NCBI GenBank assembly: GCA_045863855.1
Contig: BTVV01000024.1
Span: 1-64,000, forward strand
Direction of reading: 5' to 3'
Length of the DNA: 64,000 nucleotides
DNA from: Planctomycetota bacterium
GTDB lineage: Bacteria; Planctomycetota; SZUA-567; H5-PLA8
A program made the translations under genes and the position numbers. How positions within the stretch are numbered: the stretch's first letter is position 1; the number at the start of each line of letters is the position of its first letter. Positions 1 to 64,000 of this stretch are shown one piece after another. The notes below the pieces were generated by a model. It saw only the letters and a program-made list of their open reading frames with translations. It did no database searches and was not told where the DNA came from.

Positions 1-100
1 AATCCTTCCGGGTACACAAAAAAAAGTCCGGTAGCACGTTCGCGCGTGCGCGGGCCATTGGTTGTGCCAAGCCGTATTGCGCGCGCCGGGGAGCCTTATT

Positions 101-1486
101 GTGGCCGAATTGCGGGTTGCTTCGTGGCATGCCGTGCGCGAACGCCTGCAAGCAGCACTCAGTCCCGAGTCCTTCGACACGTGGTTTCAGCAGGTCGAGT
201 TGGTCGAGTGGGACGGGGAGTGCTTGAAGCTGGCGGTTCGAAATCGATACGTGAAGCAGTGGATCGAAGATCATTATCGTCGCGAGTTGCTTCGTGCGGC
301 GCGCGAGGTTGAGCCGGAGACGCGCAAGGTGGAACTGCACGTGCAACCCGCGGTGACCGAACGCAGCGCACAGGCCACGGCGATCGGCGGCATTCTTGAG
401 AATGTGATTCAGCCGCGCCCGCGCGACACTCGTGCGCCGGCCGAGGACGACCGCAGCGCGTTCGAGCGGGCGAGTTCCGGGACGGGCTGGCGCTTGGACG
501 ATTTCGTGCAGGGCGCATGCAACCGGCTGGCCTATTCGGCGGCCCGGTCGCTCGTCGATTCCCCCGCCACGGCGTATAACCCCCTCTTTTTGCACGGCGA
601 TCACGGCTTGGGCAAGACGCACCTGTTGCAGGGCCTCGAGAGGGCGCTGCGCATCGCGCGCCCGAACGCTAAGGTGAAGCTGCTCTCGTGCGAAGCCTTT
701 GCCAACGAGTATTTGCGCGCGGTGCAGGACCGCAAGATCGACCGCTTCCGCGAAACGTATCGTTCGAGCGACGTGCTGCTGGTGGACGATGTGCAGTTTT
801 TGGTCGGCAAAGAGAAGACGCAGGAAGAGTTCCTCTATACGTTCGACGCCTTGGTGAATGCCGGCAAGCAGGTGGTGCTGACGGCGGATCAGGCTCCGCG
901 GACGATCAAGGAACTCGACGCGCGGCTGCTGGCGCGATTCCAGTCGGGGCTGGTGGTTCGGCTGGACCGGCCGGACTACGAGACTCGGGTGGAGTTGATT
1001 CAGTCGAAGGCGGTGGCGCGACGGATGACCTTGCCGCTGGAGCTGGCCGAACTGCTGGCGATGCGGATCGACTTGAGCGTGCGCGAGTTGGAAGGCGCGG
1101 TCTGCAAGCTCTCGGCGCTGGCGGCGGCCGAAGGGCGGCTGCCCGACCGCGAGATGGCATCGCTGGCGCTGCGCGAATTAGGATACCTGCGCGAGGGTCC
1201 GCTTTCGCCGGCCGAGATTCTGGAAGCCGTGGCGCAGCGCATGAACTTTGAAGTCGACCAGATCCGCGGCGCGAAGCGGCATGCGGGTCTGGTGCAGGCG
1301 CGGCATCTGGCGATGTTTCTCTGCAAGCAGCTCACCTCGTACAGCCTCAGCGAAATCGGGCGTTTCTTCGGCAACCGCGATCACAGCACCGTCTTGCACG
1401 CCGTGCGCAAAATGGATCGGCAGTTTAAGAAGGATGAGGACATGCAGCGCGAAGTTCAGGCGCTGCGCCGCGGGCTGGGACGCTGA
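101..1486 (+). CDS. dnaA: Chromosomal replication initiator DnaA
   Basis: Domain I (FDTWF), YNPLFLHGDHGLGKTHL Walker A, DDVQF Walker B, RELEGA, domain IV RDHSTVLHA. GTG at 101 with GGGAG upstream is preferred over 62. Confidence 0.96.
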   Translation: MAELRVASWHAVRERLQAALSPESFDTWFQQVELVEWDGECLKLAVRNRYVKQWIEDHYRRELLRAAREVEPETRKVELHVQPAVTERSAQATAIGGILENVIQPRPRDTRAPAEDDRSAFERASSGTGWRLDDFVQGACNRLAYSAARSLVDSPATAYNPLFLHGDHGLGKTHLLQGLERALRIARPNAKVKLLSCEAFANEYLRAVQDRKIDRFRETYRSSDVLLVDDVQFLVGKEKTQEEFLYTFDALVNAGKQVVLTADQAPRTIKELDARLLARFQSGLVVRLDRPDYETRVELIQSKAVARRMTLPLELAELLAMRIDLSVRELEGAVCKLSALAAAEGRLPDREMASLALRELGYLREGPLSPAEILEAVAQRMNFEVDQIRGAKRHAGLVQARHLAMFLCKQLTSYSLSEIGRFFGNRDHSTVLHAVRKMDRQFKKDEDMQREVQALRRGLGR

Positions 1487-1524
1487 GCGCTACCTTATAA
1501 GGTAGGCGCGCATTCATCGGAACG

Positions 1525-1560
1525 AAAACAGGCCGCCCTCAAGGGCGGCCTGTTTTGTTT
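1525..1560. terminator. Bidirectional intrinsic terminator between dnaA and aminotransferase
   Basis: AAAACAGGCCGCCCT-CA-AGGGCGGCCTGTTTT inverted repeat with A/T tails, between convergent genes. Confidence 0.85.
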
Positions 1561-1581
1561 AATCCACTAACTACAAACGAG

Positions 1582-2745
1582 TTACAGAAGCACTTCCTTC
1601 GGCGCTTGGGCCAGGACGTCCTGCGCGGCGGCCAGTCCGGCGCCAAGCTTGACCCCGTACCCGTTGGCTTTCAGGCCCAGTTCCAACGCCGCGATGCCGC
1701 TGAGCGTATCCATCCCGCTGCAATAGCCCATGTGCGCGATACGGAACATCTTGCCTTTCATCTCGCCTTGGCCGTTGGCGAGGGTGACGCCGTAGCGGTC
1801 GCGGGCGGTCTTGATCACGGCGCTGCTGTCGAGTCCGCCGGGGCTCTTGACGACGGTGAGCACCTCGGCGGGGCTGTCGGGGAAGAGTTCGAGCCCCAGG
1901 GCTTTGACGGCGGCGCGGGTGGCTTGGGCCAGGACCGCGTGGCGCTTGTGGACGTTGTGGATGCCTTCTTCGACGAGCATGGCGAGGGCTTCGTTCTGCG
2001 CGTCGAAGAGCGTATTGGCCGGCGTGAACGGAGGATCGTTCTCGGGAAGTCCTTTGCGCGCGCGGAGCAGCGAAGAGTAATACGTGGGCGCGCCTTTGTT
2101 CGCTTCGACGACCTTCCAGGCGCGGGGGCTGACGGAGAGCATGGAGAGGCCGGGGGGCATCATCAGGCCCTTCTGGCTGCCGGCCATGAAGAGGTCGACG
2201 CCCCAGGCATCGACCGGACAGGCCATGCCGATGGCGCCGCTGATGCCGTCTACGCCGTAGAGCGCTTCGGGGTTGACCTTGCGCACGGCTTTCCCGATGT
2301 TCTCGATATCGTACTTCGCGCCGGTGCTGGTCTCGCAGAGGTGCAGGTAGACGGCCTGGACGGCCGGGTCTTTGGCGCGTTCGGCGACCTGTTCGGGCGT
2401 GGGGCTGCGGCCGTAGTCGAGCTTGAGTACATCGAGCCCGAGCTTGTACTGTTCGCAGATCTGGACGAGGCGTTCGCCCCACTTGCCGGCGCTGACGACG
2501 ACGGCTTTGCGTCCGGGGCTGACGACGTTGACGATCGCGGCCTCCATGGCGACGGTGCCGGAGCCGGTGAAGACGAGTACGTCGTTCTTCGTTTCGAAGA
2601 CCTGCTGGAGGCGCTGTCGGACCTGGGCGTAAATTTCGCGGAAGCGCGTGGAGCGGTGATACCAGGCTTGCTCCATCAGCTTGGCTCGCACGCGGTGCGG
2701 CACCTGGCTGGGTCCGGGGGTGAGCAGGATTTCCTTCAGCGCCAT
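1582..2745 (-). CDS. Class V PLP aminotransferase (serine-pyruvate/alanine-glyoxylate family)
   Basis: LLTPGPS, HRS, ETSTG, DGIS, GSQKGLMMPPGL (PLP Lys), FRIAHMG. Start at MALKEIL. Confidence 0.9.
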   Translation of the reverse strand: MALKEILLTPGPSQVPHRVRAKLMEQAWYHRSTRFREIYAQVRQRLQQVFETKNDVLVFTGSGTVAMEAAIVNVVSPGRKAVVVSAGKWGERLVQICEQYKLGLDVLKLDYGRSPTPEQVAERAKDPAVQAVYLHLCETSTGAKYDIENIGKAVRKVNPEALYGVDGISGAIGMACPVDAWGVDLFMAGSQKGLMMPPGLSMLSVSPRAWKVVEANKGAPTYYSSLLRARKGLPENDPPFTPANTLFDAQNEALAMLVEEGIHNVHKRHAVLAQATRAAVKALGLELFPDSPAEVLTVVKSPGGLDSSAVIKTARDRYGVTLANGQGEMKGKMFRIAHMGYCSGMDTLSGIAALELGLKANGYGVKLGAGLAAAQDVLAQAPKEVLL

Positions 2746-2947
2746 GGCGACATCGTCCTTTCTTGGGCCGAACGGGTTTGAAAAGCGAATCGGCTGAAGA
2801 CAGTTTACCCTCGCCCGGAAGGCCGAAAAGGACCGATGTCCGGCTGCGGATCGAATCGGCGCAAGGTGCGGTTCAAAAACCAAGGCGGGCCGAAGGGCGA
2901 AGGCAGGAACCCAAGGCGCGGCGCGAAATTCGGCTTCGCGAAGAGGC

Positions 2948-3640
2948 TTAATTCAGGCGCTTGGCGCACGCGTAAATATTACATCCGCTGGCGCGCAGAA
3001 ACCCGGCCAAGGTCACGTTAAAGCGTTCGGCTGTCTCCACGGCCAGGCTGGACGGCGCACCGACGGCCGCGACGACGGGGATGCCGGCCATCACGGCTTT
3101 CTGGAGCAGCTCGTAACTGGCCCGTCCGCTGACCAGGAGCACGCGGTCGCGCAGGGGGAGTTCGTCGCGCAAAAAGTGCGCGCCGATGAGCTTGTCGAGC
3201 GCGTTGTGCCGGCCGACGTCTTCGCGAAGGTCCAGCAGTTCGCCGGCGGCGGAGAAGAGCGCTGCGGCGTGGAGGCCGCCGGTGCGTTCGAAGACGGCTT
3301 GGGCGGCGCGGAGTCGTTCGGGCATGGCCTGGAGCCGTGCGGCGGAAAGCAGCGGTTCTTGCGGGACGGGGAGCGGTTCGGCGTGGATGGCCAGGGCTTC
3401 CAGCGAAGCCTTGCCGCAGACGCCGCAACTGGAGGTCGTGTAGAAGTTCCGCGACACGCGGACGAGGTCGCAGGCCACGCCCGCGCGAAGCGTGACGCGG
3501 ACGGCGTTCTTGAGCTGCGGTTCGGGCGTACCGTCGACGCAGTAGCTGACGTCGAGCACGTCGTCGCGGCGCTTGAGCAGCCCTTCGGTGAAGAGGAAGC
3601 CGGCGGCGAGTTCGAAGTCGTCGGCGGGCGTGCGCATGGT
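2948..3640 (-). pseudogene. fdhD: Formate dehydrogenase accessory sulfurtransferase FdhD, 5'-truncated
   Basis: TMRTP..DFELAAGFL, SSCGVCGK, TGGLHAA, EDVGRHNALDKLIG, APSSLAV are present. The usual N-terminal EEPLEIR segment is absent and similarity stops at ~3640; the upstream frame hits TGA at 3722-3724. Confidence 0.75.
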
Positions 3641-3696
3641 CGCCCGGGCTTGGAAGCCCGGGCCATCCCACACCCCCTTTAAGGAGGGCCGTACCC

Positions 3697-3912
3697 ATGG
3701 CCGTAACCGTTCGCCACGGCGTCAACACGCTCACGCTGGAGACGCTGGCCGGGAAGTCCGTTGCGCAGGTCCGCGAGGAGGTCGGCGGCCTCTTGAACGT
3801 CCCCGAGACGGCGCAGGTCCGCGTCAACGGGCTCCCGGCCGTCGACGGCCAGGGCGTCCCCGAGGGCGCCAGCGTCGAGTTCGTGAAGGTCGCCGGCGAG
3901 AAGGGCGCGTAG
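3697..3912 (+). CDS. Prokaryotic ubiquitin-like (beta-grasp) protein
   Basis: 71 aa, AAGGAGG RBS, ThiS/MoaD-like pattern VRVNG...VPEGASVEFVK, C-terminus AGEKGA, first gene of an E2/JAB/E1 operon. Confidence 0.8.
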   Translation: MAVTVRHGVNTLTLETLAGKSVAQVREEVGGLLNVPETAQVRVNGLPAVDGQGVPEGASVEFVKVAGEKGA

Positions 3913-3991
3913 CCCTCGGCCGGAGTCCACCCTAGGCGGCGCGCCCTGACCAACCCGGCTGGGGCGCGCCGCCATAAACCCAGGAGCCCCC

Positions 3992-4741
3992 ATGGCCACA
4001 TCAGACGAACGCCGGCGCATCGCCATCGAAGGCGGGCTGGTGCGCCTGGAACGGACAGTGATCGAACGCGAAGCCCGTACGGAAGACTTTCTGGCCGAGA
4101 TCGCGCGGATGCAGCCGGTGGATACCGGCGTCTTGCCCGAAGGCTGCATGCTCATGGCGCGGCGCTGCGACGCCCAGAAGCGCTGCTCGAACCTGTACGT
4201 GATCGAACGAGCTCCGGGCATGCAGCGGATTCACTTCAACGGCGATCCCGGCGCCGAAGACGACGCGGAAGACTCCAACGCTGCGCACGAAGTCGTGGAA
4301 CTGAACCTCTCCTGGCCGCGCACGCTCTGGATCTGCCGCACGAGCCAGGCCGCGGCGGAGGCGGCGATCGTCGTCACGGACTTGTGGGTCGTGGCCGTGA
4401 AGACCTCCGTGCGCGAGACCGAACGCAACACGCCGATATTCTGCCTGCCCATGCCGAACATCTACCACGAGGGCCACGGCGCCATCTGCATGGGCAATCT
4501 TTCCGTGGGCAATTGCGAGAACCCGCTGGCCGACCGGATCGACGCGGCCATCCACGGGGTTTTGGATTCGGCCTGGAACACGGACCTGATGCCGGAGTTC
4601 GAGCGCCTGGAGATCGCCAGCCTGGCCGACTGGGCCGAAAAGAGTGCCGCCGATCCGGCGTTCCACCGTCAGATCACCTATCAACCGCACCGCCAAGCCA
4701 CCTTGGGCGGACTCCTGCTGCACCTGGCCCCCAGCCCCTAA
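3992..4741 (+). CDS. Prokaryotic E2-like protein (Prok-E2 family D / PRTRC protein B-like)
   Basis: LSWPRTLW and PMPNIYHEGHGAICMGN match the E2 'P-x-PN-x-x..G-x-IC-x-G' catalytic Cys motif; AGGAG RBS; operon context. Confidence 0.72.
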   Translation: MATSDERRRIAIEGGLVRLERTVIEREARTEDFLAEIARMQPVDTGVLPEGCMLMARRCDAQKRCSNLYVIERAPGMQRIHFNGDPGAEDDAEDSNAAHEVVELNLSWPRTLWICRTSQAAAEAAIVVTDLWVVAVKTSVRETERNTPIFCLPMPNIYHEGHGAICMGNLSVGNCENPLADRIDAAIHGVLDSAWNTDLMPEFERLEIASLADWAEKSAADPAFHRQITYQPHRQATLGGLLLHLAPSP

Positions 4742-4761
4742 CCCAGAAAGGACCGCTACCC

Positions 4762-5094
4762 GTGAAGCCCTTCGATGCCGTGGAAGCCGCCCTTCGAAAC
4801 TGCCCGCCGTTCGAGAGCCGCTCGCTGGGCGATTTCCTGGGCGATCTGGTGACCGAAGATCTGGACGCCCTGGCGCAGCTGCCGGGATCGCCCGGACAGG
4901 TACTGGCCGCGCAGTTTACGTGCTACGCCCGCAGTTCCGTCCCGCTTAGCGAAGCGCTCCAGCAGCAGACCGAGCCTTTCTTAACCTTGCAGGACACGCT
5001 GGGGCGATTGTCCGCTCTGGGTGCTTTACCGGCCAAGCGCAGGAGGTCCGCGCGTGCAGATCCATCCGATTCCCAAGCCCGCTCCGGGCGCTGA
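4762..5094 (+). CDS. Hypothetical protein (110 aa) in Ubl operon
   Basis: GTG at 4762 with AAAGGA RBS, fills the gap between E2 and JAB; 3' end overlaps the JAB start. Confidence 0.55.
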   Translation: MKPFDAVEAALRNCPPFESRSLGDFLGDLVTEDLDALAQLPGSPGQVLAAQFTCYARSSVPLSEALQQQTEPFLTLQDTLGRLSALGALPAKRRRSARADPSDSQARSGR

Positions 5095-5902
5095 GCCGGA
5101 GTTGCCGAAAGAGCCGCTGTGTTACGTCGCCGGCGCCACGGGGTTGTTCAAGGTCATCCGAAATCCCTTCTACAGCGCTTGCGTCCCGGCCGGCGAAGTG
5201 GCCGGCTTGGCCGATCTGAAAGAAGGCGCCCAGTTGCACGTGCCCAAGCTGCCGCTGGAGCTGTTCCGCCGGATCGAGTCGTTCTTCGTGGCCGTCTTCC
5301 ACAAGTACGGCTCGGAGGCGGTGGTGCTCCTGTACTGCGATCCGGTGAAAGGCCGCTGGGAGGCGCTTGCGCCGCCGCAGACCGTGCGCGGTCTGCATGT
5401 CGAGTACGGCCTGGAGACGCTCCCCGAGCCACCGCCCGGGTATCAGCTCTTCGGGACCGTCCACAGCCATGCCAACGTGAATGCGTTCCATTCGGGGACC
5501 GACGACGAAGACGAAGCGCACTTCGACGGCTTGCACATCACCGTCGGGCACGTGGACAGGCCGCAGCGCAGCTACGCCTGCCGCTGGATGATCGCGGGCA
5601 AGGCGTTCAAGTCCGACCTTGACGACGTCGTCCGGCTTGAGGCGTTGCCGAAGGCCGAGGCGCAGTGGCTGGCGCAGGTCACCCAGGCGCGTCCGAAGCC
5701 GGCGCAAGCGCCGGCCTTCGCCGAGAGCCGATCGGGTGGGGGGCAGCCGTCGTTCTGGGAGGAAGCCCTGCCCGAAGAGTTCGAGACCCACGAAGAGTAT
5801 CTGCTTTACCTGGAGTCCTTGCGCGAGGACCTCGACGCGCGGATCTACGAGGCCGGACAGTACGAACCCCCCATCGGAGAACGCCATGCGGCCACACGCT
5901 GA
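5054..5902 (+). CDS. JAB/MPN+ metalloisopeptidase (PRTRC protein A-like)
   Basis: Glu in SEAVVLLY plus HSHANVNAFHSGTD = HxH-x7-SxxD JAMM motif; GTG 5054 with AGGAGG RBS. Confidence 0.88.
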   Translation: MQIHPIPKPAPGAEPELPKEPLCYVAGATGLFKVIRNPFYSACVPAGEVAGLADLKEGAQLHVPKLPLELFRRIESFFVAVFHKYGSEAVVLLYCDPVKGRWEALAPPQTVRGLHVEYGLETLPEPPPGYQLFGTVHSHANVNAFHSGTDDEDEAHFDGLHITVGHVDRPQRSYACRWMIAGKAFKSDLDDVVRLEALPKAEAQWLAQVTQARPKPAQAPAFAESRSGGGQPSFWEEALPEEFETHEEYLLYLESLREDLDARIYEAGQYEPPIGERHAATR

Positions 5903-6608
5903 ACGGATTACTTTGGTCGGTTGCGGCGGGATTGGGAGCTGGTTTTTGGCCCCGCTGCTGCGCTTCCTGAACGCCGAGCGCTATGCCGGCGAGATTCATC
6001 TCTGGGACGGCGATCGCTATGCCGAAAGCAACGCCCAGCGCCAGGAGTTCGCCTTCGAGCGCCTGGGCGCAAACAAGGCGCAGGTCCAGGCTGAGTGCTT
6101 CCTGACCCATTATCCGGCTCTGCGGCTCTATGCGCATCCCGAGTACGTCGCCGACCGAACGGTGGCCGACGCAGTACGCGATCGCACGATCGTGCTGGTG
6201 GCGGTGGATAACCACCCCGCTCGGCGCCGGATCGCGTTGCAGGCCGAACGGCTACGCGACGTATGCGTACTCTCGGCCGGGAACGAACGCCTCGACGGGA
6301 ACGTACATGTCACCTGGCGCCGAGGCGGGCGCGATTTGACCGTGCCGCTTTTGGCCCGGCATCCCGACGTCGCACGCAGCCAGGCCGGCGACCGAGCCGA
6401 GGCCGGCTGCGAAGACCTGATCGAACAGGGCGAGACCCAGCTTCTGGTGACCAACTTCATGGCCGCCGCGGGGCTCTTAGCCGCGTTTCATGCGCTCTGG
6501 ACTCACGGCGAGCGCCACGGCCGGCGGAAGAACTCGGTCGTGCCGCAGGAGCTTTACTTCGACGCGGGAGCCTGCGCGATGGCGCTGGTTCCCGCCGCAC
6601 CACGTTAG
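5886..6608 (+). CDS. ThiF/E1-family adenylyltransferase
   Basis: VGCGGIG, DGDRYAESNAQRQ, GANKA, VDNHPAR, candidate catalytic Cys in AGCEDL; no CxxC zinc pairs. Confidence 0.9.
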   Translation: MRPHAERITLVGCGGIGSWFLAPLLRFLNAERYAGEIHLWDGDRYAESNAQRQEFAFERLGANKAQVQAECFLTHYPALRLYAHPEYVADRTVADAVRDRTIVLVAVDNHPARRRIALQAERLRDVCVLSAGNERLDGNVHVTWRRGGRDLTVPLLARHPDVARSQAGDRAEAGCEDLIEQGETQLLVTNFMAAAGLLAAFHALWTHGERHGRRKNSVVPQELYFDAGACAMALVPAAPR

Positions 6609-6616
6609 GAGAGCCA

Positions 6617-7363
6617 ATGCCGATCTTCGTCCTGCATGCGGCCCACGTGCTTCAGGCCGCCCATAACTCCAGTACGCAGGTGATCCTCCCACTTACCGCC
6701 ACGGACTCGAGGGACAACTACTCGATGGACGAAGGCGACGGCCTGTGGATCCCCGAATACGTCGCATGGATGGAACAGATCGTCCGGCGCATGACCGGAT
6801 CGCCTTCGTTTGCCTTCTCGAACGATCGGGAACTGGAGGACGATTTGTTCTATGACGTGCCCGTCGCCCATCTGCGTGGGCTGTTAATCGAGTTCACCAA
6901 CCGTGTCTACCCGGGTTGGCGCGATCGAATCGATCTGCCCGACTACGACGACGTGCGTGAGGGCTGCCGCGGTTACTGCGACGGCTGCGACAGCGCGTAC
7001 CGGACTATCTACGGCACCTACGACGGGCCTCTGGCCGAGGACGTCGAAGAGGACGAGGACGCGGACGAAGCGAATCTGGACCCACAAGAGCGCGAAGCGC
7101 GCATTCATCGCAACGCCGCGCGTTCTGTTGAGCGGATGCAACTTCAAGCCGACCAGGAAGCCGCCGAAGACGAGGTGGTCGATTCCGAATGGGTTTGCGA
7201 CACCGACTGCGATCCGTTCCTGGATCATGTAATCGAATCGTTCCGCGAACGTATGGAGTGCGACACCGACCGGCTCGACTCGGAGTGGGACGCGTTTACG
7301 AAAGAACGGGGCATCCGGATCTTCCCGCCGCTCTTGGTTTCGTTGGCCCGCGCCTCAGCCTAG
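6617..7363 (+). CDS. Hypothetical acidic, Cys-containing protein
   Basis: ATG 6617 with AGGAGA RBS, 8 nt after E1 stop; Asp/Glu-rich; CRGYCDGC and CDTDC. Confidence 0.7.
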   Translation: MPIFVLHAAHVLQAAHNSSTQVILPLTATDSRDNYSMDEGDGLWIPEYVAWMEQIVRRMTGSPSFAFSNDRELEDDLFYDVPVAHLRGLLIEFTNRVYPGWRDRIDLPDYDDVREGCRGYCDGCDSAYRTIYGTYDGPLAEDVEEDEDADEANLDPQEREARIHRNAARSVERMQLQADQEAAEDEVVDSEWVCDTDCDPFLDHVIESFRERMECDTDRLDSEWDAFTKERGIRIFPPLLVSLARASA

Positions 7364-7453
7364 GGATGCGTCCGCAAAAAAAGTCCACGCCTTTCACGCT
7401 CCCCACGTTCCTGGGGAATCCCGCTTTTCCAACCCTTGAACCCGGAGCAGCCC

Positions 7454-8464
7454 ATGACCACGAACCTGTCGTTAGGCACGGTGTTTTTCCTGGACGGGCT
7501 CGTGCCCGTCACCACCGACCGCGTCCGTTCAAGCCTGGAGGCCTCGGGACTCGATCCGCAGATGGCCCGCGACCTAGCCAAGCGCTTCTGCTTCTCGCGG
7601 GCCAAGAACAAGCTCCGCGACGAGGGGCTGATCGACGAAGTCGGCGAGACCGATACGCGCTGGACCTGGCAGCTCTCGCGGCGCTACCGCGAAGAGAACC
7701 GCCTGGGCTACGAGTTCGAAGCCGCGTTTTGGTTCGATAAGGCGAACCAGTCCGTGGGCGCCGACAACGCGGTGCTCCTGGAGAAGGTCCAAGCGCTCTT
7801 CGCCCAGTACGGCGCTCTGTACCTGGCCGGGGACATCACCAAGGTCGTACGCCGGATCTTCGAAGCCCAGAAAGGGATGGTGAAGCTGCGCCACGCCGGC
7901 GCGATCTACTTCGTGCCGCGGGAGAACCGCGCCCTCATGGATAAGGTCGCGGCCTTCGTGCGCGATCTGGGCGGGCAGTGCGTAACCGTCCCCGTGGGGG
8001 CCGAGAATACCATGGTCCGCGATAAGGCCTTGGAGATGCTCGTCGAGGCCGTGCGCGGCGATCTTGGCAGGGTAGTCGGCGAGATGAAGGCCTTGGAGGC
8101 CCAAGGCGAAGCGCTCACCCCGCGCAAGGCCAAGAACCGTTGGCAGGAACTGGCCGCGCAACTCGATCGAATCAAGCTCTTCGCGCGGAGCCTCTCGACC
8201 GATGCCACAGGGCTCTTGGGGCAGGTCCGGGATTCTGAGTTGGACCTGGCGTTGGTGGCCCAGGCCGACCTGGACGTGATCGCGGCGTTGGCGCACGCCG
8301 GCAAGGTGGGCGGGGCGCTCTCCCAGATCGTCCGCCATGCCTACGCAGGGGAACTCCCGCCGATCCGCTCGGCGCGGGTGCGCGCCGCCCGCGTGGTGCT
8401 GGAAGGCCCGGAGACGATCCAGTTGCCCGTGGTCGCGGGCCGAGCGCCCGCGCTGGAAGCGTAA
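7454..8464 (+). CDS. DUF6744-like hypothetical protein
   Basis: GGAG RBS; pattern LG.V.F...L...GLDP...FSRA and LRHAGAIYFVP followed by helical C-terminus, recalled from DUF6744. Confidence 0.55.
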   Translation: MTTNLSLGTVFFLDGLVPVTTDRVRSSLEASGLDPQMARDLAKRFCFSRAKNKLRDEGLIDEVGETDTRWTWQLSRRYREENRLGYEFEAAFWFDKANQSVGADNAVLLEKVQALFAQYGALYLAGDITKVVRRIFEAQKGMVKLRHAGAIYFVPRENRALMDKVAAFVRDLGGQCVTVPVGAENTMVRDKALEMLVEAVRGDLGRVVGEMKALEAQGEALTPRKAKNRWQELAAQLDRIKLFARSLSTDATGLLGQVRDSELDLALVAQADLDVIAALAHAGKVGGALSQIVRHAYAGELPPIRSARVRAARVVLEGPETIQLPVVAGRAPALEA

Positions 8465-8529
8465 GTACCTACCGTGTCGCTCACCGCGAGCGCGCTTACT
8501 TCCCCGATCCCTGAACAGGAGGCTTGTAC

Positions 8530-10089
8530 ATGCAGGCCATGACCGTACTGCTCGCCGCCCTCAAAGCACGCCTGCCGGGCGTGCATTTACGCACCCTCGA
8601 AGAGGCTCGTGCCCTGGAAGCCCTGCGACAGGCCGTGCAGGCCCTGTCGAGCCAACTGGCGCCGCGGGTGCTATGGCGCTGGTCTTCGGCCTCAGGGCTG
8701 CATCACCTTCCGCCCAGCGACGATCTGCCCAGCATGCCCGTCCAGGAACCCTGCGCCCTAGACGACGCCTTTACGCACTTCAAGAAGTCCTCTGAAAATA
8801 TCGTCCTGGCGTTGCTCGATCCGTGGGCCGAACTGGGCAACCCGTATTTCGTGCGCGCGTTACGCGAAGCGCTGACGCACGCGCGGGGCTCCGGGAAGGC
8901 GATTGTGCTGGTCGGGCGCGATTGGAAGATCCCGCCCGAACTCCAGGCCGATCTGTTCGTTGCGAACTTGCCGCTGCCCACGCGGGCCGAACTCAACGAG
9001 TTCATCCAGTCCCTGGCAGTCCTGTACCGCGCGCAGCTGGCCGACAAAGTCAGCATCGACGAAGCGGCGCTGCCCGAGTTGGCCCGCGCCTGCCAGGGGC
9101 TCACGCTTGACGAGACGCGCAGCATCGTAGCCCTTTCGTTGGTCAGCTACCGGGCCTTGGGCGCCGATTCGATCGGGTTGGCCATTCGCGAAAAGCGCCA
9201 GATCGTACGTCGAAGCGGAGTGCTGGAATACGAAGAGCCCCAGCGCGATCTGGCTGGGGTGGGGGGGCTGGAACTCCTGAAGGGCTGGGTCACCAAACGC
9301 CGGCGGCTCTTCGAAGACAACGCCCGGGCTGCGGGAATCCATGCGCCTAAGGGGCTGCTCTTGGTGGGCGTCCCCGGTACGGGCAAGACGCTGGCGGCGC
9401 GCGCCATCGCCGCGGCCTGGAAACTCCCGCTGGTCCGGCTCGATGCCGGGCGGCTCTTCGGGAGCTTGGTCGGTGAGTCCGAGAGCAATCTGCGCCAAGC
9501 GATCCGGACGGCCGAGGCCATCGCGCCGTGCGTGGTTCTGGTCGACGAGATCGAGAAGGCCTTCGCCCAAGGCGGAGGGCAGGACGGCGGGACTTCGCAA
9601 CGGGTCTTCGGCGCCCTACTGACTTGGCTTTCCGATAAGCAGGCCGAGTGCTTCGTGGTGGCGACCGCCAACGAGATCGGCGTATTACCACCGGAGTTGT
9701 TACGCAAAGGTCGCTTCGACGAGATCTTCGCCGTGGACTTGCCCGACGCGGCGGCGCGCGAGGAGATCCTGCGCATTCACCTGGAGCAGGCCAAGGCCTC
9801 CTTTAAGAAGAGCGAGCTTGCCGACCTGGCCGGCGCCTGTTCGGGCTACACCGGCGCCGAACTGGAAGCGGCGGTCCAAGCGGCCTTGGTCGAGGCCTTC
9901 GACGACGGCGAACGCAAGGTCCGGCCGGCCGACGTACTCCAGGCCATCCGGAACACCGTGCCGCTCTCGCGGACCATGGCCGAAAAGATCGACGCCCTGC
10001 GCGAGTGGTGCCGCAGCGGACGGGCCGTGCCCGCCGGACGCCCGATCGAAGCCGACGATGCCAGGAAGCAGGTGACCGTTGAGGTTTAG
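8530..10089 (+). CDS. AAA+ ATPase, Ycf46/SpoVK/Vps4-type
   Basis: AGGAGG RBS; degenerate N-terminal AAA domain; [59 protein letters not shown]. Confidence 0.92.
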
Positions 10090-10628
10090 GTGTCCTTCTT
10101 GAACTCATCCCAATGTGGGTTCAGCCATACGCATCTATTGGCTACGCTCTGAAGATCCGACGAGACGGACCGCTCGAAGCCAGCCACGTAGACCTCTTTC
10201 TTCAGGTCGTCCTTTACGTAGGAAACCGCATCCATCAGGTCACCGTCTCCGGACGAAAGCAGCACCCGATCGTACTTATCCTGCGCGGCCAGTTTGATCA
10301 GGAGCGTTGCGATGCCCACGTCCACTCCCTTCTGGACAGGACGCTCGTGTTCCTTTCCGCAAGCCGGGCAGGTGAGGCGCTGAGTCTTCAAGGCGTAAGG
10401 CAGCACCCGGAATTGCGGGCCTGTGGGGCTGGCCAGCTTGAGCCAGCGCAGGAAGGCGTCCTGCTTCTCGTTGGGCTCCGGCGACTTACTGTCCAGAAAG
10501 TAGCTCTCGATAAATCGACCGTCGCCGGGGCCTTCGAGCAGGTGCTTGAGCTTCAGATAATCGAACCGCCCGGGAGCGCAAGCATGCATGTAGCCGCCGT
10601 CGATGATCCAGATCACGCGCTTGGCCAT
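10086..10628 (-). CDS. NYN domain (LabA/DUF88, PIN-like) nuclease with CxxC insert
   Basis: IDGGY, CPACG, QKGVDV, SGDGDL, S.DL...A motifs. Confidence 0.88.
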   Translation of the reverse strand: MAKRVIWIIDGGYMHACAPGRFDYLKLKHLLEGPGDGRFIESYFLDSKSPEPNEKQDAFLRWLKLASPTGPQFRVLPYALKTQRLTCPACGKEHERPVQKGVDVGIATLLIKLAAQDKYDRVLLSSGDGDLMDAVSYVKDDLKKEVYVAGFERSVSSDLQSVANRCVWLNPHWDEFKKDT

Positions 10629-10743
10629 CGAAGCCCTCGTCCGTATTCCCAAGTGAGTTGCCTGCTGAAAGGAAGACACGACTTATACCGCATTGTTTCC
10701 GCGCCGAAGTGGGCGAACGCACCCCCCGTATCCGGAGAACCCC

Positions 10744-11103
10744 ATGAGCCACATCGCCACCGTGAAAGTGAAGCTGAAAGACCGTGCCTTGCTCGCCGAA
10801 GTCTGCGGCGAACTGAATATTCCCTGCGACCTCGGAGAGCCGGACGTCCGGCTCTACTCGGGCGTCGTCAAAAGCGCCGCCAGCGTCCAGCTCAAAGGCT
10901 GGACCTACCCCGTCGCGGTCCTGCACGACGGCACCGTCCAGTACGACAACTTCGAGGGCCAGTGGGGCGCGACGCGCGAGTTGCATGCGCTCTTGCGCCG
11001 CTACTCCGAGCGGGTCGCCTTGCGCCACGCCCAGCGCCTGGGCGCCAGTGTCCAGCGCGAAGAGCGCGCCGACGGGACGATCCTGCTGCGCCTGCGCGCC
11101 TGA
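10744..11103 (+). CDS. DUF1257 (Ycf35-like) protein
   Basis: MSHIATVKVKLKD..LL, GW.YPV, YDNFEGQWG, LLRRYS, E.ADGTI.L; canonical Ycf46 partner. Confidence 0.82.
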   Translation: MSHIATVKVKLKDRALLAEVCGELNIPCDLGEPDVRLYSGVVKSAASVQLKGWTYPVAVLHDGTVQYDNFEGQWGATRELHALLRRYSERVALRHAQRLGASVQREERADGTILLRLRA

Positions 11104-11138
11104 GTCGAAGTCCCACCCATCGCAAAGGAGCCCGCCAC

Positions 11139-11333
11139 ATGCCGCGCCAGATCGTTGTGACCATCTCGCCCGAAGGCGAAATCGAAGTGCGGGTCGAAGG
11201 CCAGTCCGGACCGTCCTGCCAGGATCTCACCCGCAAGCTTGAAGACGCGCTCGGGACCGCCGTGGCCGACCGGCGCACGCCCGAGTTCCACCAGCCCGAC
11301 CGGCAGGATCACCGCCAGCAGACCGGGCGCTGA
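11139..11333 (+). CDS. DUF2997 protein
   Basis: I.VTISPEGEI.V.VEG..GPSC.DLT..LEDALG......TPEF; AAGGAG RBS. Confidence 0.85.
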   Translation: MPRQIVVTISPEGEIEVRVEGQSGPSCQDLTRKLEDALGTAVADRRTPEFHQPDRQDHRQQTGR

Positions 11334-11352
11334 ACATGGAAAGGAGCTTCTG

Positions 11353-11607
11353 ATGGATGCTTTGATCGCCGTGCGCCCGGACGGGCAGGTGGAGTTTCTG
11401 TACGACGATGCGCTCGGCGCGCTCCTGCTCGAAGGCGAAGGCCGTGTCCTGCGCGCCTCGCACGTCGAACCTACTTCCGACGGCCGCTGGCAAGCGGATC
11501 TTGCACCTATTGGCGGGCCGAAGCTGCCGGCTACACGTACTCGCGGCGCCTCGACTCAAGCGGAGATCGTATGGATCGAGCGAAATCGGTTGACCGAATG
11601 CCCGTAG
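11353..11607 (+). CDS. Conserved hypothetical protein following DUF2997
   Basis: AAGGAG RBS; RASHVEP...GRWQADL.P.GGP.L....R.....AE..W pattern recalled from similar planctomycete clusters. Confidence 0.7.
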   Translation: MDALIAVRPDGQVEFLYDDALGALLLEGEGRVLRASHVEPTSDGRWQADLAPIGGPKLPATRTRGASTQAEIVWIERNRLTECP

Positions 11608-11630
11608 TTTCGGGTTCATCGAAAGACATC

Positions 11631-11673
11631 GCGCCGGTGCCGGGCCTCGCAGCTCGGTACCGGTGTTTTTCTT
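11631..11673 (+). terminator. Intrinsic terminator closing the AAA-DUF1257-DUF2997 operon
   Basis: 14-bp stem CGCCGGTGCCGGGC/GCTCGGTACCGGTG (with G-U pairs), 6-nt loop, then TTTTTCTT. Confidence 0.75.
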
Positions 11674-11768
11674 AGCTATGGGCTCGGAAAAAGGTGGAAT
11701 CGATGACGCCGGCGCTCAAGAAAATGAGTTCACAACCAAAGGACCCTAATTGCAATTACCTTTTAGGG

Positions 11769-11790
11769 TGTTACAAAACGCTGTTACAAA
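11769..11790 (+). repeat. Direct repeat TGTTACAAA x2, candidate integrase arm-type sites
   Basis: Copies at 11769-11777 and 11782-11790 in an AT-rich stretch ~55 bp before the tRNA fragment. Confidence 0.55.
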
Positions 11791-11845
11791 CTCACTTGAC
11801 GTTTTTATAAACTATTATACCAAAACAACTTAATTTTTAGTAACG

Positions 11846-11890
11846 TGCCTTACAAGCAGGGGGTCGGGGGTTCGAATCCCTCATCGCCCA
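11846..11890 (+). other. 3' half of tRNA-Val(TAC), candidate att site (not an intact tRNA)
   Basis: TGC-CTTACAA-GCAGG anticodon arm, GGGTC, GGGGG-TTCGAAT-CCCTC T arm, ATCGCCCA acceptor 3' strand; D arm and 5' acceptor strand absent. Confidence 0.88.
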
Positions 11891-11946
11891 CTATACCCCT
11901 TCGCCATGCCTGCTCGATGCCGCGTGCGTAAGCCCCAATCGTTCGA

Positions 11947-13914
11947 TCAGGCATTCGCGATCAGGTTCGAGGCATTGACCTTCAGGTTGTAGCGTTCGCG
12001 CGCAATCTTCGCGACGCCTTCGGCGAACTGCTGGTGATCGTGCAGGATGCGGCAGAAATCGGCCTTGCCCAGCACGAACAGGTCGCACGAAGACTTGCAG
12101 CGCACGTTGGCGGTGCGCGGCGTGGACATCAGCAGCGCGATCTCGCCGAAGAAGTCGCCGTCTTTCAAGGTCTTGATCACCTTGCCCGAATCATCCAGAA
12201 TTTCCACTTCGCCGCGGGCGATCAGGTACATCTCCTGCCCCAAATCGCCCTTTTTGATGATCGTTTCGCCTTTGGCGGTCTGCATCGGCTTCAACGCCAT
12301 GATCACTTGCGAGAGGAACAGCATGTCGCCATTTTTGAAGAGGTCCACCTGCTTCAGGACTTCCTCGGTGACGACTTCGTGCCAGCGCCGGCCGTCGCGC
12401 TTGATCAGTTCGGCTGCGGCTTTCGGGCCCCAACTGCTGCGCGCGTAGTTGGGGAAGTCGGCCGGATTGGCTTTCCAACTGTCCAGCAGCGGTTGCGCGA
12501 TACGCCACGCGGCTTCGACCAAATCGCCGCGCGAGAAGAGCGTGCCGTCGCCGAGGCTGCACGAATAGATCATCACTTCGTAGCCCGTGTAGCGCGAAGC
12601 CTTGAACGCATCGCCGTAGCCGAAGCGCATGTGGACGGGCTGGATCTTCATCAGCGGCCCGGGAATCTTGGCCTGGAACTGGATCTCGATGCCCTGGTAC
12701 GGCTGGATGTGGAAGATCAAGCGGTTCGCGCCTAGGTGCTGGCATGGGGTGTTGCGGAAGAGCACCTCCGGCGCCTTCTTGAACTCCACGACGATCTCGG
12801 TGCCGCGCTTCCAGAGCGCCTTGCCGCTGCGCAGGTAGATCGGAACGCCTTCCCAGCGCCAATTGTCGATGTGCAGCCGCGCCGCCGCGTACGTCTCGGT
12901 CTTCGACTCCGGATTGACGTCCTTTTCTTCGCGGTAGCCAGGCTTGAGCACCTTGCCGGCATCGTCCACCTGTGGGCCATACTGGCCGCGTACGACGTAC
13001 TTCTCCACTTCTTCCGGCGTGTACGCGCGCACCGCCTGGAGCAGTTTCGCTTTCTCGTTGCGGATGGAATCCGACGCGAAGGAGCCCGGCGGCTCCATGC
13101 ACAAATACGCCAGCATTTGGAACATGTGGTTCTGCATCATGTCGCGCAGCACGCCGGACTGGTCGTAGTATCCGCCGCGCCCTTCGGCGTCGACGGCTTC
13201 GGAGACGTTGAACTGGATGTTGTCGATGTAGTTCTTGTTCCAGAGCGGCTCGAACATTCCGTTGCTGAAGCGGAACGTGAGCAGGTTCTGGACGGTCTCC
13301 TTGCCCAAGTAATGGTCGACGCGGTAAATCTGGTCTTCGTTCCAGTGCACCAGAATTTCTTTGTTCAACTGCAGCGCCGACTCAAGGTCCGTCCCGAACG
13401 GCTTCTCGACGATGATGCGCTTCCAGCCGGCGCCTTCGCGGAAGCCCGCCTTGTTCAGGTTGTCGCAGATTAGGCCGAAGAAGCGCGGCGCCGTGGCGAA
13501 GTAAAAGAGCACGTTCCCCTGCGCCTGATGCTGGTCGTTCAGTTCCGCGACCTTTTTCTTCAGCGTCTGGAACGCGTCGAGGTCCGCGAAGCCAGCAGGA
13601 ATGTAATGGAAGCGGTTGACCAGCTTGTCCCAGACGGCTTGATCGAATTCCTTGCGCGTATGGAACTTCTTGATGTCTTCGTTCATCCGCGCTCGCCACT
13701 CTTCGGTGGTGAGCTTGTCCATCGCCGAGCCCAGGACCGCGAAGTTATCGCTCAGCAGGCCGTCGCAGGCGAGATTGTACATCGCTGGCACCAGCAGCCG
13801 TTTGGTCAAGTCGCCGGAGGCCCCGAAAATCAGCATGATGCACGGATTGCTGGTCGGGTTGTCGGACACTCCCGGCGCCGAAATCGAACCGGTCACTTGC
13901 GTGGTCGCGGACAT
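11947..13914 (-). CDS. zwf: Glucose-6-phosphate dehydrogenase with C-terminal cyclic-nucleotide-binding domain
   Basis: GASGDL, EKPFG, RVDHYLGKE, DMMQNH, RWEGVP.YLRSGK; C-terminal GD.GQEMY.I..GEV...GDFFGEIALL...PRTANV. Confidence 0.93.
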   Translation of the reverse strand: MSATTQVTGSISAPGVSDNPTSNPCIMLIFGASGDLTKRLLVPAMYNLACDGLLSDNFAVLGSAMDKLTTEEWRARMNEDIKKFHTRKEFDQAVWDKLVNRFHYIPAGFADLDAFQTLKKKVAELNDQHQAQGNVLFYFATAPRFFGLICDNLNKAGFREGAGWKRIIVEKPFGTDLESALQLNKEILVHWNEDQIYRVDHYLGKETVQNLLTFRFSNGMFEPLWNKNYIDNIQFNVSEAVDAEGRGGYYDQSGVLRDMMQNHMFQMLAYLCMEPPGSFASDSIRNEKAKLLQAVRAYTPEEVEKYVVRGQYGPQVDDAGKVLKPGYREEKDVNPESKTETYAAARLHIDNWRWEGVPIYLRSGKALWKRGTEIVVEFKKAPEVLFRNTPCQHLGANRLIFHIQPYQGIEIQFQAKIPGPLMKIQPVHMRFGYGDAFKASRYTGYEVMIYSCSLGDGTLFSRGDLVEAAWRIAQPLLDSWKANPADFPNYARSSWGPKAAAELIKRDGRRWHEVVTEEVLKQVDLFKNGDMLFLSQVIMALKPMQTAKGETIIKKGDLGQEMYLIARGEVEILDDSGKVIKTLKDGDFFGEIALLMSTPRTANVRCKSSCDLFVLGKADFCRILHDHQQFAEGVAKIARERYNLKVNASNLIANA

Positions 13915-14198
13915 GGGCAGGCCCCCTCACTCGAGTATGAAATGCGTGCGCGCACGGACGGAGATAAAACGCAGGATCCCTCAAACCGCTTCAGCGATTC
14001 GTTGTTGCGGCATTGTAGGCATCGCCGACCGGCTTGCAACGCGATTCGAGTCGCGCCTCCGGAATCCCGGGACGCGAGTTGCCGGAAAGGAACTCGTACA
14101 GGTTAAAGGGCCGGATAAGGGCGGGGACTTAAGAAAACAATAACGGCGTCACGAAGAGGAGTCCGCGCCGCCGCTTTGATCTGCCGGCCGGACACAGG

Positions 14199-14954
14199 TC
14201 AGACCTGTGCCATGCCGCCGTCGACAAAGAGTTCGATACCGGTGACGTAGCTGCTGTCGTCCGATGCCAGGAAGAGGACGCCTTTGGCGATCTCGTCGGG
14301 CGTTCCAGTGCGGCCCAACGGCGCGTTGGCGGCGGCCTGGGATTCCAATTCCGCGATCTGGGCGTCGTCCAGGCCCAATTCGTTCTTGTATCCGGGCGTG
14401 ACAATCGTGCCGGGGCTGATTGTGTTCACGCGGATCTTGCGCTTCCGCAGATCGACCGACCATGTGCGTGCGAACGAGCGCAAGGCGGCTTTGGTGGCGC
14501 TGTACACGCTGAAGGCCGGCAGCGCCTTCATGGAGGTGATCGACGCGTTGAGCACTATGGCCGCCCCGTCGGGCATCAGAGGCAGCGCCTTCTGAACCGT
14601 AAAGAGCGTACCTTTTATGTTGATGCCCAACCACTTGTCCACGTGCGCTTCGGAGATCTCGCCCAGCGGCACGAATTCGCCGCCGCCCGCATTCGCAAAG
14701 AGCACGTCCAGGCGGCCGGCCTGCGTGCGGATGATTTCGTAGAGCCGGTCCAGATCGGCCAGCTTCGAAATATCGCCCTGAACCCCCACCGCTCCGTGCC
14801 CGATCCGCTGCACCGCCGCATCGAGGTCCGCCTGGCGCCGGCCGGTAATGAAGACGCGCGCCCCTTCGGCGGCAAAGCGCTCGGCTGTGGCCAGGCCGAT
14901 CCCGCTGGACCCCCCGGTTACGAGCGCGACCTTGCCGTTCAACTTTCCCGACAT
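14199..14954 (-). CDS. Short-chain dehydrogenase/reductase
   Basis: TGGSSGIG, NAG, YSATK. Confidence 0.92.
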   Translation of the reverse strand: MSGKLNGKVALVTGGSSGIGLATAERFAAEGARVFITGRRQADLDAAVQRIGHGAVGVQGDISKLADLDRLYEIIRTQAGRLDVLFANAGGGEFVPLGEISEAHVDKWLGINIKGTLFTVQKALPLMPDGAAIVLNASITSMKALPAFSVYSATKAALRSFARTWSVDLRKRKIRVNTISPGTIVTPGYKNELGLDDAQIAELESQAAANAPLGRTGTPDEIAKGVLFLASDDSSYVTGIELFVDGGMAQV

Positions 14955-15017
14955 GGCGCTTCTCCTTTCGATATGAAAAGGGGCCGCTCCCGCGGCCCCC
15001 ATATGCCGCCTCGGCGC

Positions 15018-15770
15018 TTAGCGATTGCCGCCCGAAATGTAGAGCGTCTCGCCGGTGATCCATTGCGCGTCGGACGAGGACAGGAAGACCGCGGCCGGAG
15101 CGATATCGACGGGTTGGCCAATCCGCCCCAGCGGCGTCTGCGCTTCGATCTGCTTGCGAAACTCGCTTTCGGAGATGCCCGCCGCATGCACGCCCTCGGT
15201 CTCCACCATCCCGGGGTTGATCGAGTTGACGCGGATCTTGCGCGGACCCAGTTCCGCCGCCAGCGAACGCGTCACGGCGTCCACGGCCGCTTTCGTGGCG
15301 CTATACACCGCCGCGTTCGGCAGGCCCGCGGTGGCCGCGACCGAGCTGATATTCACGATACTTCCGCCTTCGGGACCGAAGCGCCGCGCCGCTTCCTGCG
15401 ACGCGAAGAGCAGCCCCAGCACGTTCAGGTCGAATTGTTTGTGGAAGTGTTCAGCCGTTACGTTTTCCAGCGGCTGGAAATCGTAGATCCCCGCATTGTT
15501 GATCAGGATGTCCAATCGCCCGAAAGCCGACTGAGCTTCCGCGAAAAGACGCCGGACCTCCGCCTCTTGAGCCAGATTGGCTTGCACGGCGATGGCCTTG
15601 CCGCCATTGCCTTGAATTTCGCCGACGACACGGTCGGCGCCCGCTTTGCTCGACGCATAGTTGACCACCACGGCCGCGCCTTCTGCAGCCAGGTGCAGGG
15701 CGATGGAAGCCCCGATCCCCTTGGACGCGCCTGTAACCACCGCCACTTTTCCGGCCAGTTTGTTCGACAT
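15018..15770 (-). CDS. Short-chain dehydrogenase/reductase (FabG-like)
   Basis: TGASKGIG, NNAG, YSATK. Confidence 0.92.
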   Translation of the reverse strand: MSNKLAGKVAVVTGASKGIGASIALHLAAEGAAVVVNYASSKAGADRVVGEIQGNGGKAIAVQANLAQEAEVRRLFAEAQSAFGRLDILINNAGIYDFQPLENVTAEHFHKQFDLNVLGLLFASQEAARRFGPEGGSIVNISSVAATAGLPNAAVYSATKAAVDAVTRSLAAELGPRKIRVNSINPGMVETEGVHAAGISESEFRKQIEAQTPLGRIGQPVDIAPAAVFLSSSDAQWITGETLYISGGNR

Positions 15771-15794
15771 TGCCCGCTCTCCCTATTCTATGGT

Positions 15795-15816
15795 TTATGT
15801 ATCGATGAGTACATAA
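15795..15816. promoter_or_regulatory. Candidate TetR operator between divergent SDR and TetR genes
   Basis: TTATGTA-N8-TACATAA inverted repeat; related half-site CGGTACATAA at ~15860. Confidence 0.55.
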
Positions 15817-15884
15817 TACGCACAGGGACTTGAATCGTCAAGCCCAATATTTTATCATTCGGTACATAAAGAAAGGAGCAAGGC

Positions 15885-16490
15885 ATGGCACTCGGACGGC
15901 CCCGCGCCTTCGACCTGGACAAAGCCCTGGATCAGGCGCTCAAAGTATTCTGGCGCAAAGGGTTCGAAGGCGCTTCACTGCCCGATCTGACCCGCGCCAT
16001 GGGCATCAACCGGCCCAGTCTTTATGCCGCCTTTGGCAACAAAGAGGAGTTGTTTCGCAAAGCGCTCGACCGGTACGAGGCCGGCCCCGCCGCGTACGTA
16101 AATCGAGCGCTCCATGCGCCCACCGCGCGCGCCGTGGCCGAGGCGCTGCTGTACGGCGCCATCGAGATGCAGTCAGATCGCCGGCACCCCGCGGGCTGTC
16201 TGATGGTGCATGGCGCGTTGGCCTGCGGCGACGAGGCCGGATCCGTGCGCAAGGAACTCAAGTCGCGGCGGCAGGCGGGACTCGCCGCTTTGCAGGCGCG
16301 TTTCGAACGGGCTCAACAGGAGCACGACCTGCCGGCAAGCTGCGACGCCGCGGGGTTGGCGCGCTTCATCACGGCAGTGATCTACGGCATGGCCGTTCAA
16401 GCCGCAACCGGCGCGACGTGCGACGAAATGCGCAGCGTGGCCGACCGGGCGATGCAGGCTTGGCCCGGCGCCGTGCGCGAATCGAAGTAG
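15885..16490 (+). CDS. TetR/AcrR family regulator (ComR/NemR-like)
   Basis: GRPRAFD...FW.KG..G.S..DL..AMGINRPSLYAAFGNKEELF; GCL motif. Confidence 0.92.
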   Translation: MALGRPRAFDLDKALDQALKVFWRKGFEGASLPDLTRAMGINRPSLYAAFGNKEELFRKALDRYEAGPAAYVNRALHAPTARAVAEALLYGAIEMQSDRRHPAGCLMVHGALACGDEAGSVRKELKSRRQAGLAALQARFERAQQEHDLPASCDAAGLARFITAVIYGMAVQAATGATCDEMRSVADRAMQAWPGAVRESK

Positions 16491-16516
16491 AATTCGGCAG
16501 GTGAGAGAATCTCCGT

Positions 16517-17437
16517 ATGGCTTACGCTTCGAACCTACCCCCGCCGCTCGAATACCTTCCGTTTAGCGCCGCACCTTTTCGGCTCACGCTGGGTTTGACG
16601 GCACTGCGCCTGGAAGACTGGATCGAGATCGATGCGCATTATCCCCGTGACCTGAATCTAAAGCGCGAACTGCTCGCTCAACGCCACGGCGAAGTCTTTG
16701 CCGCCCTGCCCGGCAGCGCTGAACCCAGCCGGGAAGCGCTGGAACTGCTGGCGCGGCATCTGACGGAGCGCTTTCCGGGCTGGTTCGAGCGGCGCGACGG
16801 CGTCCTCGAGAACAAGCTCACCGGAGAATGCTGGAATCTGACAGGAGATGCGCACCATCCCTTGGACTTGGCCGCGCGCTGGGTCCAGGAGGATCTGTGT
16901 CTTATGCAGGCGCGAGGATCGGAGTACGTCCTCACCGCAGCGTCCGTCGCCTTTCCCTCGCGCTGGGCCTTAAAGGAAAAGCTGGGCCTTCCGATGCAGG
17001 CCATTCATGCGCCGGTCGCGCACTATAAGGAGCAGCTGGGCGAGACGGCCGATCGGTTCATGGAGCGGCTGAGCGCCGATAAACCGGTCTGGCGGCTGAA
17101 CTGGAATGTTCACGACAGCGGCGAACCTTTTCAGCCGCGCGGACCCGGAGGCGTCGCACCCGATCCGCGGATCACTCCGGCAAACGCCGGCCAGAAACTC
17201 TTTTTTCGAGTCGAGCGTCAAACGCTGCGCCGCTTGCCGGACAGCGGTGCGATCGTGTTTACGATTCGAACCTACATTCGGCCTCTTGCCGATTTCGAGC
17301 AGCGCCCGGAATGCGCCGCGCGCTTGGCCGCCGCGCTACGCAACTACCCGCCCGAAACCTTTCGATACAAGAACCAAGGCGTTTTTGCCGACGCGGCGCT
17401 GGCTTGGCTGGATCGAACCGCCCGGTCATGCAGTTAA
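16517..17437 (+). CDS. Heme-dependent oxidative N-demethylase alpha subunit-like (DUF3445)
   Basis: VQEDLCLM, FPSRW...EKLG..M..IHAPV, R.NW, RVERQTLRRLP.SGA.VFTIRTY. Confidence 0.85.
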   Translation: MAYASNLPPPLEYLPFSAAPFRLTLGLTALRLEDWIEIDAHYPRDLNLKRELLAQRHGEVFAALPGSAEPSREALELLARHLTERFPGWFERRDGVLENKLTGECWNLTGDAHHPLDLAARWVQEDLCLMQARGSEYVLTAASVAFPSRWALKEKLGLPMQAIHAPVAHYKEQLGETADRFMERLSADKPVWRLNWNVHDSGEPFQPRGPGGVAPDPRITPANAGQKLFFRVERQTLRRLPDSGAIVFTIRTYIRPLADFEQRPECAARLAAALRNYPPETFRYKNQGVFADAALAWLDRTARSCS

Positions 17438-17593
17438 ATGGGAGTAACCATTCTTGTACTGGACTAGGCGGTCATGACGCACCGTGGGCCGCGCAGGTAA
17501 TCTCATAAGGCATTGATTATATTTGATTTATGATGCTTGAATATAAACTATAGATTTATGAACTATCATTCATTAATGTGAACATTCGAGGCA

Positions 17594-18238
17594 ATGGAGA
17601 ATATTGCGATGAGCTTAAGCGGTTTGCGGGTCAAGCGACGAGAAGCCGTGGCCGAAATGCTGGTCGAGGCGGCGGAGCAGGTCATTTCCGAAAAAGGCTA
17701 CGACCGGGCGACGATGCAGGACATCGCGACGGCGGCTGGGTGCGCCACGGGTACTTTGTACCTCTACTTCAAAACCAAGGAAGAACTCTTCAACGCGATG
17801 GTGGCCAAGCATTGCTCGGCGATCGTGGAATTGGCGCAGGCGGCCATGGATGCGCAGACGTCGCCGGTGGGGAAGCTGCGGGCGAAGATCGAGGCGACGA
17901 CGGATTACTTCGAGCGGCATCCGCAATTTTATCGTGTCTTTTACGTCGCCGGCCCGACGGTGAAGGCCACGATTCAGCAGAGTTTGCATGACGAGGCGCT
18001 GGAGGTGTACCAGGCGCTTCGGCAGGCCGAGGCGGAGGTGGTGGCGGCTGGGCAGCGGCAGGGCGTGGTGCGTTCGGACATCGCGGCCGACGAGCTGGTG
18101 GATTTCATGCACGCGCTGTGCGTGGGTACGACGGCGAGGTGGATCACGACGGGCCGCGTGCCGCCGCGGGCGGAACAGACGCGCCTGCTGTGGGCGGTGA
18201 CTTCGGGCATGTTGGGCATCCGGGAAGAACAACGATGA
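17594..18238 (+). CDS. TetR family regulator
   Basis: KGY..ATMQDIA.AAG...GTLYLYFKTKEELF; start 17594 or 17609. Confidence 0.9.
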   Translation: MENIAMSLSGLRVKRREAVAEMLVEAAEQVISEKGYDRATMQDIATAAGCATGTLYLYFKTKEELFNAMVAKHCSAIVELAQAAMDAQTSPVGKLRAKIEATTDYFERHPQFYRVFYVAGPTVKATIQQSLHDEALEVYQALRQAEAEVVAAGQRQGVVRSDIAADELVDFMHALCVGTTARWITTGRVPPRAEQTRLLWAVTSGMLGIREEQR

Positions 18239-19596
18239 GCATGACGAACCTTTTGGGCAGGGGACGCAACGCCTGTGCGATAGCGGCAGTGCTGGTGCTG
18301 ACGGGCTGCGCGAAGCAGGAAATGCCGCCGATGCCGCCGCCTCCGGTGACCGTCGCGCAGCCGGTGCAGAGGACGGTGCCGGTGTACGGCGAGTACGTGG
18401 GGCAGCTCGATTCGCCTCAGACGGTGGAGTTGCGCGCGCGCGTCGAGGGCTACCTGAAGGCGATCCGGTTCATTGAAGGCGCGGACGTCAAGCAGGGCCA
18501 GTTGCTCTTCGAGATCGACCCCGGCCAATACGAGGTTGCGCTGCAGCATGCGAAGGCTCAGTTGCTGACGGCCGAAGCCGCGCTGGCGCAGGCGCGCAAC
18601 GTCCGCGACGTGGAAGTGGACAAGGCCAACGTCGCGAAGGCCGAGGCGATGTTTGCCAACGCGCAGCAGATGGCGCGGGACGCGCGCGTGGCGTACGAAG
18701 CCAGCGCGATGCCGCGCGAGCAGTTGAATATCACCGAGACGACCATGAAGGAAGAGGCCGCGAACGCCGAGGCGATGAAGGCGAAGCTGGCGCAGTCGCA
18801 GGCCGATTACATCACGCGCGTGGCGCAGGCCGAGGCGCAGGTCGCGACGGCGAGGGCGGCGGTCGCGGACGCGGAACTGAAGCTGAGCTACACGAAGATC
18901 TACTCGCCGCTGGATGGGCGCGTGGGCCTCTCGCAGGTCAAGATCGGCGCGCTGGTGGGCCAAAACGAATCCACGCTGCTGGCGACGGTCTCGCTAGTGA
19001 ACCCCGTGCACGCGGTCTTCTCGATCAGCGAGCGTGAGGCGTTCGAGCTGCGCAAACTGGCGGGGGACGAGAAGCTGGGGCAGCCGCGCGACGGCTCGTT
19101 GCCGGTAAGCATGATCCTGGAAGATGGCGCGCTTTACCCGCAGGAAGGGAAGTTGAATTTCGTCGACCGCGCGCTGGACGCCGGCACAGGGACGCTGACG
19201 CTGCGTGCCGAGTTTCCCAATCCGGGCAAGTTCCTGCGCCCGGGAAATTTCGCGAAGGTGCGGATGCTGCTCACCGAGACGCCGGACGCGCTGCTGGTGA
19301 GCGAGCGGGCGGTGGGGCAGGACCAAGGCGGGCGCTATCTGCTGGTGGTGGGCGCGGAGGATAAGGTCGAGCGCCGCTCGATCCAGCTGGGCTCGCGCGC
19401 GGGCGACGGGCTGGTGGTGGTGAAGGAAGGGCTGAAGGCGGGCGAACGCGTGGTGGTGAAGGGCTTGCAGCGCGCGCGGCCGGGCTCGGTGGTGGCGCCC
19501 AGCGAAGAGCCGATGTTCGCGGGCACTGCGCCGGCGGTTCCGAAGGCCGGCCCCGAAACCGCTCAGACGGCCATGCGCCCGAAAGGCCGCGAGTAA
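18235..19596 (+). CDS. RND efflux periplasmic adaptor (MFP)
   Basis: Lipobox LTGC, RARVEGYL, G..VKQGQLLF.ID, YTKIYSPLDG, LRPG.F; ATGA overlap with TetR. Confidence 0.92.
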   Translation: MSMTNLLGRGRNACAIAAVLVLTGCAKQEMPPMPPPPVTVAQPVQRTVPVYGEYVGQLDSPQTVELRARVEGYLKAIRFIEGADVKQGQLLFEIDPGQYEVALQHAKAQLLTAEAALAQARNVRDVEVDKANVAKAEAMFANAQQMARDARVAYEASAMPREQLNITETTMKEEAANAEAMKAKLAQSQADYITRVAQAEAQVATARAAVADAELKLSYTKIYSPLDGRVGLSQVKIGALVGQNESTLLATVSLVNPVHAVFSISEREAFELRKLAGDEKLGQPRDGSLPVSMILEDGALYPQEGKLNFVDRALDAGTGTLTLRAEFPNPGKFLRPGNFAKVRMLLTETPDALLVSERAVGQDQGGRYLLVVGAEDKVERRSIQLGSRAGDGLVVVKEGLKAGERVVVKGLQRARPGSVVAPSEEPMFAGTAPAVPKAGPETAQTAMRPKGRE

Positions 19597-19599
19597 TCC

Positions 19600-22500
19600 A
19601 TGTTCTCACGCTTCTTCATCGAGCGCCCGGTCCTGGCCAACGTCATCGCGATCGTGACGATGATCGTCGGCGCCGTCGCGCTGTACCGGCTTCCGGTCGA
19701 GCAGTTCCCCGACATCTCGCCGCCCACGATCCGCGTTTCCACCGTGTACCCCGGCGCGAACGCACAGACGGTGGCCAACACCATCGCCAGTCCGATCGAG
19801 CAGCAGCTCAACGGCGTCGAGAACATGCTGTACATGCAGTCTACCAGCGCCAGCGACGGCTCGTACACGCTCACCGTCACCTTCGACATCGGGACAAACC
19901 TGGACATGGCCCAGGTGCTGGTGCAAAACCGTGTCTCGTCGGCGCTGCCGCAGCTTCCGTCGGACGTGCAGCGGCAGGGCGTGACCACGCGCAAGCAGTC
20001 CACCTCGATCATCATGTTCGTCTGCCTGATTTCGCCCGACGGGCGTTACGACAACCTGTTCCTGAGCAACTACGCGACGATCCGGCTGCGCGACGAACTG
20101 AGCCGCATCCCGGGCGTCGGCGACATCCTGGTGATCCCGAACAAAGATTACAGCATGCGCGTCTGGCTCGATCCGGAGCGCATGATGGCGCGGAACCTGA
20201 CGAGCCAGGACGTGATCTCGGCGCTTCAGGAGCAGAACGTGCAGGTGGCCGCCGGGCAGATCGGGCAGCCGCCGGCGGACAGCGGGCAGAACTTCCAGTA
20301 CACCGTCACGACGCTGGGCCGCCTGGAGGATGAAGCGCAGTTCGAAGAGATCGTGCTCAAGACGGCCGGCGACGGCTCCGGCCGGATCACGCGGCTGAAG
20401 GACGTGGCGCGGATCGAGCTGGGGAGCAAGGTGTACGACCAGTACTTCGAGGTCAACGGCTTGCCTTCGGCGGGGCTGGCGATCTTCCAGTCGCCGGGCG
20501 CGAACAGTCTGAAGGTGGCCGAGGACGTCCGCGACAAGATGGAGTCGTTGAAGAGTTCGTTTCCCGAAGGGATGGTCCACACGGTTCCGTACGACACCAC
20601 AAAGTTCGTGAAGGAGTCGATCAACGAGGTCTATGTCACGCTGCTGGAAGCGGGGATCCTGGTGCTGATCGTGATCCTCGTTTTCCTGCAGGACTGGCGG
20701 GCGGTCCTGATTCCGGCGACGACGGTGCCGGTGACGATCATCGGTGCGTTTTTCGCGATGTCCTGGCTGGGCTTTTCGATCAACATGCTGACGCTCTTCG
20801 GGCTGGTGCTGGCGATCGGGATTGTGGTAGACGACGCGATCGTGATCGTGGAAGGCGCGGCGCATAACATCGACAAGCGAGGCATGTCGGCGAAAGACGC
20901 CGCGATCCACGCGATGCACGAACTGCTGGGACCCATCATCGGGATCACGCTGGTGCTGTTGGCGGTCTTCCTTCCTGTGGCGTTCCTGGGCGGGATCACG
21001 GGGCAGCTCTACCGCCAGTTTGCGCTCACCATCGCCGCGACGGCGCTGATCAGCGCGATCAACGCGGTGACGCTGAAGCCGGTGCAGTGCGCGCAGTTCC
21101 TGAAGAAAACACCCGAGCGGCGCAACGTCTTCTTCCGGGCCTTCAATTGGGTCTACGACCGTGGCGAGGCGCTGTACGTGCGCTGCGTCCAATGGGTCGT
21201 GCGGCACGTGGCCGTCACGATGCTGGCGTTCGTCGCGCTGCTGGGCTTCGCGGGTTGGCTGTACCAGTCGCTCCCGACGGGTTTCTTTCCGCCCGAAGAC
21301 CAAGGCTACCTGATCTGCGGCGCGGTGCTGCCGGATGCGTCGTCGCAGGAGCGCACGCGCGAAGTGGCCGACCGGATCAACAAGGTGGTGATGGAGACGC
21401 CGGGGATCGACGGGGTGATCACGGTAGGCGGCCAGAATCTGCTCGACGGGACGATCTCGCCCAACGCGGCCACGTTTTACGTGCGGCTCAAACCGTGGGA
21501 AGAACGGCCCACGCCGGATCTATCGCAGGACGCCATCGTCGCCAACCTGCGCATGCGGCTCTTCGACATCCAGGAAGCGATGGTTTTCGCGTTCGTGCCT
21601 CCCGCGGTGCGCGGGCTGGGTTCGACGGGCGGCTTCCAGATGATGGTGCAGGACCGCGAAGGCATCGGGATGGACGCGATGGACGAGGCGCTGGGCGATT
21701 TCACCGGCGCGGCGGGGCAGGTGCCGGAAGTGGCCGCGGTGAGCAACGCCTTCCGGCCCAGCGTGCCGCAGGTTTACGCCGATATCGACCGCGACAAGGC
21801 GATGGCCATGAACGTGCCGCTCTCCAGCGTCTTCAACGCGATGCAGACGTATTTAGGTTCGGCGTACGTGAACGATTTCAATAAGTTCGGGCGGACGTAC
21901 CAGGTGCGCGTGCAGGGCGAAGGCGCGTTCCGCGCCGATCCCGAAGAGATCAAGCGCATCCGCACCCGCAATCGGGATGGCGAGATGGTGCCGCTGGGCA
22001 CGCTGGTGAACATCGAGGAACGCAGCGGCCCGCAGGTGGTGACGCGCTACAACCTCTTCACGGCGGCGACGATCAACGGCGAAGCGTCGGCGGGGCGCAG
22101 TTCGGGCGAGGCGTTGCTGCGCATGGAAGAAGTGGCCGCTCGCACGCTGCCGTCGTCGATGGGGTACGAGTGGACGGGGATGGCGTACCAGGAGCGGAAA
22201 GTCGGCAACGAGGCGCTGTGGATTTATGCGCTGGCGGTGCTGATGGTGTACCTGGTGCTGGCCGGGCAGTACGAGAGCTGGACCAGCCCGATGGCGGTGA
22301 TCCTGGTGGTTCCGCTGGGGATCCTGGGCGCGGCGGTGGCGGTGGCCCTGCGCGGGATGGACAACAACGTCTACACGCAGATCGGGGTGGTGCTGATCAT
22401 CGCGCTGGCGAGCAAGAACGCGATCCTGATCGTCGAGGTTGCGCGCGAATTGCGTGCGGGAGGAACGGGCCTGCTGGAAGCGGCGGTCGAGGCGTCGCAG

Positions 22501-22764
22501 CGTCGCTTGCGGCCGATCCTGATGACCTCGTTCGCGTTCATCCTGGGGGTCTATCCGCTGACGGCGGCCACCGGCGCGGGTTCGGCCAGCCGGCGCGCGC
22601 TGGGCACGGCGGTCTTTGGCGGGATGCTGGCATCCACGATTCTGGCGGTGGTCTTCGTGCCGGCGTTCTTCGTGATGATGCAGCGGCTGAGCGAAGGCTA
22701 CGCGAAGTGGCGCGGCCACGCGCCGCAGGCGGCCCGCGAAGCGGCGCCTGCTTCGGCGGATTGA
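19600..22764 (+). CDS. RND efflux permease, HAE1 (AcrB/MexF-like)
   Basis: FFIERPV, GIVVDDAIVIVE, KNAILIVE, RLRPILMTS. Confidence 0.96.
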   Translation: MFSRFFIERPVLANVIAIVTMIVGAVALYRLPVEQFPDISPPTIRVSTVYPGANAQTVANTIASPIEQQLNGVENMLYMQSTSASDGSYTLTVTFDIGTNLDMAQVLVQNRVSSALPQLPSDVQRQGVTTRKQSTSIIMFVCLISPDGRYDNLFLSNYATIRLRDELSRIPGVGDILVIPNKDYSMRVWLDPERMMARNLTSQDVISALQEQNVQVAAGQIGQPPADSGQNFQYTVTTLGRLEDEAQFEEIVLKTAGDGSGRITRLKDVARIELGSKVYDQYFEVNGLPSAGLAIFQSPGANSLKVAEDVRDKMESLKSSFPEGMVHTVPYDTTKFVKESINEVYVTLLEAGILVLIVILVFLQDWRAVLIPATTVPVTIIGAFFAMSWLGFSINMLTLFGLVLAIGIVVDDAIVIVEGAAHNIDKRGMSAKDAAIHAMHELLGPIIGITLVLLAVFLPVAFLGGITGQLYRQFALTIAATALISAINAVTLKPVQCAQFLKKTPERRNVFFRAFNWVYDRGEALYVRCVQWVVRHVAVTMLAFVALLGFAGWLYQSLPTGFFPPEDQGYLICGAVLPDASSQERTREVADRINKVVMETPGIDGVITVGGQNLLDGTISPNAATFYVRLKPWEERPTPDLSQDAIVANLRMRLFDIQEAMVFAFVPPAVRGLGSTGGFQMMVQDREGIGMDAMDEALGDFTGAAGQVPEVAAVSNAFRPSVPQVYADIDRDKAMAMNVPLSSVFNAMQTYLGSAYVNDFNKFGRTYQVRVQGEGAFRADPEEIKRIRTRNRDGEMVPLGTLVNIEERSGPQVVTRYNLFTAATINGEASAGRSSGEALLRMEEVAARTLPSSMGYEWTGMAYQERKVGNEALWIYALAVLMVYLVLAGQYESWTSPMAVILVVPLGILGAAVAVALRGMDNNVYTQIGVVLIIALASKNAILIVEVARELRAGGTGLLEAAVEASQRRLRPILMTSFAFILGVYPLTAATGAGSASRRALGTAVFGGMLASTILAVVFVPAFFVMMQRLSEGYAKWRGHAPQAAREAAPASAD

Positions 22765-22768
22765 AGGT

Positions 22769-24517
22769 CTACACCAGCCCGCATTCCCGCAACCAGCCGT
22801 AGAGCGTTTTGCGCGTCACGCCCAAGGCGGCGGCGGCGCGCGCTTTGTTGCCTTTGGCGTCGCGATAGGCCGCGCGCACGGCTTGCCGCCAGGCTTCGCC
22901 GCGCCCGGTTCCTGCGCCGGGCTCGGCGATGGTGCGCAGCGGCTGGAAGAAAGCGCCTTCCAGGACCGGGCCGTCTTCGCGCAGCGCGGCCTGCAGAATC
23001 ACGTGCTGCAACTCGCGCACGTTACCGGGCCAGGCGTGAACTTCGAGGCGTTCGACGAAGTGCGGGGCCAGCCCGATCAGGCGCTTGTCGAGCTGGATCG
23101 CGAGTCGGCGGAGGATCTCTTCGGCCAGCAGGATCAGATCGCCGCCGCGTTCGCGCAGCGGCGGGACGCCGAGCGTGAACTGATTGAGGCGATGGTACAG
23201 GTCGGCACGGAAGAGGCCGCGTTCGACGAGCCGTTCCAGGGGGACGTTGGCGGCGGCGACGACACGGACATCGACGGGGATTACCTGATTGCCGCCGACG
23301 CGGGTGATTTCGTGCTGCTGTAGCGCGCGGAGGAGCGCCACCTGGCCGTGCGGGCTGAGCGAGGCGATCTCGTCGAGGAAGAGCGTTCCGCGGTGCGCGA
23401 GTTCGAACTTGCCCGGTCGGCGGCGGTCCGCACCGGTGAACGCGCCTTTCTCGTGCCCAAAAAGTTCGCTTTCCAGGAGGGTTTCGGGGAGCGCGCCGCA
23501 GTTGAGCGTCACGAAGGCCTGGTGCGCGCGGGCGCTGAGGCGGTGCACTTGACCGGCGACGAGTTCCTTGCCCGCGCCGGTCTCGCCTTCGATCAGGACG
23601 CCGACGTCGTAGCCGGCCACGCGCCGGATGAGCTGGAAGAGTTCGGCCATGGCCGGGCTGCGCCCGATCATCGGCCCCAGACTCGCTTCGCCCGGCGAGC
23701 CGACGGCCGCCGCGACGCTCTTGAAGCGCCGCACCGTCGTGCCCGTGATGTCGCGCAGCGGGAGGCGTTCGAAGACCGAGCCGCCCGCGAAGCCTTCGAC
23801 GCTCGTGAAGCGAAAGAGCAGTTCCAGGTCTTCGGGCGTCGTGACCGGCCCGCCGTAGGCGAGACAGGGAATGCCGGGGCGGACCGCGCGCACCGCCGCG
23901 TGCATCGCGTTCAGTGTCGTGAACGCCTGCTGCAAGCGGTCGCGCTTCTGCTGCAAATCGGCGATGCCCTGCGTGAGGCCCATTACCAGCACCACGCCGT
24001 CGCAACCGCTCTCGGCCCACCGCGCGGCCTCTTCGGCCGTGTACGCATACGGGAACGTCTCGAAGCCCAGCGTCTTGGCCCACCGCAGCGCCTCGATCTC
24101 GCGGGCGAGGCTCAACCCGTCGGCTTCGAGCGCCGAGCGGTAGGTTCCGTCGATTGCGCCGACGGACGGCCAGAGCGTCAACGCGCGAACTCCCCAATGC
24201 TTGTAGCGTTCGAGCGCCGCGGCCAGTTCGGGATCGCCGGCGTGCCCAAAGCATCCGGCCAGAACCGGGCAGGCGCCGGTGTGCGGAAGCAGGTGCTCGC
24301 GCAGCAACGCTTCGGTCTGCGCGTTGGCGTTTCCGTAAGGCATGAACGCAGCGATGCTCGAGCGGCCTAAGGTGCGGAAGTAGCCGGCGCTGAGCGCGAC
24401 GAGGTAGTCGGCGCCGGCGTGGACGGCGGCGCGGGCGACTTCGCCGGACCCGGCGACGACGCCGATGGTGCGCTCCTTCCGGCGCGCGCCATCTATAAGG
24501 AGGGCTTTCAAGCTCAT
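22769..24517 (-). CDS. Sigma54-dependent activator with N-terminal TIM-barrel (PEP-hydrolase-like) domain
   Basis: GETGAGKE, ESELFGHEKGAFTGA, LFLDEI, WPGNVREL, Fis HTH; N-terminus resembles the 26307 TIM-barrel protein (PYGNAN, GGP, GF.G.S..ERLP). Confidence 0.9.
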   Translation of the reverse strand: MSLKALLIDGARRKERTIGVVAGSGEVARAAVHAGADYLVALSAGYFRTLGRSSIAAFMPYGNANAQTEALLREHLLPHTGACPVLAGCFGHAGDPELAAALERYKHWGVRALTLWPSVGAIDGTYRSALEADGLSLAREIEALRWAKTLGFETFPYAYTAEEAARWAESGCDGVVLVMGLTQGIADLQQKRDRLQQAFTTLNAMHAAVRAVRPGIPCLAYGGPVTTPEDLELLFRFTSVEGFAGGSVFERLPLRDITGTTVRRFKSVAAAVGSPGEASLGPMIGRSPAMAELFQLIRRVAGYDVGVLIEGETGAGKELVAGQVHRLSARAHQAFVTLNCGALPETLLESELFGHEKGAFTGADRRRPGKFELAHRGTLFLDEIASLSPHGQVALLRALQQHEITRVGGNQVIPVDVRVVAAANVPLERLVERGLFRADLYHRLNQFTLGVPPLRERGGDLILLAEEILRRLAIQLDKRLIGLAPHFVERLEVHAWPGNVRELQHVILQAALREDGPVLEGAFFQPLRTIAEPGAGTGRGEAWRQAVRAAYRDAKGNKARAAAALGVTRKTLYGWLRECGLV

Positions 24518-24527
24518 CGCGGGCCCC

Positions 24528-24571
24528 AGTGTATACTGAAAGTGTATAATACAAGTATACACCTATACACT
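24528..24571. promoter_or_regulatory. Candidate activator binding sites (UAS)
   Basis: AGTGTATA at 24528 and 24541, inverted TATACAC at 24556 and 24564. Confidence 0.6.
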
Positions 24572-24651
24572 TCGGCATTGCATAAGCACCTTGATTGAAT
24601 TATAAAGTATTGTCAATAAATGGTTTGTGATGTAACCCCAACTGCTTGGGC

Positions 24652-24668
24652 TTGGCCCCAGCCTTGCG
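24652..24668 (+). promoter_or_regulatory. Sigma54 -24/-12 promoter
   Basis: TTGGCCCCAGCCTTGCG with GG-N10-GC spacing, just upstream of the cupin RBS and divergent from a GAFTGA activator. Confidence 0.7.
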
Positions 24669-24695
24669 TTACTTCACCTCATAAAGGAGCTGACC

Positions 24696-25109
24696 ATGTT
24701 GGAGCGGTTCTTCATCCAAGCCGAGCGTGCGTACGCGACGCTTCCCTTTGGGCAGGTCGCGCGCCTGAGCGCTCCGAGTCTCACCGGCGCCGAGAAGCTC
24801 ACGATCATGGATGTGAAACTCAATCCCGGCGCCGGGCACAGCTTCCATTTTCACCCCAAGCAGGAAGAGACGATCTACGTGCTCGAAGGCCGGATCGAAC
24901 AGTGGTTGGAGCACGAGCGGCGCATTCTGAGCGCCGGGGATGCGCTCTTTATTCCGCGCGCGACGGTGCATGCGAGCTTTAACAGCTTCGAGGCGCCCGC
25001 GCGGGTGCTGGCGATTCTGGGACCGTGCGCCGGCGACGACGGCTACGAGGTGGTCGACGTCTTCGACCGCGCGCCGTGGAAAGATCTGCGGGGGCCGGCG
25101 CATGTCTAA
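24696..25109 (+). CDS. Cupin domain protein
   Basis: HSFHFHPKQEE.IYVLEG...GD.LFIP..TVH. Confidence 0.88.
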   Translation: MLERFFIQAERAYATLPFGQVARLSAPSLTGAEKLTIMDVKLNPGAGHSFHFHPKQEETIYVLEGRIEQWLEHERRILSAGDALFIPRATVHASFNSFEAPARVLAILGPCAGDDGYEVVDVFDRAPWKDLRGPAHV

Positions 25110-26310
25110 GCGCGCGTACGTCGTCGGGACCTGCGACACCAAGGGCGAAGAACTGCGCTACGTTCGCGATCTGCTCGCCGCGGCCGGCTTGGAGACCTGC
25201 CTGGTGGACGTGGGCACGCGCAGCCGTGCGAGCGACGTGGACGTGACGGCGGCCGAAGTGGCCGCCTGCGCGCCGGGCGGCGCGGCGCTGCTGGACCTCG
25301 ACGACCGCGGCGCGGCGGTGACGCGGATGGCCGAAGGGCTGGCGGTGTATCTGCGTTCGCGCGAAGAGATCGGCGGCATCATCGGGCTGGGCGGGAGCGG
25401 CAATACGACGCTGGTGACGCACGCGATGCAGGCCTTGCCGGTGGGGTTGCCCAAGCTGATGGTCTCGACGGTGGCGGCGGGGAACTGCGCGCCGTACGTC
25501 GGCGGCAGCGATATCGCGATGCTGTACGCGGTGACGGATATCGCGGGCTTGAACAGCATTTCGCGCGTCGTGCTGGCCAACGCGGCGCACGCGCTGTACG
25601 GCATGATGGTCCGGCCCGCGCCGCCCGCGGCCGATCCCAAGCCGGCGCTGGGCCTGACGATGTACGGCGTGACGACCCCGTGCGTTACGGCGGTCCGCCA
25701 GAAGCTCGAGAGCGCCTTCGACTGCCTCGTGTTTCACGCCACCGCGCAGGGGCGCAAGTCTCTCGAGAAGCTGGCGGCCTCGAACCTGCTCGACGGGCAG
25801 CTCGATTTGACCACGACGCAGCTCGCGATTTTCACGCCGGGCCTGGAGCGGACGAACCCCGGCTACTTCGAGCCGGCGATCCGCGCGCGCGTGCCGATCG
25901 TGGCCTCGGTGGGCGCGCAGGACATGGTCAACTTCGGCCCGCCGGAGACGATCCCCGCGCACCTGAAGCAGCGGCTTTTCTACCGGCATAACGCGCACGC
26001 GACGCTGATGCGGACGAACCGCGACGAGAACGCGGCGATCGGGCGCTGGCTGGGCGAGCAGCTCAACCGTTTCGAAAGCCCCGTGCGCATGCTGCTGCCC
26101 GAGCGCGGCGTGTCGGCCATCGACGCGGAGGGTCAGCCGTTCTTCGACCCCGAAGCGGACGCGGCGCTTTTCGAAGGCATCGAACGCAGCGTGCAGGAAA
26201 CCCGGCAGCGCAAGGTGTCGCGCGTGCCGGAACACATCAACGCGCCCGGATTTGCCCAAGCGGCGGTGGACGCGTGGCACGAAGTCCGAACCTCAAGGAG
26301 CCGAACGTGA
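25102..26310 (+). CDS. Tm-1-like ATP-binding domain protein (UPF0261)
   Basis: [56 protein letters not shown]. Confidence 0.9.
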
Positions 26311-27158
26311 ATCAGAGCAGAACGGAGATACTCAAGCGCTTGCGCGGCAAGATCGCCGAAGGCCGCCCGGTGATCGGCGGCGGCGCCGGCACGGGGATTT
26401 CGGCCAAATGCGAGGAGGCCGGCGGGATCGATCTGATCGTGATCTACAATTCGGGGCGCTACCGCATGGCCGGGCGCGGATCGATGTGCGGCACGATGCC
26501 GTACGGAAACGCGAACCAGGTGATGAAGGAGATGGCGTACGAGGTGCTGACGGCTGTGACGCATACACCCGTCCTGGCCGGGGTCTGCGCCACCGATCCG
26601 TTCATGCTGCGCGATCTGTTCCTGCAGGAACTGAAAGCGATGGGCTTCGCGGGCGTGCAGAATTTTCCCACCGTGGGGCTGATCGACGGGGTGTACCGGC
26701 AGAACCTTGAAGAGGTGGGCATCTGCTACAAGACCGAAGTGGAGATGGTCGCGAAGGCGCGCGAGATGGACTTGCTCACGTCGCCCTACGTTTTCAACAC
26801 CGACGAAGCGAAGCAGATGGCACAAGCCGGCGCAGACCTGGTGGTCGCGCATATGGGCCTGACGGTCTCGGGGACCATCGGGGCCAAAACCTTCAAGCCG
26901 CTCGACCAGGCCGTGCGCGAAGTCCAGGCCATGGCCGATGCGTGCAAGGCGGTGCGCGAGGACGTGATCGTGATCTGCCACGGCGGGCCGATCGCGAGCC
27001 CGGCCGACGCGCAGTACATCATGGACCGCTGCGAAGGCATCGACGGCTTCTACGGCGCGAGCAGCATGGAACGCCTTCCGGTCGAGACGGCGATGACGCA
27101 GCACGTCGAAGCATTCGTAAACCTGAAGCTCCCGCAACGCGCGGGCGCGCGGCGCTAA
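26307..27158 (+). CDS. TIM-barrel signal transduction / PEP hydrolase-like protein
   Basis: [57 protein letters not shown]. Confidence 0.92.
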
Positions 27159-27169
27159 AGGAGCGCACG

Positions 27170-27955
27170 ATGCCGCGATTCGCGTGCATGGAACTGATGT
27201 GGGGCGGCGTGGAGGGCGTGAAGTTCGAGCCCTGGCTGCGCGAGGTCCGCGCCTGCGGCTTCGAAGGCGTCGCGCTGCGTGCGGCGACGCTGCGCGGCAC
27301 GGACGGCGCGCGTGCGCTGCTGGCGAAGCACGGGCTGAAGCTGGCGGCGGCGTATCTGCCGCTGCACGACGCGGACGCGCATCTGGAGACGCTGGCGCGC
27401 GCGCTGGCCGAACTGGATTGCGCGGATGTGGTGCTGCACGGCGGCGCCAGGGGCGGGGAGGCCGAACGCGCGGCGGCGGCGGAACGCATCGCCGAGCTGG
27501 GTGCGCGCGCGGCGAAGCGAGGGCTGCGCGCTTCGTATCATCACCACAGCGGGACGCCGTTCGAGACGCTGGAAGAGGCCGAGGCGCTGCTGCGCGGGAT
27601 CGATCCGGAGCATCTGGCCGGATTCTGCGACACGGGCCACGCTACGCAGGATTTCGCGGGGCATCCGGCCGAGCAACGCGCTCTGCTTTTCCTGGAGCGC
27701 AACTGGGCGCGGATGCGTGTCCTGGAATTCAAGGCGTGGACGCCGGAGCGGGGTTTGAATTCCGAACTCGGCGAAGGCCCGTGCGATCTCGCCGCGCTGG
27801 GGCGCTTTCTCACCGAGCGGCGTTACGCGGGCTGGATCGTTTTGGAGCAGAACGCGCCAGCGCCGGGCCGGATGCCGCGGGAATCGGCGGCGCGCAGTTT
27901 GGCGGTGGCGCGGGCGCTTTTTCGAGCGCACGCAGCCGTACCTTCAAGGAGCTAG
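27170..27955 (+). CDS. Sugar phosphate isomerase/epimerase (IolE-like TIM barrel)
   Basis: YHHHSGT..E, DTGH, ELGEG..D, GWIVLEQ. Confidence 0.8.
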   Translation: MPRFACMELMWGGVEGVKFEPWLREVRACGFEGVALRAATLRGTDGARALLAKHGLKLAAAYLPLHDADAHLETLARALAELDCADVVLHGGARGGEAERAAAAERIAELGARAAKRGLRASYHHHSGTPFETLEEAEALLRGIDPEHLAGFCDTGHATQDFAGHPAEQRALLFLERNWARMRVLEFKAWTPERGLNSELGEGPCDLAALGRFLTERRYAGWIVLEQNAPAPGRMPRESAARSLAVARALFRAHAAVPSRS

Positions 27956-27958
27956 AGC

Positions 27959-29068
27959 ATGTTCGAGTATGCGCCGGTTCGTTTCGTCATCGTCGGCTGC
28001 GGTTCGATCGCCCAGAAGGGTTATCAGCCGCGCTTGCAGGCGTATCCGAAAAAAGTGGCGCTGCACGGCTACTGCGATCAGCACCGGCCGAGCGCCGAAG
28101 GGCTGGCGGCGCAGGCGGGCGGCGGAAAGGTGTACGACTCCGTCGAGGACGTACTGGCCGATCCGGAGGTCGAGGCGATTCTGAACCTGACCACGATTAA
28201 AGGCCACTACCCGCTCTCGCTGGCGGCATTGAAGGCGGGCAAGCACGTATATTCCGAGAAGCCCATCAGCATCACGTCGGCGCAGGCGACGGAATTGATC
28301 GAGGAGGCCGAGAAGCGCGGCTTGAAGCTGGCGTGCGCGCCGTCGTCGCCGCTGGGGTACGAACAGCAGGACGTCTGGCGGCGCATTCGCGCCGGCGAGA
28401 TCGGGCAGCCGCATACGGTGATCGGAAACTTTTCCTGCACGCGCCTGGAAGCGTGGCACCCCAACGCAGATGCGTTTATGGCCGACGGCATCAGCGTCGT
28501 GGGCGACGCCGCGCCGTACCCGCTGATCATGATGACGACGTACTTCGGGCCGGTGGCGCGCGTCTTCGGCTTCGCGCGCAACGTGGTGCCGGAACGGAAG
28601 CTCATGGTCGGCCCGCGCGCGGGCACCCCATTTAAGCCGGCGATTCCCGACCACGTGATGGGGTTGCTCGAGTTCGCCAACGGGATGCGCGGCTTCTTGA
28701 ACTGCGGCTGGTCGGGACGATCCGATACGCCGCCGTTCGAAGTCAGCGGCACCGAGGGCGGCTTCGCGTTGAATCCGCACAACGACGGCGCGGGGATTCG
28801 CACGTGGTCGCAGTATTCGGGCGAGATTAAGCCGGTTCCGACCCCCGCGAAAGCGATGCCCAACGCGCTCGACTGGGGCAAAGGTCCGGTCGATCTGGCC
28901 GACGCGATTCGGCGCAAACGTCCTGTACGCTGTTCGCCGTACCAGGCGCGGCATCTGGTCGAGATCGCGGAGCGACTCAACGAGGCCTCGCTCAAAGGCG
29001 GCTTGGTGGAACTGACGACGCGCTTCGATCCGCCGGAGCCGGTGGGCGAAGTAGCTCCCTGGGAGTAA
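27959..29068 (+). CDS. Gfo/Idh/MocA oxidoreductase
   Basis: VGCGSIA, H......AL.AGKHVYSEKP. Confidence 0.9.
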   Translation: MFEYAPVRFVIVGCGSIAQKGYQPRLQAYPKKVALHGYCDQHRPSAEGLAAQAGGGKVYDSVEDVLADPEVEAILNLTTIKGHYPLSLAALKAGKHVYSEKPISITSAQATELIEEAEKRGLKLACAPSSPLGYEQQDVWRRIRAGEIGQPHTVIGNFSCTRLEAWHPNADAFMADGISVVGDAAPYPLIMMTTYFGPVARVFGFARNVVPERKLMVGPRAGTPFKPAIPDHVMGLLEFANGMRGFLNCGWSGRSDTPPFEVSGTEGGFALNPHNDGAGIRTWSQYSGEIKPVPTPAKAMPNALDWGKGPVDLADAIRRKRPVRCSPYQARHLVEIAERLNEASLKGGLVELTTRFDPPEPVGEVAPWE

Positions 29069-29198
29069 CCGCCGGCGAAGCTCAAGACGCAGCCCGCGCT
29101 TGGGCACGGCCGCCTATGGATTAGACCGCAAAAGCACTCACCGCTATAGTCCGGCTCTCGTATCCGCTGATTGGATATTGGCTTCGAGAGCTGCGCAC

Positions 29199-32100
29199 AT
29201 GCTTCGTCCGTTACGTCTTCTGGCGAGCGTGATGCTGTGGCCCCTCCTTTATGTGGGAGGCGCCGGAGGATCCGCCGTGGCCGAGGACCAACCGCCCCAG
29301 CCGTTCGCGTTGCCCGAAGCTCGCGCGGACCAACCCTTTTTCTTGAGCGGCGAGGCCAGCGGGCGAATCTGGGCGCTCGCGGCCGAGCTTCCGGCGCTTA
29401 CCTTGGACGGTATTCCCGAAGCCGCCGGTCGCTCCACACGCGTGCACGCTTTGCGGGTGGGCGGGTGGCTCGTGCTGGGACTGGACGCGCTGGAGCCCGA
29501 GGGCCTCGTGGCGCGCGAAGGCGTGCACGGAGGCGAACCGTGGTTCGAGGACGCGTTTTCGATTGTCCTGACCGGCGCGCACACGCTTCAAGTGACGGTC
29601 AATCCCTTCGGAGCCACGTGGTGCCAGTTCGACGGCAAGACGGGGTTGGCTCCTTTGGTGGACGGAACGGTGAAGACGGCCGCGCGTTGCGGGGACGGCC
29701 GCTGGCGGGCCGAGATCGCGGTGAACGCGGGTGCGCTTGGCGCCGCGAAGGACAGGCTCACGCTGCGCGTGCGGCGGCAGCGCCAGCAGCGCGGTCTGGT
29801 GGCTTACGAAGAGCCTGCGACGCCCGAACTGGCGTTGGATTCGGCCGGCGCGTGGCGCGGCGCGGCCGAGGTCCGGATCGAGACGGCGCTTCCACAGGTT
29901 TTTTCGGCGCGCGCTACACTGGCCGCGGCAAAGTGTGACGCCGAGCCCGCCGGCACGGCCGAGTGGTCGGCGTTTCCGGCGCAGCCGTTACGGGAAGAAT
30001 CGGGCTTCGCTCCGGTCGATCCGGCCTTCCAGCCCACCGAGGTCCGCGCGGTGATGGCGGGCGATACGCTTTGCCTGCGCGTCACCTGCCACGAAACGCA
30101 TCTGGACTCGCTCTCGGAAGCCGGCCAGGAGCTCTGGCGCGAGGACAGCCTCGAACTCTTCATCGGGCCAGAGTTGTGGCCATATATTCAGTTCTCGGGC
30201 GGGCCGCAGGGACGCTTCACGGCTTCGCAGGGCAAGACGGGCGGGCGGCATGTGCGCGGCGCGACGGTTCCGGAAGGCGTGACGTACGCGGCCGAAAAAT
30301 CGGAGCACGCATGGACGGCGACGCTGCGCCTGCCGCTGGGCGCCTTGCGCTCCGCGCTGGGTTTGCCGAACGGGCTCGATCCGACCGTGTACCCGTGGCG
30401 TATTCAGATCGTGCGCAATCGTCCCGAGCGAGAAGCGCTTGGCCAGACCGCGCAGCGCTCGTTGCTCGCGTTGACTCATAGCGCCACATCGCACTGCCCG
30501 CTGCGCTTCGGATTGCTGCGCATCGTGGAAGACGCGGTTGCTCCGCACGCGCCCGAGACGGCGGTTGAACTGCCGGCTCCGGTCCTGGACCGGGAAGCGC
30601 GCGCGCAGCTTAAGGCCACGGGGCTGGTTGAGGCCTGGGCGTCGCGCCGCCGCGATCGCTTTGCCGCGGAGCGTGACGCGCAACTTGAGCTCGCTTTGAA
30701 GGATGCGAACGGTTGGAACGCGTACGCGGCGACGCTGCGGGAGCGACTGCGCGCGAGCCTCTTTCCGGCTACGGCGGGCAAGCCGCCCGCGCGCACCCCG
30801 CTGAACGCGCAGGTCGTCTACGAAATCGCGCACGACGGCTTCCGTTGCATCGGCGTAATCTTCGAGTCGCGGCCCGGGCTTCCGGTGCCGGGCACGCTCT
30901 TCGCCCCGCCGCAAGCGGCTGCCGAGGGCGCACCGCGTCCGGCGCTGATCCTGATTCCCGCGCACCACACGCCGCGCAACGCGCCGGACCTGTTCGTGAT
31001 GGGCGCGAACATCGCTCGCGCGGGCGGCTACGCGCTGGCGCTGGAATCGATCGGCTCGGGCGAGCGCGCCGTCAGCGCGCGATGGGAGCACAAAACGTAT
31101 CAGCGCTGCATGGCGGGCGCGCAGCTCGCACTGGCCGGAGAGGAACTCGCCGGCTGGATCGCTTGGGATATCTCGCGCGGCGTCGATTACTTGCTCGAAC
31201 GCGGCGACGTGGACTCCAAGCGCATCGGCATTCTGGGCGGTGTAGCCGGTGGCGGGGATCTGGCGGCGGTCGCGGGGGTCTTCGACGAGCGCTTCGACGT
31301 GACGATCCCGTTCAACTTCTCGGCGCACAAACCCATGGGCGGCTACTACGATCCGCCGCGCACGCTGGTGGGATCGCACACGGCGGGACTGACGCCGTGC
31401 TTGATCGACGCGCTGGTCGCGCCGCGGCGGCTGATCCAGGCGCAGGAATTCGATTGGAGCGAGGCCTGCCAATCCAGCCACGCGCTCCTGAAGCGTGTCT
31501 ACGGCGCGCTGGGCGCCGAAGCGAACCTTACGTTCATGCACGGCGGCGCGAATACGCACGCGACGCACTTCGCCGCGCTGCACCGCATGCCGCTGTACCG
31601 CGCGCTGAACGGATGGTGGGGGCTGGAGCTGCCGAAGGACGAGGCCTCCGAGTTCAAGCCGAAGCTCAACGCCGCCAATCTGGAATGCTTCCAATCGCCG
31701 AAGGGCCGTGCGCACTTGAACGCGTTGCGCGAAGCTGGGTGCTTACGGGAGCCGCACGCCTACGCCAAGGAATTGGCCGGTGCGTATGCGCGCACGCAGG
31801 CCCCCGACGAACTGCGCGAGCGACTGGCCACGGTATTGGGCGAGACCGAGCCGCTGGCGCCGGACGCGGCGGGCGCTAAAGCACTCGACCGCGGCCTCTG
31901 GCGCGGCGCGAAGGTGGAAGGTTTCTGGTTCCCGGCCGAAGCGGCGGCGGCCGATGCGCCGCCGCCGGGCCTGGCGCTCTGGCTATTCACGCCGGCGGCG
32001 GGTCCAGCGCCGCACCCGGCGGTGTTGGGCTTTGCGCCGGCCGGGAAAGCGCGGCTGTTGCGCGAGCGCGCGGCGGAGGTCGAACGCCTGCTCGCGGCGG

Positions 32101-32786
32101 GCGTGGCCGTTGCGCTGCTGGATGTGCGCGGCTGCGGCGAGAGCAGCCCCGGGCCCGAGCGCGATCCGGAAGGCGCGTCGGCGACGCTTGCGACGGTGCT
32201 GTGGATGCAGCGCGACAGCCTGCCGCTGCGGCAATTGAAAGATGTGCGCACGGCGCTGGCCTTTTTGGCCGCGCGCGAAGGGCTGGACGCGCAGCGCTTC
32301 GCGCTGTGGGGCGATGGTTTGGTGGAACCGCAAGCCGCGCCGAACGCTGCGCTGCGCTTTTCCGAGACCGGTTTCCGCGCGTGCTCGCCCGAGCCCGTCG
32401 TACGAGCCGAGCCCGCGGGCGGATGGCTGGCGCTGGCGGCGGGGCTGCACGCCTTCCACGCCGCAGGCGGACAAACGCGGCGCGTAAAGGCGGTGCTCGC
32501 GCGCGGGACGCTGTTCGCTTTCGCATCGGCGTTGGACGAGCGCCACACGTACCTGCCGCTGGATGCGCAGATCCCGGGGCTTTTGCGCGTGGGGGACAGC
32601 GGCGATTTTGCGGCGGCTTTGAACACGTGGAACGTGCGGGTCTACGCCGAGGATCTGCGCGACGCGTGCAACCGGGCGGTCAGTCCGGCTCAGATTCGCG
32701 CGGCGTGGGGCGCTGCCGCGCCCGAAGGTTACGCGGCTGCGCCGACGGTGCGCGCGATCGAGGCGCTGATCGCAGCCTTGCGCTGA
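29199..32786 (+). CDS. Large exported protein: CBM9-like domains plus acetyl-xylan-esterase-like alpha/beta hydrolase domains
   Basis: Signal-peptide-like N-terminus; W.ED..E.F and W.AEI CBM9-like patterns; FESRPG..VPG.L..P, WD.SRGVDYL..R.DVD..RI, DVRG.GE. Confidence 0.65.
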   Translation: MLRPLRLLASVMLWPLLYVGGAGGSAVAEDQPPQPFALPEARADQPFFLSGEASGRIWALAAELPALTLDGIPEAAGRSTRVHALRVGGWLVLGLDALEPEGLVAREGVHGGEPWFEDAFSIVLTGAHTLQVTVNPFGATWCQFDGKTGLAPLVDGTVKTAARCGDGRWRAEIAVNAGALGAAKDRLTLRVRRQRQQRGLVAYEEPATPELALDSAGAWRGAAEVRIETALPQVFSARATLAAAKCDAEPAGTAEWSAFPAQPLREESGFAPVDPAFQPTEVRAVMAGDTLCLRVTCHETHLDSLSEAGQELWREDSLELFIGPELWPYIQFSGGPQGRFTASQGKTGGRHVRGATVPEGVTYAAEKSEHAWTATLRLPLGALRSALGLPNGLDPTVYPWRIQIVRNRPEREALGQTAQRSLLALTHSATSHCPLRFGLLRIVEDAVAPHAPETAVELPAPVLDREARAQLKATGLVEAWASRRRDRFAAERDAQLELALKDANGWNAYAATLRERLRASLFPATAGKPPARTPLNAQVVYEIAHDGFRCIGVIFESRPGLPVPGTLFAPPQAAAEGAPRPALILIPAHHTPRNAPDLFVMGANIARAGGYALALESIGSGERAVSARWEHKTYQRCMAGAQLALAGEELAGWIAWDISRGVDYLLERGDVDSKRIGILGGVAGGGDLAAVAGVFDERFDVTIPFNFSAHKPMGGYYDPPRTLVGSHTAGLTPCLIDALVAPRRLIQAQEFDWSEACQSSHALLKRVYGALGAEANLTFMHGGANTHATHFAALHRMPLYRALNGWWGLELPKDEASEFKPKLNAANLECFQSPKGRAHLNALREAGCLREPHAYAKELAGAYARTQAPDELRERLATVLGETEPLAPDAAGAKALDRGLWRGAKVEGFWFPAEAAAADAPPPGLALWLFTPAAGPAPHPAVLGFAPAGKARLLRERAAEVERLLAAGVAVALLDVRGCGESSPGPERDPEGASATLATVLWMQRDSLPLRQLKDVRTALAFLAAREGLDAQRFALWGDGLVEPQAAPNAALRFSETGFRACSPEPVVRAEPAGGWLALAAGLHAFHAAGGQTRRVKAVLARGTLFAFASALDERHTYLPLDAQIPGLLRVGDSGDFAAALNTWNVRVYAEDLRDACNRAVSPAQIRAAWGAAAPEGYAAAPTVRAIEALIAALR

Positions 32787-32804
32787 AGAAGTCCGTAGCA
32801 GGCC

Positions 32805-33076
32805 CGCATTCCCGCCGCCGCACCCGCGCGCGGGACCGTCGTATCCTTGCGCGTACACGTGCCCGCTGCGCACGGCAAGCACGCGGTGAGCTCCGCGCAA
32901 GCCTGCCCGGCGGAGGTTATTTGGATGCGTGGGAACCGGTGGTCATCGTCGCGGCGGAGCCGAAGGATGTCGCGCTTCCGGCCGCGTTCAACGATCCGGC
33001 CGGAACTTGGATCGTCGAAGCCACCGACGTCTTCGCGCTGAAGCGGACCGTGGAGAATCCGCTGCATGTTAAATGA
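32805..33076 (+). pseudogene. Frameshifted C-terminal gene fragment
   Basis: PAAAPARGTVVSLRVHVPAAHGKHAV in one frame continues as ELRASLPGG...LPAAFNDPAGTWIVEATDVF in another; no plausible start. Confidence 0.45.
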
Positions 33077-33085
33077 GCCGCGAAA

Positions 33086-33892
33086 TTACGCCGGCGGTTT
33101 GAAGCGCGGCGATTGGCTCAGGAACTTGACCGGATTTCCGAAGCTGACTTGCTCCACGAACGCCGCCGGATGCCCGCGGCGCAGCAATTCCTGATGGCAC
33201 TTGGGCACGGCGAGCGGATCGCTGGAACCCCAGTCGCCGGCGCTGTTGATCCACATCCGCTCGTTCCCGTACGTCTCGAAAATATCGGCCGCGCGCTGCG
33301 GCGTGCACTTGGTATCGGGGTACAGCGTCATACCGGCCCAGAATCCGCGGTCCAGCACCGGCTTGACGGTGTGCTCTTCGACGTGGTCGATCAGCACGCG
33401 GCCGGGCTCGATCTTGCCGTGCGCGGCGATCGCGTCCATGATCAGGCGCGTACCTTTCAGCTTGTCCTCCAAGTGCGGCGTGTGCACGAGAATCAGCTGG
33501 CCGTGCTTGGCCGCGAGGTCGATCTGCGCCTCGAGGATCGTCATTTCGTTTCGGCTGTTCTTGTTCAGCCCGATCTCGCCGATGCCCAGCACGTTAGGCT
33601 GGTTCAGGAACTGCGGGATCAGCGCGATCACGTCCTTGGCGAAGACCGGGTCTTCGGCCTCCTTCGGATTGATGCACAGCCAGGTGTAATGCTTGATCCC
33701 GTACTGCGCGGCGCGCTTGGGCTCGTACTCGGTGAGCTGCCGGAAGTAATCGAAGAAGCCTTGGGCGCTGGAGCGGTCGAAACCGGCCCAGAACGCGGGC
33801 TCGGTGAGCGCCACGCAACCGGCCAGCGCCATGCGCTGGTAGTCGTCGGTGGTGCGCGAAACCATGTGCACGTGCGGATCGATGTACCTCAT
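33086..33892 (-). CDS. TatD family metallohydrolase (EboB-like)
   Basis: [39 protein letters not shown]. Confidence 0.88.
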
Positions 33893-34197
33893 CGCGCGCC
33901 TCCGTCGTACGCGCCCAGCGCGCCCTTCATCGGCGCTTTTGGGATCGGGGCGGTGCTGGGATCGCTGAACGATTCGAGGACACGGCGCGCGCGGTCGGGT
34001 TTGCCGTCGTCGAGGATCGCGAACGCTTTGCGCAAGGCCGCGACGCGAAAGTCCTCCTTAGTCTCGCCTTGAGGATCGGCGCGCTCGAGCCGGTCGAGAA
34101 ACGCGGCCAGATCGAGCAGCTTGGCGCGATGCTCCAGAAAATACGCATCGACCACCTGTTTGCGGCTCATCGGACACGTGTACGTGGGGGCGCTCAT
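33889..34197 (-). CDS. Conserved hypothetical protein
   Basis: [18 protein letters not shown]...DFR...SDP; ATGA overlap with TatD gene. Confidence 0.75.
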
Positions 34198-34331
34198 GCG
34201 GCATCCTCCCGGGGCGCTGGTCCATGCAGCATAGCCTACCGCGCGCCCGCGGTCGAGGCCGACGCGCCTGACTTTGCAGCCCGCGCGCCGAACGGGTAAA
34301 CCCGGTGCCGCTTTATCCGGAGAAACCACGC

Positions 34332-37300
34332 ATGTCCCAGGGCTACTACCGCCACCCCACGCTGCACCGCGACACGCTCGTTTTCGTCTGCGAGGACGAT
34401 CTGTGGACCGTTTCGGTCTCCGGCGGCGTGCCGCGGCGGCTGACTTCGGGCCAGGCCGAGGCGAGCCATCCAAGCCTCTCGCCCGACGGGAAGTGGCTGG
34501 CTTTCGTGGGCCGCGAGGAAGGCCATGCCGAAGTGTACGTGATGCCGGCCGACGGCGGCCTGCCGGTGCGGCGAACCTTCCTGGGTTCGGGGGTGCCGCG
34601 GATCAGCGGCTGGAGCCGCGACGGGCGGCGCGTGCTCTTCGCGACCAACGCGCGCCAGCCGTTGGCGCGGATGGTCGCGCTCTTCAGCGTCGACCGCGAC
34701 GGCGGCGAACCGGCTGAGGAACCTTATGGGCTGGCGATGTTCCACTCGTTCGGTCCGCGCGGCGCGGTGGTTCTGTGCCGCCACGGCGGCGATCCGGCGC
34801 GTTGGAAGCGTTACAAGGGCGGCACCGTCGGAGCCCTGTGGGTCGACCGCAAGGGCGACGGCGCGTTCGAACGCCTGATCGAGACCGGCGGGAACCTCTC
34901 GGCCCCGCTCTGGCTGGGCAACCGGATCTACTTCCACAGCGACCACGAAGGCATCGGCAACCTGTATAGCTGCACGCCGAAGGGGGAAGACCTCAAGCGC
35001 CACACTCAGCATAAGAATTTCTACCTGCGCCATCCGTCCAGCGACGGCCGCCGGATCGCCTACCAGGCCGGAGCCGATCTGTTCGTCTTCGATCCGCGCA
35101 CGGGCAAGAGCGCGAAAGTGAAGTTCGATTGGAAGAGCCCTCGGACGCAGCGGCAGCGCAAGTTCGTGGAGACGGCGCAGTACCTGGAGGATTACGCGCC
35201 GCATCCCAAGGGCGAGGCGCTGGCGGTGACGTGCCGCGGGCGCGTGGCGAGCTTCGGGAACTACGACGGCGGCGTGACGGTCCACGGCGAGCTCGACGGC
35301 GTGCGTTATCGTCTCGGTCGCTGGCTGCCCGACGGCCGGCGGCTCGTCGCGGTCACCGATCTGGGCGGCGCGAAGGATCAAGAGCAACTGGTCCTCTTCC
35401 AGGCCGACGGAAGCGCCGCGCCGAAGCTCCTGGGCGCGCTCGACCTGGGCCGTCCGACCGAACTCCTCGTCTCGCCTGCGGACGACCTGGTCGCCGTGAC
35501 CAACCACCGCCACGAACTTCTCACCGTCGATTTGAAGTCCAAGCGCTTGCGCAAGATCGACGCCAGCCGCCACGAAGCCATCCACGGCGTGGCGTGGTCG
35601 CCCGACGGACAGTGGCTCGCGTACGGCTTCATGGAAACGGCGCACACCGGCGTGATCCGGCTTTGCGAGGCGAAGCGCGGCAAGCCGGTGAACGCGACGC
35701 GCGCGGTGGCCGTGGACTGGTGCCCCAGCTTCGATCCGGACGGCAAGTACCTCTATTTCCTTTCGGCGCGGGAGTTCAACCCGGTTTACGACACGCTCCT
35801 GTTCCAGATCGGCTTTCCGCGCATGATGCGGCCGTACGCCATCGCGCTCCGCGAAGACGTGCGCAGCCCGTTCGTACGCGACTGGCAACCCGCCGCCGCC
35901 GAAAACCTGAAAAAGGAAAAGGCACAAGAGAAAGGGAAAGCCGAGCCGCCCAAAGACAGCAAGGCCCCGCCGGTCAAGATCGACCTCAAGGGCCTGCCCG
36001 ACCGCGTGATTCCGTTCCCGGCGCCGGAAGGGCGTTATGGGCAAATCGCCGGGATCGCGGGCGGCGCGGTCTATACGAGCTACGACGTGGAAGGCGCGCT
36101 GGGGCGAAACTGGGCCAGCGGCGACGCGAGCGCGCGGGCGAAGCTGGAGGTCTTCAAGTTCGAGGACGGAAAGCCCGACACACTCGTCGGTGCGCTCACG
36201 AACTTCAAGCTCAGTGCCGACGCGCAGACGCTCGTCTTCCGCGCCGGGGCCAAGCTGCGCGTGGTCAAGGCCGGCGAGAAACCCAGCGACAAAGAGGAGC
36301 CGGCGCGCAAGAGCGGCTGGATCGATCTGAAGCGCGTGCGTATTCAAGTCAACCCGGTGGCGGAATGGCGCCAGATGTATCTCGAAGCATGGCGTCTGAT
36401 GCGCGACCATTTCTGGGTGGAGGACATGAGCGGCGTCGACTGGCGGCGCGTCCGCGACCGCTACCTTCCGCTGCTCGACCGCGTTGCCAGCCGCGGTGAA
36501 TTCAGCGATCTGATCTGGGAGATGCAGGGCGAGACCGGGACCAGCCACGCCTACGAACTGGGCGGCGATTACCGCCAGGGCCCCAGCTACCCCGTGGGCA
36601 AGCTGGGCTGCACCTTTACCTACGACCGCGCGAAGAAGGCGTACCGCATCGAGCGCATCGTGAAGGGCGATCCGTGGGATCCGGGCGCAACCTCCCCGCT
36701 GCTGGCGCCGGGCACGGGCCTGCGCGAAGGGCAGTTCGTCACGGCCATCAACGGCCGGGCGCTGGCCGAACGCCTGCCGCCGGAGGAACTGCTCGTCCAC
36801 CAGGCCGGGCAGGACGTGACCCTCACCCTTGCCAGCGGGAAGCGCGTGACGGTCAAAGCCGTCGGCAGCGAAGTCTTGGCGCGTTACCGCGAATGGGTAA
36901 ACGCCAATCGCGCGCGCGTCGAGCGCGAGTCGAAGGGCCGCGTGGGTTACATCCACGTGCCCGACATGAGCCCGCACGGCTACGCGGAGTTCCACCGCCA
37001 GTATCTCGAAGCGGTGGACAAGGACGCGCTCCTGATCGACGTGCGCTACAACGGCGGAGGGCATGTCTCGCAACTGCTGCTCGAGAAGCTGCGCCGCCGC
37101 ATCGTCGGCTGGGACATGACGCGCTGGACCGAACCGATGCCGTATCCCAACGACGCGCCGCGCGGGCCGCTGGTGGCGCTGACCAACGAATTGGCCGGAA
37201 GCGACGGGGACATCTTTAGCCACTGCTTCAAGCTCTACAAGCTGGGGCCGCTGATCGGCCGGCGGACGTGGGGCGGCGTGATCGGCATCAACCCCAAGCA

Positions 37301-37550
37301 GCGCCTCGTCGACGGCAGCGTGACGACGCAGCCGGAGTACAGCTTCTGGTTCGAGGACGTGGCGTGGAAGGTCGAGAACTACGGCACCGATCCGGATATC
37401 GATCTGGACCTCGCGCCGCAGGACTTCGCCGCGGGGCGCGATCCGCAGCTCGAAAAGGGGCTGGCCGTGGTGCTGGAGCTGCTGAAGGCGCATCCTCCGC
37501 GTACGCCGCAGTTTCATCCTCGGCCGCGCCTGGCGCTGCCGAACGAGTAG
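34332..37550 (+). CDS. Tricorn protease homolog (S41)
   Basis: F..EDDLW, RY.GG, beta-propeller repeats, SHAY, PDZ, GYIHVPDM, DVRYNGGG, GSDGDIF, GRRTWGG. Confidence 0.95.
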   Translation: MSQGYYRHPTLHRDTLVFVCEDDLWTVSVSGGVPRRLTSGQAEASHPSLSPDGKWLAFVGREEGHAEVYVMPADGGLPVRRTFLGSGVPRISGWSRDGRRVLFATNARQPLARMVALFSVDRDGGEPAEEPYGLAMFHSFGPRGAVVLCRHGGDPARWKRYKGGTVGALWVDRKGDGAFERLIETGGNLSAPLWLGNRIYFHSDHEGIGNLYSCTPKGEDLKRHTQHKNFYLRHPSSDGRRIAYQAGADLFVFDPRTGKSAKVKFDWKSPRTQRQRKFVETAQYLEDYAPHPKGEALAVTCRGRVASFGNYDGGVTVHGELDGVRYRLGRWLPDGRRLVAVTDLGGAKDQEQLVLFQADGSAAPKLLGALDLGRPTELLVSPADDLVAVTNHRHELLTVDLKSKRLRKIDASRHEAIHGVAWSPDGQWLAYGFMETAHTGVIRLCEAKRGKPVNATRAVAVDWCPSFDPDGKYLYFLSAREFNPVYDTLLFQIGFPRMMRPYAIALREDVRSPFVRDWQPAAAENLKKEKAQEKGKAEPPKDSKAPPVKIDLKGLPDRVIPFPAPEGRYGQIAGIAGGAVYTSYDVEGALGRNWASGDASARAKLEVFKFEDGKPDTLVGALTNFKLSADAQTLVFRAGAKLRVVKAGEKPSDKEEPARKSGWIDLKRVRIQVNPVAEWRQMYLEAWRLMRDHFWVEDMSGVDWRRVRDRYLPLLDRVASRGEFSDLIWEMQGETGTSHAYELGGDYRQGPSYPVGKLGCTFTYDRAKKAYRIERIVKGDPWDPGATSPLLAPGTGLREGQFVTAINGRALAERLPPEELLVHQAGQDVTLTLASGKRVTVKAVGSEVLARYREWVNANRARVERESKGRVGYIHVPDMSPHGYAEFHRQYLEAVDKDALLIDVRYNGGGHVSQLLLEKLRRRIVGWDMTRWTEPMPYPNDAPRGPLVALTNELAGSDGDIFSHCFKLYKLGPLIGRRTWGGVIGINPKQRLVDGSVTTQPEYSFWFEDVAWKVENYGTDPDIDLDLAPQDFAAGRDPQLEKGLAVVLELLKAHPPRTPQFHPRPRLALPNE

Positions 37551-37629
37551 TGCCACCTTTTAAGTAGCGGTCCGGAAGGCTAGGATATGTGCGTGCCGGG
37601 CGGTCCGGCGCGCGAGGCCGCCGCTTGGC

Positions 37630-40600
37630 ATGAATCCCGAAACCCAGATCACCTCTCCGCAACGGCTGCTCGAAACGGTGGCGCGCCACGGCGACATCGG
37701 CATCTGGCACACCCATGTCGATTACCGCAGCATCTCGATCAACCGGGTGCTCGCGCAATGGCTGGAGCTGGATCGCCCCGAAGATATCGTGGGCCGGCCG
37801 GTGGCGGAATTCGTCGCGCCGGAGTTTCTCGAAGCGGCCCAGGCGGAATGGGAAAAGCGCAAGCGCGGGCTGGCTACGCGTTACGAAATGGTGATGCGCG
37901 GGTTGCGCGGCACGCGGCGGAACGTGCTCGTCTCGGGCGCACCCATTATGGGCTCCGACGGCAAGCCCGAGAGCATGCTGGGGCTGCTCACCGATATTAC
38001 GCCGCTGAAGGAAACCGAGCGCGCGCTGCGCCAGAACGACGATCTGCTGCGCCGCATTCTCGAAACCATCCCGTCGGGCATCGTCCACGTCGGCTTGGAC
38101 GGATCGATCCAGAACGCCAACGGCTTCGCGGTGCAGTTTCTCGGGCTGAGTTACGAGGAGATGGCAAAGCGGTACGTGTCCGACTGGAAGAATGTAACCG
38201 TATTCGAAGACGGGCGCGCCTGTTCCATCGAAGAGTTGCCCGTCTCGCGCTGTATCGCGACGGGACGGTCCCAGGGCCCGGAGACCTTGGGCGTGCGGCG
38301 TCCCGACGGCCAGATGCGCTGGGCCATCTTTACCGCCGCGCCGATGCCCGACCCCGATTCGGGCAAGCTGCGCGGCGTCGTCGTCACCTTCGTGGACATC
38401 ACGCAGCGCCGCGAAGCCGAGGATTCGCGGCGCATGCACGCGCAGATCTTCGAACGCATGGCCGAAGGCGTGATCGTCCTCGACGACGGCGGCACCATCG
38501 AGACGGCCAATCCGGCCTTCGAGCAGATCTTCGGATACGAGCGGAACGAGCTGAACGGAAAGCACGTCAGCGTGCTCAGCAACGAGCCGCCCGAAGGAGC
38601 CATGAAGGCGGTGGCCGAAGTCGCCGATGCGATGCACACGCTGGGCTATTGGGAAGGGTACTTCAACGACAAGCGCAAGGACGGCACGCCGTTCGTCTCG
38701 CACGGCCGCGTCAGCCTGTTCCGGCGAGCGAGCAAGACCTACTGGATCAGCGTACAGACCGATGTCACCGAAAAGCAGCGCATCGAGCGCGAGTTGCAGG
38801 AACGCGAGGAACTGTACCGCACGCTCTTCGAGTCCGCTCCGTTGGGGCTGGGCATTTCGGATATGCAGGGCAACCTGCTGGCGTACAACGACGCGATGAT
38901 GGGCTTCGGCGGCTACTCCCGCGAAGACATCGAGAAGATCCGGAACGTCGCCAGCTTGTATTACAATCCGGCCGACCGCGAACGCATCCTGGGCATCGCG
39001 CGCAAGGAAGGGCGGGTGGACCGCGTCAAGGTTGCCTTCCGGCACAAGAACGGGAATCCTTACTGGACGCTGATGAGCCTGCGGCCGGTGAAGCTGCGCG
39101 GGCAGTTGTGCTGGCAGGCGATGGTGGAGGACATCACCGACCGCCTGCGCACCGAAGACGAGCTGCAACGGCGCACGCGCTCGTTAGAGATGCTCAGCGC
39201 CGTGGCCATGGCCGCGAACCAGGCCGACCGGGTCGAAGACGCGGTGCGCACGGTGCTGAGGGAAGTCTGCGAGGCCACGGGCTGGACGCTCGGTCATGCC
39301 TTCCGCGTCGAATCGGGCCCGGGCGGGCCGCGGCTGGCCGACACGGGTATCTGGCACGATACGCATCCCGAGCAACAGGCGGCGTTCCGGTTGGCTTCGC
39401 TGGACTGCGAAAAGTTGTGCGAGAGTCTGCCCGGGCTGGTCTTGAATGCCGCCGCACCGCGGTGGATCTCGCCGTTGGAAGATGCCCCGAACTTTCGGCG
39501 CCGTGCGGCCGCGCGCGCGGCGGGTCTGCGGATGGGTGTGGCTTGTCCGGTGCGCACGGGACAGGAAGTGGTCGCCGTGCTGGAGTTTTTTTCGACCGAC
39601 AAGGCGCCGCCCGAACCCGTGCTACTCGATCTCCTCGCCGTGCTGGGCGTGCAATTGGGCCGCACCATCGAGCGCGTCAGCGCCGCCGAACAGCTTCGCA
39701 GGCAGAAGGAATTTTCCGACGAACTGATCCGTTCCAGCTTCGACGGGATCGTGGCGTACGATTTAGACCTGCGTTACACGGTCTGGAATCCCGGCATGGA
39801 GCGCATCGCGGGCGTCCCAGCCCAAGCGGCCTTGGGGCGCGTCGCGCACGAACTGTTCCCCTTTCTGGAAGCGTCCGGCGAACTGGCCTTCATGCGCGGC
39901 GCGCTCGAGGGGCGCGAGGTCGACGCGTTGGACCGGTCCTACGATGTTCCGCAGGCGAACCGCAAAGGCTACTTCGAAGCCCACTATTCTCCGCTGCGCG
40001 ACGCCGCCGGACGCATCGTCGGAGGACTGGGGACCTTGCGCGAAATCACCGAACGCAAGCGCGCGGAAGACCGCATGCGCGATCTTTCGAAGCGCCTGCT
40101 CGATGCACAGGAGACCGAGCGCCGGCGCGTCGCCCGTGAACTCCACGACGGCGTGAACCAGATTCTTTCCGCCAGCCGAATGAAGATCGAAGCGCTGGCC
40201 CAGGACGTTCCGGACGCAGGCCCCGCGGCGAAGGACCTCCGGCGCGCCAGCGAACTCGTCGACCAGGCCATCGGCGAAATCCGGCGTATTTCCCATAACC
40301 TTGGCCCGGCCGTCCTCGACGATCTGGGACTTGCCGCGGCCGTACGCAGCGCCTGCGACGAATTCCGCAAGCAGTCGGGGTTGGCCCTGAACCTGCGTTG
40401 TTCGCGGCTCCCCGCGCGCATGCACGCTCCGGTGGAACTGGCCGTCTTCCGCATCCTGCAGGAGGCGCTGAACAACGTCGCTCGCCATGCCCAGGCGTCG
40501 CGCGTTACGGTGCGCGTCGCCGCGACCGCCCGGGCGCTGACGCTGCGCGTGGCCGACGACGGGCGCGGCATCGGGAAGTCCAAGGACGGCACGCGCCTGC

Positions 40601-40746
40601 GCACGCGCGGCGGCCTGGGACTGGACAACATGCGCGAAAGAGCGGAACTTGTGGGCGGTAACTTCGAAGTGCACACTCAACCGGGCAAGGGCACCGAACT
40701 GCGCGTCCGAATTCCGATTACAGCCCCGGAGCCACGCCAACCATGA
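37630..40746 (+). CDS. Multi-PAS/GAF sensor histidine kinase (HisKA_3)
   Basis: Five PAS/PAC repeats (DIT/DVT/EIT), GAF, ARELHDGVNQ, QEALNNVARH, DDGRG, GLGL. Confidence 0.93.
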   Translation: MNPETQITSPQRLLETVARHGDIGIWHTHVDYRSISINRVLAQWLELDRPEDIVGRPVAEFVAPEFLEAAQAEWEKRKRGLATRYEMVMRGLRGTRRNVLVSGAPIMGSDGKPESMLGLLTDITPLKETERALRQNDDLLRRILETIPSGIVHVGLDGSIQNANGFAVQFLGLSYEEMAKRYVSDWKNVTVFEDGRACSIEELPVSRCIATGRSQGPETLGVRRPDGQMRWAIFTAAPMPDPDSGKLRGVVVTFVDITQRREAEDSRRMHAQIFERMAEGVIVLDDGGTIETANPAFEQIFGYERNELNGKHVSVLSNEPPEGAMKAVAEVADAMHTLGYWEGYFNDKRKDGTPFVSHGRVSLFRRASKTYWISVQTDVTEKQRIERELQEREELYRTLFESAPLGLGISDMQGNLLAYNDAMMGFGGYSREDIEKIRNVASLYYNPADRERILGIARKEGRVDRVKVAFRHKNGNPYWTLMSLRPVKLRGQLCWQAMVEDITDRLRTEDELQRRTRSLEMLSAVAMAANQADRVEDAVRTVLREVCEATGWTLGHAFRVESGPGGPRLADTGIWHDTHPEQQAAFRLASLDCEKLCESLPGLVLNAAAPRWISPLEDAPNFRRRAAARAAGLRMGVACPVRTGQEVVAVLEFFSTDKAPPEPVLLDLLAVLGVQLGRTIERVSAAEQLRRQKEFSDELIRSSFDGIVAYDLDLRYTVWNPGMERIAGVPAQAALGRVAHELFPFLEASGELAFMRGALEGREVDALDRSYDVPQANRKGYFEAHYSPLRDAAGRIVGGLGTLREITERKRAEDRMRDLSKRLLDAQETERRRVARELHDGVNQILSASRMKIEALAQDVPDAGPAAKDLRRASELVDQAIGEIRRISHNLGPAVLDDLGLAAAVRSACDEFRKQSGLALNLRCSRLPARMHAPVELAVFRILQEALNNVARHAQASRVTVRVAATARALTLRVADDGRGIGKSKDGTRLRTRGGLGLDNMRERAELVGGNFEVHTQPGKGTELRVRIPITAPEPRQP

Positions 40747-41405
40747 CCTCCACGGCGCCCATCCGAATTCTGTTGGCCGACGACCACCCGCTGGTGCGCG
40801 AAGGACTTATCGCCTGCCTGGCCCGCGACGAAGGCATCCGCGTCGTCGGCGAAGCCGCCAGCGGCGAAGCCGCCCTGCGGGAAGCAGAACGGCTGCGCCC
40901 CGACGTGATCTTGCTCGATATCACCATGCCGGGGCTGAACGGCATCCAGGCGACGCGCAAGCTCAAGGAACTCCTCCCCAAGGTGCGCATTCTGCTGCTG
41001 ACCATGCACAACAATAAGGAATACATTCTGGAAGGCCTGCGCGCCGGCGCCGATGGCTACGCGCTGAAAGACGCCGCGCCGCGCGAACTGATCGAGGCCG
41101 TCCGGACCGTGCATCGCGGCGAGCGTTTTTTCAGTTCCAGCGTCCTCGAGATCCTCGCCGAAGCCGGGGTCTCGTCCGAAGAACCGGTCGGCGCTGGCGG
41201 CGCGCTCTCGGCCCGCGAGACCCAGGTGCTGGGCCAGATCGCCGAGGGGCTCAGCAACAAAGAGATCGCCGCGAAGCTGGGCGTCTCGGTGCGCACCATC
41301 GAGAAGCACCGCGAACGGATCATGCGCAAGCTGGACATTCACAGCACGGCCGGACTGACCAAATACGCCATCGCGCACGGCCTGATCGATATGAAGATGC
41401 CCTGA
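40743..41405 (+). CDS. NarL/LuxR family response regulator
   Basis: LADDH, LLDITMP, LK, LSARE.QVL..IAEGLSNKEIA. Confidence 0.95.
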   Translation: MTSTAPIRILLADDHPLVREGLIACLARDEGIRVVGEAASGEAALREAERLRPDVILLDITMPGLNGIQATRKLKELLPKVRILLLTMHNNKEYILEGLRAGADGYALKDAAPRELIEAVRTVHRGERFFSSSVLEILAEAGVSSEEPVGAGGALSARETQVLGQIAEGLSNKEIAAKLGVSVRTIEKHRERIMRKLDIHSTAGLTKYAIAHGLIDMKMP

Positions 41406-41412
41406 TCCGCGG

Positions 41413-42768
41413 CTATCCGCCCGCTTTTCCGTAGGTCTCTTTCAGCCACTTTCGCGCCGGGAAATGCGCCTCGCTGCCCGGCGAGTTGCCGTTGGCGTCG
41501 TTCACTTCCCCCGTCTCCGGCGCGTCGAGCACCGGCGACTTCAGGAGCGGGTCGTTCGTCGCGCGCATCCAGCGCTCCAGCCGCGCCCGGAGATCCTTCA
41601 AAACCTCGGCGCAAGCAGGATCGCCCGCGCGATTGGCCGTCTCGTGCGGATCGAACGCCAGATCGTAGAGCCGCTCTTCGGCGATCGTCTGCTCTCGCCA
41701 GCCCTGCTCCAGCCACCAGGTCTTGCTCTCCGAATCGTCGCAATTGGGCAGCACCGCGCTCGAACGCCGGTCGTAGCGCCGGATGTACTTCCAGCGCTTC
41801 GTTCGCACCGCGCGCTGCGGCTCGTACGCGGCGTGGAAGTTCACTTCGGCGAACAGTTCCTCCCGCAACTCGGTCTTCTCGCCGCGCGCCAGCGGCGCGA
41901 GCGAATGGCCTTGCAGCCACTCGGGCTTCGCCACCCCCGCCGCTTCGCAGACCGTGGGGTAAACATCCAGGTGGCTGACCATCGCGTCGAGCACCTGGCC
42001 GCCGGTGAACCCGGGCCCGCGCAGCATCAGCAGCACTCCCGTCCCGTGGTCGGTCAGATGGCACTTCATGCCGGGGAAGGCGATCCCGTGGTCCGTCGTG
42101 CAGACCACCAGCGTGTTCTCGCGCAGTCCGGCGGCGTCCAGCGCATCGAGAATCTGGCCGTAGTACACATCCAGCAACCGCGCGGAATCGGCGTACAGCG
42201 CCATATCTTCGCGCGTGCGCGCGTTATCGGGAAACGGCGCCGGCGGGCGCAGCCAGCGCGCGTCGCTATGCGCCTCGCCCGGAGGCGGCGGGCCGAAGTG
42301 TTGGCCGCGGCGGTGCGTCTCGATGAAGCCCACGTCCAGGTAGAACGGGCGCGTGTGCTTCTCCCCGATGAACTGTACCGCGCGCTCGGCGTTCGGCAGA
42401 TCCTTCTGCTCCTGCACCAGCAGCCGCTCGTAGCCCTGCTGCGTCACGTCTTTGGTGACGTGATGCACCCCCGCCAGCGCGGTCTGATAGCCGGCCTTGC
42501 GCAGCGTGTGAGCCAGATGCCGCTCGGGATGCTCCAGCGTCCAGCCGCGGTTGACCAGCCCCAGCATCCCGCAGACGTGTGCATACTGCCCGGTCAACAG
42601 CGCCGCGCGGCTGGGCGAGCACGTGGGATTCGCGCAGAACGCCTGCCGGAAGACGACGCCTTCCTCGGCGAAGCGCTGCATGCGCGGCGTCGAAACCCCA
42701 TAACCGTAGGGCTGGATGTAGCGGCCCGTGTCGTGGGAGTGCATGTAAATAATGTTCGGCTGCGGCAT
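41413..42768 (-). CDS. Sulfatase
   Basis: PNII...HD, CSPSRAALLTG formylglycine motif, TTDHG. Confidence 0.93.
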   Translation of the reverse strand: MPQPNIIYMHSHDTGRYIQPYGYGVSTPRMQRFAEEGVVFRQAFCANPTCSPSRAALLTGQYAHVCGMLGLVNRGWTLEHPERHLAHTLRKAGYQTALAGVHHVTKDVTQQGYERLLVQEQKDLPNAERAVQFIGEKHTRPFYLDVGFIETHRRGQHFGPPPPGEAHSDARWLRPPAPFPDNARTREDMALYADSARLLDVYYGQILDALDAAGLRENTLVVCTTDHGIAFPGMKCHLTDHGTGVLLMLRGPGFTGGQVLDAMVSHLDVYPTVCEAAGVAKPEWLQGHSLAPLARGEKTELREELFAEVNFHAAYEPQRAVRTKRWKYIRRYDRRSSAVLPNCDDSESKTWWLEQGWREQTIAEERLYDLAFDPHETANRAGDPACAEVLKDLRARLERWMRATNDPLLKSPVLDAPETGEVNDANGNSPGSEAHFPARKWLKETYGKAGG

Positions 42769-42880
42769 CGCGCGGGGCTCCTCTCAAGTGAAATGCGAGA
42801 AGAGCAGTTTGACCGGAGCTTCTATCGCAGGCAAGCACAAGCTAACGGGTCAGTGGAGTGCTTGCGAACCGGCGCGGCGT

Positions 42881-43963
42881 TCAATCCTCCCCCAATACAT
42901 GGGCCGGAACGCCCTCGGCGAGTCGATCCTTCGGCACCGCCTCGCACCAGCAAAAGCCATAGCTGGGCCCCCAGTCGATGCGCACCAGCTTCCGGTCGTC
43001 GGTGACGTAGAATTTCTCGTCCTCTTCCGGCGGGCGCGTGCCGTAATGGCGCCATGCGAAGCACCAGGCATTCAGGTCCTGGCCGTCCACCCTGACCGTT
43101 TGCCGGCCGGTGCATTCGATGCGTTCGCGGATGCCGGAGCGCCCGTTGCCGTCCGCGGTATGGGCGAAGGTCTTCGCCGCGCCTTCACGCAGAGGCATGA
43201 TCAGCGGCAGCAGCGTGGTCGTGTAGCCGGTGAGCATGCCGCGGGACGGACTCTTGAATTCGACGCGTTGTTCTTCGCAGCTGGGAGAAACGTGCACACC
43301 GCGCCAAAGGCCGTTTGCCCCGAGTTCGACGTCGCCGCGCAGTTTTCGCTGTCCGGGCTTTCCGTCCCAGAATGCCGTTCTGGCGAGGCTCAAGCTCCGG
43401 TCCAGCCGATGCGTACTGCGCGAAAGCGTATAGTACTCCCAAGTCTTGCCCGGTTCGGAATGGCCGCCCAAGCGGAAATCGATTTCGACATCGATCAGTT
43501 CGCCGCGCCGCGCGATCCGGATGCGCTCCCAACCGGCTGCTTCTTCGCCGAAGCTGTTGCGGAGGGCGTGTTCGACGCCGTCGTGCAGCGCGGAGAAATC
43601 CGGCTCCTCTTCGAAATCGGAGACCTGCGTCCAGGCCGGTACGCCGGTCTTTACCGGACAGACGTTCAAACTCCGTGCGCCGGACGGGACCGTTACCTCG
43701 AGGCGGCGGCCGTCCTGCCGCGCAAGGGTCAGGCGGCGAGTCTTGTCGTCCGCGCCCCCTGGCTTCATGGCCTTGTAATAGACGCCCATATCGGTCAACG
43801 CTTGTCCTCCAATATGCGTCACGATGTCTCCGGGGCGCAGGCTGTCCGTCCCTCCGCGTGCATCTTCCCCCAAGCTCAGGACAAACACGCCATCGGCATG
43901 TGGAGTCCCCAGGAGCGATTCAAGATAGTCGTGCGTAACCGAGTCTGATTCCGTTCCAGCCAT
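42881..43963 (-). CDS. Hypothetical protein with N-terminal PDZ-like domain
   Basis: GVFV......LRPGDIVTHIGG....L.L.R.G; beta-rich C-terminus. Confidence 0.6.
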   Translation of the reverse strand: MAGTESDSVTHDYLESLLGTPHADGVFVLSLGEDARGGTDSLRPGDIVTHIGGQALTDMGVYYKAMKPGGADDKTRRLTLARQDGRRLEVTVPSGARSLNVCPVKTGVPAWTQVSDFEEEPDFSALHDGVEHALRNSFGEEAAGWERIRIARRGELIDVEIDFRLGGHSEPGKTWEYYTLSRSTHRLDRSLSLARTAFWDGKPGQRKLRGDVELGANGLWRGVHVSPSCEEQRVEFKSPSRGMLTGYTTTLLPLIMPLREGAAKTFAHTADGNGRSGIRERIECTGRQTVRVDGQDLNAWCFAWRHYGTRPPEEDEKFYVTDDRKLVRIDWGPSYGFCWCEAVPKDRLAEGVPAHVLGED

Positions 43964-44093
43964 GCATTCATTCCTTCCACGCCAGGAGCTGCGCCACCGG
44001 GAAACTCCCGCTTCGGCATGCGTTCTTGCGGCATCCACAGTAAGTACGGTTTTTATACTAGATATATTAGACGGAATCAACTACGCTTTTCCC

Positions 44094-44621
44094 ATGCAAG
44101 TCGGAAATATGCTTCTCACGCTCACTCGACATCGCTGGAACCTCCCACTGGTCGCACACTTGGGCGCGTCCGGCGAAGACTCGTTCAACGATCTCGCCGA
44201 AACCATGCGGATCAGCCGCGATTCGCTCTCCCGTTCGCTGGATGCGCTCAAGGATTCCGGCTTGATCTTACGCAGCGAAAGCGGGCGCGTGGTCTATGCC
44301 CTTACGACCAAAGGCAGGCGCATGGCCCCGCCTTGCACGGAAGTCCTCGACTTGGCGCGTACGCGGGAGATCGAAGAATTGGCCCTGCGCCGCTGGACCT
44401 TACCCATCGCGATCGTGCTGGAGAATTGGTCCTTGCGATTCAACGAGCTGAAGGCGGCGCTGCCGGAAATCACTCCTCGTGCGCTGGCCCTGGCATTGAA
44501 GGATATGGATGCCGCGGGCCTGGTGAGCCGGGAGATCGTGGGCGGATTCCCCCCCGCCGCTTCGTACAAACTGACCGAGGCGGGAGTCCTTTTTCTGCCG
44601 GCTTTGGCGCGCCTGAATTGA
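44094..44621 (+). CDS. Tandem HxlR-type winged-helix regulator
   Basis: Two repeats of RW.LP.....F..L....I....L...L......GL..R....Y.LT..G. Confidence 0.8.
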   Translation: MQVGNMLLTLTRHRWNLPLVAHLGASGEDSFNDLAETMRISRDSLSRSLDALKDSGLILRSESGRVVYALTTKGRRMAPPCTEVLDLARTREIEELALRRWTLPIAIVLENWSLRFNELKAALPEITPRALALALKDMDAAGLVSREIVGGFPPAASYKLTEAGVLFLPALARLN

Positions 44622-44625
44622 CGCT

Positions 44626-45471
44626 TCAGGGTTTCGTTAGACTTTCCCGCGCCGCATTCACCAGCTTCTCCCGCAATCCCGCTTCGGCCTGCGCGAACTC
44701 GGCCGAACGAGCCACGCCGTCCCAATCCCCATGGCGCCCGGCCAAACCATTCAAGCGTGCGGCCAGCGTGCTGTCGGTAAACGTCTCCGCGCTGCGGTGC
44801 AAGTCGTTCAGCACGCGCATCAGCTCCGCGTGCTGCTGCAAGTAGTACTTCTGGTGATAATCCTCGGCGCGGTAGAAGCGCCCGGCGGGCAGCAGTTCGG
44901 TCGTGACCGGTACGCCGCGCTTGCGTTCGATCTCTGCCTTGCTCCGTTCGGCCTGTTCGCGCTCGTCCGGCGTGCGGTAAAAAACCGCCGCTTTGTACTG
45001 GGGATTCCCGCGCCGAGCCACGGGGCTGTGCGAGGTCCAGAAGACTTCCAGCAGCGCCGCGTAGTCGATCACGCGCGGATCGTAATCTACTTCCAGCGTC
45101 TCGGTGTGGTCGCCCAACGCGTAGTACGTGGGATCGGGCTTCGTCCCGCCCGTGTAACCCACCCGCGTCCGCAGCACTCCGGGGAGACTCCCGAACCGGG
45201 AGTCGGGGCCCCAGAATCACCCCATCGCGAACGTGGCCGTGCGGATCTGCGCCGGCAACGCCGGCTCCTGCGCATCCGCGGGCACGCTGTTCTCGATGAT
45301 CAAGGGTTCGGTTCCCGAAGAAGCCGGCATGGCGCACGCGCCTCCGCCCGAGTTCCGCGGCTCCGCGCGCGCGGGTTGCGCTCGCTCCGGGTAGGCAAGC
45401 GCTCCAGCGAGCCACCAGCCCGTCAGCGCCAAGACCGCCGCCACGCCGCCGCCCAGCCATGCTCCGCGCAC
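44626..45471 (-). CDS. msrA: Selenocysteine-containing peptide-methionine (S)-S-oxide reductase
   Basis: TATFAMG-TGA-FWG in frame with RTRVGYTGG, PTY, DHTE, FY.AEDYHQKY; AAGGAGG RBS before GTG 45471; TGA at 45217-45219. Confidence 0.9.
45181..45212 (-). promoter_or_regulatory. Bacterial SECIS-like hairpin
   Basis: On the minus strand, 12 nt after TGA: GACTCCC-GGTTC-GGGAGTC, extendable by GGGG/CCCC pairing. Confidence 0.7.
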
Positions 45472-45640
45472 ACGCGCCTCCTTACGGCTTTCAGCTTACC
45501 CGCACTCCTTTAGGTAAGCGAGCGGCCGGGCTATTCCGTTCGAGTCGTAGCCTGCGGCCTGCAGCCCGGACGCCGTTGACACTTCGTGCGTCAACCGGTA
45601 GCCTGACTGTTTCGAGACCCTCGAGCGGGAAAAGCGGCGC

Positions 45641-46147
45641 ATGCCCCATTTCATCCACGACACCTGCATCGGCTGTACGGCCTGTCTGACCAAGTGCCCC
45701 ACCGAAGCGATCATCGGCGACAAGAAGACCCAGCACGTCATCATTCCCGAACGCTGCATCGATTGCGGCGTCTGCGGGAACGTCTGTCCGGTCACCTGCA
45801 TCACCGATCAATTCGACGGCTTCGTGCCCAAAAAGAAGATGACCGACCGCCCGCGCCCTGTGGTCAACCTCGAGAATTGCACGGGCTGCGAATACTGCGT
45901 CGATTACTGCCCCGAGAACGTGCTCGAGATGCGCCTCGTTGAGGGCCATCACGTCAAGACCAGCCATCTCGTCGGCGAGAAAACCTGCATCGGCTGCGCG
46001 CTCTGCGCCGAAGTCTGCCCGCACGAAGCGATCACCATGATTGACGCGCCGCTGTGCAAGGAACTGATCGAGACCGGCAACCTCACCAAGTACTACGTCG
46101 AAGGCGTACCCGCGTCCGAAACCCCGGCCGACGCCGCGGGCGGCTAA
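45641..46147 (+). CDS. Polyferredoxin with four [4Fe-4S] motifs
   Basis: Four CxxCxxCxxxCP motifs. Confidence 0.92.
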   Translation: MPHFIHDTCIGCTACLTKCPTEAIIGDKKTQHVIIPERCIDCGVCGNVCPVTCITDQFDGFVPKKKMTDRPRPVVNLENCTGCEYCVDYCPENVLEMRLVEGHHVKTSHLVGEKTCIGCALCAEVCPHEAITMIDAPLCKELIETGNLTKYYVEGVPASETPADAAGG

Positions 46148-46255
46148 CGCCCCGTCAATCCGCATTCCGAATTCGGCCGCCCTTCGTATAGAATCCCGTC
46201 CCATTCCGCGCGCGCGTCGCATCAAAAGGGAACCGTTCCCACGCGGAGCCGCGCG

Positions 46256-47287
<1,032 letters not shown>

Positions 47288-47370
47288 CAAAAACGGATCG
47301 CCGAGACAGGCAGACACGAAGAAGGCCCGGGCGAACACTCGACGGTTGATCCGGATGAACGTGACTCTTA

Positions 47371-47535
47371 GAGCCGCTAACAAAACCAGCGTCGAGGCGG
47401 CTGCGCCGCGCCGGCCAAGCGGGACAAAGAAGGCGAAGAAGCCGGATCGGGACGAGCATCCGGCGACGGAGCCTGATGACGTCCCGCGAAGCACCGCCGC
47501 AAGCAGACGACCGATGATGGTTTTGTTAGTGGCTC
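47371..47535. mobile_element. 165-bp MITE with 18-bp terminal inverted repeats and TTA target duplication
   Basis: GAGCCGCTAACAAAACCA (47371-47388) and TGGTTTTGTTAGTGGCTC (47518-47535), 17/18 match, TTA on both flanks. Confidence 0.85.
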
Positions 47536-47663
47536 TTAGACTTGGTGCTCGAAAGCGGCAGCAGTCGGAACGGAGGTCGGTCGACTTCCGGTGAGCCCTG
47601 CTCGCGCGCGCCGAGAAACGAAAGCCCAGCCATTCGCCACCCAACACCCAGCGGCCCGAAACC

Positions 47664-48128
47664 ATGACCAACCCATCCAAGCCCAAGACGGCCCAGTCGC
47701 TCAAGCGCATGGACAACGTCCTGATCGTGGTCGAAGACCTGGAGGCCGTGAAGGTATTCTTCCTCGAACTGGGCCTCACACTGGAAGGCGAAACGACGGT
47801 CGAAGGCCCCATGGTCGGCCAACTGATCGGGCTCGCGGACGTCCGGGCCACCCTCGCCATGCTGCGGACGCCCGACGGGCAGGGCGTCGAACTGGATAAG
47901 TTCCACACCCCCCACGCTGTCCGATTCGGTCCCGTGGACGCACCGGTGAACACGCTGGGCATCCGCCGCCTCATGTTCGCCGTCGATGACCTCGACGCGG
48001 TCGTCGCGCATATGCTCGCCCACGGGGCCAAGCTCATCGGCGAAATGAAGTACGAAGACAGCTATCGCTTGGCCTACCTGCGCGGGCCTGAGGGCATCAT
48101 CGTCGGTCTGGCCGAGCAACTTAAGTAA
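47664..48128 (+). CDS. VOC/glyoxalase family protein
   Basis: RMDNV.IVVEDL...FF.ELG, TPDG..VEL..F, GIRR.MFAVDD, RGPEGIIV.LAE. Confidence 0.9.
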   Translation: MTNPSKPKTAQSLKRMDNVLIVVEDLEAVKVFFLELGLTLEGETTVEGPMVGQLIGLADVRATLAMLRTPDGQGVELDKFHTPHAVRFGPVDAPVNTLGIRRLMFAVDDLDAVVAHMLAHGAKLIGEMKYEDSYRLAYLRGPEGIIVGLAEQLK

Positions 48129-48461
48129 CGCCTTGGAACGGGTGGCGCGGGAGCCGGTGCCACGGAGCAAGCGTGGTTGGCTTGCTCCGTGCCGAACCCA
48201 TCACGCACGCTCAAGCCGCCGCCCACTCATCAGTTGGCAAGGTTATGCCGTGGCATGCCTCGAACGGTCAGCGCGGCAGGGAACAAGTATACGGTGCTGG
48301 CTCCTTGTCGTCCGCCGCGACAGCCATCAATGGTCCGTCCCAGACACCCGCCCAATCGCTGATTCTGTTGAACTAGACAGCCAATCTGAGTATGCAGTAT
48401 TGAATTACATCTTGGGAATTACAATTAAATGTTTTGCGTCTGAATGTGACAGGGGATTGCC

Positions 48462-49061
48462 TTGACAGCACCAAATCGAGCACGTTTACGCCCATGCCGG
48501 GTTCCATGGTTAATCTGTCCGACTATGGGATCTGTAACGCTGAACCATACCGAAACAGACACTCGGCCGGAATGTAAAGTTGTAGTTGGCGCAATGCGAT
48601 TTTTAGTTGATGGCAAAATTGATATGAGTCGAGTCGAAATAACTTTCGAAGGGTGTTGGCATGCACGTACTGCACCCAAGCGGGATGATTATGGGCTTGA
48701 GGCAGAGGGTTTTGACCTTGTGCAGAAAAGTCCACGAGGTGTTGAACGGCTCAAGTGGTATTGGGATCAATGGAGAGCTGATGGCTACTGTCCAATCTCG
48801 GGATTTTGGGTCGCGGTTGAGTCTCGATGGTTGGTAGAGTTCTTACCCGACAAAGCCACTCACTATGTAATACAAGGCCGTAACGGTTTCGTGGAGTTGA
48901 TTGCCAAAACATTCTCTTGGAGAGAGTGGCCGTGGATTTCTGGTCATAGGGATGAACTATTGGAGTTTCGGCCAGTCGTTTCCAGTGGTACCGGGGAGCT
49001 ACCAATCGCGGTCAAACAAGATACGCAAGCTGAACCGCCCCCAGGAGCGAGTGACCGGTAG
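48462..49061 (+). CDS. Hypothetical protein (lower GC)
   Basis: 199-aa ORF with atypical codon usage; start uncertain. Confidence 0.5.
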   Translation: MTAPNRARLRPCRVPWLICPTMGSVTLNHTETDTRPECKVVVGAMRFLVDGKIDMSRVEITFEGCWHARTAPKRDDYGLEAEGFDLVQKSPRGVERLKWYWDQWRADGYCPISGFWVAVESRWLVEFLPDKATHYVIQGRNGFVELIAKTFSWREWPWISGHRDELLEFRPVVSSGTGELPIAVKQDTQAEPPPGASDR

Positions 49062-49252
49062 ATGGATGGCTAATTGTGCCTAATGGTACCAAGCATAAGG
49101 AGGTGCGCATGCGGCACAGAGGCTAAGCGTAAGCCTTGCGCCGTTGAGCACGGGCAGCAAACGGCCGCAGCGCAAGGGCGCCAAGTCCTCGGTAAGATAC
49201 ACATTCAAGTGCGGAGTCAGGCGGCTAGCGCTACCATTCGGGAAGGATTCTT

Positions 49253-49963
49253 ATGCAGACGCCAGAATGGATCGCTCGCTGTATACCTGCCCACGAGGCG
49301 GTGTTAGACCTTGGCGTGCTCGTTTGGGACTCGTGGTACGTCGGCCCTGAAAACGACTTCTCGAAAGAAAAGTGGAAGGAGTTGCGGACGCCCCTATACA
49401 GGCCGCAGGTTGCCCATCGCGACATTCGTAAGCAATGCAAATCCCTCGATAGTTGGATGCCTGACATTCAATATATTTCTATAGCAACTGCAACCCCAAG
49501 CGATCTCGAAGAGGTTCGGCGTTATTGTTCCGATCTGCTCCGGATTATGGCTGCGCATGGACAACAGATTCGCACATCTAACACGCAATTTCACCTCAGG
49601 CTAGCAGTTTTTGTTTCCGACGACCTTTCTATCGATTGGCCTTGGGATTGGACTTGGAACGAGATTCAAAATGTACTGAACGCGCTCGCATCCCCAATGC
49701 CGATTATCGGGATCGTTTATAACGAATTGGAGCAAGGGTGGCGGGTAGAGATATTCGCGTCGCAGACGAACTTATTCATGCGTGAAAGCGACTACGACAC
49801 CGGTGAAGAGCGCCGGCTGATCGCGTGCAATCGAGAATCAATCGTACAGCAAGCTTCCCGACTAAAAGCCGGTATTCCGGCCAAGCTGGTTCTTCTCGAA
49901 GAGGGCTTGAATCAACAGGGTCTGTTTGGATGTCAAGCCACAGGTAGCCCACATAAACCGTAG
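49253..49963 (+). CDS. Hypothetical protein (lower GC)
   Basis: 236-aa ORF, GAAGGA RBS. Confidence 0.55.
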   Translation: MQTPEWIARCIPAHEAVLDLGVLVWDSWYVGPENDFSKEKWKELRTPLYRPQVAHRDIRKQCKSLDSWMPDIQYISIATATPSDLEEVRRYCSDLLRIMAAHGQQIRTSNTQFHLRLAVFVSDDLSIDWPWDWTWNEIQNVLNALASPMPIIGIVYNELEQGWRVEIFASQTNLFMRESDYDTGEERRLIACNRESIVQQASRLKAGIPAKLVLLEEGLNQQGLFGCQATGSPHKP

Positions 49964-50025
49964 ATTGTTGTGGCTGCCTAAAGCAAAAGAGGCGCTCCTT
50001 GAGCTATGCTCTTACAGGATTTGTC

Positions 50026-50544
50026 ATGGCTCAGATCCCTTTGGACATCCGGCCCCTCGCGCCTGAAGACTGGGACGCGTTGGGCGAGGCCTACCGGGCC
50101 GCTTCTCTAGTGGAAATGAAGCTCAGCGGGCGCGATCCCGCGTCGTTCAAATCCCTCTCCGAGGAAGAAGATCCGGAGAAGTTTGCGCTCACGAGTTCCG
50201 CGATCGTAGCTTGGGTGGATGGACGGCGGGTAGGCTTCGCGGCTTGGCGGGATCGCGGGGCATGGAAAGGCGGCGGTTACCTGTCCTTCCTATATGTACA
50301 TCCCGACTGGCACCGCAGAGGCATCGGCGATCAACTCCTTAAGAGAGCCCTGGAAGCCCTGGGGCCGCAAGCTTGGACGCTCACGCCCGCCGGGAACCTG
50401 CCGGCCATCAAGCTGTACCAAAAGCACGGCATGCAGATCGTGAAGGCCCCGGCTCCGGGCAACACCCACGGCAATGTTCGGCTGGCGTTGCCCACGAGCC
50501 GGAAATCAGATCCTAGCGTGCCGGACTTTGGGATTGGAACGTAA
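50026..50544 (+). CDS. GNAT family N-acetyltransferase
   Basis: LYVHPDWHRRGIG, N.PA..LYQKHG. Confidence 0.88.
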   Translation: MAQIPLDIRPLAPEDWDALGEAYRAASLVEMKLSGRDPASFKSLSEEEDPEKFALTSSAIVAWVDGRRVGFAAWRDRGAWKGGGYLSFLYVHPDWHRRGIGDQLLKRALEALGPQAWTLTPAGNLPAIKLYQKHGMQIVKAPAPGNTHGNVRLALPTSRKSDPSVPDFGIGT

Positions 50545-50699
50545 GGGCGTGGAAAGGGTACAAGAAGCGTTTCTCAATGGAGCCTCAGCGGATACGCTGG
50601 CTTCGAATGGGTCTAGCCGCTTTGGAACGCAAGCTTAACCACACCAACATTGGGTTTGTGTGTACTACCCGAGTATAGGCAAGCAACCGAAACTAAAAT

Positions 50700-51167
50700 A
50701 TGAGTTCATCCATGCATTATCAGACAAACCACACAGCTAAATTCTGGCTGCAGCGATTCGGTACACCTCGGTGTGCACGCAACTACCACTATTATGCCTA
50801 TGAATACCTTGACGAACTGTCATTTCTTCCCTCTGCCCTCAAGGTGTTTAACGGCTGGCGTTGCGCTCCGAAGCTATTGAAGGAAGTTTCTCTCGAACTT
50901 AGAAAGCGGGGCTGGCAAGGCACCGGAGCGTTTCAAATGCTTTGGCTACCGCCCTTCGTTGGAGCGGGCGAAAAGGACAACTTTGGCTGTTACGTCCTGC
51001 ATGTGAAGCAACGCAACGACGGCATTTCGTGGCTCGCTTCGCCTGTTACCTTGCCTTTTCACAGATTATTTCAGCCCGATGCCGCTGTGTATCCACCGCC
51101 AGACCCAACCGACCCCAAGACGAAGTTGCGTCGCATGGGCGGCGTGCGCTGGCTAAGTGACCTGTAG
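50700..51167 (+). CDS. Hypothetical protein
   Basis: 155-aa ORF; GW.G.G....WLPPF...HVKQ.N.G.S.LASP pattern. Confidence 0.6.
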   Translation: MSSSMHYQTNHTAKFWLQRFGTPRCARNYHYYAYEYLDELSFLPSALKVFNGWRCAPKLLKEVSLELRKRGWQGTGAFQMLWLPPFVGAGEKDNFGCYVLHVKQRNDGISWLASPVTLPFHRLFQPDAAVYPPPDPTDPKTKLRRMGGVRWLSDL

Positions 51168-51233
51168 AGTGACAGCTGGGTTGGATTTCAGCAGGATGAA
51201 TAAGGCTGCACTTTCAAACTCGGAGGAGATGCT

Positions 51234-51584
51234 ATGAATTACATGCCGGCCGTAGAGTCAATGAATCGAGTCGGCGCCGGGCGGCTGGACGAAAAGCGCA
51301 CCGCTATACTTTTTGACAAGATTAAGTCTGCCGGCTCAGTTCAATACTCTTTCCTTTTTATGGTATTCGACAACGAGACGCAGGAGCCCGTTTTCTGTGT
51401 ATCTTCCGAGGTCAATGCGATGCAGGCATCATTCGGCGGAGGCACGCATTTCCTAGGCGTATTCGATGGGGCCGGACATGCCAATCACGGCTCTTCGGAC
51501 GATTGGGGCGATCCCCGGAAGTTTTTCCAAGAGGCGCTTCGCCTTGCCTCCGAGAAATTCAGCGTGCCTCAAAAGGGTAGGTAA
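51234..51584 (+). CDS. Hypothetical protein
   Basis: 116-aa ORF with GGAGGAG RBS. Confidence 0.65.
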   Translation: MNYMPAVESMNRVGAGRLDEKRTAILFDKIKSAGSVQYSFLFMVFDNETQEPVFCVSSEVNAMQASFGGGTHFLGVFDGAGHANHGSSDDWGDPRKFFQEALRLASEKFSVPQKGR

Positions 51585-51638
51585 TACGATCCAGGCTTGT
51601 ATGGGTATTATGCCGTCATTCACCCCCAAGGACTTCCC

Positions 51639-52040
51639 ATGACCCCCACCGCGATCTCCGGCATCGCGCCCTTCTTCATCGTCCGCGACGTGCCCACGGC
51701 GCTCGCGTTCTACCGCGACAAGCTGGGCTTCGAGATCACGTTCCAAGGGCCGCCGGACGATATCTTCTTCGGCATCGTACGCCGGGGCGGCGCGATGATC
51801 CTCTTCAAGGCCATCGGTGTGGAGCCCGTGCCGAACTACACGCGCGACATTAAGCAGGGCATCGCGCGCTGGGACGCCTTCGTCAGCGTTCCCGATCCCG
51901 ACGCGCTTGCCGCGGAATTCGCTTCCCGCCAAGTCGCCTTCTTCCAACCGCTTTCGACGAACACGGAAGACGGCCTGCGCGGGTTCGAAGTGCAGGATCT
52001 CGACGGGTATCTGCTTTTCTTCGGCCGGCCGGAGCGATAA
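51639..52040 (+). CDS. VOC family (bleomycin resistance-like) protein
   Basis: P.F.VRDV..ALAFYRDKLGF, GLRGFEVQD.DGY.LFFG. Confidence 0.88.
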   Translation: MTPTAISGIAPFFIVRDVPTALAFYRDKLGFEITFQGPPDDIFFGIVRRGGAMILFKAIGVEPVPNYTRDIKQGIARWDAFVSVPDPDALAAEFASRQVAFFQPLSTNTEDGLRGFEVQDLDGYLLFFGRPER

Positions 52041-52276
52041 ACGGGCGGCGGCGTCACGCAAAAGAGTACGACGTTAAAGTCGACCCACTTCGCGACGGCC
52101 GCTTCGGGTTGCATCCCCCATTCCTCGGCGGGTCGGTCCGCCGAGGCTTCGCCAGAGCCGGGAAGGATGCGCCATGTCATTCAAACTCGCCCCGCCCGCG
52201 ATGCTCAAAGGAGCGCGTACCGGACGAAGAGCCGCTAACCGAAAGCGCCCAGCGCATGATTCCGGCGAGGACCGGC

Positions 52277-52300
52277 AACGGGAAACGGGAAACGGGAAAC
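52277..52300 (+). repeat. Heptamer tandem repeat (AACGGGA)3
   Basis: Three exact units plus a partial one, just past the stop of the convergent hydrolase. Confidence 0.7.
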
Positions 52301-52304
52301 CGAC

Positions 52305-53216
52305 CTACGCCTTCAACCACTTCCTGAACCAGCGTGTCGCTTTGGCATACATCACCGTGCTGAACGTGTGCCCGGCGTCTTCTGCATGATGTGCAAAACG
52401 GTCTCGAGCGCCGGCCTTTTTATAGTAGTTTGATAGCACTTTCAAGCCTACTTGCAGATCTTCGAATTTACAGGTCGTATCATGCTTTCCACCCATGACC
52501 AGCAACGGGCGCGGCGCGGCCAAGCCGTACACTTCGGGCAGCTCCATGTGCGCGTACAACCCCGGCACGTAGTGAATCGCCGGGACGCGTTCGCCGCGCC
52601 GAAAAGTCCCTTCGTAAGTCCGCATCCCGCAGGAGATTACGCCGCAGGCGATGCGCGGCTCCAGCCCCATCGCCATGCCCACTTCAAAACCGCCCATCGA
52701 ATGCCCCACCGCGCCGATGCGCCGCGCGTCGATCTCGGGGCGCGTTTCCATAACCTCAAGCGCCCGCTTGATATCCCAGAGCATTAGCTTCGCCAGCGAC
52801 GTTCCCAGCATGCTCTGCTTATCGCGCTCGATCCCGTCGCCGTCCCAGTACGTGCGCCGTTCTTCGAAACAGCGCGCGTCGAAGGCGAAGGTTACAAACC
52901 CTTCCCGCGCAAAGCGTAACGCGTAATTCGCGTGCGCCGATCCGATCCGCCCCACCGCTTCGCTCTTGCCCAATTCGAATTGCCCCGCGTGCTGGTGCAA
53001 GCAGAGGATCGCCGGCGCCGGAGTCTTAAGCTTATGCGGAATCAAGAGATACGCGGGTACCCACTCCCCGGGCAGAGTTTGAAAGCGCACCTTCTCACGG
53101 ACGTAGCCGTCATACTCCGAACGTTCCAGCGTTTCCGTCTGGAGCGGCCCCGCCTTCGGCCACGGCCCGAGACACGCTAAATACTTGCGGCGTAAGGCGC
53201 TCGCACTTTGCGGCAT
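52305..53216 (-). CDS. Alpha/beta hydrolase (dienelactone hydrolase/AXE-like)
   Basis: VPAYLLIP, GHSMGG nucleophile elbow, LAAPRPL, Asp and GH.F. Confidence 0.88.
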   Translation of the reverse strand: MPQSASALRRKYLACLGPWPKAGPLQTETLERSEYDGYVREKVRFQTLPGEWVPAYLLIPHKLKTPAPAILCLHQHAGQFELGKSEAVGRIGSAHANYALRFAREGFVTFAFDARCFEERRTYWDGDGIERDKQSMLGTSLAKLMLWDIKRALEVMETRPEIDARRIGAVGHSMGGFEVGMAMGLEPRIACGVISCGMRTYEGTFRRGERVPAIHYVPGLYAHMELPEVYGLAAPRPLLVMGGKHDTTCKFEDLQVGLKVLSNYYKKAGARDRFAHHAEDAGHTFSTVMYAKATRWFRKWLKA

Positions 53217-53255
53217 GGACCGCTCCGATTAGTAGTGGATAAGAGCTAGCGAGCG

Positions 53256-54371
53256 TTAACTCTTCGGCGGCGGCGCGCAGGAATCGCGTTCCACAAGCAA
53301 CACCGGCACCACGTGGCGCTGCGCGGGGCCTTTCTCGCCGGCACGGCGCTCGCGGATCTTCCGAGCGGCCCAGCGGCCCATTTCGGCGAAGTCGGCTTTG
53401 CACGTCGTCAGCGTCGGGCGCGTCCAGGTCGCCGGATCGAAGTTCCCGAAACCTGTAAAGCTCATCTGCTGCGGCACTTTGACGCCCGCCTGCTGCGCCA
53501 GCGCGATCAGCTTGATGGCGATGTCGTCGCCTGCGCAGACCCAAGCCGTGGGGCGTTCCGCGGGCGGCAACGCCAGAGCTTGCTCCATGAAGGCTTCCAG
53601 TCCCGCCGCGCCGCGTCCGGGCAGCGCGTAGAACAGGCGCTTCAAATCGGTGTGCCCCGCGGCTTTCATCGCGTCTTCCCAACCCTTGCGGCGGTCCTGC
53701 CAGGCCGGATCGACGTTGATCTTCTGCGGCGGCGGCGGTTCGCCCACGCACGCAATTCGCTTATGCCCAAGCTTTAAGAGATGATCGGTGGCCGAACGAA
53801 TGCCTTGGTAGTTATCGAGGATCGCGTAGTCGCACTTCACTCGCGTGGGCTCGTAGTCGACGATCACCACGGGCACGGGCGAGCGCTTGATCGCCGAAGC
53901 AATGTAGTCTTCGTCAAAGACTTCCAGGAGCACCAAACCGTCCACCCGGTCCCAGGCCAGTTCGTCCAAGTCGGGTCCGGCCATCTTGTTCGCGCCGCCC
54001 GAACGCCCCAACAGCAGCACGTCGCCCTTGGTTTCCTCGCGCAAGCCGTCCAGAATACGGCCGTAGAAACTGTCGGAGCGCAGCCGGTCCGGTGCGGCCG
54101 AATAAAGCACGCCCAGCGTCCCGGTTTCCAAGTGTGCCTTGGGCTCGGCGACGAACGTCCCGCGTCCCTGAACGCGCCGGAGCAACCCTTCGCGCACCAG
54201 CGTCGCCATCGCTTTATTGACGGTCAGACGGTGCACGCCCAGTTGGCGCGCGAGCGCGGTCTCGGCTTCGAGCTTCTCGCCGACCTTCAAACTCCCCGAT
54301 TGAACCTGATCGCGGATCATCTGCTCGATCTGCTCGGCCTTCGTCACCCATTTGATCGATTTATCGGACAA
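53256..54371 (-). CDS. GntR wHTH + LacI-type ligand-binding regulator (AraR-like architecture)
   Basis: G.KL..E..LA..LGV.R.TV.KA...L..EG...R.QGRGTFV; periplasmic-binding-fold C-terminus; TTG 54371 with AGGAGA RBS. Confidence 0.88.
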   Translation of the reverse strand: MSDKSIKWVTKAEQIEQMIRDQVQSGSLKVGEKLEAETALARQLGVHRLTVNKAMATLVREGLLRRVQGRGTFVAEPKAHLETGTLGVLYSAAPDRLRSDSFYGRILDGLREETKGDVLLLGRSGGANKMAGPDLDELAWDRVDGLVLLEVFDEDYIASAIKRSPVPVVIVDYEPTRVKCDYAILDNYQGIRSATDHLLKLGHKRIACVGEPPPPQKINVDPAWQDRRKGWEDAMKAAGHTDLKRLFYALPGRGAAGLEAFMEQALALPPAERPTAWVCAGDDIAIKLIALAQQAGVKVPQQMSFTGFGNFDPATWTRPTLTTCKADFAEMGRWAARKIRERRAGEKGPAQRHVVPVLLVERDSCAPPPKS

Positions 54372-54426
54372 GGTATATCTCCTGCCATAGCAACGAGTTG
54401 CAGGCACATCTAAGGTTCATCGGTCT

Positions 54427-54439
54427 ATGGTCTAGACTT
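54427..54439. promoter_or_regulatory. Candidate GntR-family operator
   Basis: ATGGTCTAGACTT containing the GTCTAGAC palindrome, upstream of the GntR gene. Confidence 0.45.
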
Positions 54440-54483
54440 TATACCCCAGGATCGGCCGGTCGTCTCGAGAAATCTGGCAGAGC

Positions 54484-55506
54484 TTAAAGCCGCGCGAGGA
54501 ATGCGGTGCAAAGCGCCGGGATGGTGGGGGGCAAGGAACTCAGCAGCGCGCAGACAGCGGCCCGCTGCCGCACGCGCGAGTCCGGGGTGAGGTACTCCAG
54601 CGGCGAGCGGCCGGCGACGCGCGCCAGCAGACAACCGAGCGTGTGCCGCACGGCGCAGGCTTCGAGGTCGCCGCGCCACGGAACATCGCCCAGCGCTTTG
54701 AGATAGGAGTTCCAAAAGAGCACCGCCGCGTCCGCGAAGGCAGCTCGTTGCACGGGCAAATGATGCGCTTTGCTTAAGAAATGCGTCAGCGCGAAACCGA
54801 TATCGAAAGCCGGATCGCCCCAGTGAATCACCTCGTGGTCCAGCAACACCAGGCGACCCTTGTGGATAAGGACGTTCTTGGGGCTGTAATCGCCGTGTAC
54901 CAGCGTGAGCGTGCGCGCGCGCGCCGCCGCGATGAGCGCGTGCAGGAAGCCGGCGGCTTCCGGGACGTTTTCGGCCGCGAAGGCGTAATACGGTTCGAGT
55001 CGCAGCGATTCGAAGAAGCTCCGATCGGCGAAGCGCGCGGCAAGTTCGTCGTGTCGTTCGTGCGCGCGGCGCTGAATCGTACCGAGCAACTCGGCGAAAG
55101 CGGCGACGTGGCCGGATTCGAGGCGGCCGGCCAGCAGCAGCTCTTTCCAGTTCTCGTGCGGCTTGGGCACCGCGTACATCGCCAGGAGGTGGACGCCTTC
55201 GTCCTCGAAGGCCAGCGGCGTGATCGTGCCCACGGGGGCCAGTTCGATGAGTGCGCGCAAGCCTTCGGCTTCGCGGTGCACGCGCGCGGGATCGCTGAAC
55301 CAGTCGGCTTTCACGCGCAGTTTGGCGAGCGCCTGCTTAAGGACCAGCGTCTGCCCGAACTCGGGCTCGAAGAGGACCGTCTTGTTGCTGACGCCTCCGG
55401 CCAGGATCTCGATGCGCGGTGTCTCGCCGGGTTCGAGGCGGCCGGCCTCGCGCATGTAAGCGATCAGTTCCTCGGGGCGTTCGATGTCCAGGCCGGCGTC
55501 GGCCAT
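54484..55506 (-). CDS. APH/methylthioribose kinase-like phosphotransferase
   Basis: LAGGVSN, VLKQAL.KLRV..DW, LR.EPY, HGDYSPKN, LLDHE....GDP.FD. Confidence 0.85.
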   Translation of the reverse strand: MADAGLDIERPEELIAYMREAGRLEPGETPRIEILAGGVSNKTVLFEPEFGQTLVLKQALAKLRVKADWFSDPARVHREAEGLRALIELAPVGTITPLAFEDEGVHLLAMYAVPKPHENWKELLLAGRLESGHVAAFAELLGTIQRRAHERHDELAARFADRSFFESLRLEPYYAFAAENVPEAAGFLHALIAAARARTLTLVHGDYSPKNVLIHKGRLVLLDHEVIHWGDPAFDIGFALTHFLSKAHHLPVQRAAFADAAVLFWNSYLKALGDVPWRGDLEACAVRHTLGCLLARVAGRSPLEYLTPDSRVRQRAAVCALLSSLPPTIPALCTAFLARL

Positions 55507-55537
55507 GAGGGGCTCCGCCTGTGCGGCGACCGGCCGA

Positions 55538-56866
55538 TCAGAGCCGGCGCATGACCAAGCCGCTGAGCAGCTTGGGATAGAAGTACGTGGATTTGTGCGG
55601 CATCCGCTCGCCGGTCTCGCTCACCGCGCAGACCTGCTCGATCCGCGTCGGGCGCATCACGACGCCGAAGCCGAATTCACCGCCCGGCGCGACGCGCTTG
55701 AGCACGTCTTCCACGGCTTTGGTGTAAGCGATGGGGCCGCCGGTCTTGGTGTGCTGCTCGGGAACGTCGAGAAGTTTTTTGAGCAGAAGTTCGTGCAGGA
55801 TGGCGACATCCAGCTCGCGCCAGTGGTCGCTCTTGGCCGCGGCCAGGGCCTTCATCTCGGCGGCGACGGCCGGCTTGGCGGTGAGCAGGCGCTTGGCGCC
55901 GTCGGGGAAAACCAAGCCGAAGCGGACCGGCCCGTCGGAGCGTTCGGAGACGGCGTACAGATCCTTGTCGGAGGCCTCGGCAAGTTCGAAGTGCGCGCCG
56001 GTCTTCGCGGCCAGTTCGGCGGCCTTCAGCCCTTGCTTGTGGATGAGGCGGTGCGTGGGCAGGATGAAGAGCCCCGGATCGCTCATCGGCACGCACATCA
56101 TCAGCACAAAGTCGTAGAACTTCTCGGCCTTCAAGTACGGCGTGCTGTCGTTGCGGCGGCGTTCGTCGCGGTAGTTGCAAGCCGTCTCGTAGCGGTGGTG
56201 CCCGTCGGCGATGAAAACCTTGCGCCCGGCGAAGCTCTCCATCAGTTGCTGGCAGATGGCCGGATCGTCCACAGGCCAGAGGCGGTCGGAGATGCCGTGA
56301 TCTTCCTTGATCTCCCATTCGGGCTTCGCGCCGCGCGGCGCTTCCTGCAGCAGCTTATGCAGATCCTTCTCGGGGTCCGGCACCAGCCCGAAGACGGGCG
56401 AAAAGTTCGCGCGGCAGGCGCGCATCAGGTTCAAGCGGTCGGCTTTATGCGACGGAAAGGTCTCTTCGTGCGGGTAAACCGTGCCTTGCCCGAGCGTTTC
56501 GAGCTTCAGCGCGACCAGCACCCCACGGCGAATCAGCGTCTTCTCGACCGCCGGGTGTCCGCTCTTGATCGTGTAGCTCTGTTCGTACACGTAAAACGCC
56601 GGCTTCATGTCTTCGCGGAGCACGCCTTCGCGCAGCCATTTGTCGAGCGTCGTGGCGGAACGCGTGTAGCGGTTGTCGCTGGGGCTGTCGCCGTCGTACT
56701 GGCGACCGAGGATCAGGCGCACGGAGTTATGGGGGCTGGCTCGGTAAAGGGCTTCCTGCTGATCGAAATCGATGACGTCGTAAGGCGGAGCGACGACCGT
56801 ATCCAGCGATCCGTTAATCTTGTGAGGGTTGTAGCGGATGCCGCAGAACGGAATGACCGTCGCCAT
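55538..56866 (-). CDS. DUF1015 family protein
   Basis: PF.G.RY, APPYDVI, PHEET, IADGHHRYE, MPHKSTYFYPKLLSGL; start at MATVIPF. Confidence 0.92.
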   Translation of the reverse strand: MATVIPFCGIRYNPHKINGSLDTVVAPPYDVIDFDQQEALYRASPHNSVRLILGRQYDGDSPSDNRYTRSATTLDKWLREGVLREDMKPAFYVYEQSYTIKSGHPAVEKTLIRRGVLVALKLETLGQGTVYPHEETFPSHKADRLNLMRACRANFSPVFGLVPDPEKDLHKLLQEAPRGAKPEWEIKEDHGISDRLWPVDDPAICQQLMESFAGRKVFIADGHHRYETACNYRDERRRNDSTPYLKAEKFYDFVLMMCVPMSDPGLFILPTHRLIHKQGLKAAELAAKTGAHFELAEASDKDLYAVSERSDGPVRFGLVFPDGAKRLLTAKPAVAAEMKALAAAKSDHWRELDVAILHELLLKKLLDVPEQHTKTGGPIAYTKAVEDVLKRVAPGGEFGFGVVMRPTRIEQVCAVSETGERMPHKSTYFYPKLLSGLVMRRL

Positions 56867-57038
56867 GGAAGTCCCCCAAAAATAAGCGAGCCCACCAGTG
56901 CTGCACTGGTGCAAGATACGGTAAAGATCGGTACGAGTCAACGGGTTACAAGCGTTGGCGCACGGGGGCGCGTGGGGGCACGTGGGACCATGGCAGGGGT
57001 GCACGCAAGGCGTAAGTGTCAAGCGGCCCTGAGGTAGG

Positions 57039-57102
57039 CGTTGAAACGACGTGGAACAGGTATGGAGGGTACGTGGAAAGAATATGGATAGGCTGTGGAT
57101 AA
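57039..57102 (-). promoter_or_regulatory. Array of six DnaA-box-like 9-mers at 11-bp spacing
   Basis: Minus strand: TTATCCACA (57094-57102), CTATCCATA, CTTTCCACG, CCCTCCATA, TGTTCCACG, GTTTCAACG, each separated by 2 nt. Confidence 0.65.
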
Positions 57103-57366
57103 GAATCCGTGTAGCTTTACAACCTATTAGTACCCCTTAGGTTATGTATACGCAGGCGAGATTCAATGCTCATCCGCGGCAATCTCCTGAAGATGGGCAT
57201 CACCGACGTATGCTGCCGTGCGCAACATCCGAGCCCAACCGACAGCGAGGGCGAAAGTTTGAGCGGGGCCAGACGCTGCTCAGCACCACACAAGAAGACG
57301 GCTCTTGCTTCGAGGCACCTGCAGCGCCCGGACACCCGCCCATCCGGGCGATTGCGGCTTCCGGGC

Positions 57367-58197
57367 TTATGCGACCTTGGCCATTTCGGCGTTCAATCCT
57401 TCCTGAACCCAATCGAGCCATGCCATTAGCCGATACGGATAGTCAAAATGACCGTCCGCGCCGAGGGGTGTCAGGTTTACGCATAGTCCGGCCGTTTCCT
57501 GGAGGAATCCATTCCACCGGGGAAAGCGCGCTGCGATGGGCGGCAATACCGCCGTCCACTTGTAAGACTGAAACCGGTGCTGACCCATCAAGAGATAGGC
57601 GCCACCGAGAACGCCCAAACGCGCGAGCTTTCTCAGACGCAGGCGCGGTTCTGCCGGGAGTTTAAACTCCAACGTATCTTCCGGGTGCCGTCCGACCGCG
57701 ACGCGAGCAAGATCCAGCGTCGACTGAAAGGCTTCCGACGCCCAAGCCGGACCGGGCGAAAAAAGGTCCAGCGGACCCGTTATGCCTTGCCCTTCGAGCA
57801 AAGTCGCATCGTATCGCAGTCGATGCATCCAAGCCTCGGTTCGGGTTCGATCGCGTTCGTTGACATCCGCCCTCATGCCCTTAAGCACTTCATCCACGTG
57901 GTGAGGTCGGCTCAGCCCTCCGACTCCCATGAAACTCCCACTCAACTTCTTATTGACCGACCGCAACCAGCCTTCATCTTTCTCCTTGTCCCAAGGATCC
58001 TTAATAAAAATGGCGGTATCCAAATCGGAAACGCCAGGCACCGCTTCGTTGCGATGCACGCTGCCCCAAACGTAGAACGAATGGAGCCTGCTACCCAGAT
58101 ACATGCGGCATTGATCTACGCACTGCCGAGTCACATCACGGAAGTATGGATTTTCGATCGTCCACAACAAATCGCAGGCTGTATCACATGATCTCAA
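57367..58197 (-). CDS. Pol-beta-superfamily nucleotidyltransferase domain protein
   Basis: YVWGSV.R.EA..G.SDLD; start uncertain. Confidence 0.75.
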   Translation of the reverse strand: MRSCDTACDLLWTIENPYFRDVTRQCVDQCRMYLGSRLHSFYVWGSVHRNEAVPGVSDLDTAIFIKDPWDKEKDEGWLRSVNKKLSGSFMGVGGLSRPHHVDEVLKGMRADVNERDRTRTEAWMHRLRYDATLLEGQGITGPLDLFSPGPAWASEAFQSTLDLARVAVGRHPEDTLEFKLPAEPRLRLRKLARLGVLGGAYLLMGQHRFQSYKWTAVLPPIAARFPRWNGFLQETAGLCVNLTPLGADGHFDYPYRLMAWLDWVQEGLNAEMAKVA

Positions 58198-58494
58198 GTG
58201 AGATCCTCCGTATCAGAGACCAAAGCCTCGATACCTGGTATCCCACTACATGGCGGAGCCGAATGGGGGAACGAGAAAGTCTGGCCGAGCGCTGCTGCAG
58301 TCTGGGTGAAGTTACCGCACGCGGACCGTGCTGGAGGAGCGAGCCAGATATCGATGGACAAAAATGGGGTTATTCATAGGGCTCACCTCCTTTCGAGACT
58401 GCCTCTCGCCGACTTGTCATGACATCCTAACTAAGCGAACGACTGGGTTCAACTGTTTTCCGTCGCAACTATTAATGCGCGCGGTGGCAGGCTC

Positions 58495-59256
58495 CTACCC
58501 CCGCATCGCCATTCCGCCGTCCACGCTGTGGCAAGTTCCCGTCACGAAGCCCGAAGCATCGCTGAGCAGATAGCACGTGGCCTTGGCCACATCGTCGGCT
58601 TGGCCGATGCGGCGCAGCGCGAACTGCTTGGAGACGTTCTCGCGGCCCAGGCGTTCGAGGTGCGGGGCGGCCATCTCGGTCTCGGTCCATGCCGGCGCGA
58701 GGCTGTTCACGCGGATCCCGTCGGGGCCCAGTTCGTGGGCCATGCAGCGCGCGAAGATAATCTGTCCGGCCTTGCTGACGCTGTACGCGCTGGCGCCGCC
58801 TCCTCCGCCGCTCTGCCCGGCCGTGGACGTGTAGATCACGATCGAACCGCCCTTTCCGGCCTGGCGCATGTGCCGCGCGGCGGCTTTCACGGCCAGCATC
58901 GTGCCGCGCAGATTGATGCTCATCGTCCGCTCCCAGAACTCCGTATCGAGTTCCTCGATCTTGCGATGCTCGAAGATACCGGAGCTGACGACCATGCCGG
59001 CCAGCGGTCCCAGATCCTTCACCGCCTGATCGACGGCCGCCGCGATGGAGGCGTCTTCCTCGATCTGCGCCGCGTAGGCCTGCGCCGTGCCGTCGGCGGC
59101 CCGGATCTCCTGGACGAGCTTCTCCGCCGCTTCGCGGTTGGCGTTGTAGGTGAGGCTCACGCGCGCGCCGAGTTTCCCCGCTAGGCGAGCGGTCGCCGCG
59201 CCCAAGCCGCGGCTGCCTCCGGCGATGAAGATGTGGCGGCCAGTGAGTTCGAACAT
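58495..59256 (-). CDS. Short-chain dehydrogenase/reductase
   Basis: GGSRGLG, YSVSK. Confidence 0.9.
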   Translation of the reverse strand: MFELTGRHIFIAGGSRGLGAATARLAGKLGARVSLTYNANREAAEKLVQEIRAADGTAQAYAAQIEEDASIAAAVDQAVKDLGPLAGMVVSSGIFEHRKIEELDTEFWERTMSINLRGTMLAVKAAARHMRQAGKGGSIVIYTSTAGQSGGGGGASAYSVSKAGQIIFARCMAHELGPDGIRVNSLAPAWTETEMAAPHLERLGRENVSKQFALRRIGQADDVAKATCYLLSDASGFVTGTCHSVDGGMAMRG

Positions 59257-59377
59257 GCGCGGCTCCCTTGAGTTTTAACGTCTATTCGCCACGGAGTGCA
59301 CAGAGCACACGGCGAAAGGCGATTGTCATTAATCTGCCTTTGCCTGCTCCACGCTCTCCGCGTGCTCTGCGATGATG

Positions 59378-60349
59378 TTACGCTTTCGCCCGCTTGGCAT
59401 CGCGGCCGCGGCGCTCGAGGCGGATCGGTTCCTTAATGTAACTGCCCTGCGCGCCGCCGGGTGCGCGTTCGCCCATCAAGCGCCGCTGCACGGGATTGGC
59501 TTGCGCGAGAATCTCCGGCGGCATGGCATGCCCCTTGAACGGGCTCGCGTATCCGAAATCCATGTACACGTTACCGTAATGAACCTGCAGCATGTAGCGC
59601 CGTTCGTCGCTCACGTTGGGCAGCGCGCCGTGCCAGAGGTCGCTGCGGAACAGGAGCACGTCACCGGCGTTGCAGAGGAAACTCTGCGCTTCCTGCCCGC
59701 GCCAGGAGGTTTCGCCGTTGGGCGCGCGTCCCGCGCGGTGGCTGCCGGGGACGATCACCGTCGGGCCCAGTTCGTCGTACATGTCGTTGAGGTAGTAGTG
59801 TGCGGTGCTGATGAAGATGGGAATGTGGACGCGGCGGTCCATGGCGATATCTTCGGGCAGCGCAATGGGCTGGTAGTCGATATGCAGGCCCATCGGGTAA
59901 CGTCCCGCGCCGGTGACCCAGACGCTCCCGCCGATGACGCGGCAGTTCGGCCCGTGAATCGCTTCGACCACCTCCAGCACCTCGGGCTTATCGAAGTATT
60001 GCAAGAAGCTCGCGTCGAGCGTGAACGGCTTGCCGATGTGCTTGTTGTAAGTGCGGAACGCGTCGCCGTCGGCGGAGGTCTTGCCGTAATGCCCACGCTG
60101 ATAGTACGTCTCGTCGGCCTCGCCGATGGCTTCCATCTTGGCGCGCAGCTCGCGGACTTGCGTTGCGTTCAGCACGTCGGGGAACGCCACGAAGCCGTCC
60201 TCTTGCATGGCCTCCGCGCGGCTCTCGAGGTCGCGGTGGCGGACCAGTTCGAGCGGTTCGGCCTTAAGGATGCGGCAGTCGCCGGCGGTTTTTTCGTGAT
60301 GGTGATGGTTGGCGAAGCGCAAAGTCGGCGTGGCGGCGGCCTGGGTCAT
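59378..60349 (-). CDS. Phytanoyl-CoA dioxygenase (PhyH) family protein
   Basis: H.D (LHIDY), GPT..VPGSH, AGDVLLF...LWHG...N.S...R; start at MTQAAA. Confidence 0.88.
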   Translation of the reverse strand: MTQAAATPTLRFANHHHHEKTAGDCRILKAEPLELVRHRDLESRAEAMQEDGFVAFPDVLNATQVRELRAKMEAIGEADETYYQRGHYGKTSADGDAFRTYNKHIGKPFTLDASFLQYFDKPEVLEVVEAIHGPNCRVIGGSVWVTGAGRYPMGLHIDYQPIALPEDIAMDRRVHIPIFISTAHYYLNDMYDELGPTVIVPGSHRAGRAPNGETSWRGQEAQSFLCNAGDVLLFRSDLWHGALPNVSDERRYMLQVHYGNVYMDFGYASPFKGHAMPPEILAQANPVQRRLMGERAPGGAQGSYIKEPIRLERRGRDAKRAKA

Positions 60350-60567
60350 GGTTGGGTGTCCTGGTTCCGCGCGGTTCGGGCTTACCGGCGGTGCGATTGC
60401 GTTCATGAGGGCGCGAAGGATCCCGGTTCCGAGCGCTTGCGCACCCGGATGCGAGAGGTCCCGCTCCGGCCCGTCAGGTGATCGATTCGATGCGCCGCTT
60501 CCCGCGGCGGGTCGTGCTTGTCTTGTATTGACAGTACAACATTCGAGAACCCTCTCGAAAGGGCGGT

Positions 60568-61452
60568 TTGGTGCTTGATCTTGATCGGAATGTGTCCATT
60601 CTTGACCTATCTGAAGGGAAGGAACGGGTCGTGGCCAACATCGTCCTGAATCGCAGCGGCATGGAGCACTGGCCCATCGCGGCACTCCATGTCGCGCAGT
60701 TCTATTGGTGGCCGGGGTTCGAGGCGCGGAGCCACTTCAAACAGTTTCAGATATTCTATGTGGAACGTGGGACCGGGCACTATGCGGTCGATGGCCACCG
60801 CATGGACCTCGCGGCGGGCATGATTTTCTGGAACAGCCCCGGCTGCTACCGCGAGATCTGGTGCGATCCGGACGAATCGTTGAATGTGCTGCTGTGCGCG
60901 GCGTTCGGCGCGCAGTTGCCGGCGCTGGTGAAAGAGACCCTAGTCGCGCCTTACGGCGCGTGCGTGCCGGGGCGCGGCCTGGAGATCCAGACGCTGATGC
61001 AGTCGATGGTCTCCATCGGCGAAGCGCGCGGCTCGAACTGCGAACGTATCCTCGCGCATTACGTCTCCGTCCTGCTGCTTACCGTCGGCGAGGCGCTGCA
61101 GGCCGAACCCGGCGCGGCGCCTGAGCGTTTGCATACCTATCTGGCCTGCAAGCGCGATATGGAAAAGCGCTACCTGAAGCTCCAGTCGGCCGAGGAGGTC
61201 GCCGAGCGGCAGGGGATTTCGCATGAGTACCTGTGCCGGTTGTTCCGGCGCTTCGGCGGGCACCTGACGCCGCACGATTACCTGTTGCAGCTCAAGATGA
61301 GCCACGCGCTGATGCGGCTGGAGACGACGAACGACAGCATGAAACGGATCGCGTACCTGCTCGGCTTCGCGAATCACGCGAGTTTCAGTAAAGCGTTCAA
61401 GCGCGTGATGGGCCGCTCGCCCAGCGCCTGCCGGGCGAAGGGAAGGGAATAG
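60568..61452 (+). CDS. AraC family regulator
   Basis: Cupin-like N-terminus; YLCRLF.R....TP..Y, IA..LGF.....FSKAFKR..G.SP; start uncertain. Confidence 0.9.
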   Translation: MVLDLDRNVSILDLSEGKERVVANIVLNRSGMEHWPIAALHVAQFYWWPGFEARSHFKQFQIFYVERGTGHYAVDGHRMDLAAGMIFWNSPGCYREIWCDPDESLNVLLCAAFGAQLPALVKETLVAPYGACVPGRGLEIQTLMQSMVSIGEARGSNCERILAHYVSVLLLTVGEALQAEPGAAPERLHTYLACKRDMEKRYLKLQSAEEVAERQGISHEYLCRLFRRFGGHLTPHDYLLQLKMSHALMRLETTNDSMKRIAYLLGFANHASFSKAFKRVMGRSPSACRAKGRE

Positions 61453-61533
61453 CCGGATTGCCGTATCGGGGACGAAAATAGAGGGCACGGAGGGCCCGCG
61501 GTAAGGACCCTCCGGAATTCATGCGTTTACGGC

Positions 61534-61974
61534 TTACTCACAGAAAATCCGAACCGTCTCGCCTTGGGGACCGTTGACGTCGACGGTCAGCTCGTTGAGC
61601 GCCGCGATCAGTTCGTCGGGCTCGAGCTGCGAAAGCTTCGCGGCGTCGATGCCCTTGGCGCGCAGGGCTTCGCGGGCGTCGTTGGGCAGCAACGCACCCA
61701 AGCGCACCCCGGCGCGGACCAGGCTTAGCGGAATGCGCACGTTCACCTTGACCTGCGCGCTTCCCGCGTCGTTGACGGTCACCCGCAGATACTTGGGTAG
61801 CGGCTTTCCGGGCTCGCCCGCAGGACCGGCGCTGGCTTCGTAGCGCTCGTCCACGCCTCCAAAGCCGCCGGGCTCGGCCGGCTTGTTCAGGCGTTCCAGC
61901 AGCTTCGAGGCTTCATCGGCCGTGATTTTGCCGGCGGCAAGCATGTCCAGCACTTGGCGTTGATGGTCGCTCAT
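61534..61974 (-). CDS. SHOCT-like domain protein (DUF2089 operon partner)
   Basis: VLDML..GKITADEA.KLLE, LRVTV, VNVRIPL.L, VRIFCE. Confidence 0.78.
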   Translation of the reverse strand: MSDHQRQVLDMLAAGKITADEASKLLERLNKPAEPGGFGGVDERYEASAGPAGEPGKPLPKYLRVTVNDAGSAQVKVNVRIPLSLVRAGVRLGALLPNDAREALRAKGIDAAKLSQLEPDELIAALNELTVDVNGPQGETVRIFCE

Positions 61975-61996
61975 GGGACGGTCCTCTCCTAAAAGG

Positions 61997-62362
61997 TTAC
62001 GGCAACAGTTCCAGCGCCTGTGCGACGGTGATCTCGCCGCGCGCCAGGCGGTCCAGCACCACGCTCCGTTCGTCCGGAGCTTCGAACGCGGCGTCGAGTT
62101 GCTTCGAGACCGCGTTGAGCCGGTTTTTGACGGTGGGGTAACTGATGTCGAAAAGCTCCTCCATGCGGCGCAGGTTGCCGTGGACGCGCACGAATGCACA
62201 GACGAAAGCCTGATCGTCGGGGTTCAGCCGCGCCAACGGCGGAAGCTCGAAGCTGCCTTCCAGGCGGCTCTTGCATGGCCCGCAGGCAAAGGCGCTGAGG
62301 ACCATCGCCTGTCCGCACTGTGGGCATGCCGGGGGTAGCTTTTCCATTTCCTGAATCTCCAC
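61997..62362 (-). CDS. DUF2089 family zinc-ribbon/HTH regulator
   Basis: CPQCG...CGPC...EG.F, GNL..ME....ISYPTVKNRL, L..GEIT...AL. Confidence 0.88.
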   Translation of the reverse strand: MEIQEMEKLPPACPQCGQAMVLSAFACGPCKSRLEGSFELPPLARLNPDDQAFVCAFVRVHGNLRRMEELFDISYPTVKNRLNAVSKQLDAAFEAPDERSVVLDRLARGEITVAQALELLP

Positions 62363-62378
62363 AAGGCCTTCGGATGCA

Positions 62379-62411
62379 TTATTGAAAGTCTTAGATTAAT
62401 AATTTCAATAA
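62379..62411. promoter_or_regulatory. Inverted repeat upstream of DUF2089 gene, candidate operator
   Basis: TTATTGAAA-N15-TTTCAATAA in an AT-rich promoter region. Confidence 0.5.
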
Positions 62412-62566
62412 ATATCATCTATAAGATTAGTTATTTTAAGTTACCTGGACTTTGGCAAGCCTAAACGTACTTTACGGTTCTTGGGCTGGAGGCTTGATTC
62501 TGAGCTTCTTAACTCTTATTATGAACGAGCTTATAGGTGTGACGTGCGGGGTAGGGGGGATGGACC

Positions 62567-62851
62567 ATGCGGCGCAGCGAGCCCGGTCTGGGGCGAATTG
62601 TCGGCCTTTACTTTTTAGGATCGCCCTTCGATCCCAATCCGGATAAACCGAGTAAGGCCTTTTGGGTTTCCTCGATCGGCGAAGACTTTGCCGATTCGGT
62701 GGTTCCAGTGGTCGTGAAGGTGAAGCCGGAAGTATCTAAGGAAGAGCTGATCAAGCAGCTTAAGGAACTGGTGCGTTCGCTGGAGCGATCGGGGCTGTAT
62801 CAGCAGATCGATCCGGACACCACTGTGCCGGGTAGCGGCTCGAAAGACTGA
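62567..62851 (+). CDS. Hypothetical protein
   Basis: 94-aa ORF immediately upstream of phzF-like gene. Confidence 0.5.
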   Translation: MRRSEPGLGRIVGLYFLGSPFDPNPDKPSKAFWVSSIGEDFADSVVPVVVKVKPEVSKEELIKQLKELVRSLERSGLYQQIDPDTTVPGSGSKD

Positions 62852-62860
62852 TCCCCCGCT

Positions 62861-63766
62861 GTGGAACTCTGGCAGATCGACGCATTTACCGACCGACCTT
62901 TCGCAGGGAACCCAGCGGCGGTCTGCTTTCTCGATAAGTCTCGCCCGGATGCCTGGATGCAAGCCTTAGCGGCCGAGATGAACCTCTCGGAGACGGCATT
63001 CCTATTGCCGGGGTTCTCCAAGGGTTATCCACAGGCTATCAACATCAACGCGGGGACTTCTAAACCTATTTCAAGCACGTTGGACGCAACTTCCAACGCG
63101 TCAGCGACAGGTTCTCCACCGTCGGAGTGGCGACTGCGCTGGTTTACGCCCAAGACCGAAGTGAAATTGTGCGGGCACGCGACCCTGGCTGCGGCGCATG
63201 CACTTTGGGCTGGTGGTTTAATTGAATCGAGTCAATCAATTGCCTTTGAGACGCTGAGTGGAACCTTGCAGGCCCAACGATCTGGTAAATGGATCGATCT
63301 AAATCTCCCCGTTGATTCTCCTCAAGCAGTAGTTGGTCCTCAATCAATAGAATCGATTCAATTATTGGCGGAAGCACTAGGCGAGCAGCCACGGAGTGTT
63401 ACGCGTGGGCGGCTCTACTATTTGGTCGAGCTGGCCGATGCCGAAGCGATCCGGAGCCTCCAACCGGATTTTGAGGCACTGCGACGGCTGCAGGACGGCG
63501 TATGCGTGACTGCTCGAAGCGACGACAACGCGTTTGATTTCGTGTCGCGCTTCTTCGCGCCAGGGTTGGGGATCGACGAGGATCCGGTTACCGGCTCTGC
63601 GCATTGCGTGCTGGCGCCGTATTGGGCTCGGAAGTTGAAGAAGACGGAGTTGGTGGGTTATCAGGCATCGGCGCGCAGCGGAGTGGTTCGAATGGTTTTG
63701 GCTGGCGATCGCGTAAAGCTGAGTGGCCAAGCGGTGACGGTCTTCCGCGGTACTCTCACTACCTAA
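62861..63766 (+). CDS. PhzF family isomerase with a long loop insertion
   Basis: DAFT..PF.GNPAAV, NLSETAF, LRWFTP..EV.LCGHATL, SRFFAP..GIDEDPVTGSAH. Confidence 0.92.
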   Translation: MELWQIDAFTDRPFAGNPAAVCFLDKSRPDAWMQALAAEMNLSETAFLLPGFSKGYPQAININAGTSKPISSTLDATSNASATGSPPSEWRLRWFTPKTEVKLCGHATLAAAHALWAGGLIESSQSIAFETLSGTLQAQRSGKWIDLNLPVDSPQAVVGPQSIESIQLLAEALGEQPRSVTRGRLYYLVELADAEAIRSLQPDFEALRRLQDGVCVTARSDDNAFDFVSRFFAPGLGIDEDPVTGSAHCVLAPYWARKLKKTELVGYQASARSGVVRMVLAGDRVKLSGQAVTVFRGTLTT

Positions 63767-64000
63767 GCCCTCAATAGATATTGCCGTAATTTACAAAATA
63801 TCTTGTAAAGTAGTGTTGAAATCATGCGATTTTTGCTGAGGAATGTGTGCGATGCTCTCCGTTGTCCTGTATACGATCGGAGGGCCTGATCATGCAGAGA
63901 ACCTCGACAAGGTCGGCCTTAATTGCTTTAATTTGCGTAAGTTGCTCTACTATTTGCAAATCCGGGTCGACGGAACATCCGGCGCTTTGGTTCGGCAAAA

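Follow-up and report, generated by a model that had tools for sequence, protein, structure and literature searches.

A contig from a Planctomycetota bacterium (BTVV01000024.1, assembly GCA_045863855.1) brings together genes for the conjugation of a ubiquitin-like protein (Ubl) and genes for an AAA+ ATPase, a DUF1257-like protein and a DUF2997 protein. This arrangement, in which a complete Ubl tagging kit adjoins a phage-type AAA and two small partners, is rare, and it raises the question of whether the two sets of genes form one system or two modules that share a carrier. The window, i.e. the whole stretch of DNA that was analyzed, comprises 64,000 nucleotides (positions 1 to 64,000 of the contig), and the block under study occupies positions 3697 to 11673. 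The features of the block and of its borders are the following.

3642..3663, plus strand: palindromic hairpin, in the 57-base leader ahead of the Ubl gene (read off the sequence)
3697..3912, plus strand: Ubl, 71 aa (no Pfam match)
3992..4741, plus strand: E2-like protein, 249 aa (Prok-E2_D 5.7e-5; PRTRC_B 0.0037; alignment of 12 sequences)
4762..5094, plus strand: orf110, 110 aa (tblastn relatives in loci L001, L002 and L004; alignment)
5054..5902, plus strand: JAB/JAMM peptidase, 282 aa (Prok-JAB 4.4e-5; PRTRC_A 1.7e-7)
5886..6608, plus strand: ThiF-type E1, 240 aa (ThiF 8.7e-18; best NCBIfam match PRTRC_ThiF, 1e-15)
6617..7363, plus strand: acidic Cys protein, 248 aa (conserved CxxC...CxxxC; 47 representatives)
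7454..8464, plus strand: DUF6744-family protein, 336 aa (PF20529 5.4e-6)
8530..10089, plus strand: classic-clade AAA+ ATPase, 519 aa (AAA 8.2e-33; phrog_8638 7.1e-137, full length)
10086..10628, minus strand: NYN-domain gene (NYN 9.6e-13; PADLOC HEC-09 1.1e-13)
10744..11103, plus strand: DUF1257-like protein, 119 aa (transitive BLASTP 6e-10)
11139..11333, plus strand: DUF2997 protein, 64 aa (PF11211 3.6e-15; phrog_23133 3.1e-10)
11353..11607, plus strand: orf84, conserved, 84 aa (present in relatives)
11631..11676, plus strand: intrinsic terminator (15-pair stem at 11631-11666, then a T run)
11843..11893, plus strand: 3' half of tRNA-Val(TAC), attachment-site-like remnant

A sequence-only reading had described eleven co-oriented, closely spaced genes closed by one terminator. 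The eleven plus-strand genes are in place, their proposed identities hold, and the stem and T run confirm the single closing terminator. Intergenic gaps range from -41 to +90 bases, except in the stretch around the NYN gene. This twelfth gene, which the sequence-only reading had overlooked, is convergent with the AAA gene, and the stops of the two genes overlap. Because the minus-strand NYN gene sits between the AAA and DUF1257 genes, the block is neither uninterrupted nor fully co-oriented in this genome. The NYN gene is present at locus L001, in a genome of the same genus, and absent from L002 and from contig C125 of genome G091 (L047), which represent two other genera and in which the AAA and DUF1257 genes are separated by 31 and 69 bases, respectively. 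The NYN gene is a lineage-specific insertion.

The residues expected of a conjugation cascade were sought in the upstream half. The Ubl ends in a conserved AGEKG motif followed by one alanine; GEKG is invariant in the five Ubl sequences, with tails of one to five residues (A, A, AA, AA and AEANA), and three of four viral relatives terminate exactly at KG. The E2-like protein, which scored 23.3 bits against Prok-E2_D (under the cut-off of 25), has a cysteine, Cys166, that is invariant in 12 of 12 aligned sequences, and two histidines, H225 and H233, that are at least 90% conserved in the same alignment, the sole exception being a truncated sequence. The JAB peptidase (Prok-JAB score of 23.8 bits, also under the cut-off of 25) has an N-terminal extra domain and an intact JAMM motif (HxHx7Sx2D). 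The motif and the arginine (LFRR) and tryptophan (RWEA) that precede it are kept in all four members of a small sample of sequences. The E1 contains a GxGxxG motif and a cysteine, Cys175, conserved across the aligned phage relatives. orf110 is conserved at four loci (the window, L001, L002 and L004) and matched no family in Pfam, NCBIfam, PADLOC and PHROG searches. In the acidic Cys protein, C121 and C124 are invariant and C194 and C198 are at least 90% conserved, and the protein is probably zinc-binding. Structural searches with its AF2 model (pLDDT of 90.2) gave no match, and the fold was not recognized.

Type 6d operons are sets of Ubl, E2, JAB and E1 genes (Iyer, Burroughs and Aravind 2006; PMC1779556). 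That paper describes a small β-grasp-like Ubl with a conserved C-terminal glycine, an E2-like protein with a conserved cysteine and a conserved histidine C-terminal to it, a JAB protein whose N-terminal domain contains a conserved arginine and tryptophan, and a rapidly diverging, α-helical extra protein with conserved charged residues. The C-terminal glycine of the Ubl and the listed features of the E2 and the JAB protein are all matched in the block, and both sets also include a ThiF E1 together with one further small, conserved protein (PMC1779556). Judged by these motifs, the first five genes of the block appear to match the type 6d/PRTRC-like operon as described there, and orf110 may be the counterpart of its "novel alpha-helical protein". 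Both are borne by mobile elements, but the host element of the block is planctomycete and prophage-like, and the block adds downstream the Cys4 protein and the DUF6744-AAA-DUF1257-DUF2997-orf84 series.

Membership in established systems was then assessed. PRTRC proteins are represented in NCBIfam by models TIGR03734-03742, including the cassette TIGR03735-03737. PRTRC A, B and ThiF were the best NCBIfam matches of the JAB, E2-like and E1 proteins, with scores far below the respective cut-offs (31 versus 101.8, 16.6 versus 131.45, and 57.8 versus 144.75), and assignment to PRTRC proper was rejected. No ParB was found among the 12 proteins of the block with Pfam and NCBIfam. The absence of PRTRC, Bil and CBASS hallmarks noted by the sequence-only reading was confirmed, since Pfam, NCBIfam and PADLOC searches detected no ParB, PRTRC C, D, E or F, or CD-NTase in the block. 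Five proteins had no Pfam match (the Ubl, orf110, the acidic Cys protein, the DUF1257-like protein and orf84), and none was found in NCBIfam at E ≤ 0.1 for the Ubl, orf110, the acidic Cys protein, the DUF6744-like protein and orf84. The Bil/Bub and CBASS Cap2/Cap3 systems share with the block an E1, an E2, a Ubl and a JAB-type peptidase, conjugation being actual or predicted (PMC11601603). In contrast to CBASS, the block has no CD-NTase; in contrast to both, its E1 and E2 are separate small proteins, and it rides phage-like elements instead of a host defence island. Membership in Bil or type II CBASS was also rejected, as PADLOC matched only the ThiF part of E1-E2 fusion models (best E-value of 1.2e-9) and returned no match for the Ubl, the E2, the JAB protein, the acidic Cys protein and the DUF6744 protein.

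The downstream half has mostly viral affinities at its start. The DUF6744 protein scored 26.0 bits against PF20529 (cut-off of 27), a model found on 14 of its 22 homologues, and it was similar in structure to an Atlas DUF6744 cluster (TM of 0.72/0.79) that is 75% viral, as is most of the family. The AAA+ ATPase has a family-specific N-domain of about 240 aa, also present in relatives that are 40-45% identical over 93-100% of the length. Its clade is compact, with at least 77% identity inside and at most 44% to other relatives. The DUF1257-like protein was identified by a BLASTP match (6e-10) to the neighbour of a related AAA, that neighbour matching PF06868 at 1.6e-23. A Ycf46-type AAA gene is clustered with Ycf35/DUF1257 and DUF2997 genes in cyanobacteria and plastids (PMC4284462). 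As in that cluster, the block combines an AAA of about 500 aa bearing its own N-domain with DUF1257 and then DUF2997, the Ycf46 likeness of the AAA resting on the source labels of its relatives ("SpoVK/Ycf46/Vps4 family"); in the block, a DUF6744 gene replaces the usual radical SAM gene ahead of the AAA gene. The AAA family was found in 122 of 401 planctomycete genomes and the acidic Cys-protein family in three of the 401. The AAA-DUF1257-DUF2997 trio occurs at 10 of 26 wider planctomycete loci. Among 80 viral AAA loci, DUF1257 and/or DUF2997 are encoded on the AAA strand in 33 and the same trio is present in 21. The trio is therefore a widespread independent module.

The sequence-only reading joined the two halves into one pathway. 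In its developed form, an AAA+ hexamer would recognize Ubl-tagged targets and extract or unfold them, with the DUF6744, DUF1257 and DUF2997 proteins, and perhaps the Cys4 protein too, serving as adaptors, by analogy with ubiquitin-Cdc48 or Pup-Mpa but borne by phages. Ubiquitin-Cdc48/p97 and Pup-Mpa are tag-and-unfold systems. The proposed pathway would follow their logic, pairing a small protein tag with an AAA+ motor of the classic clade (best NCBIfam matches CDC48, PAN and FtsH, 1e-34 to 1e-36). The block differs from them in having no protease partner and an aliphatic pore loop 1. This loop reads S-L-V-G in the ATPase of the block, and leucine occupies the pore-loop column in 25 of 28 sequences, where most threading AAA motors have an aromatic residue, a point against the pathway.

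Gene neighbourhoods provided evidence in both directions. The adjacency of the Ubl set and the AAA/DUF1257/DUF2997 module is real in the window, L001 and L002, i.e. in three planctomycete genomes, which belong to two genera and in which all eleven plus-strand genes are colinear. The proteins of the window and L002 are 47-77% identical, and the divergence is alike in both halves; together with the tight colinearity in two genera, this pattern fits co-inheritance as one unit. The order recurs on a very distant 181-kb viral contig (L077), which encodes an E2-like protein, a JAB protein, a PRTRC-like ThiF, two ORFs, an AAA only 37% identical to that of the block, DUF2997 and DUF1257. This gene order is not easily ascribed to chance stacking. 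Looser co-location was found at three further viral AAA loci (L075, L078 and L105), with JAB and ThiF genes on the same strand within 10 kb. On the other side, the halves come apart inside the same element family. L004 carries the genes from the Ubl to the acidic Cys protein, followed by a HEPN-SNF2 gene, and the AAA half is missing. G091 has two DUF6744-AAA copies, one followed by DUF1257-DUF2997-orf84, and its entire assembly contains no match to the E2 or the acidic Cys protein. Thus, the AAA half is present at three of four informative Ubl-side loci, L004 being the exception, and the Ubl half at three of the five loci of the block AAA clade, the two G091 copies lacking it.

Among viruses, the linkage is mostly absent. 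JAB lies alongside E1 in 46 of 48 viral E1 loci, whereas AAA, DUF1257 and DUF2997 are found in none of the 48 (36 of which are at least 10 kb long), and only four of the 80 viral AAA loci have a ThiF gene. The trio is instead linked mostly to radical SAM genes (upstream at eight of the ten planctomycete loci), and in this genus the NYN insertion splits the transcription unit. These results indicate that both halves are common in phages as modules of their own and that they are separable, so that a single obligate system is not upheld. We consider functional coupling of the two halves unlikely, though worth keeping in view, and grant the tag-and-remodel pathway as a whole the same tentative standing. 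Equally doubtful is the broader proposal that the Ubl, or proteins marked with it, are passed via DUF6744, DUF1257 and DUF2997 to the Ycf46-family AAA+ in a pairing ancient enough to unite planctomycete prophages and a jumbo-phage-like contig. If true, this wiring would represent a prokaryotic equivalent of ubiquitin-Cdc48 in viruses and would give a first clue to the function of the unexplained Ycf46/Ycf35 module found in cyanobacteria and plastids.

The genes around the copies of the block bear out the earlier claim of a mobile island. At L001, the block is flanked on one side by genes for a PD-(D/E)XK exonuclease, a WGR-ligase and a Zn-ribbon ORF, and on the other side by AlpA, an integrase and a tRNA-Leu; at L002, a large terminase gene lies upstream (phrog_675, 1.1e-50). 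The integrative element is found at tRNA sites, and in a related element of the same genome (C83) the cargo slot is empty. A prophage-like integrative element thus carries the block as cargo, in a variable slot beside the integrase end, the phage-like call resting on a few marker genes. In the explanation that we favour and regard as probable, the block is an accessory load that consists of two modules able to exist apart and is borne by a temperate phage-like element of one planctomycete family.

Extrapolating from the families, the first module would be a PRTRC/"6d"-like Ubl conjugation set. The JAB peptidase would trim the one-residue tail of the Ubl to expose Gly70, the ThiF E1 would adenylate the Ubl and load it on Cys175, and the Ubl would then be handed on to Cys166 of the E2-like protein and from there to target amines. 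orf110 and the Cys4 acidic protein may act as helpers or specificity factors, and the JAB peptidase may also remove the mark. The second module, a phage-type AAA+ (phrog_8638) of Ycf46-like architecture with DUF1257, DUF2997, DUF6744 and orf84, most likely works as a hexameric motor for remodelling, and its small partners would serve as adaptors or regulators. Both modules probably aid the element in infection or lysogeny, by host takeover, counter-defence or exclusion of rival phages.

A prophage-carried anti-phage island, in which Bil-like Ubl tagging of the invader and a separate Iet-like AAA would be stacked in a hotspot, could also account for the variable slot adjoining the integrase and for the HEPN-SNF2 gene that follows the Ubl half in L004. 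PADLOC matches to IetA (AAA, 4.6e-30) and HEC-09 (NYN) point the same way. The IetA match, however, spans only the generic ATPase core (residues 263-494), with no IetS partner, the E1 matches defence models only through its ThiF part, and the other components of the Ubl set, the Cys protein and the DUF6744 protein have no PADLOC counterpart. Since both modules are common on viral contigs, phage functions fit at least equally well, and we judge the defence island improbable. Least probable is that the Ubl and the E1 serve a ThiS/MoaD-type sulfur-carrier or cofactor pathway in place of protein conjugation: the E1 does match ThiF and MoeB models of NCBIfam (1e-10 to 1e-12), but it is accompanied by an E2-like protein with an invariant cysteine, a JAMM peptidase and a Ubl with a removable tail beyond its glycine, and Pfam and NCBIfam searches found no thiamine or molybdopterin genes in the vicinity.

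The borders of the accessory cargo were also compared with those of its closest relative. Similarity of 90% between the window and L001 is confined to positions 3640-11528, the flanks being unrelated, and the tRNA-Val gene is intact at the corresponding place in genome G066. The junction at 3640, on the left of the window, probably reflects a chimeric assembly. From position 11528 on, the orf84 gene resembles a paralogue located beside tRNA-Val in a genome of the same genus.

Eleven genes of the (+) strand, separated by short gaps or overlapping, occupy positions 3697-11607 and encode, in order, a ubiquitin-like protein (Ubl), an E2-like protein, orf110, a JAB protein, an E1, an acidic Cys protein, a DUF6744-like protein, an AAA+ ATPase, a DUF1257-like protein, a DUF2997 protein, and orf84. 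The sequence-only reading had located these genes and the strong terminator that closes the run (11631-11666) correctly, and most of the names that it proposed were backed by profile searches (E2, JAB, ThiF, DUF6744, AAA, and DUF2997). It had overlooked a gene of the (-) strand encoding an NYN-domain protein, which lies between the AAA and DUF1257 genes and is convergent with the former, the two stop codons overlapping. This gene was found exclusively in the genus of the window and is absent from the related elements of two other genera.

Profile and similarity matches of proteins encoded by the block
E2-like protein, 249 aa, (+) strand: Prok-E2_D, 5.7e-5, slightly below the cut-off
JAB, 282 aa, (+) strand: Prok-JAB, 4.4e-5
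E1, 240 aa, (+) strand: ThiF, 8.7e-18
DUF6744-like protein, 336 aa, (+) strand: DUF6744, 5.4e-6, 26 bits for a cut-off of 27
AAA+ ATPase, 519 aa, (+) strand: AAA and AAA_lid_3
NYN-domain protein, 180 aa, 10086-10628, (-) strand: NYN, 9.6e-13; PADLOC HEC-09, 1.1e-13
DUF1257-like protein, 119 aa, (+) strand: BLASTP, 6e-10, to the DUF1257 gene located 3' of a related planctomycete AAA gene
DUF2997 protein, 64 aa, (+) strand: DUF2997, 3.6e-15

The DUF1257-like protein had no direct Pfam match; its BLASTP counterpart in another planctomycete matched PF06868 (1.6e-23). PRTRC proteins A, B, and ThiF were the top NCBIfam matches of JAB, E2, and E1, respectively, although all three scores were far under the curated PRTRC cut-offs.

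We infer the biochemistry of both modules from their protein families. In the E2-like family, Cys166 was invariant in the context G-x-x-C-x-G-N and was followed by conserved His residues. The HxHx7Sx2D motif of JAB and an upstream Glu were kept in all four sequences, as were one Arg and one Trp in the N-terminal part. The E1 kept its GxGxxG motif, the Asp and Asn positions, and C175; this Cys did not vary in three divergent ThiF proteins from phages either. The Ubl of the window ends in ...AGEKG-A; its relatives have GEKG in common, followed by the tails A, AA, AA, or AEANA, and KG was the exact C-terminal end of three of the four viral relatives. As judged from these alignments, GEKG followed by a variable tail is the pattern expected of a conjugatable Ubl with a tail removed by a peptidase. 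In the AAA+ ATPase, the Walker A and B motifs were intact and pore loop 1 was S-L-V-G, with Leu present in 25 of 28 family members.

The family of the acidic Cys protein comprised 47 representatives in a library of 1.84 billion proteins. C121 and C124 were invariant, C194 and C198 were at least 90% conserved, and a variable acidic insert separated the two Cys pairs. The full-length model (pLDDT 90.2) had no match among solved structures (best Foldseek E-value of 1.8; VIA Z-score of 5.7) and was given no fold assignment. Assignment as a radical-SAM-like CX3CX2C protein was rejected, the first Cys being unconserved in the wider family, in which CxxC...CxxxC was the sole Cys pattern kept. The predicted structure of the DUF6744-like protein matched a mostly viral DUF6744 cluster (TM-scores of 0.72/0.79). 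No fold was assigned to its full-length model: the top Foldseek match, PaaX, had an E-value of 0.038, and the VIA comparison returned helical-hairpin matches exclusively, with Z-scores up to 8.7.

Relatives of the block were found in elements sharing a common backbone. Ahead of the cargo, this backbone has a conserved ORF, the gene of a PD-(D/E)XK exonuclease (phrog_69) and, after a small ORF, that of an ATP-dependent ligase (phrog_114), with a Zn-ribbon ORF as the last member before the cargo; on the other side come AlpA, then the tyrosine integrase, then a tRNA gene. The element of L002, a locus from another genus, has a large terminase gene upstream (phrog_675, 1.1e-50). A second related element is present beside tRNA-Leu(CAA) in the assembly containing the window, G000 (contig C83, about 10000-25400). 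It comprises the exonuclease, ligase, Zn-ribbon ORF, AlpA, and integrase genes, and its cargo slot, between the Zn-ribbon ORF and AlpA, is empty. Since the relatives share the backbone and the slot is empty in C83, the block is, to judge from gene order, variable cargo that a family of prophage-like elements carries in the slot nearest the integrase. The proposed carriage on mobile DNA was thus borne out by the backbone that surrounds the cargo in the relatives.

In the same-genus genome, window positions 1-3640, the cassette, and positions 11843 onward correspond to three far-apart places. At the left junction, the window contains a 5'-truncated fdhD gene. Contig C251 of G000 matches the backbone of the same-genus element (L001) at 98% and ends 13 bases into the left end of the cassette. 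The first 20 bases of contig C146 overlap window positions 3622-3641 and are followed by the native 5' portion of fdhD, which is also the arrangement of the relative. In two independent runs, the similarity to the window of contigs covering the first bases of the cassette ends at 3640 and 3642, beyond which their sequences differ from it. Because of these contig ends and divergence points, the join between fdhD and the cassette (3622-3663) is probably a chimera of assembly, or a minor variant, and the true left neighbor of the cassette is likely to be the element backbone. Among the pieces listed for the probable source run, there is an end at 3589 and a start at 3645.

The right junction is supported by single contigs spanning 10393-11890, 10677-11875, and 10757-11846 in the runs of three studies, which cross the terminator and reach or enter the 3' half of tRNA-Val(TAC) at 11843-11893. 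This half-gene adjoins the AT-rich right end of the cassette. The tRNA gene is intact at the corresponding site of the same-genus relative, and ARAGORN detected no intact tRNA-Val(TAC) in the 287 contigs of G000. From position 11528, the sequence comprising the 3' end of orf84 and the terminator is similar (76% identity) to a paralogous copy that adjoins tRNA-Val in the relative. Stand-alone paralogues of orf84 occur in G000 (C175:54-293, 51% identity) and in L051, from the same-genus genome (12105-12338, 74%), where the gene adjoins tRNA-Val and is followed by a similar terminator.

A set of 5.8 billion clustered proteins contained 12 members of the E2-like family. A search of 185,579 species genomes recovered the family at four loci in three genomes, and one short metagenome contig was found besides these; comparison of the alignment with IMG/VR revealed zero close relatives. 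L001 contains all twelve genes, including NYN, the 90% DNA identity being limited to window positions 3640-11528. In L002, the eleven (+) strand genes are colinear with the window, without the NYN gene (protein identity of 47% to 77%). L004, a further planctomycete locus, harbors the Ubl half (Ubl to Cys protein) with a HEPN-SNF2 helicase gene after it, and is devoid of the AAA module. The reciprocal arrangement is found in G091, which belongs to a third genus of this family and has two DUF6744-AAA copies, both preceded by the end of the ligase gene and the small Zn-ribbon ORF. DUF1257, DUF2997, and orf84 come after AAA in the copy on contig C125, and no match to the E2 or the Cys protein was present anywhere in this assembly (93% complete). 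The AAA half was present at three of the four informative Ubl-side loci, a count leaving out L003/L050, L005, and G268:C99, which are cut by contig ends, and the Ubl half was present at three of the five loci of the cassette-type AAA clade.

Both halves have relatives in viruses. E1 relatives were encoded at 48 viral loci (36 of at least 10 kb), together with a cassette-type JAB in 46, E2 in five, and Ubl in four; AAA, DUF1257, DUF2997, DUF6744, the Cys protein, and orf84 were found at none of the 48. In the closest viral relative, L133 (192-kb contig; E1 44% identical), the genes for Ubl, E2, JAB, and E1 are ordered as in the window, without any of the downstream genes. The AAA family with this N-domain comprised 7,597 proteins at E-values of 1e-20 or less, drawn from 7,999 scored candidates. 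It was present in 122 of 401 planctomycete genomes, 59 phage records, at least 408 IMG/VR stretches, and 700 plasmids of PLSDB, of which 583 were typed conjugative, and the protein of the window matched phrog_8638 over its full length. Among 80 viral AAA loci kept for analysis and searched with home-made HMMs, DUF2997 was found in 32 and DUF1257 in 22; 33 loci had at least one of the two and 21 had both, in every case on the AAA strand. The DUF6744-like protein had no close relative in viral contigs, and tblastn returned zero matches in 50,697 phage records.

At 26 wider planctomycete loci (same-strand ORFs within 1.5 kb on either side of AAA), both DUF1257 and DUF2997 followed AAA in 10. At eight of these 10 loci, AAA was preceded by a radical SAM gene, which apparently forms with the three genes a conserved four-gene cluster in other planctomycetes; it is directly upstream in L010, L012, L013, L014, L016, L027, L028, and L030. 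For cyanobacteria, a published report places the DUF1257/DUF2997 pair beside a ferredoxin gene (PMC4284462). An AAA relative is common on Enterobacterales plasmids typed conjugative, as exemplified by the IncC plasmid pKPHS3 (L038; 32% identity over residues 66-497); the genes around it carry no annotation. Assignment of the neighbors of AAA relatives in phage JP1, mycobacteriophage Corndog, and the IncC plasmid to DUF6744, DUF1257, or DUF2997 was unsupported by Pfam and PHROGs.

The best-supported account is that two separable phage modules, a conjugation set resembling PRTRC or the 6d operon type (Iyer et al., 2006; PMC1779556) and an AAA-DUF1257-DUF2997 set, share a cargo slot of an integrative element. 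The sequence-only reading had joined the Ubl and AAA halves in one pathway. Their linkage was recovered in the gene neighborhoods of three planctomycete genomes and of one viral contig, L077, but L004 and G091 each hold a single half and none of the 48 viral E1 loci contained AAA. We therefore consider it unlikely that the two halves work together, an idea kept alive by the repeated synteny of L077. On this 181-kb contig, the AAA protein is 37% identical to that of the window, and the order is, as in the window, E2-like, JAMM, ThiF, two further ORFs, AAA, DUF2997, and DUF1257. The 386-aa E2-like ORF aligned with the E2 catalytic motif (hhalign E-value of 7.7e-4, probability 25%), the 354-aa JAMM protein was detected by BLASTP (3e-5), and PRTRC_ThiF was the second-best NCBIfam match of ThiF (8.9e-19). 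With hhalign, neither of the ORFs that separate ThiF from AAA could be related to the Cys protein or to DUF6744, and no Ubl was detectable in the upstream 169-aa ORF.

ThiF genes were detected by jackhmmer at four of the 80 viral AAA loci, a raw count for which no enrichment over background is claimed. In L075 and L078, JAB and ThiF are located 6-8 kb upstream of AAA; in the former (437-3669), JAB, a 91-aa ORF, and ThiF adjoin a YydG-like radical SAM gene. In L105 (10001-19337), Prok-E2_E and a JAB-ThiF fusion are located 3 kb downstream of AAA, next to a DnaJ/beta-helix protein. By their domain content, L075 and L105 combine AAA with other kinds of putative Ubl machinery.

These results establish the Ubl cassette and AAA-DUF1257-DUF2997 as common modules of phages and mobile elements and define their conserved residues. 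In the literature reached, outside subscription journals, no description of this Ubl/AAA combination was found, nor any function for PRTRC/6d-type cassettes, DUF6744, or Ycf46-DUF1257-DUF2997. The functional link could be tested directly at the few natural fusions, of which three are in planctomycete genomes and one is on a viral contig. If the link is true, ubiquitin-style targeting to an AAA+ machine would exist in bacterial viruses. Should it be false, the locus remains useful for biochemistry as a phage Ubl conjugation set that is both compact and complete (Ubl, E1, E2, JAB, and two putative helpers).

Elsewhere in the window, ARAGORN predicted a tRNA-Gly(TCC) on the (-) strand at 17251-17344, which is unusually long for tRNA-Gly (94 bases). 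The G+C content of positions 48001-52000 is 0.53-0.57, compared with about 0.65 elsewhere, and this region may be another foreign segment.

Follow-up and report, generated by a model that had tools for sequence, protein, structure and literature searches.

A ubiquitin-like protein cassette with E1, E2 and JAB genes on a mobile element of a Planctomycetota bacterium

Genes and features of the cassette

The window analyzed here is a 64,000-nucleotide stretch (positions 1 to 64,000) of contig BTVV01000024.1 in the Planctomycetota assembly GCA_045863855.1. In it, a mobile DNA element carries a six-gene cassette encoding, in order, a ubiquitin-like protein (Ubl), an E2-like protein, protein X, a JAB metallopeptidase, an E1 and protein Y, all on the forward strand. 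An earlier note on this DNA had claimed a complete Ubl-E2-JAB-E1 set with apparently intact catalytic residues, and this claim was upheld: four of the six cassette genes form an intact Ubl/E1/E2/JAB set, and the named motifs lie where they had been placed and are nearly invariant among relatives. That note omitted the conserved genes X, inside the range it covered, and Y, just outside.

The Ubl (3697..3912) is a 71-aa protein with a single beta-grasp domain, as judged from its structure model, Foldseek and VIA comparisons, and its relatives. The model (pLDDT 90.7) matched ubiquitin in Foldseek (E 8.8e-4, TM 0.67) and MoaD in VIA (Z 8.2, rmsd 2.6 over 67), the latter tied with FUBI (Z 8.0); structure prediction, proposed earlier as a check, thus bore out the beta-grasp fold. 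Four of 13 Ubls also matched ThiS weakly, and a PDB sequence search with the Ubl profile returned nothing significant. The C-terminus reads K69-G70-A71, the conserved Gly70 being masked by Ala71. The Lys-Gly motif was found in 98 of 99 unique Ubl relatives; 47 of the 99 stop at the Gly, 51 have a tail, and one (L114) is fused to the E2. The Ubl end is Lys-Gly plus a variable tail, not Gly-Gly. Because the Ubl of the window ends in Lys-Gly-Ala, the JAB likely trims one residue from it.

The E2-like protein (3992..4741, 249 aa) was assigned to the Prok-E2_D family and carries Asn156, Cys166 and Asn196-x-Asp198. The motif P155-N156-I-Y-x2-G-x-G-A-I-C166-M-G168, read previously from the sequence, is present, with the Cys codon at 4487-4489. 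The match to Prok-E2_D (PF14460) had an E of 5.7e-5, below the Pfam cut-off, and PF14460 matched 57 of 107 members of the E2 family; Atlas placed the protein in Prok-E2_D clusters with scores of 0.96-0.97. In all conservation counts reported here, the hits had themselves been picked by same-family profiles, and related rows are not independent; counted in this way, Cys166 was present in 113 of 113 rows (107 of 108 in an independent protein set), Asn156 in 112 of 113, N196 in 105 of 114 and D198 in 95 of 114. The Asn-to-Cys spacing was 8 in 79 of 112 rows, as it likewise is in classical E2s. Position 154 is L, M or F in the family; the classical His is absent, and no conserved His was found in the family rows. 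With the E2 model (pLDDT 93), Foldseek gave no match at E <= 0.001. The check for a UBC fold by VIA yielded a weak match, with a best Z of 4.4-4.5 (rmsd 3.8-5.6 over 109-146 residues), below the Z of 7-8 typical of unrelated models; E2 or Cap2 entries are named in 11 of the 12 top VIA rows. A PDB sequence search with the E2 profile found nothing significant.

The fourth gene (5054..5902) begins at a GTG with a good RBS and encodes a 282-aa JAB/MPN+ metallopeptidase with an N-terminal extension, identified through Prok-JAB (E 4.4e-5, below the Pfam cut-off) and PRTRC_A (E 1.7e-7, also below cut-off). The Glu and the HxH-x7-SxxD motif described before are there as E88 and H137-S-H139-x7-S147-x2-D150, and these five residues were invariant in all spanning rows (128-136 of 139). 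The fifth gene (5886..6608) encodes a 240-aa, single-domain E1 of the ThiF fold, matched by ThiF (E 8.7e-18) and, as its best NCBIfam family, by PRTRC_ThiF (E 1e-15, below cut-off). Its sequence has G12-C-G14-G15-I-G17, K64, D108-N109-H-P-A-R113 and C175 in AGCEDL (codon 6408-6410). Every E1 motif named earlier was recovered; only the spacing given as 'D..SN' was wrong, being actually D-x4-SN (D41/D43-x4-S48-N49-x2-R52-Q53). The crossover-region Cys175 was found in 144 of 144 rows (116 of 118 in an independent protein set). The E1 has neither a rhodanese domain nor a CxxC zinc site (CxxC occurs in 3 of 118 relatives), and the best PDB sequence matches of its profile were MoeB, TcdA and ThiF.

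Protein X (4762..5094, 110 aa) was recognized by position and profile; it has no family match and no invariant polar residue. By the X profile, 16 of 143 unique loci carry it between the E2 and JAB genes, and weaker positional relatives occur in further loci. Protein Y (6617..7363, 248 aa), recognized by its position after E1, is acidic, has a helical stretch flanked by a conserved CxxC and CxxxC, and is likely a zinc-binding Cys4 protein. Searches of Y against Pfam, NCBIfam, PHROG and PADLOC gave no match, and Atlas no usable one. Y lies directly 3′ of E1 in 13 loci, all within the E1 clade of the window. X is a candidate adaptor and Y a candidate target selector.

Co-occurrence was counted over the 70 loci with enough flanking sequence. 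The Ubl, E2, JAB and E1 occur all together in 65 of the 70, an E2 with the invariant Cys lies beside E1 in 69, and JAB adjoins E1 in all 70. The distribution is patchy (6 of 61 relatives, at most three matches per genome). The cassette is under purifying selection, with dN/dS of 0.14-0.27 against the same-genus genome G002 (0.14 for X). A sigma-70 promoter scan gave 0 sites, and a repeat search found only chance-like families.

The carrying element and its boundaries

The cassette is carried on a tRNA-integrated mobile element. The right end of this element in the window's genome holds no integrase and only the 3′ part of a tRNA-Val(TAC) gene (11843..11892, forward strand), an att-like element end whose sequence matches that portion of the gene as it stands intact in G002 and which was bridged by contigs from two runs. 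In the window, a 5′-truncated fragment of the sulfurtransferase gene fdhD (2948..3640, reverse strand) adjoins the Ubl gene. This fdhD-Ubl junction at ~3640 (3622..3653) is an assembly misjoin between the truncated fdhD and the element: the native continuations of both sides lie at the starts of contigs C146 and C251 in this assembly, both were recovered in 3 runs, and the junction itself was bridged by 0 of 11 contigs from 4 runs. A sulfur-metabolism link through the adjoining fdhD was rejected because the junction is a misjoin. The earlier note, which stated that no thiamine, molybdopterin or cysteine synthase genes are adjacent, did not mention the fdhD fragment.

A second module follows the cassette. 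It starts with a DUF6744-like gene (7454..8464, forward; PF20529 E 5.4e-6) and occurs without the cassette in other genomes. Next comes an AAA+ ATPase (8524..10089, forward; PF00004 E 8e-33, phrog_8638 E 5.5e-137), which we take to be of the Ycf46 type. An NYN-domain gene (10086..10679, reverse; PF01936 E 1.3e-12) is inserted on the opposite strand; it is found in G002, is absent from the G012 copy, and resembles a defence candidate. Three small genes (10744..11607, forward), whose order is kept in G002, G012 and G007, encode a 119-aa protein with no Pfam match, presumably DUF1257-like, a DUF2997 protein (11139-11333; PF11211 E 3e-15) and an 84-aa protein of no assigned family, and are followed by a terminator-like hairpin (11631-11666). 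A single 11-gene system including the AAA module was considered and rejected as an obligate unit, the modules being found apart. The AAA gene is present in 3 of 74 loci with at least 6 kb downstream, the cassette lacks the AAA module in G013 and in phage contigs, and the module lacks the cassette in L228 and G007 (the E2 query had no match in G007). The AAA module travels separately from the cassette. A viral scan using the AAA protein gave no match, and none of the papers found on DUF2997/DUF1257, judged by title, concerned the downstream module.

Known systems and phage relatives

Five bacterial E1/E2/JAB operon classes were predicted by Iyer, Burroughs and Aravind in 2006 (PMC1779556, available in part), and the cassette resembles class 6d/PRTRC. 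With class 6d, as described in that part of the paper, it shares a small stand-alone Ubl with a conserved C-terminal Gly, an E1 without rhodanese, an adjacent JAB with an N-terminal extension, a family-D E2 with a conserved Cys and no classical His, and sporadic carriage on mobile elements. Bacillus thuringiensis is listed there under 6d, and a B. thuringiensis plasmid cassette was matched by all four of our profiles and shares the N-x-D-L motif. However, the 6d E2s were described as having an 'absolutely conserved' His downstream of the Cys, proposed as part of the active site (PMC1779556, same portion), and this His is absent here: the Dina PRTRC-B His aligns to column 197, which holds Thr in the window and varies across the family. 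Nor does the E2 of the B. thuringiensis plasmid have such a His. The strict Arg and Trp of the 6d JAB N-terminal region (PMC1779556, in the part available) are not both kept either, Arg36 being present and Phe39 replacing the Trp; both columns are less than 50% conserved in 139 relatives, and the region aligns to PRTRC_A positions 29-189 of 192. We found no match to the charged-residue alpha-helical protein of class 6d, which the available text presents as a fast-diverging family (PMC1779556). X and Y are extra here, and the carriers are Planctomycetota and large phages; the X and Y profiles matched neither Dina PRTRC-F (E > 0.5) nor the Bacillus 526-aa protein (E 0.21).

For PRTRC, models TIGR03735-TIGR03742 and the copy in Ralstonia phage Dina served as reference. 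The best named NCBIfam matches of JAB, E2 and E1 were PRTRC_A, _B and _ThiF, with scores of 31, 16.6 and 57.8 against cut-offs of 101.8, 131.45 and 144.75; none passes, whereas the control Dina PRTRC A, B, C and F were all above their cut-offs. The E2-JAB-E1 order is kept, and carriage on plasmids, islands and phages is shared (PMC3318190, from the portion available). PRTRC C, E, F and ParB had no match at E <= 0.1 among 12 element proteins scanned, and the Dina E1 falls outside the family of the window in the tree.

The cassette is neither Bil nor Bub. As far as the accessible part of the Bil report describes it (PMC10557695), BilABCD shares the Ubl-E2-DUB-E1 order, although X sits between E2 and JAB here, as well as a Cys-based E1 and E2 and the lack of an E3 gene. 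The Bil Ubl ends in Gly97-Ala98 and needs its JAB, so that a masking residue is common to both, its removal by JAB being known for Bil and proposed here. By contrast, the Bil E1 is of IAD-AAD-CYS architecture with a zinc site and in the Bil E2 a His adjoins the Cys, whereas here the E1 is a 240-aa single domain without a zinc motif and the family-D E2 has no conserved His; Bil is a host defence (PMC10557695, same part). Bub types I/II (class 6E; 10.1101/2024.11.21.623953, available in part) share a homodimer-type E1 with a single adenylation domain and a JAB-matured Ubl, but they use Tyr/Ser oxyesters, fused genes and DUF6527 where the cassette has invariant Cys residues and separate genes; no PF20137/DUF6527 was found in the element. 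The E2-E1 fusion of Type II CBASS (Cap2/Cap3) is likewise absent, the genes here being separate, and no CD-NTase-type nucleotidyltransferase was found among the element proteins.

The E1 of the window groups in a clade (support 0.993) with three viral contigs of 185-192 kb. One of these, G439, has the same six-gene order and also carries a replisome, sigma factors, an RNA polymerase subunit and a baseplate gene; from these genes rather than a terminase, we judge it to be a phage. A Terminase_6N search was positive in two of five viral records and negative in the three closest to the window. In 43 viral loci the cassette has a constant location next to genes for phage RNA polymerase, and in large phages its position is fixed among replication and transcription genes. 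Bacterial loci place it near integrases, a terminase, PD-(D/E)XK nucleases and reverse transcriptases. GenBank phages and plasmids gave distant matches only, and a viral scan using a narrow E2 alignment gave none. The operon class that the cassette resembles has been predicted since 2006, and the same gene set occurs in large phages.

Proposed chemistry and its purpose

The genes very probably carry out Cys-to-Cys Ubl conjugation chemistry, whatever its purpose. Conjugation rather than sulfur transfer, favored in the earlier note, is still the best reading, given the E2 beside E1, the invariant Cys, and the lack of rhodanese, of a Gly-Gly end and of sulfur-relay families among the neighbours scanned. 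We regard as evenly balanced the fuller proposal that a cysteine relay attaches the Ubl to protein lysines and serves the carrying element or phage. Reasoning from E1/E2/JAB chemistry and the Bil precedent, the zinc JAB would remove Ala71 to expose Gly70, a homodimeric E1 would adenylate Gly70 with ATP, and Cys175 would form the thioester. The Ubl would then be handed to E2 Cys166, and a target amine would attack E2~Ubl, with Asn156 standing in for the asparagine of the classical HPN motif and the E2 site completed by Asn196/Asp198 where PRTRC E2s have His. JAB may also take the tag off again, and X and the Cys4 protein Y might, speculatively, take over the role of an E3 by selecting or presenting targets.

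In the portions available of the published reports, tests are described for 6C (Bil), for 6E (Bub) and for the CBASS type, and the chemistry differs from one to the next. The literature searched, which included few subscription papers, held no biochemical test of 6d/PRTRC-like sets, and published operon tables may already list the subtype. With six unfused genes, invariant cysteines and clear point mutants, this small cassette makes the class directly testable. Its closest relatives in large phages raise the question of whether mobile elements aim ubiquitin-like tagging at the host, and X and Y that of whether either is an unrecognised target selector. A bolder joint proposal, which we think distinctly unlikely to hold in full, is that phages, and elements descended from them by integration, have a ubiquitination pathway of their own, in which a Cys-E1, minimal and homodimeric, and an Asn-type family-D E2 are aimed by the helical protein X and the zinc protein Y to tag host defence or transcription proteins for takeover, Y acting in bacteria as an E3-like selector with no relation to RING or HECT. 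If true, such tagging would serve attack where the Bil, Bub and CBASS pathways serve defence.

The same chemistry might instead serve an anti-phage or anti-competitor defence like Bil, tagging incoming phage proteins to protect the host or resident element; this is a serious alternative, yet one we consider unlikely. The cassette keeps the BilABCD order (PMC10557695, in the part available) and has a patchy, island-borne distribution. On the related islands of G002 there are restriction and toxin-antitoxin-type genes, a Swt1-HEPN helicase adjoins the G013 copy, L058 has a TIR protein upstream, and L089 has a DUF6527 (Bub) gene nearby. However, PADLOC had no match for Ubl, E2, X, JAB or Y and matched E1 through its generic ThiF part only, the fixed place in large phages is unlike that of swappable defence cargo, and no CapH/CapP or WYL regulator was found beside the clade of the window in the scanned neighbours. 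We therefore consider it more likely that the cassette serves the element or phage than that it defends the host. Against an element-serving role, relatives with a shown role (Bil, CBASS) are host defences, and defences are often carried by integrated elements.

It is improbable that the final acceptor of the relay is something other than a protein (nucleic acid, an RNA-protein particle component, lipid or a small amine), with the Ubl as carrier or tag in a modification pathway. The Asn-x-Asp site of the E2, without His, is unlike tested E2 sites, Ro60/TROVE genes lie upstream in L125, L050 and L154, and the version in jumbo phages is bordered by radical SAM and FolE2 genes; but none of these neighbours stands beside the cassette of the window or the G002/G012 copies, and no modifying enzyme is common to the cassette family.

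The ThiS/ThiF, MoaD/MoeB and CysO/Mec systems combine a beta-grasp carrier with a ThiF-fold adenylase, with JAB maturation for CysO, and these components recur in the cassette. A sulfur carrier, in which the adenylated Ubl would become a thiocarboxylate donor, matured by JAB as for CysO, with the E2-like protein as persulfide or acceptor partner, would fit the top VIA rows of the Ubl, its relatives' ThiS matches and the PDB matches of the E1, and the fdhD fragment might seem to point the same way. It is nevertheless very improbable: the fdhD junction is a misjoin, the cassette has no Gly-Gly end, rhodanese, zinc CxxC or acceptor enzyme, an E2 is present in nearly every locus (69 of 70), a scan of 77 + 138 neighbouring proteins turned up no rhodanese, cysteine synthase, ThiG or MoaE family, and four full-length ThiF/MoeB-type genes exist separately in the genome. 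That these are real genes decaying without current function as cargo of a dead element is hardly credible. The right end does lack an integrase, and 60 kb of the counterpart in G002 yielded no virion or conjugation genes; against decay, all six genes have open frames and intact sites, selection is purifying, and the sequence is almost unchanged across runs of three studies.

Genes, active sites and predicted folds of the cassette

The earlier note had proposed a complete Ubl-E2-JAB-E1 set, and all four genes and each named motif were found in the window sequence: Ubl (3697-3912), ending in Lys69-Gly70-Ala71; the E2-like gene (3992-4741), with Asn156 and Cys166; JAB (5054-5902), with Glu88, His137, His139, Ser147 and Asp150; and E1 (5886-6608), with a glycine-rich loop, Asp41/Asp43, Asn49, Arg52, Lys64, Asp108, Arg113 and Cys175. 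Two further genes belong to this unit, X (4762-5094; 110 aa) and Y (6617-7363; 248 aa). Pfam, NCBIfam and further family searches returned no match for either; Y keeps CxxC and CxxxC among its relatives. Pfam matched E1 to ThiF (E 8.7e-18), JAB to Prok-JAB (E 4.4e-5) and E2 to Prok-E2_D (E 5.7e-5), the latter two below the family cut-offs. The top NCBIfam matches of E1, JAB and E2 were PRTRC_ThiF, PRTRC_A and PRTRC_B, each below cut-off.

A search of 1.84 billion representatives yielded 134 E2 relatives, and the 107 of length 200-320 were aligned with the query. Cys166 and Asn156 were present in 107 of these 108 rows, with one gap. E1 Cys175 was present in 116 of 118 rows (117 relatives plus the query), and a CxxC in just 3 of the 118. 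A second count over 178 loci, restricted to unique sequences spanning each column, gave E2 Cys166 in 113/113, Asn156 in 112/113, E1 Cys175 in 144/144, and JAB E88 in 128/128, H137 and H139 in 134/134, S147 in 135/135 and D150 in 136/136, although these locus counts overstate independence because the sequences, kin included, were selected by family profiles. The Asn156-to-Cys166 spacing is 10 in the window copy and 8, as in classical E2s, in 79 of 112 relatives. Lys-Gly was the very end of 47 of 99 unique Ubls; 45 carried 1-6 residues beyond the Gly, six had longer tails (one being a Ubl-E2 fusion) and one was cut off. A variable tail after an invariant Gly is the pattern predicted for a JAB-matured modifier. 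The Ubl of Bil, a bacterial conjugation system, ends in Gly97-Ala98 and is inert before trimming (PMC10557695).

The Ubl model (pLDDT 90.7; 13 sequences) matched ubiquitin (Foldseek E 8.8e-4, TM 0.67) as well as MoaD, FUBI and other beta-grasp chains (VIA Z 8.2-8.0, rmsd 2.1-2.7 over 66-67), in agreement with the beta-grasp fold expected in the earlier note; the fold does not separate a modifier from a sulfur carrier. For the E2 model (pLDDT 93.4; 107 sequences), Foldseek gave zero matches at E <= 0.001, and the best VIA scores (Z 4.4-4.5, rmsd 3.8-5.6, 109-146 aligned) lay below the tool's reported background; 11 of the 12 top VIA rows, weak in score, were E2 or Cap2 entries. Prok-E2_D was matched by 57 of the 107 aligned family members, and the protein-cluster resource Atlas returned Prok-E2_D clusters (0.96-0.97 by features, TM 0.71 by structure). 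The family assignment is thus firmer than the fold match, and a UBC fold is likely.

Probable conjugation and alternative readings

Gene co-occurrence was assessed in the 70 of 143 unique E1 loci with flanks of no less than 4.5 kb on the upstream side and 1.2 kb on the downstream side: JAB was present in 70, E2 in 69, Ubl in 65 and all four together in 65. Over all 143 loci, X was detected in 16 and Y in 13, and weaker X-like genes occupy the X position in others. Extra tandem E2-like genes accompany complete cassettes at L173:17409-20076 (three) and L128:6961-8984 (two). L038, L040, L041 and L114 carry a different AAA ATPase gene immediately upstream of Ubl, and L114 has a Ubl-E2 fusion. In L059, L065 and L117, an E2 version of ~490 aa lies among housekeeping genes (RNase III, SMC, GreA, tRNA synthetases), which suggests a domesticated chromosomal form.

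By analogy with Bil and established E1/E2/JAB chemistry, JAB would trim Ala71 from Ubl, E1 would adenylate Gly70 and then form a thioester through Cys175, Ubl would pass to E2 Cys166, and a lysine would attack the E2-bound Ubl; JAB could reverse the tagging. Judged from sequence, the cassette is well supported as a real and intact conjugation set, and conjugation for whatever purpose is highly probable, its main weak points being the low E2 fold score and the missing E2 His. That the tagging is of protein and serves the element or a phage has about an even chance.

Integrases, reverse transcriptases, AAA ATPases, nucleases and Ro60 recurred among the scanned neighbours (77 + 138 proteins, the 138 being 144 selected minus 6 scanned earlier). 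A cassette devoted to defence is possible but rather unlikely. Transfer of Ubl to a non-protein acceptor, in place of lysine, is improbable. The genome holds four other full-length ThiF/MoeB-type genes, and the cassette itself as a sulfur carrier system is very improbable: the same scan gave zero matches to rhodanese, cysteine synthase, ThiG or MoaE, and the adjoining fdhD reflects a misjoin. The scan agrees with the earlier note's absence of adjacent sulfur-pathway genes, and the note's preference for conjugation over sulfur transfer is the better-supported reading, with E2 in nearly every locus. Decay is scarcely credible: compared with G002, a genome of the same genus, all six genes have dN/dS values of 0.14-0.27.

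Three relatives, two of them in the window's own clade, carry Ro60/TROVE genes a few kb before the cassette (L125:3246-4835, L050:4257-5801 and L154:4987-6579). At 14 loci (L034, L035, L058, L129, L183, L185-L192, L194, L201) the cassette has a reverse transcriptase gene nearby, which in L035 is immediately upstream of E2.

Known systems and phage relatives

In outline the cassette would work like Bil, and by descent it is near class 6d of Iyer 2006 and PRTRC (PMC1779556). However, it lacks the class 6d E2 His (column 197 is Thr, and the cassette family has Asn196-x-Asp198) and the JAB-N Trp, and it falls below all PRTRC cut-offs, whereas the control cassette of Ralstonia phage Dina passes; strict 6d/PRTRC membership fails on these points. 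The Asn-x-Asp motif also occurs in a cassette on a Bacillus thuringiensis plasmid, which outscores Dina with every profile, so class 6d as first sampled may already include the window subtype. The cassette is a variant of a kind already predicted. Identity with Bub is ruled out by the Tyr/Ser chemistry described in 10.1101/2024.11.21.623953. According to its companion preprint, the families shown to conjugate are CBASS, Bil and Bub (10.1101/2024.11.21.623966); the part of PMC3318190 at hand describes PRTRC solely as mobile-element-associated, and the lone ThiF genes on archaeal elements in the excerpt of PMC13444090 have no bearing on the cassette. No test of the 6d/PRTRC-like class was found in the literature searched, mostly main texts outside subscription.

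Of 99 viral loci found, 80 were kept. In a FastTree E1 phylogeny (118 sequences, 228 columns; thinned of near-duplicates from 141 plus 5 outgroups), the window E1 grouped with L126, L127 and L047, on three contigs of 185-192 kb (support 0.993); the tree gives no direction of transfer. L047 shares its contig, G439, with L125, where all six genes occur in identical order (E1 52%, Y 32%). G439 also encodes SbcCD, helicases, primase, DNA polymerase, a UvsX-like recombinase, sigma factors, an RNA polymerase subunit and a baseplate protein. A distant group of 43 viral loci (L130-L180 group, IMG/VR) has a large E2 fusion (about 850 aa), JAB and E1, with a longer Ubl and a second ThiF gene immediately before the RNA polymerase beta' and beta genes. 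Its cassette lies between SbcCD/radical SAM/WYL_2 genes and beta'/beta, with FolE2 after.

The mobile element and its junctions

Downstream of the cassette in the window's genome (G000), G002 and the relative G012 is a module of DUF6744, an AAA ATPase and three small genes (window 7454-11607; also L223 and L228), conserved at element ends. The module occurs without the cassette, and AAA was present in only 3 of 74 loci having 6 kb downstream; no description of it was found among the DUF2997/DUF1257 papers listed, judged by titles. The right end of the element is real: contigs link the small genes to the 3' portion of tRNA-Val(TAC) (11843-11892), whose 5' half was not found in the G000 assembly. 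A 54-base AT-rich stretch (11763-11816) precedes the tRNA fragment; G002 has an inverted copy of it (81% match) ~73 kb before tRNA-Val, and the stretch is a possible element-end motif. The block in G002, 90% identical to the window's, lies next to a tyrosine integrase and tRNA-Leu; of the copies in G012, one comes after a terminase and PD-(D/E)XK nuclease and another after a serine integrase. E2 was found in 6 of 61 relatives, all of one family; phylum-wide, 11 of 401 genomes carried it.

Window 1-3640 (dnaA, aminotransferase, fdhD) and 3640-11528 are about 1.77 Mb apart in G002, where 1-3640 lies downstream of window 11843 onward. The fdhD sulfurtransferase gene left of Ubl lacks its 5' end, which is the start of contig C146 of the same assembly (20-base overlap); the element's upstream DNA is the start of contig C251 (14-base overlap). 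None of 11 contigs from four runs of three studies bridged 3640, and both native continuations were visible in three of the four runs. The junction near 3640 (3622-3653) is therefore an assembly misjoin that makes the window's contig chimeric, or is at most private to the source, and fdhD and dnaA are not true neighbours of the cassette. At the misjoin, upstream of the Ubl ribosome-binding site, is a 22-base near-palindrome (3641-3662) kept in G002. The dnaA gene (62-1486) scores above the TIGR00362 cut-off and is followed by the aminotransferase gene, not dnaN. On the minus strand, 11947-13914 encodes glucose-6-phosphate dehydrogenase with a fused C-terminal cyclic-nucleotide-binding domain, and another contig of the genome, C1, carries an array of 26 tRNA genes, all on the same strand (23667-28178).
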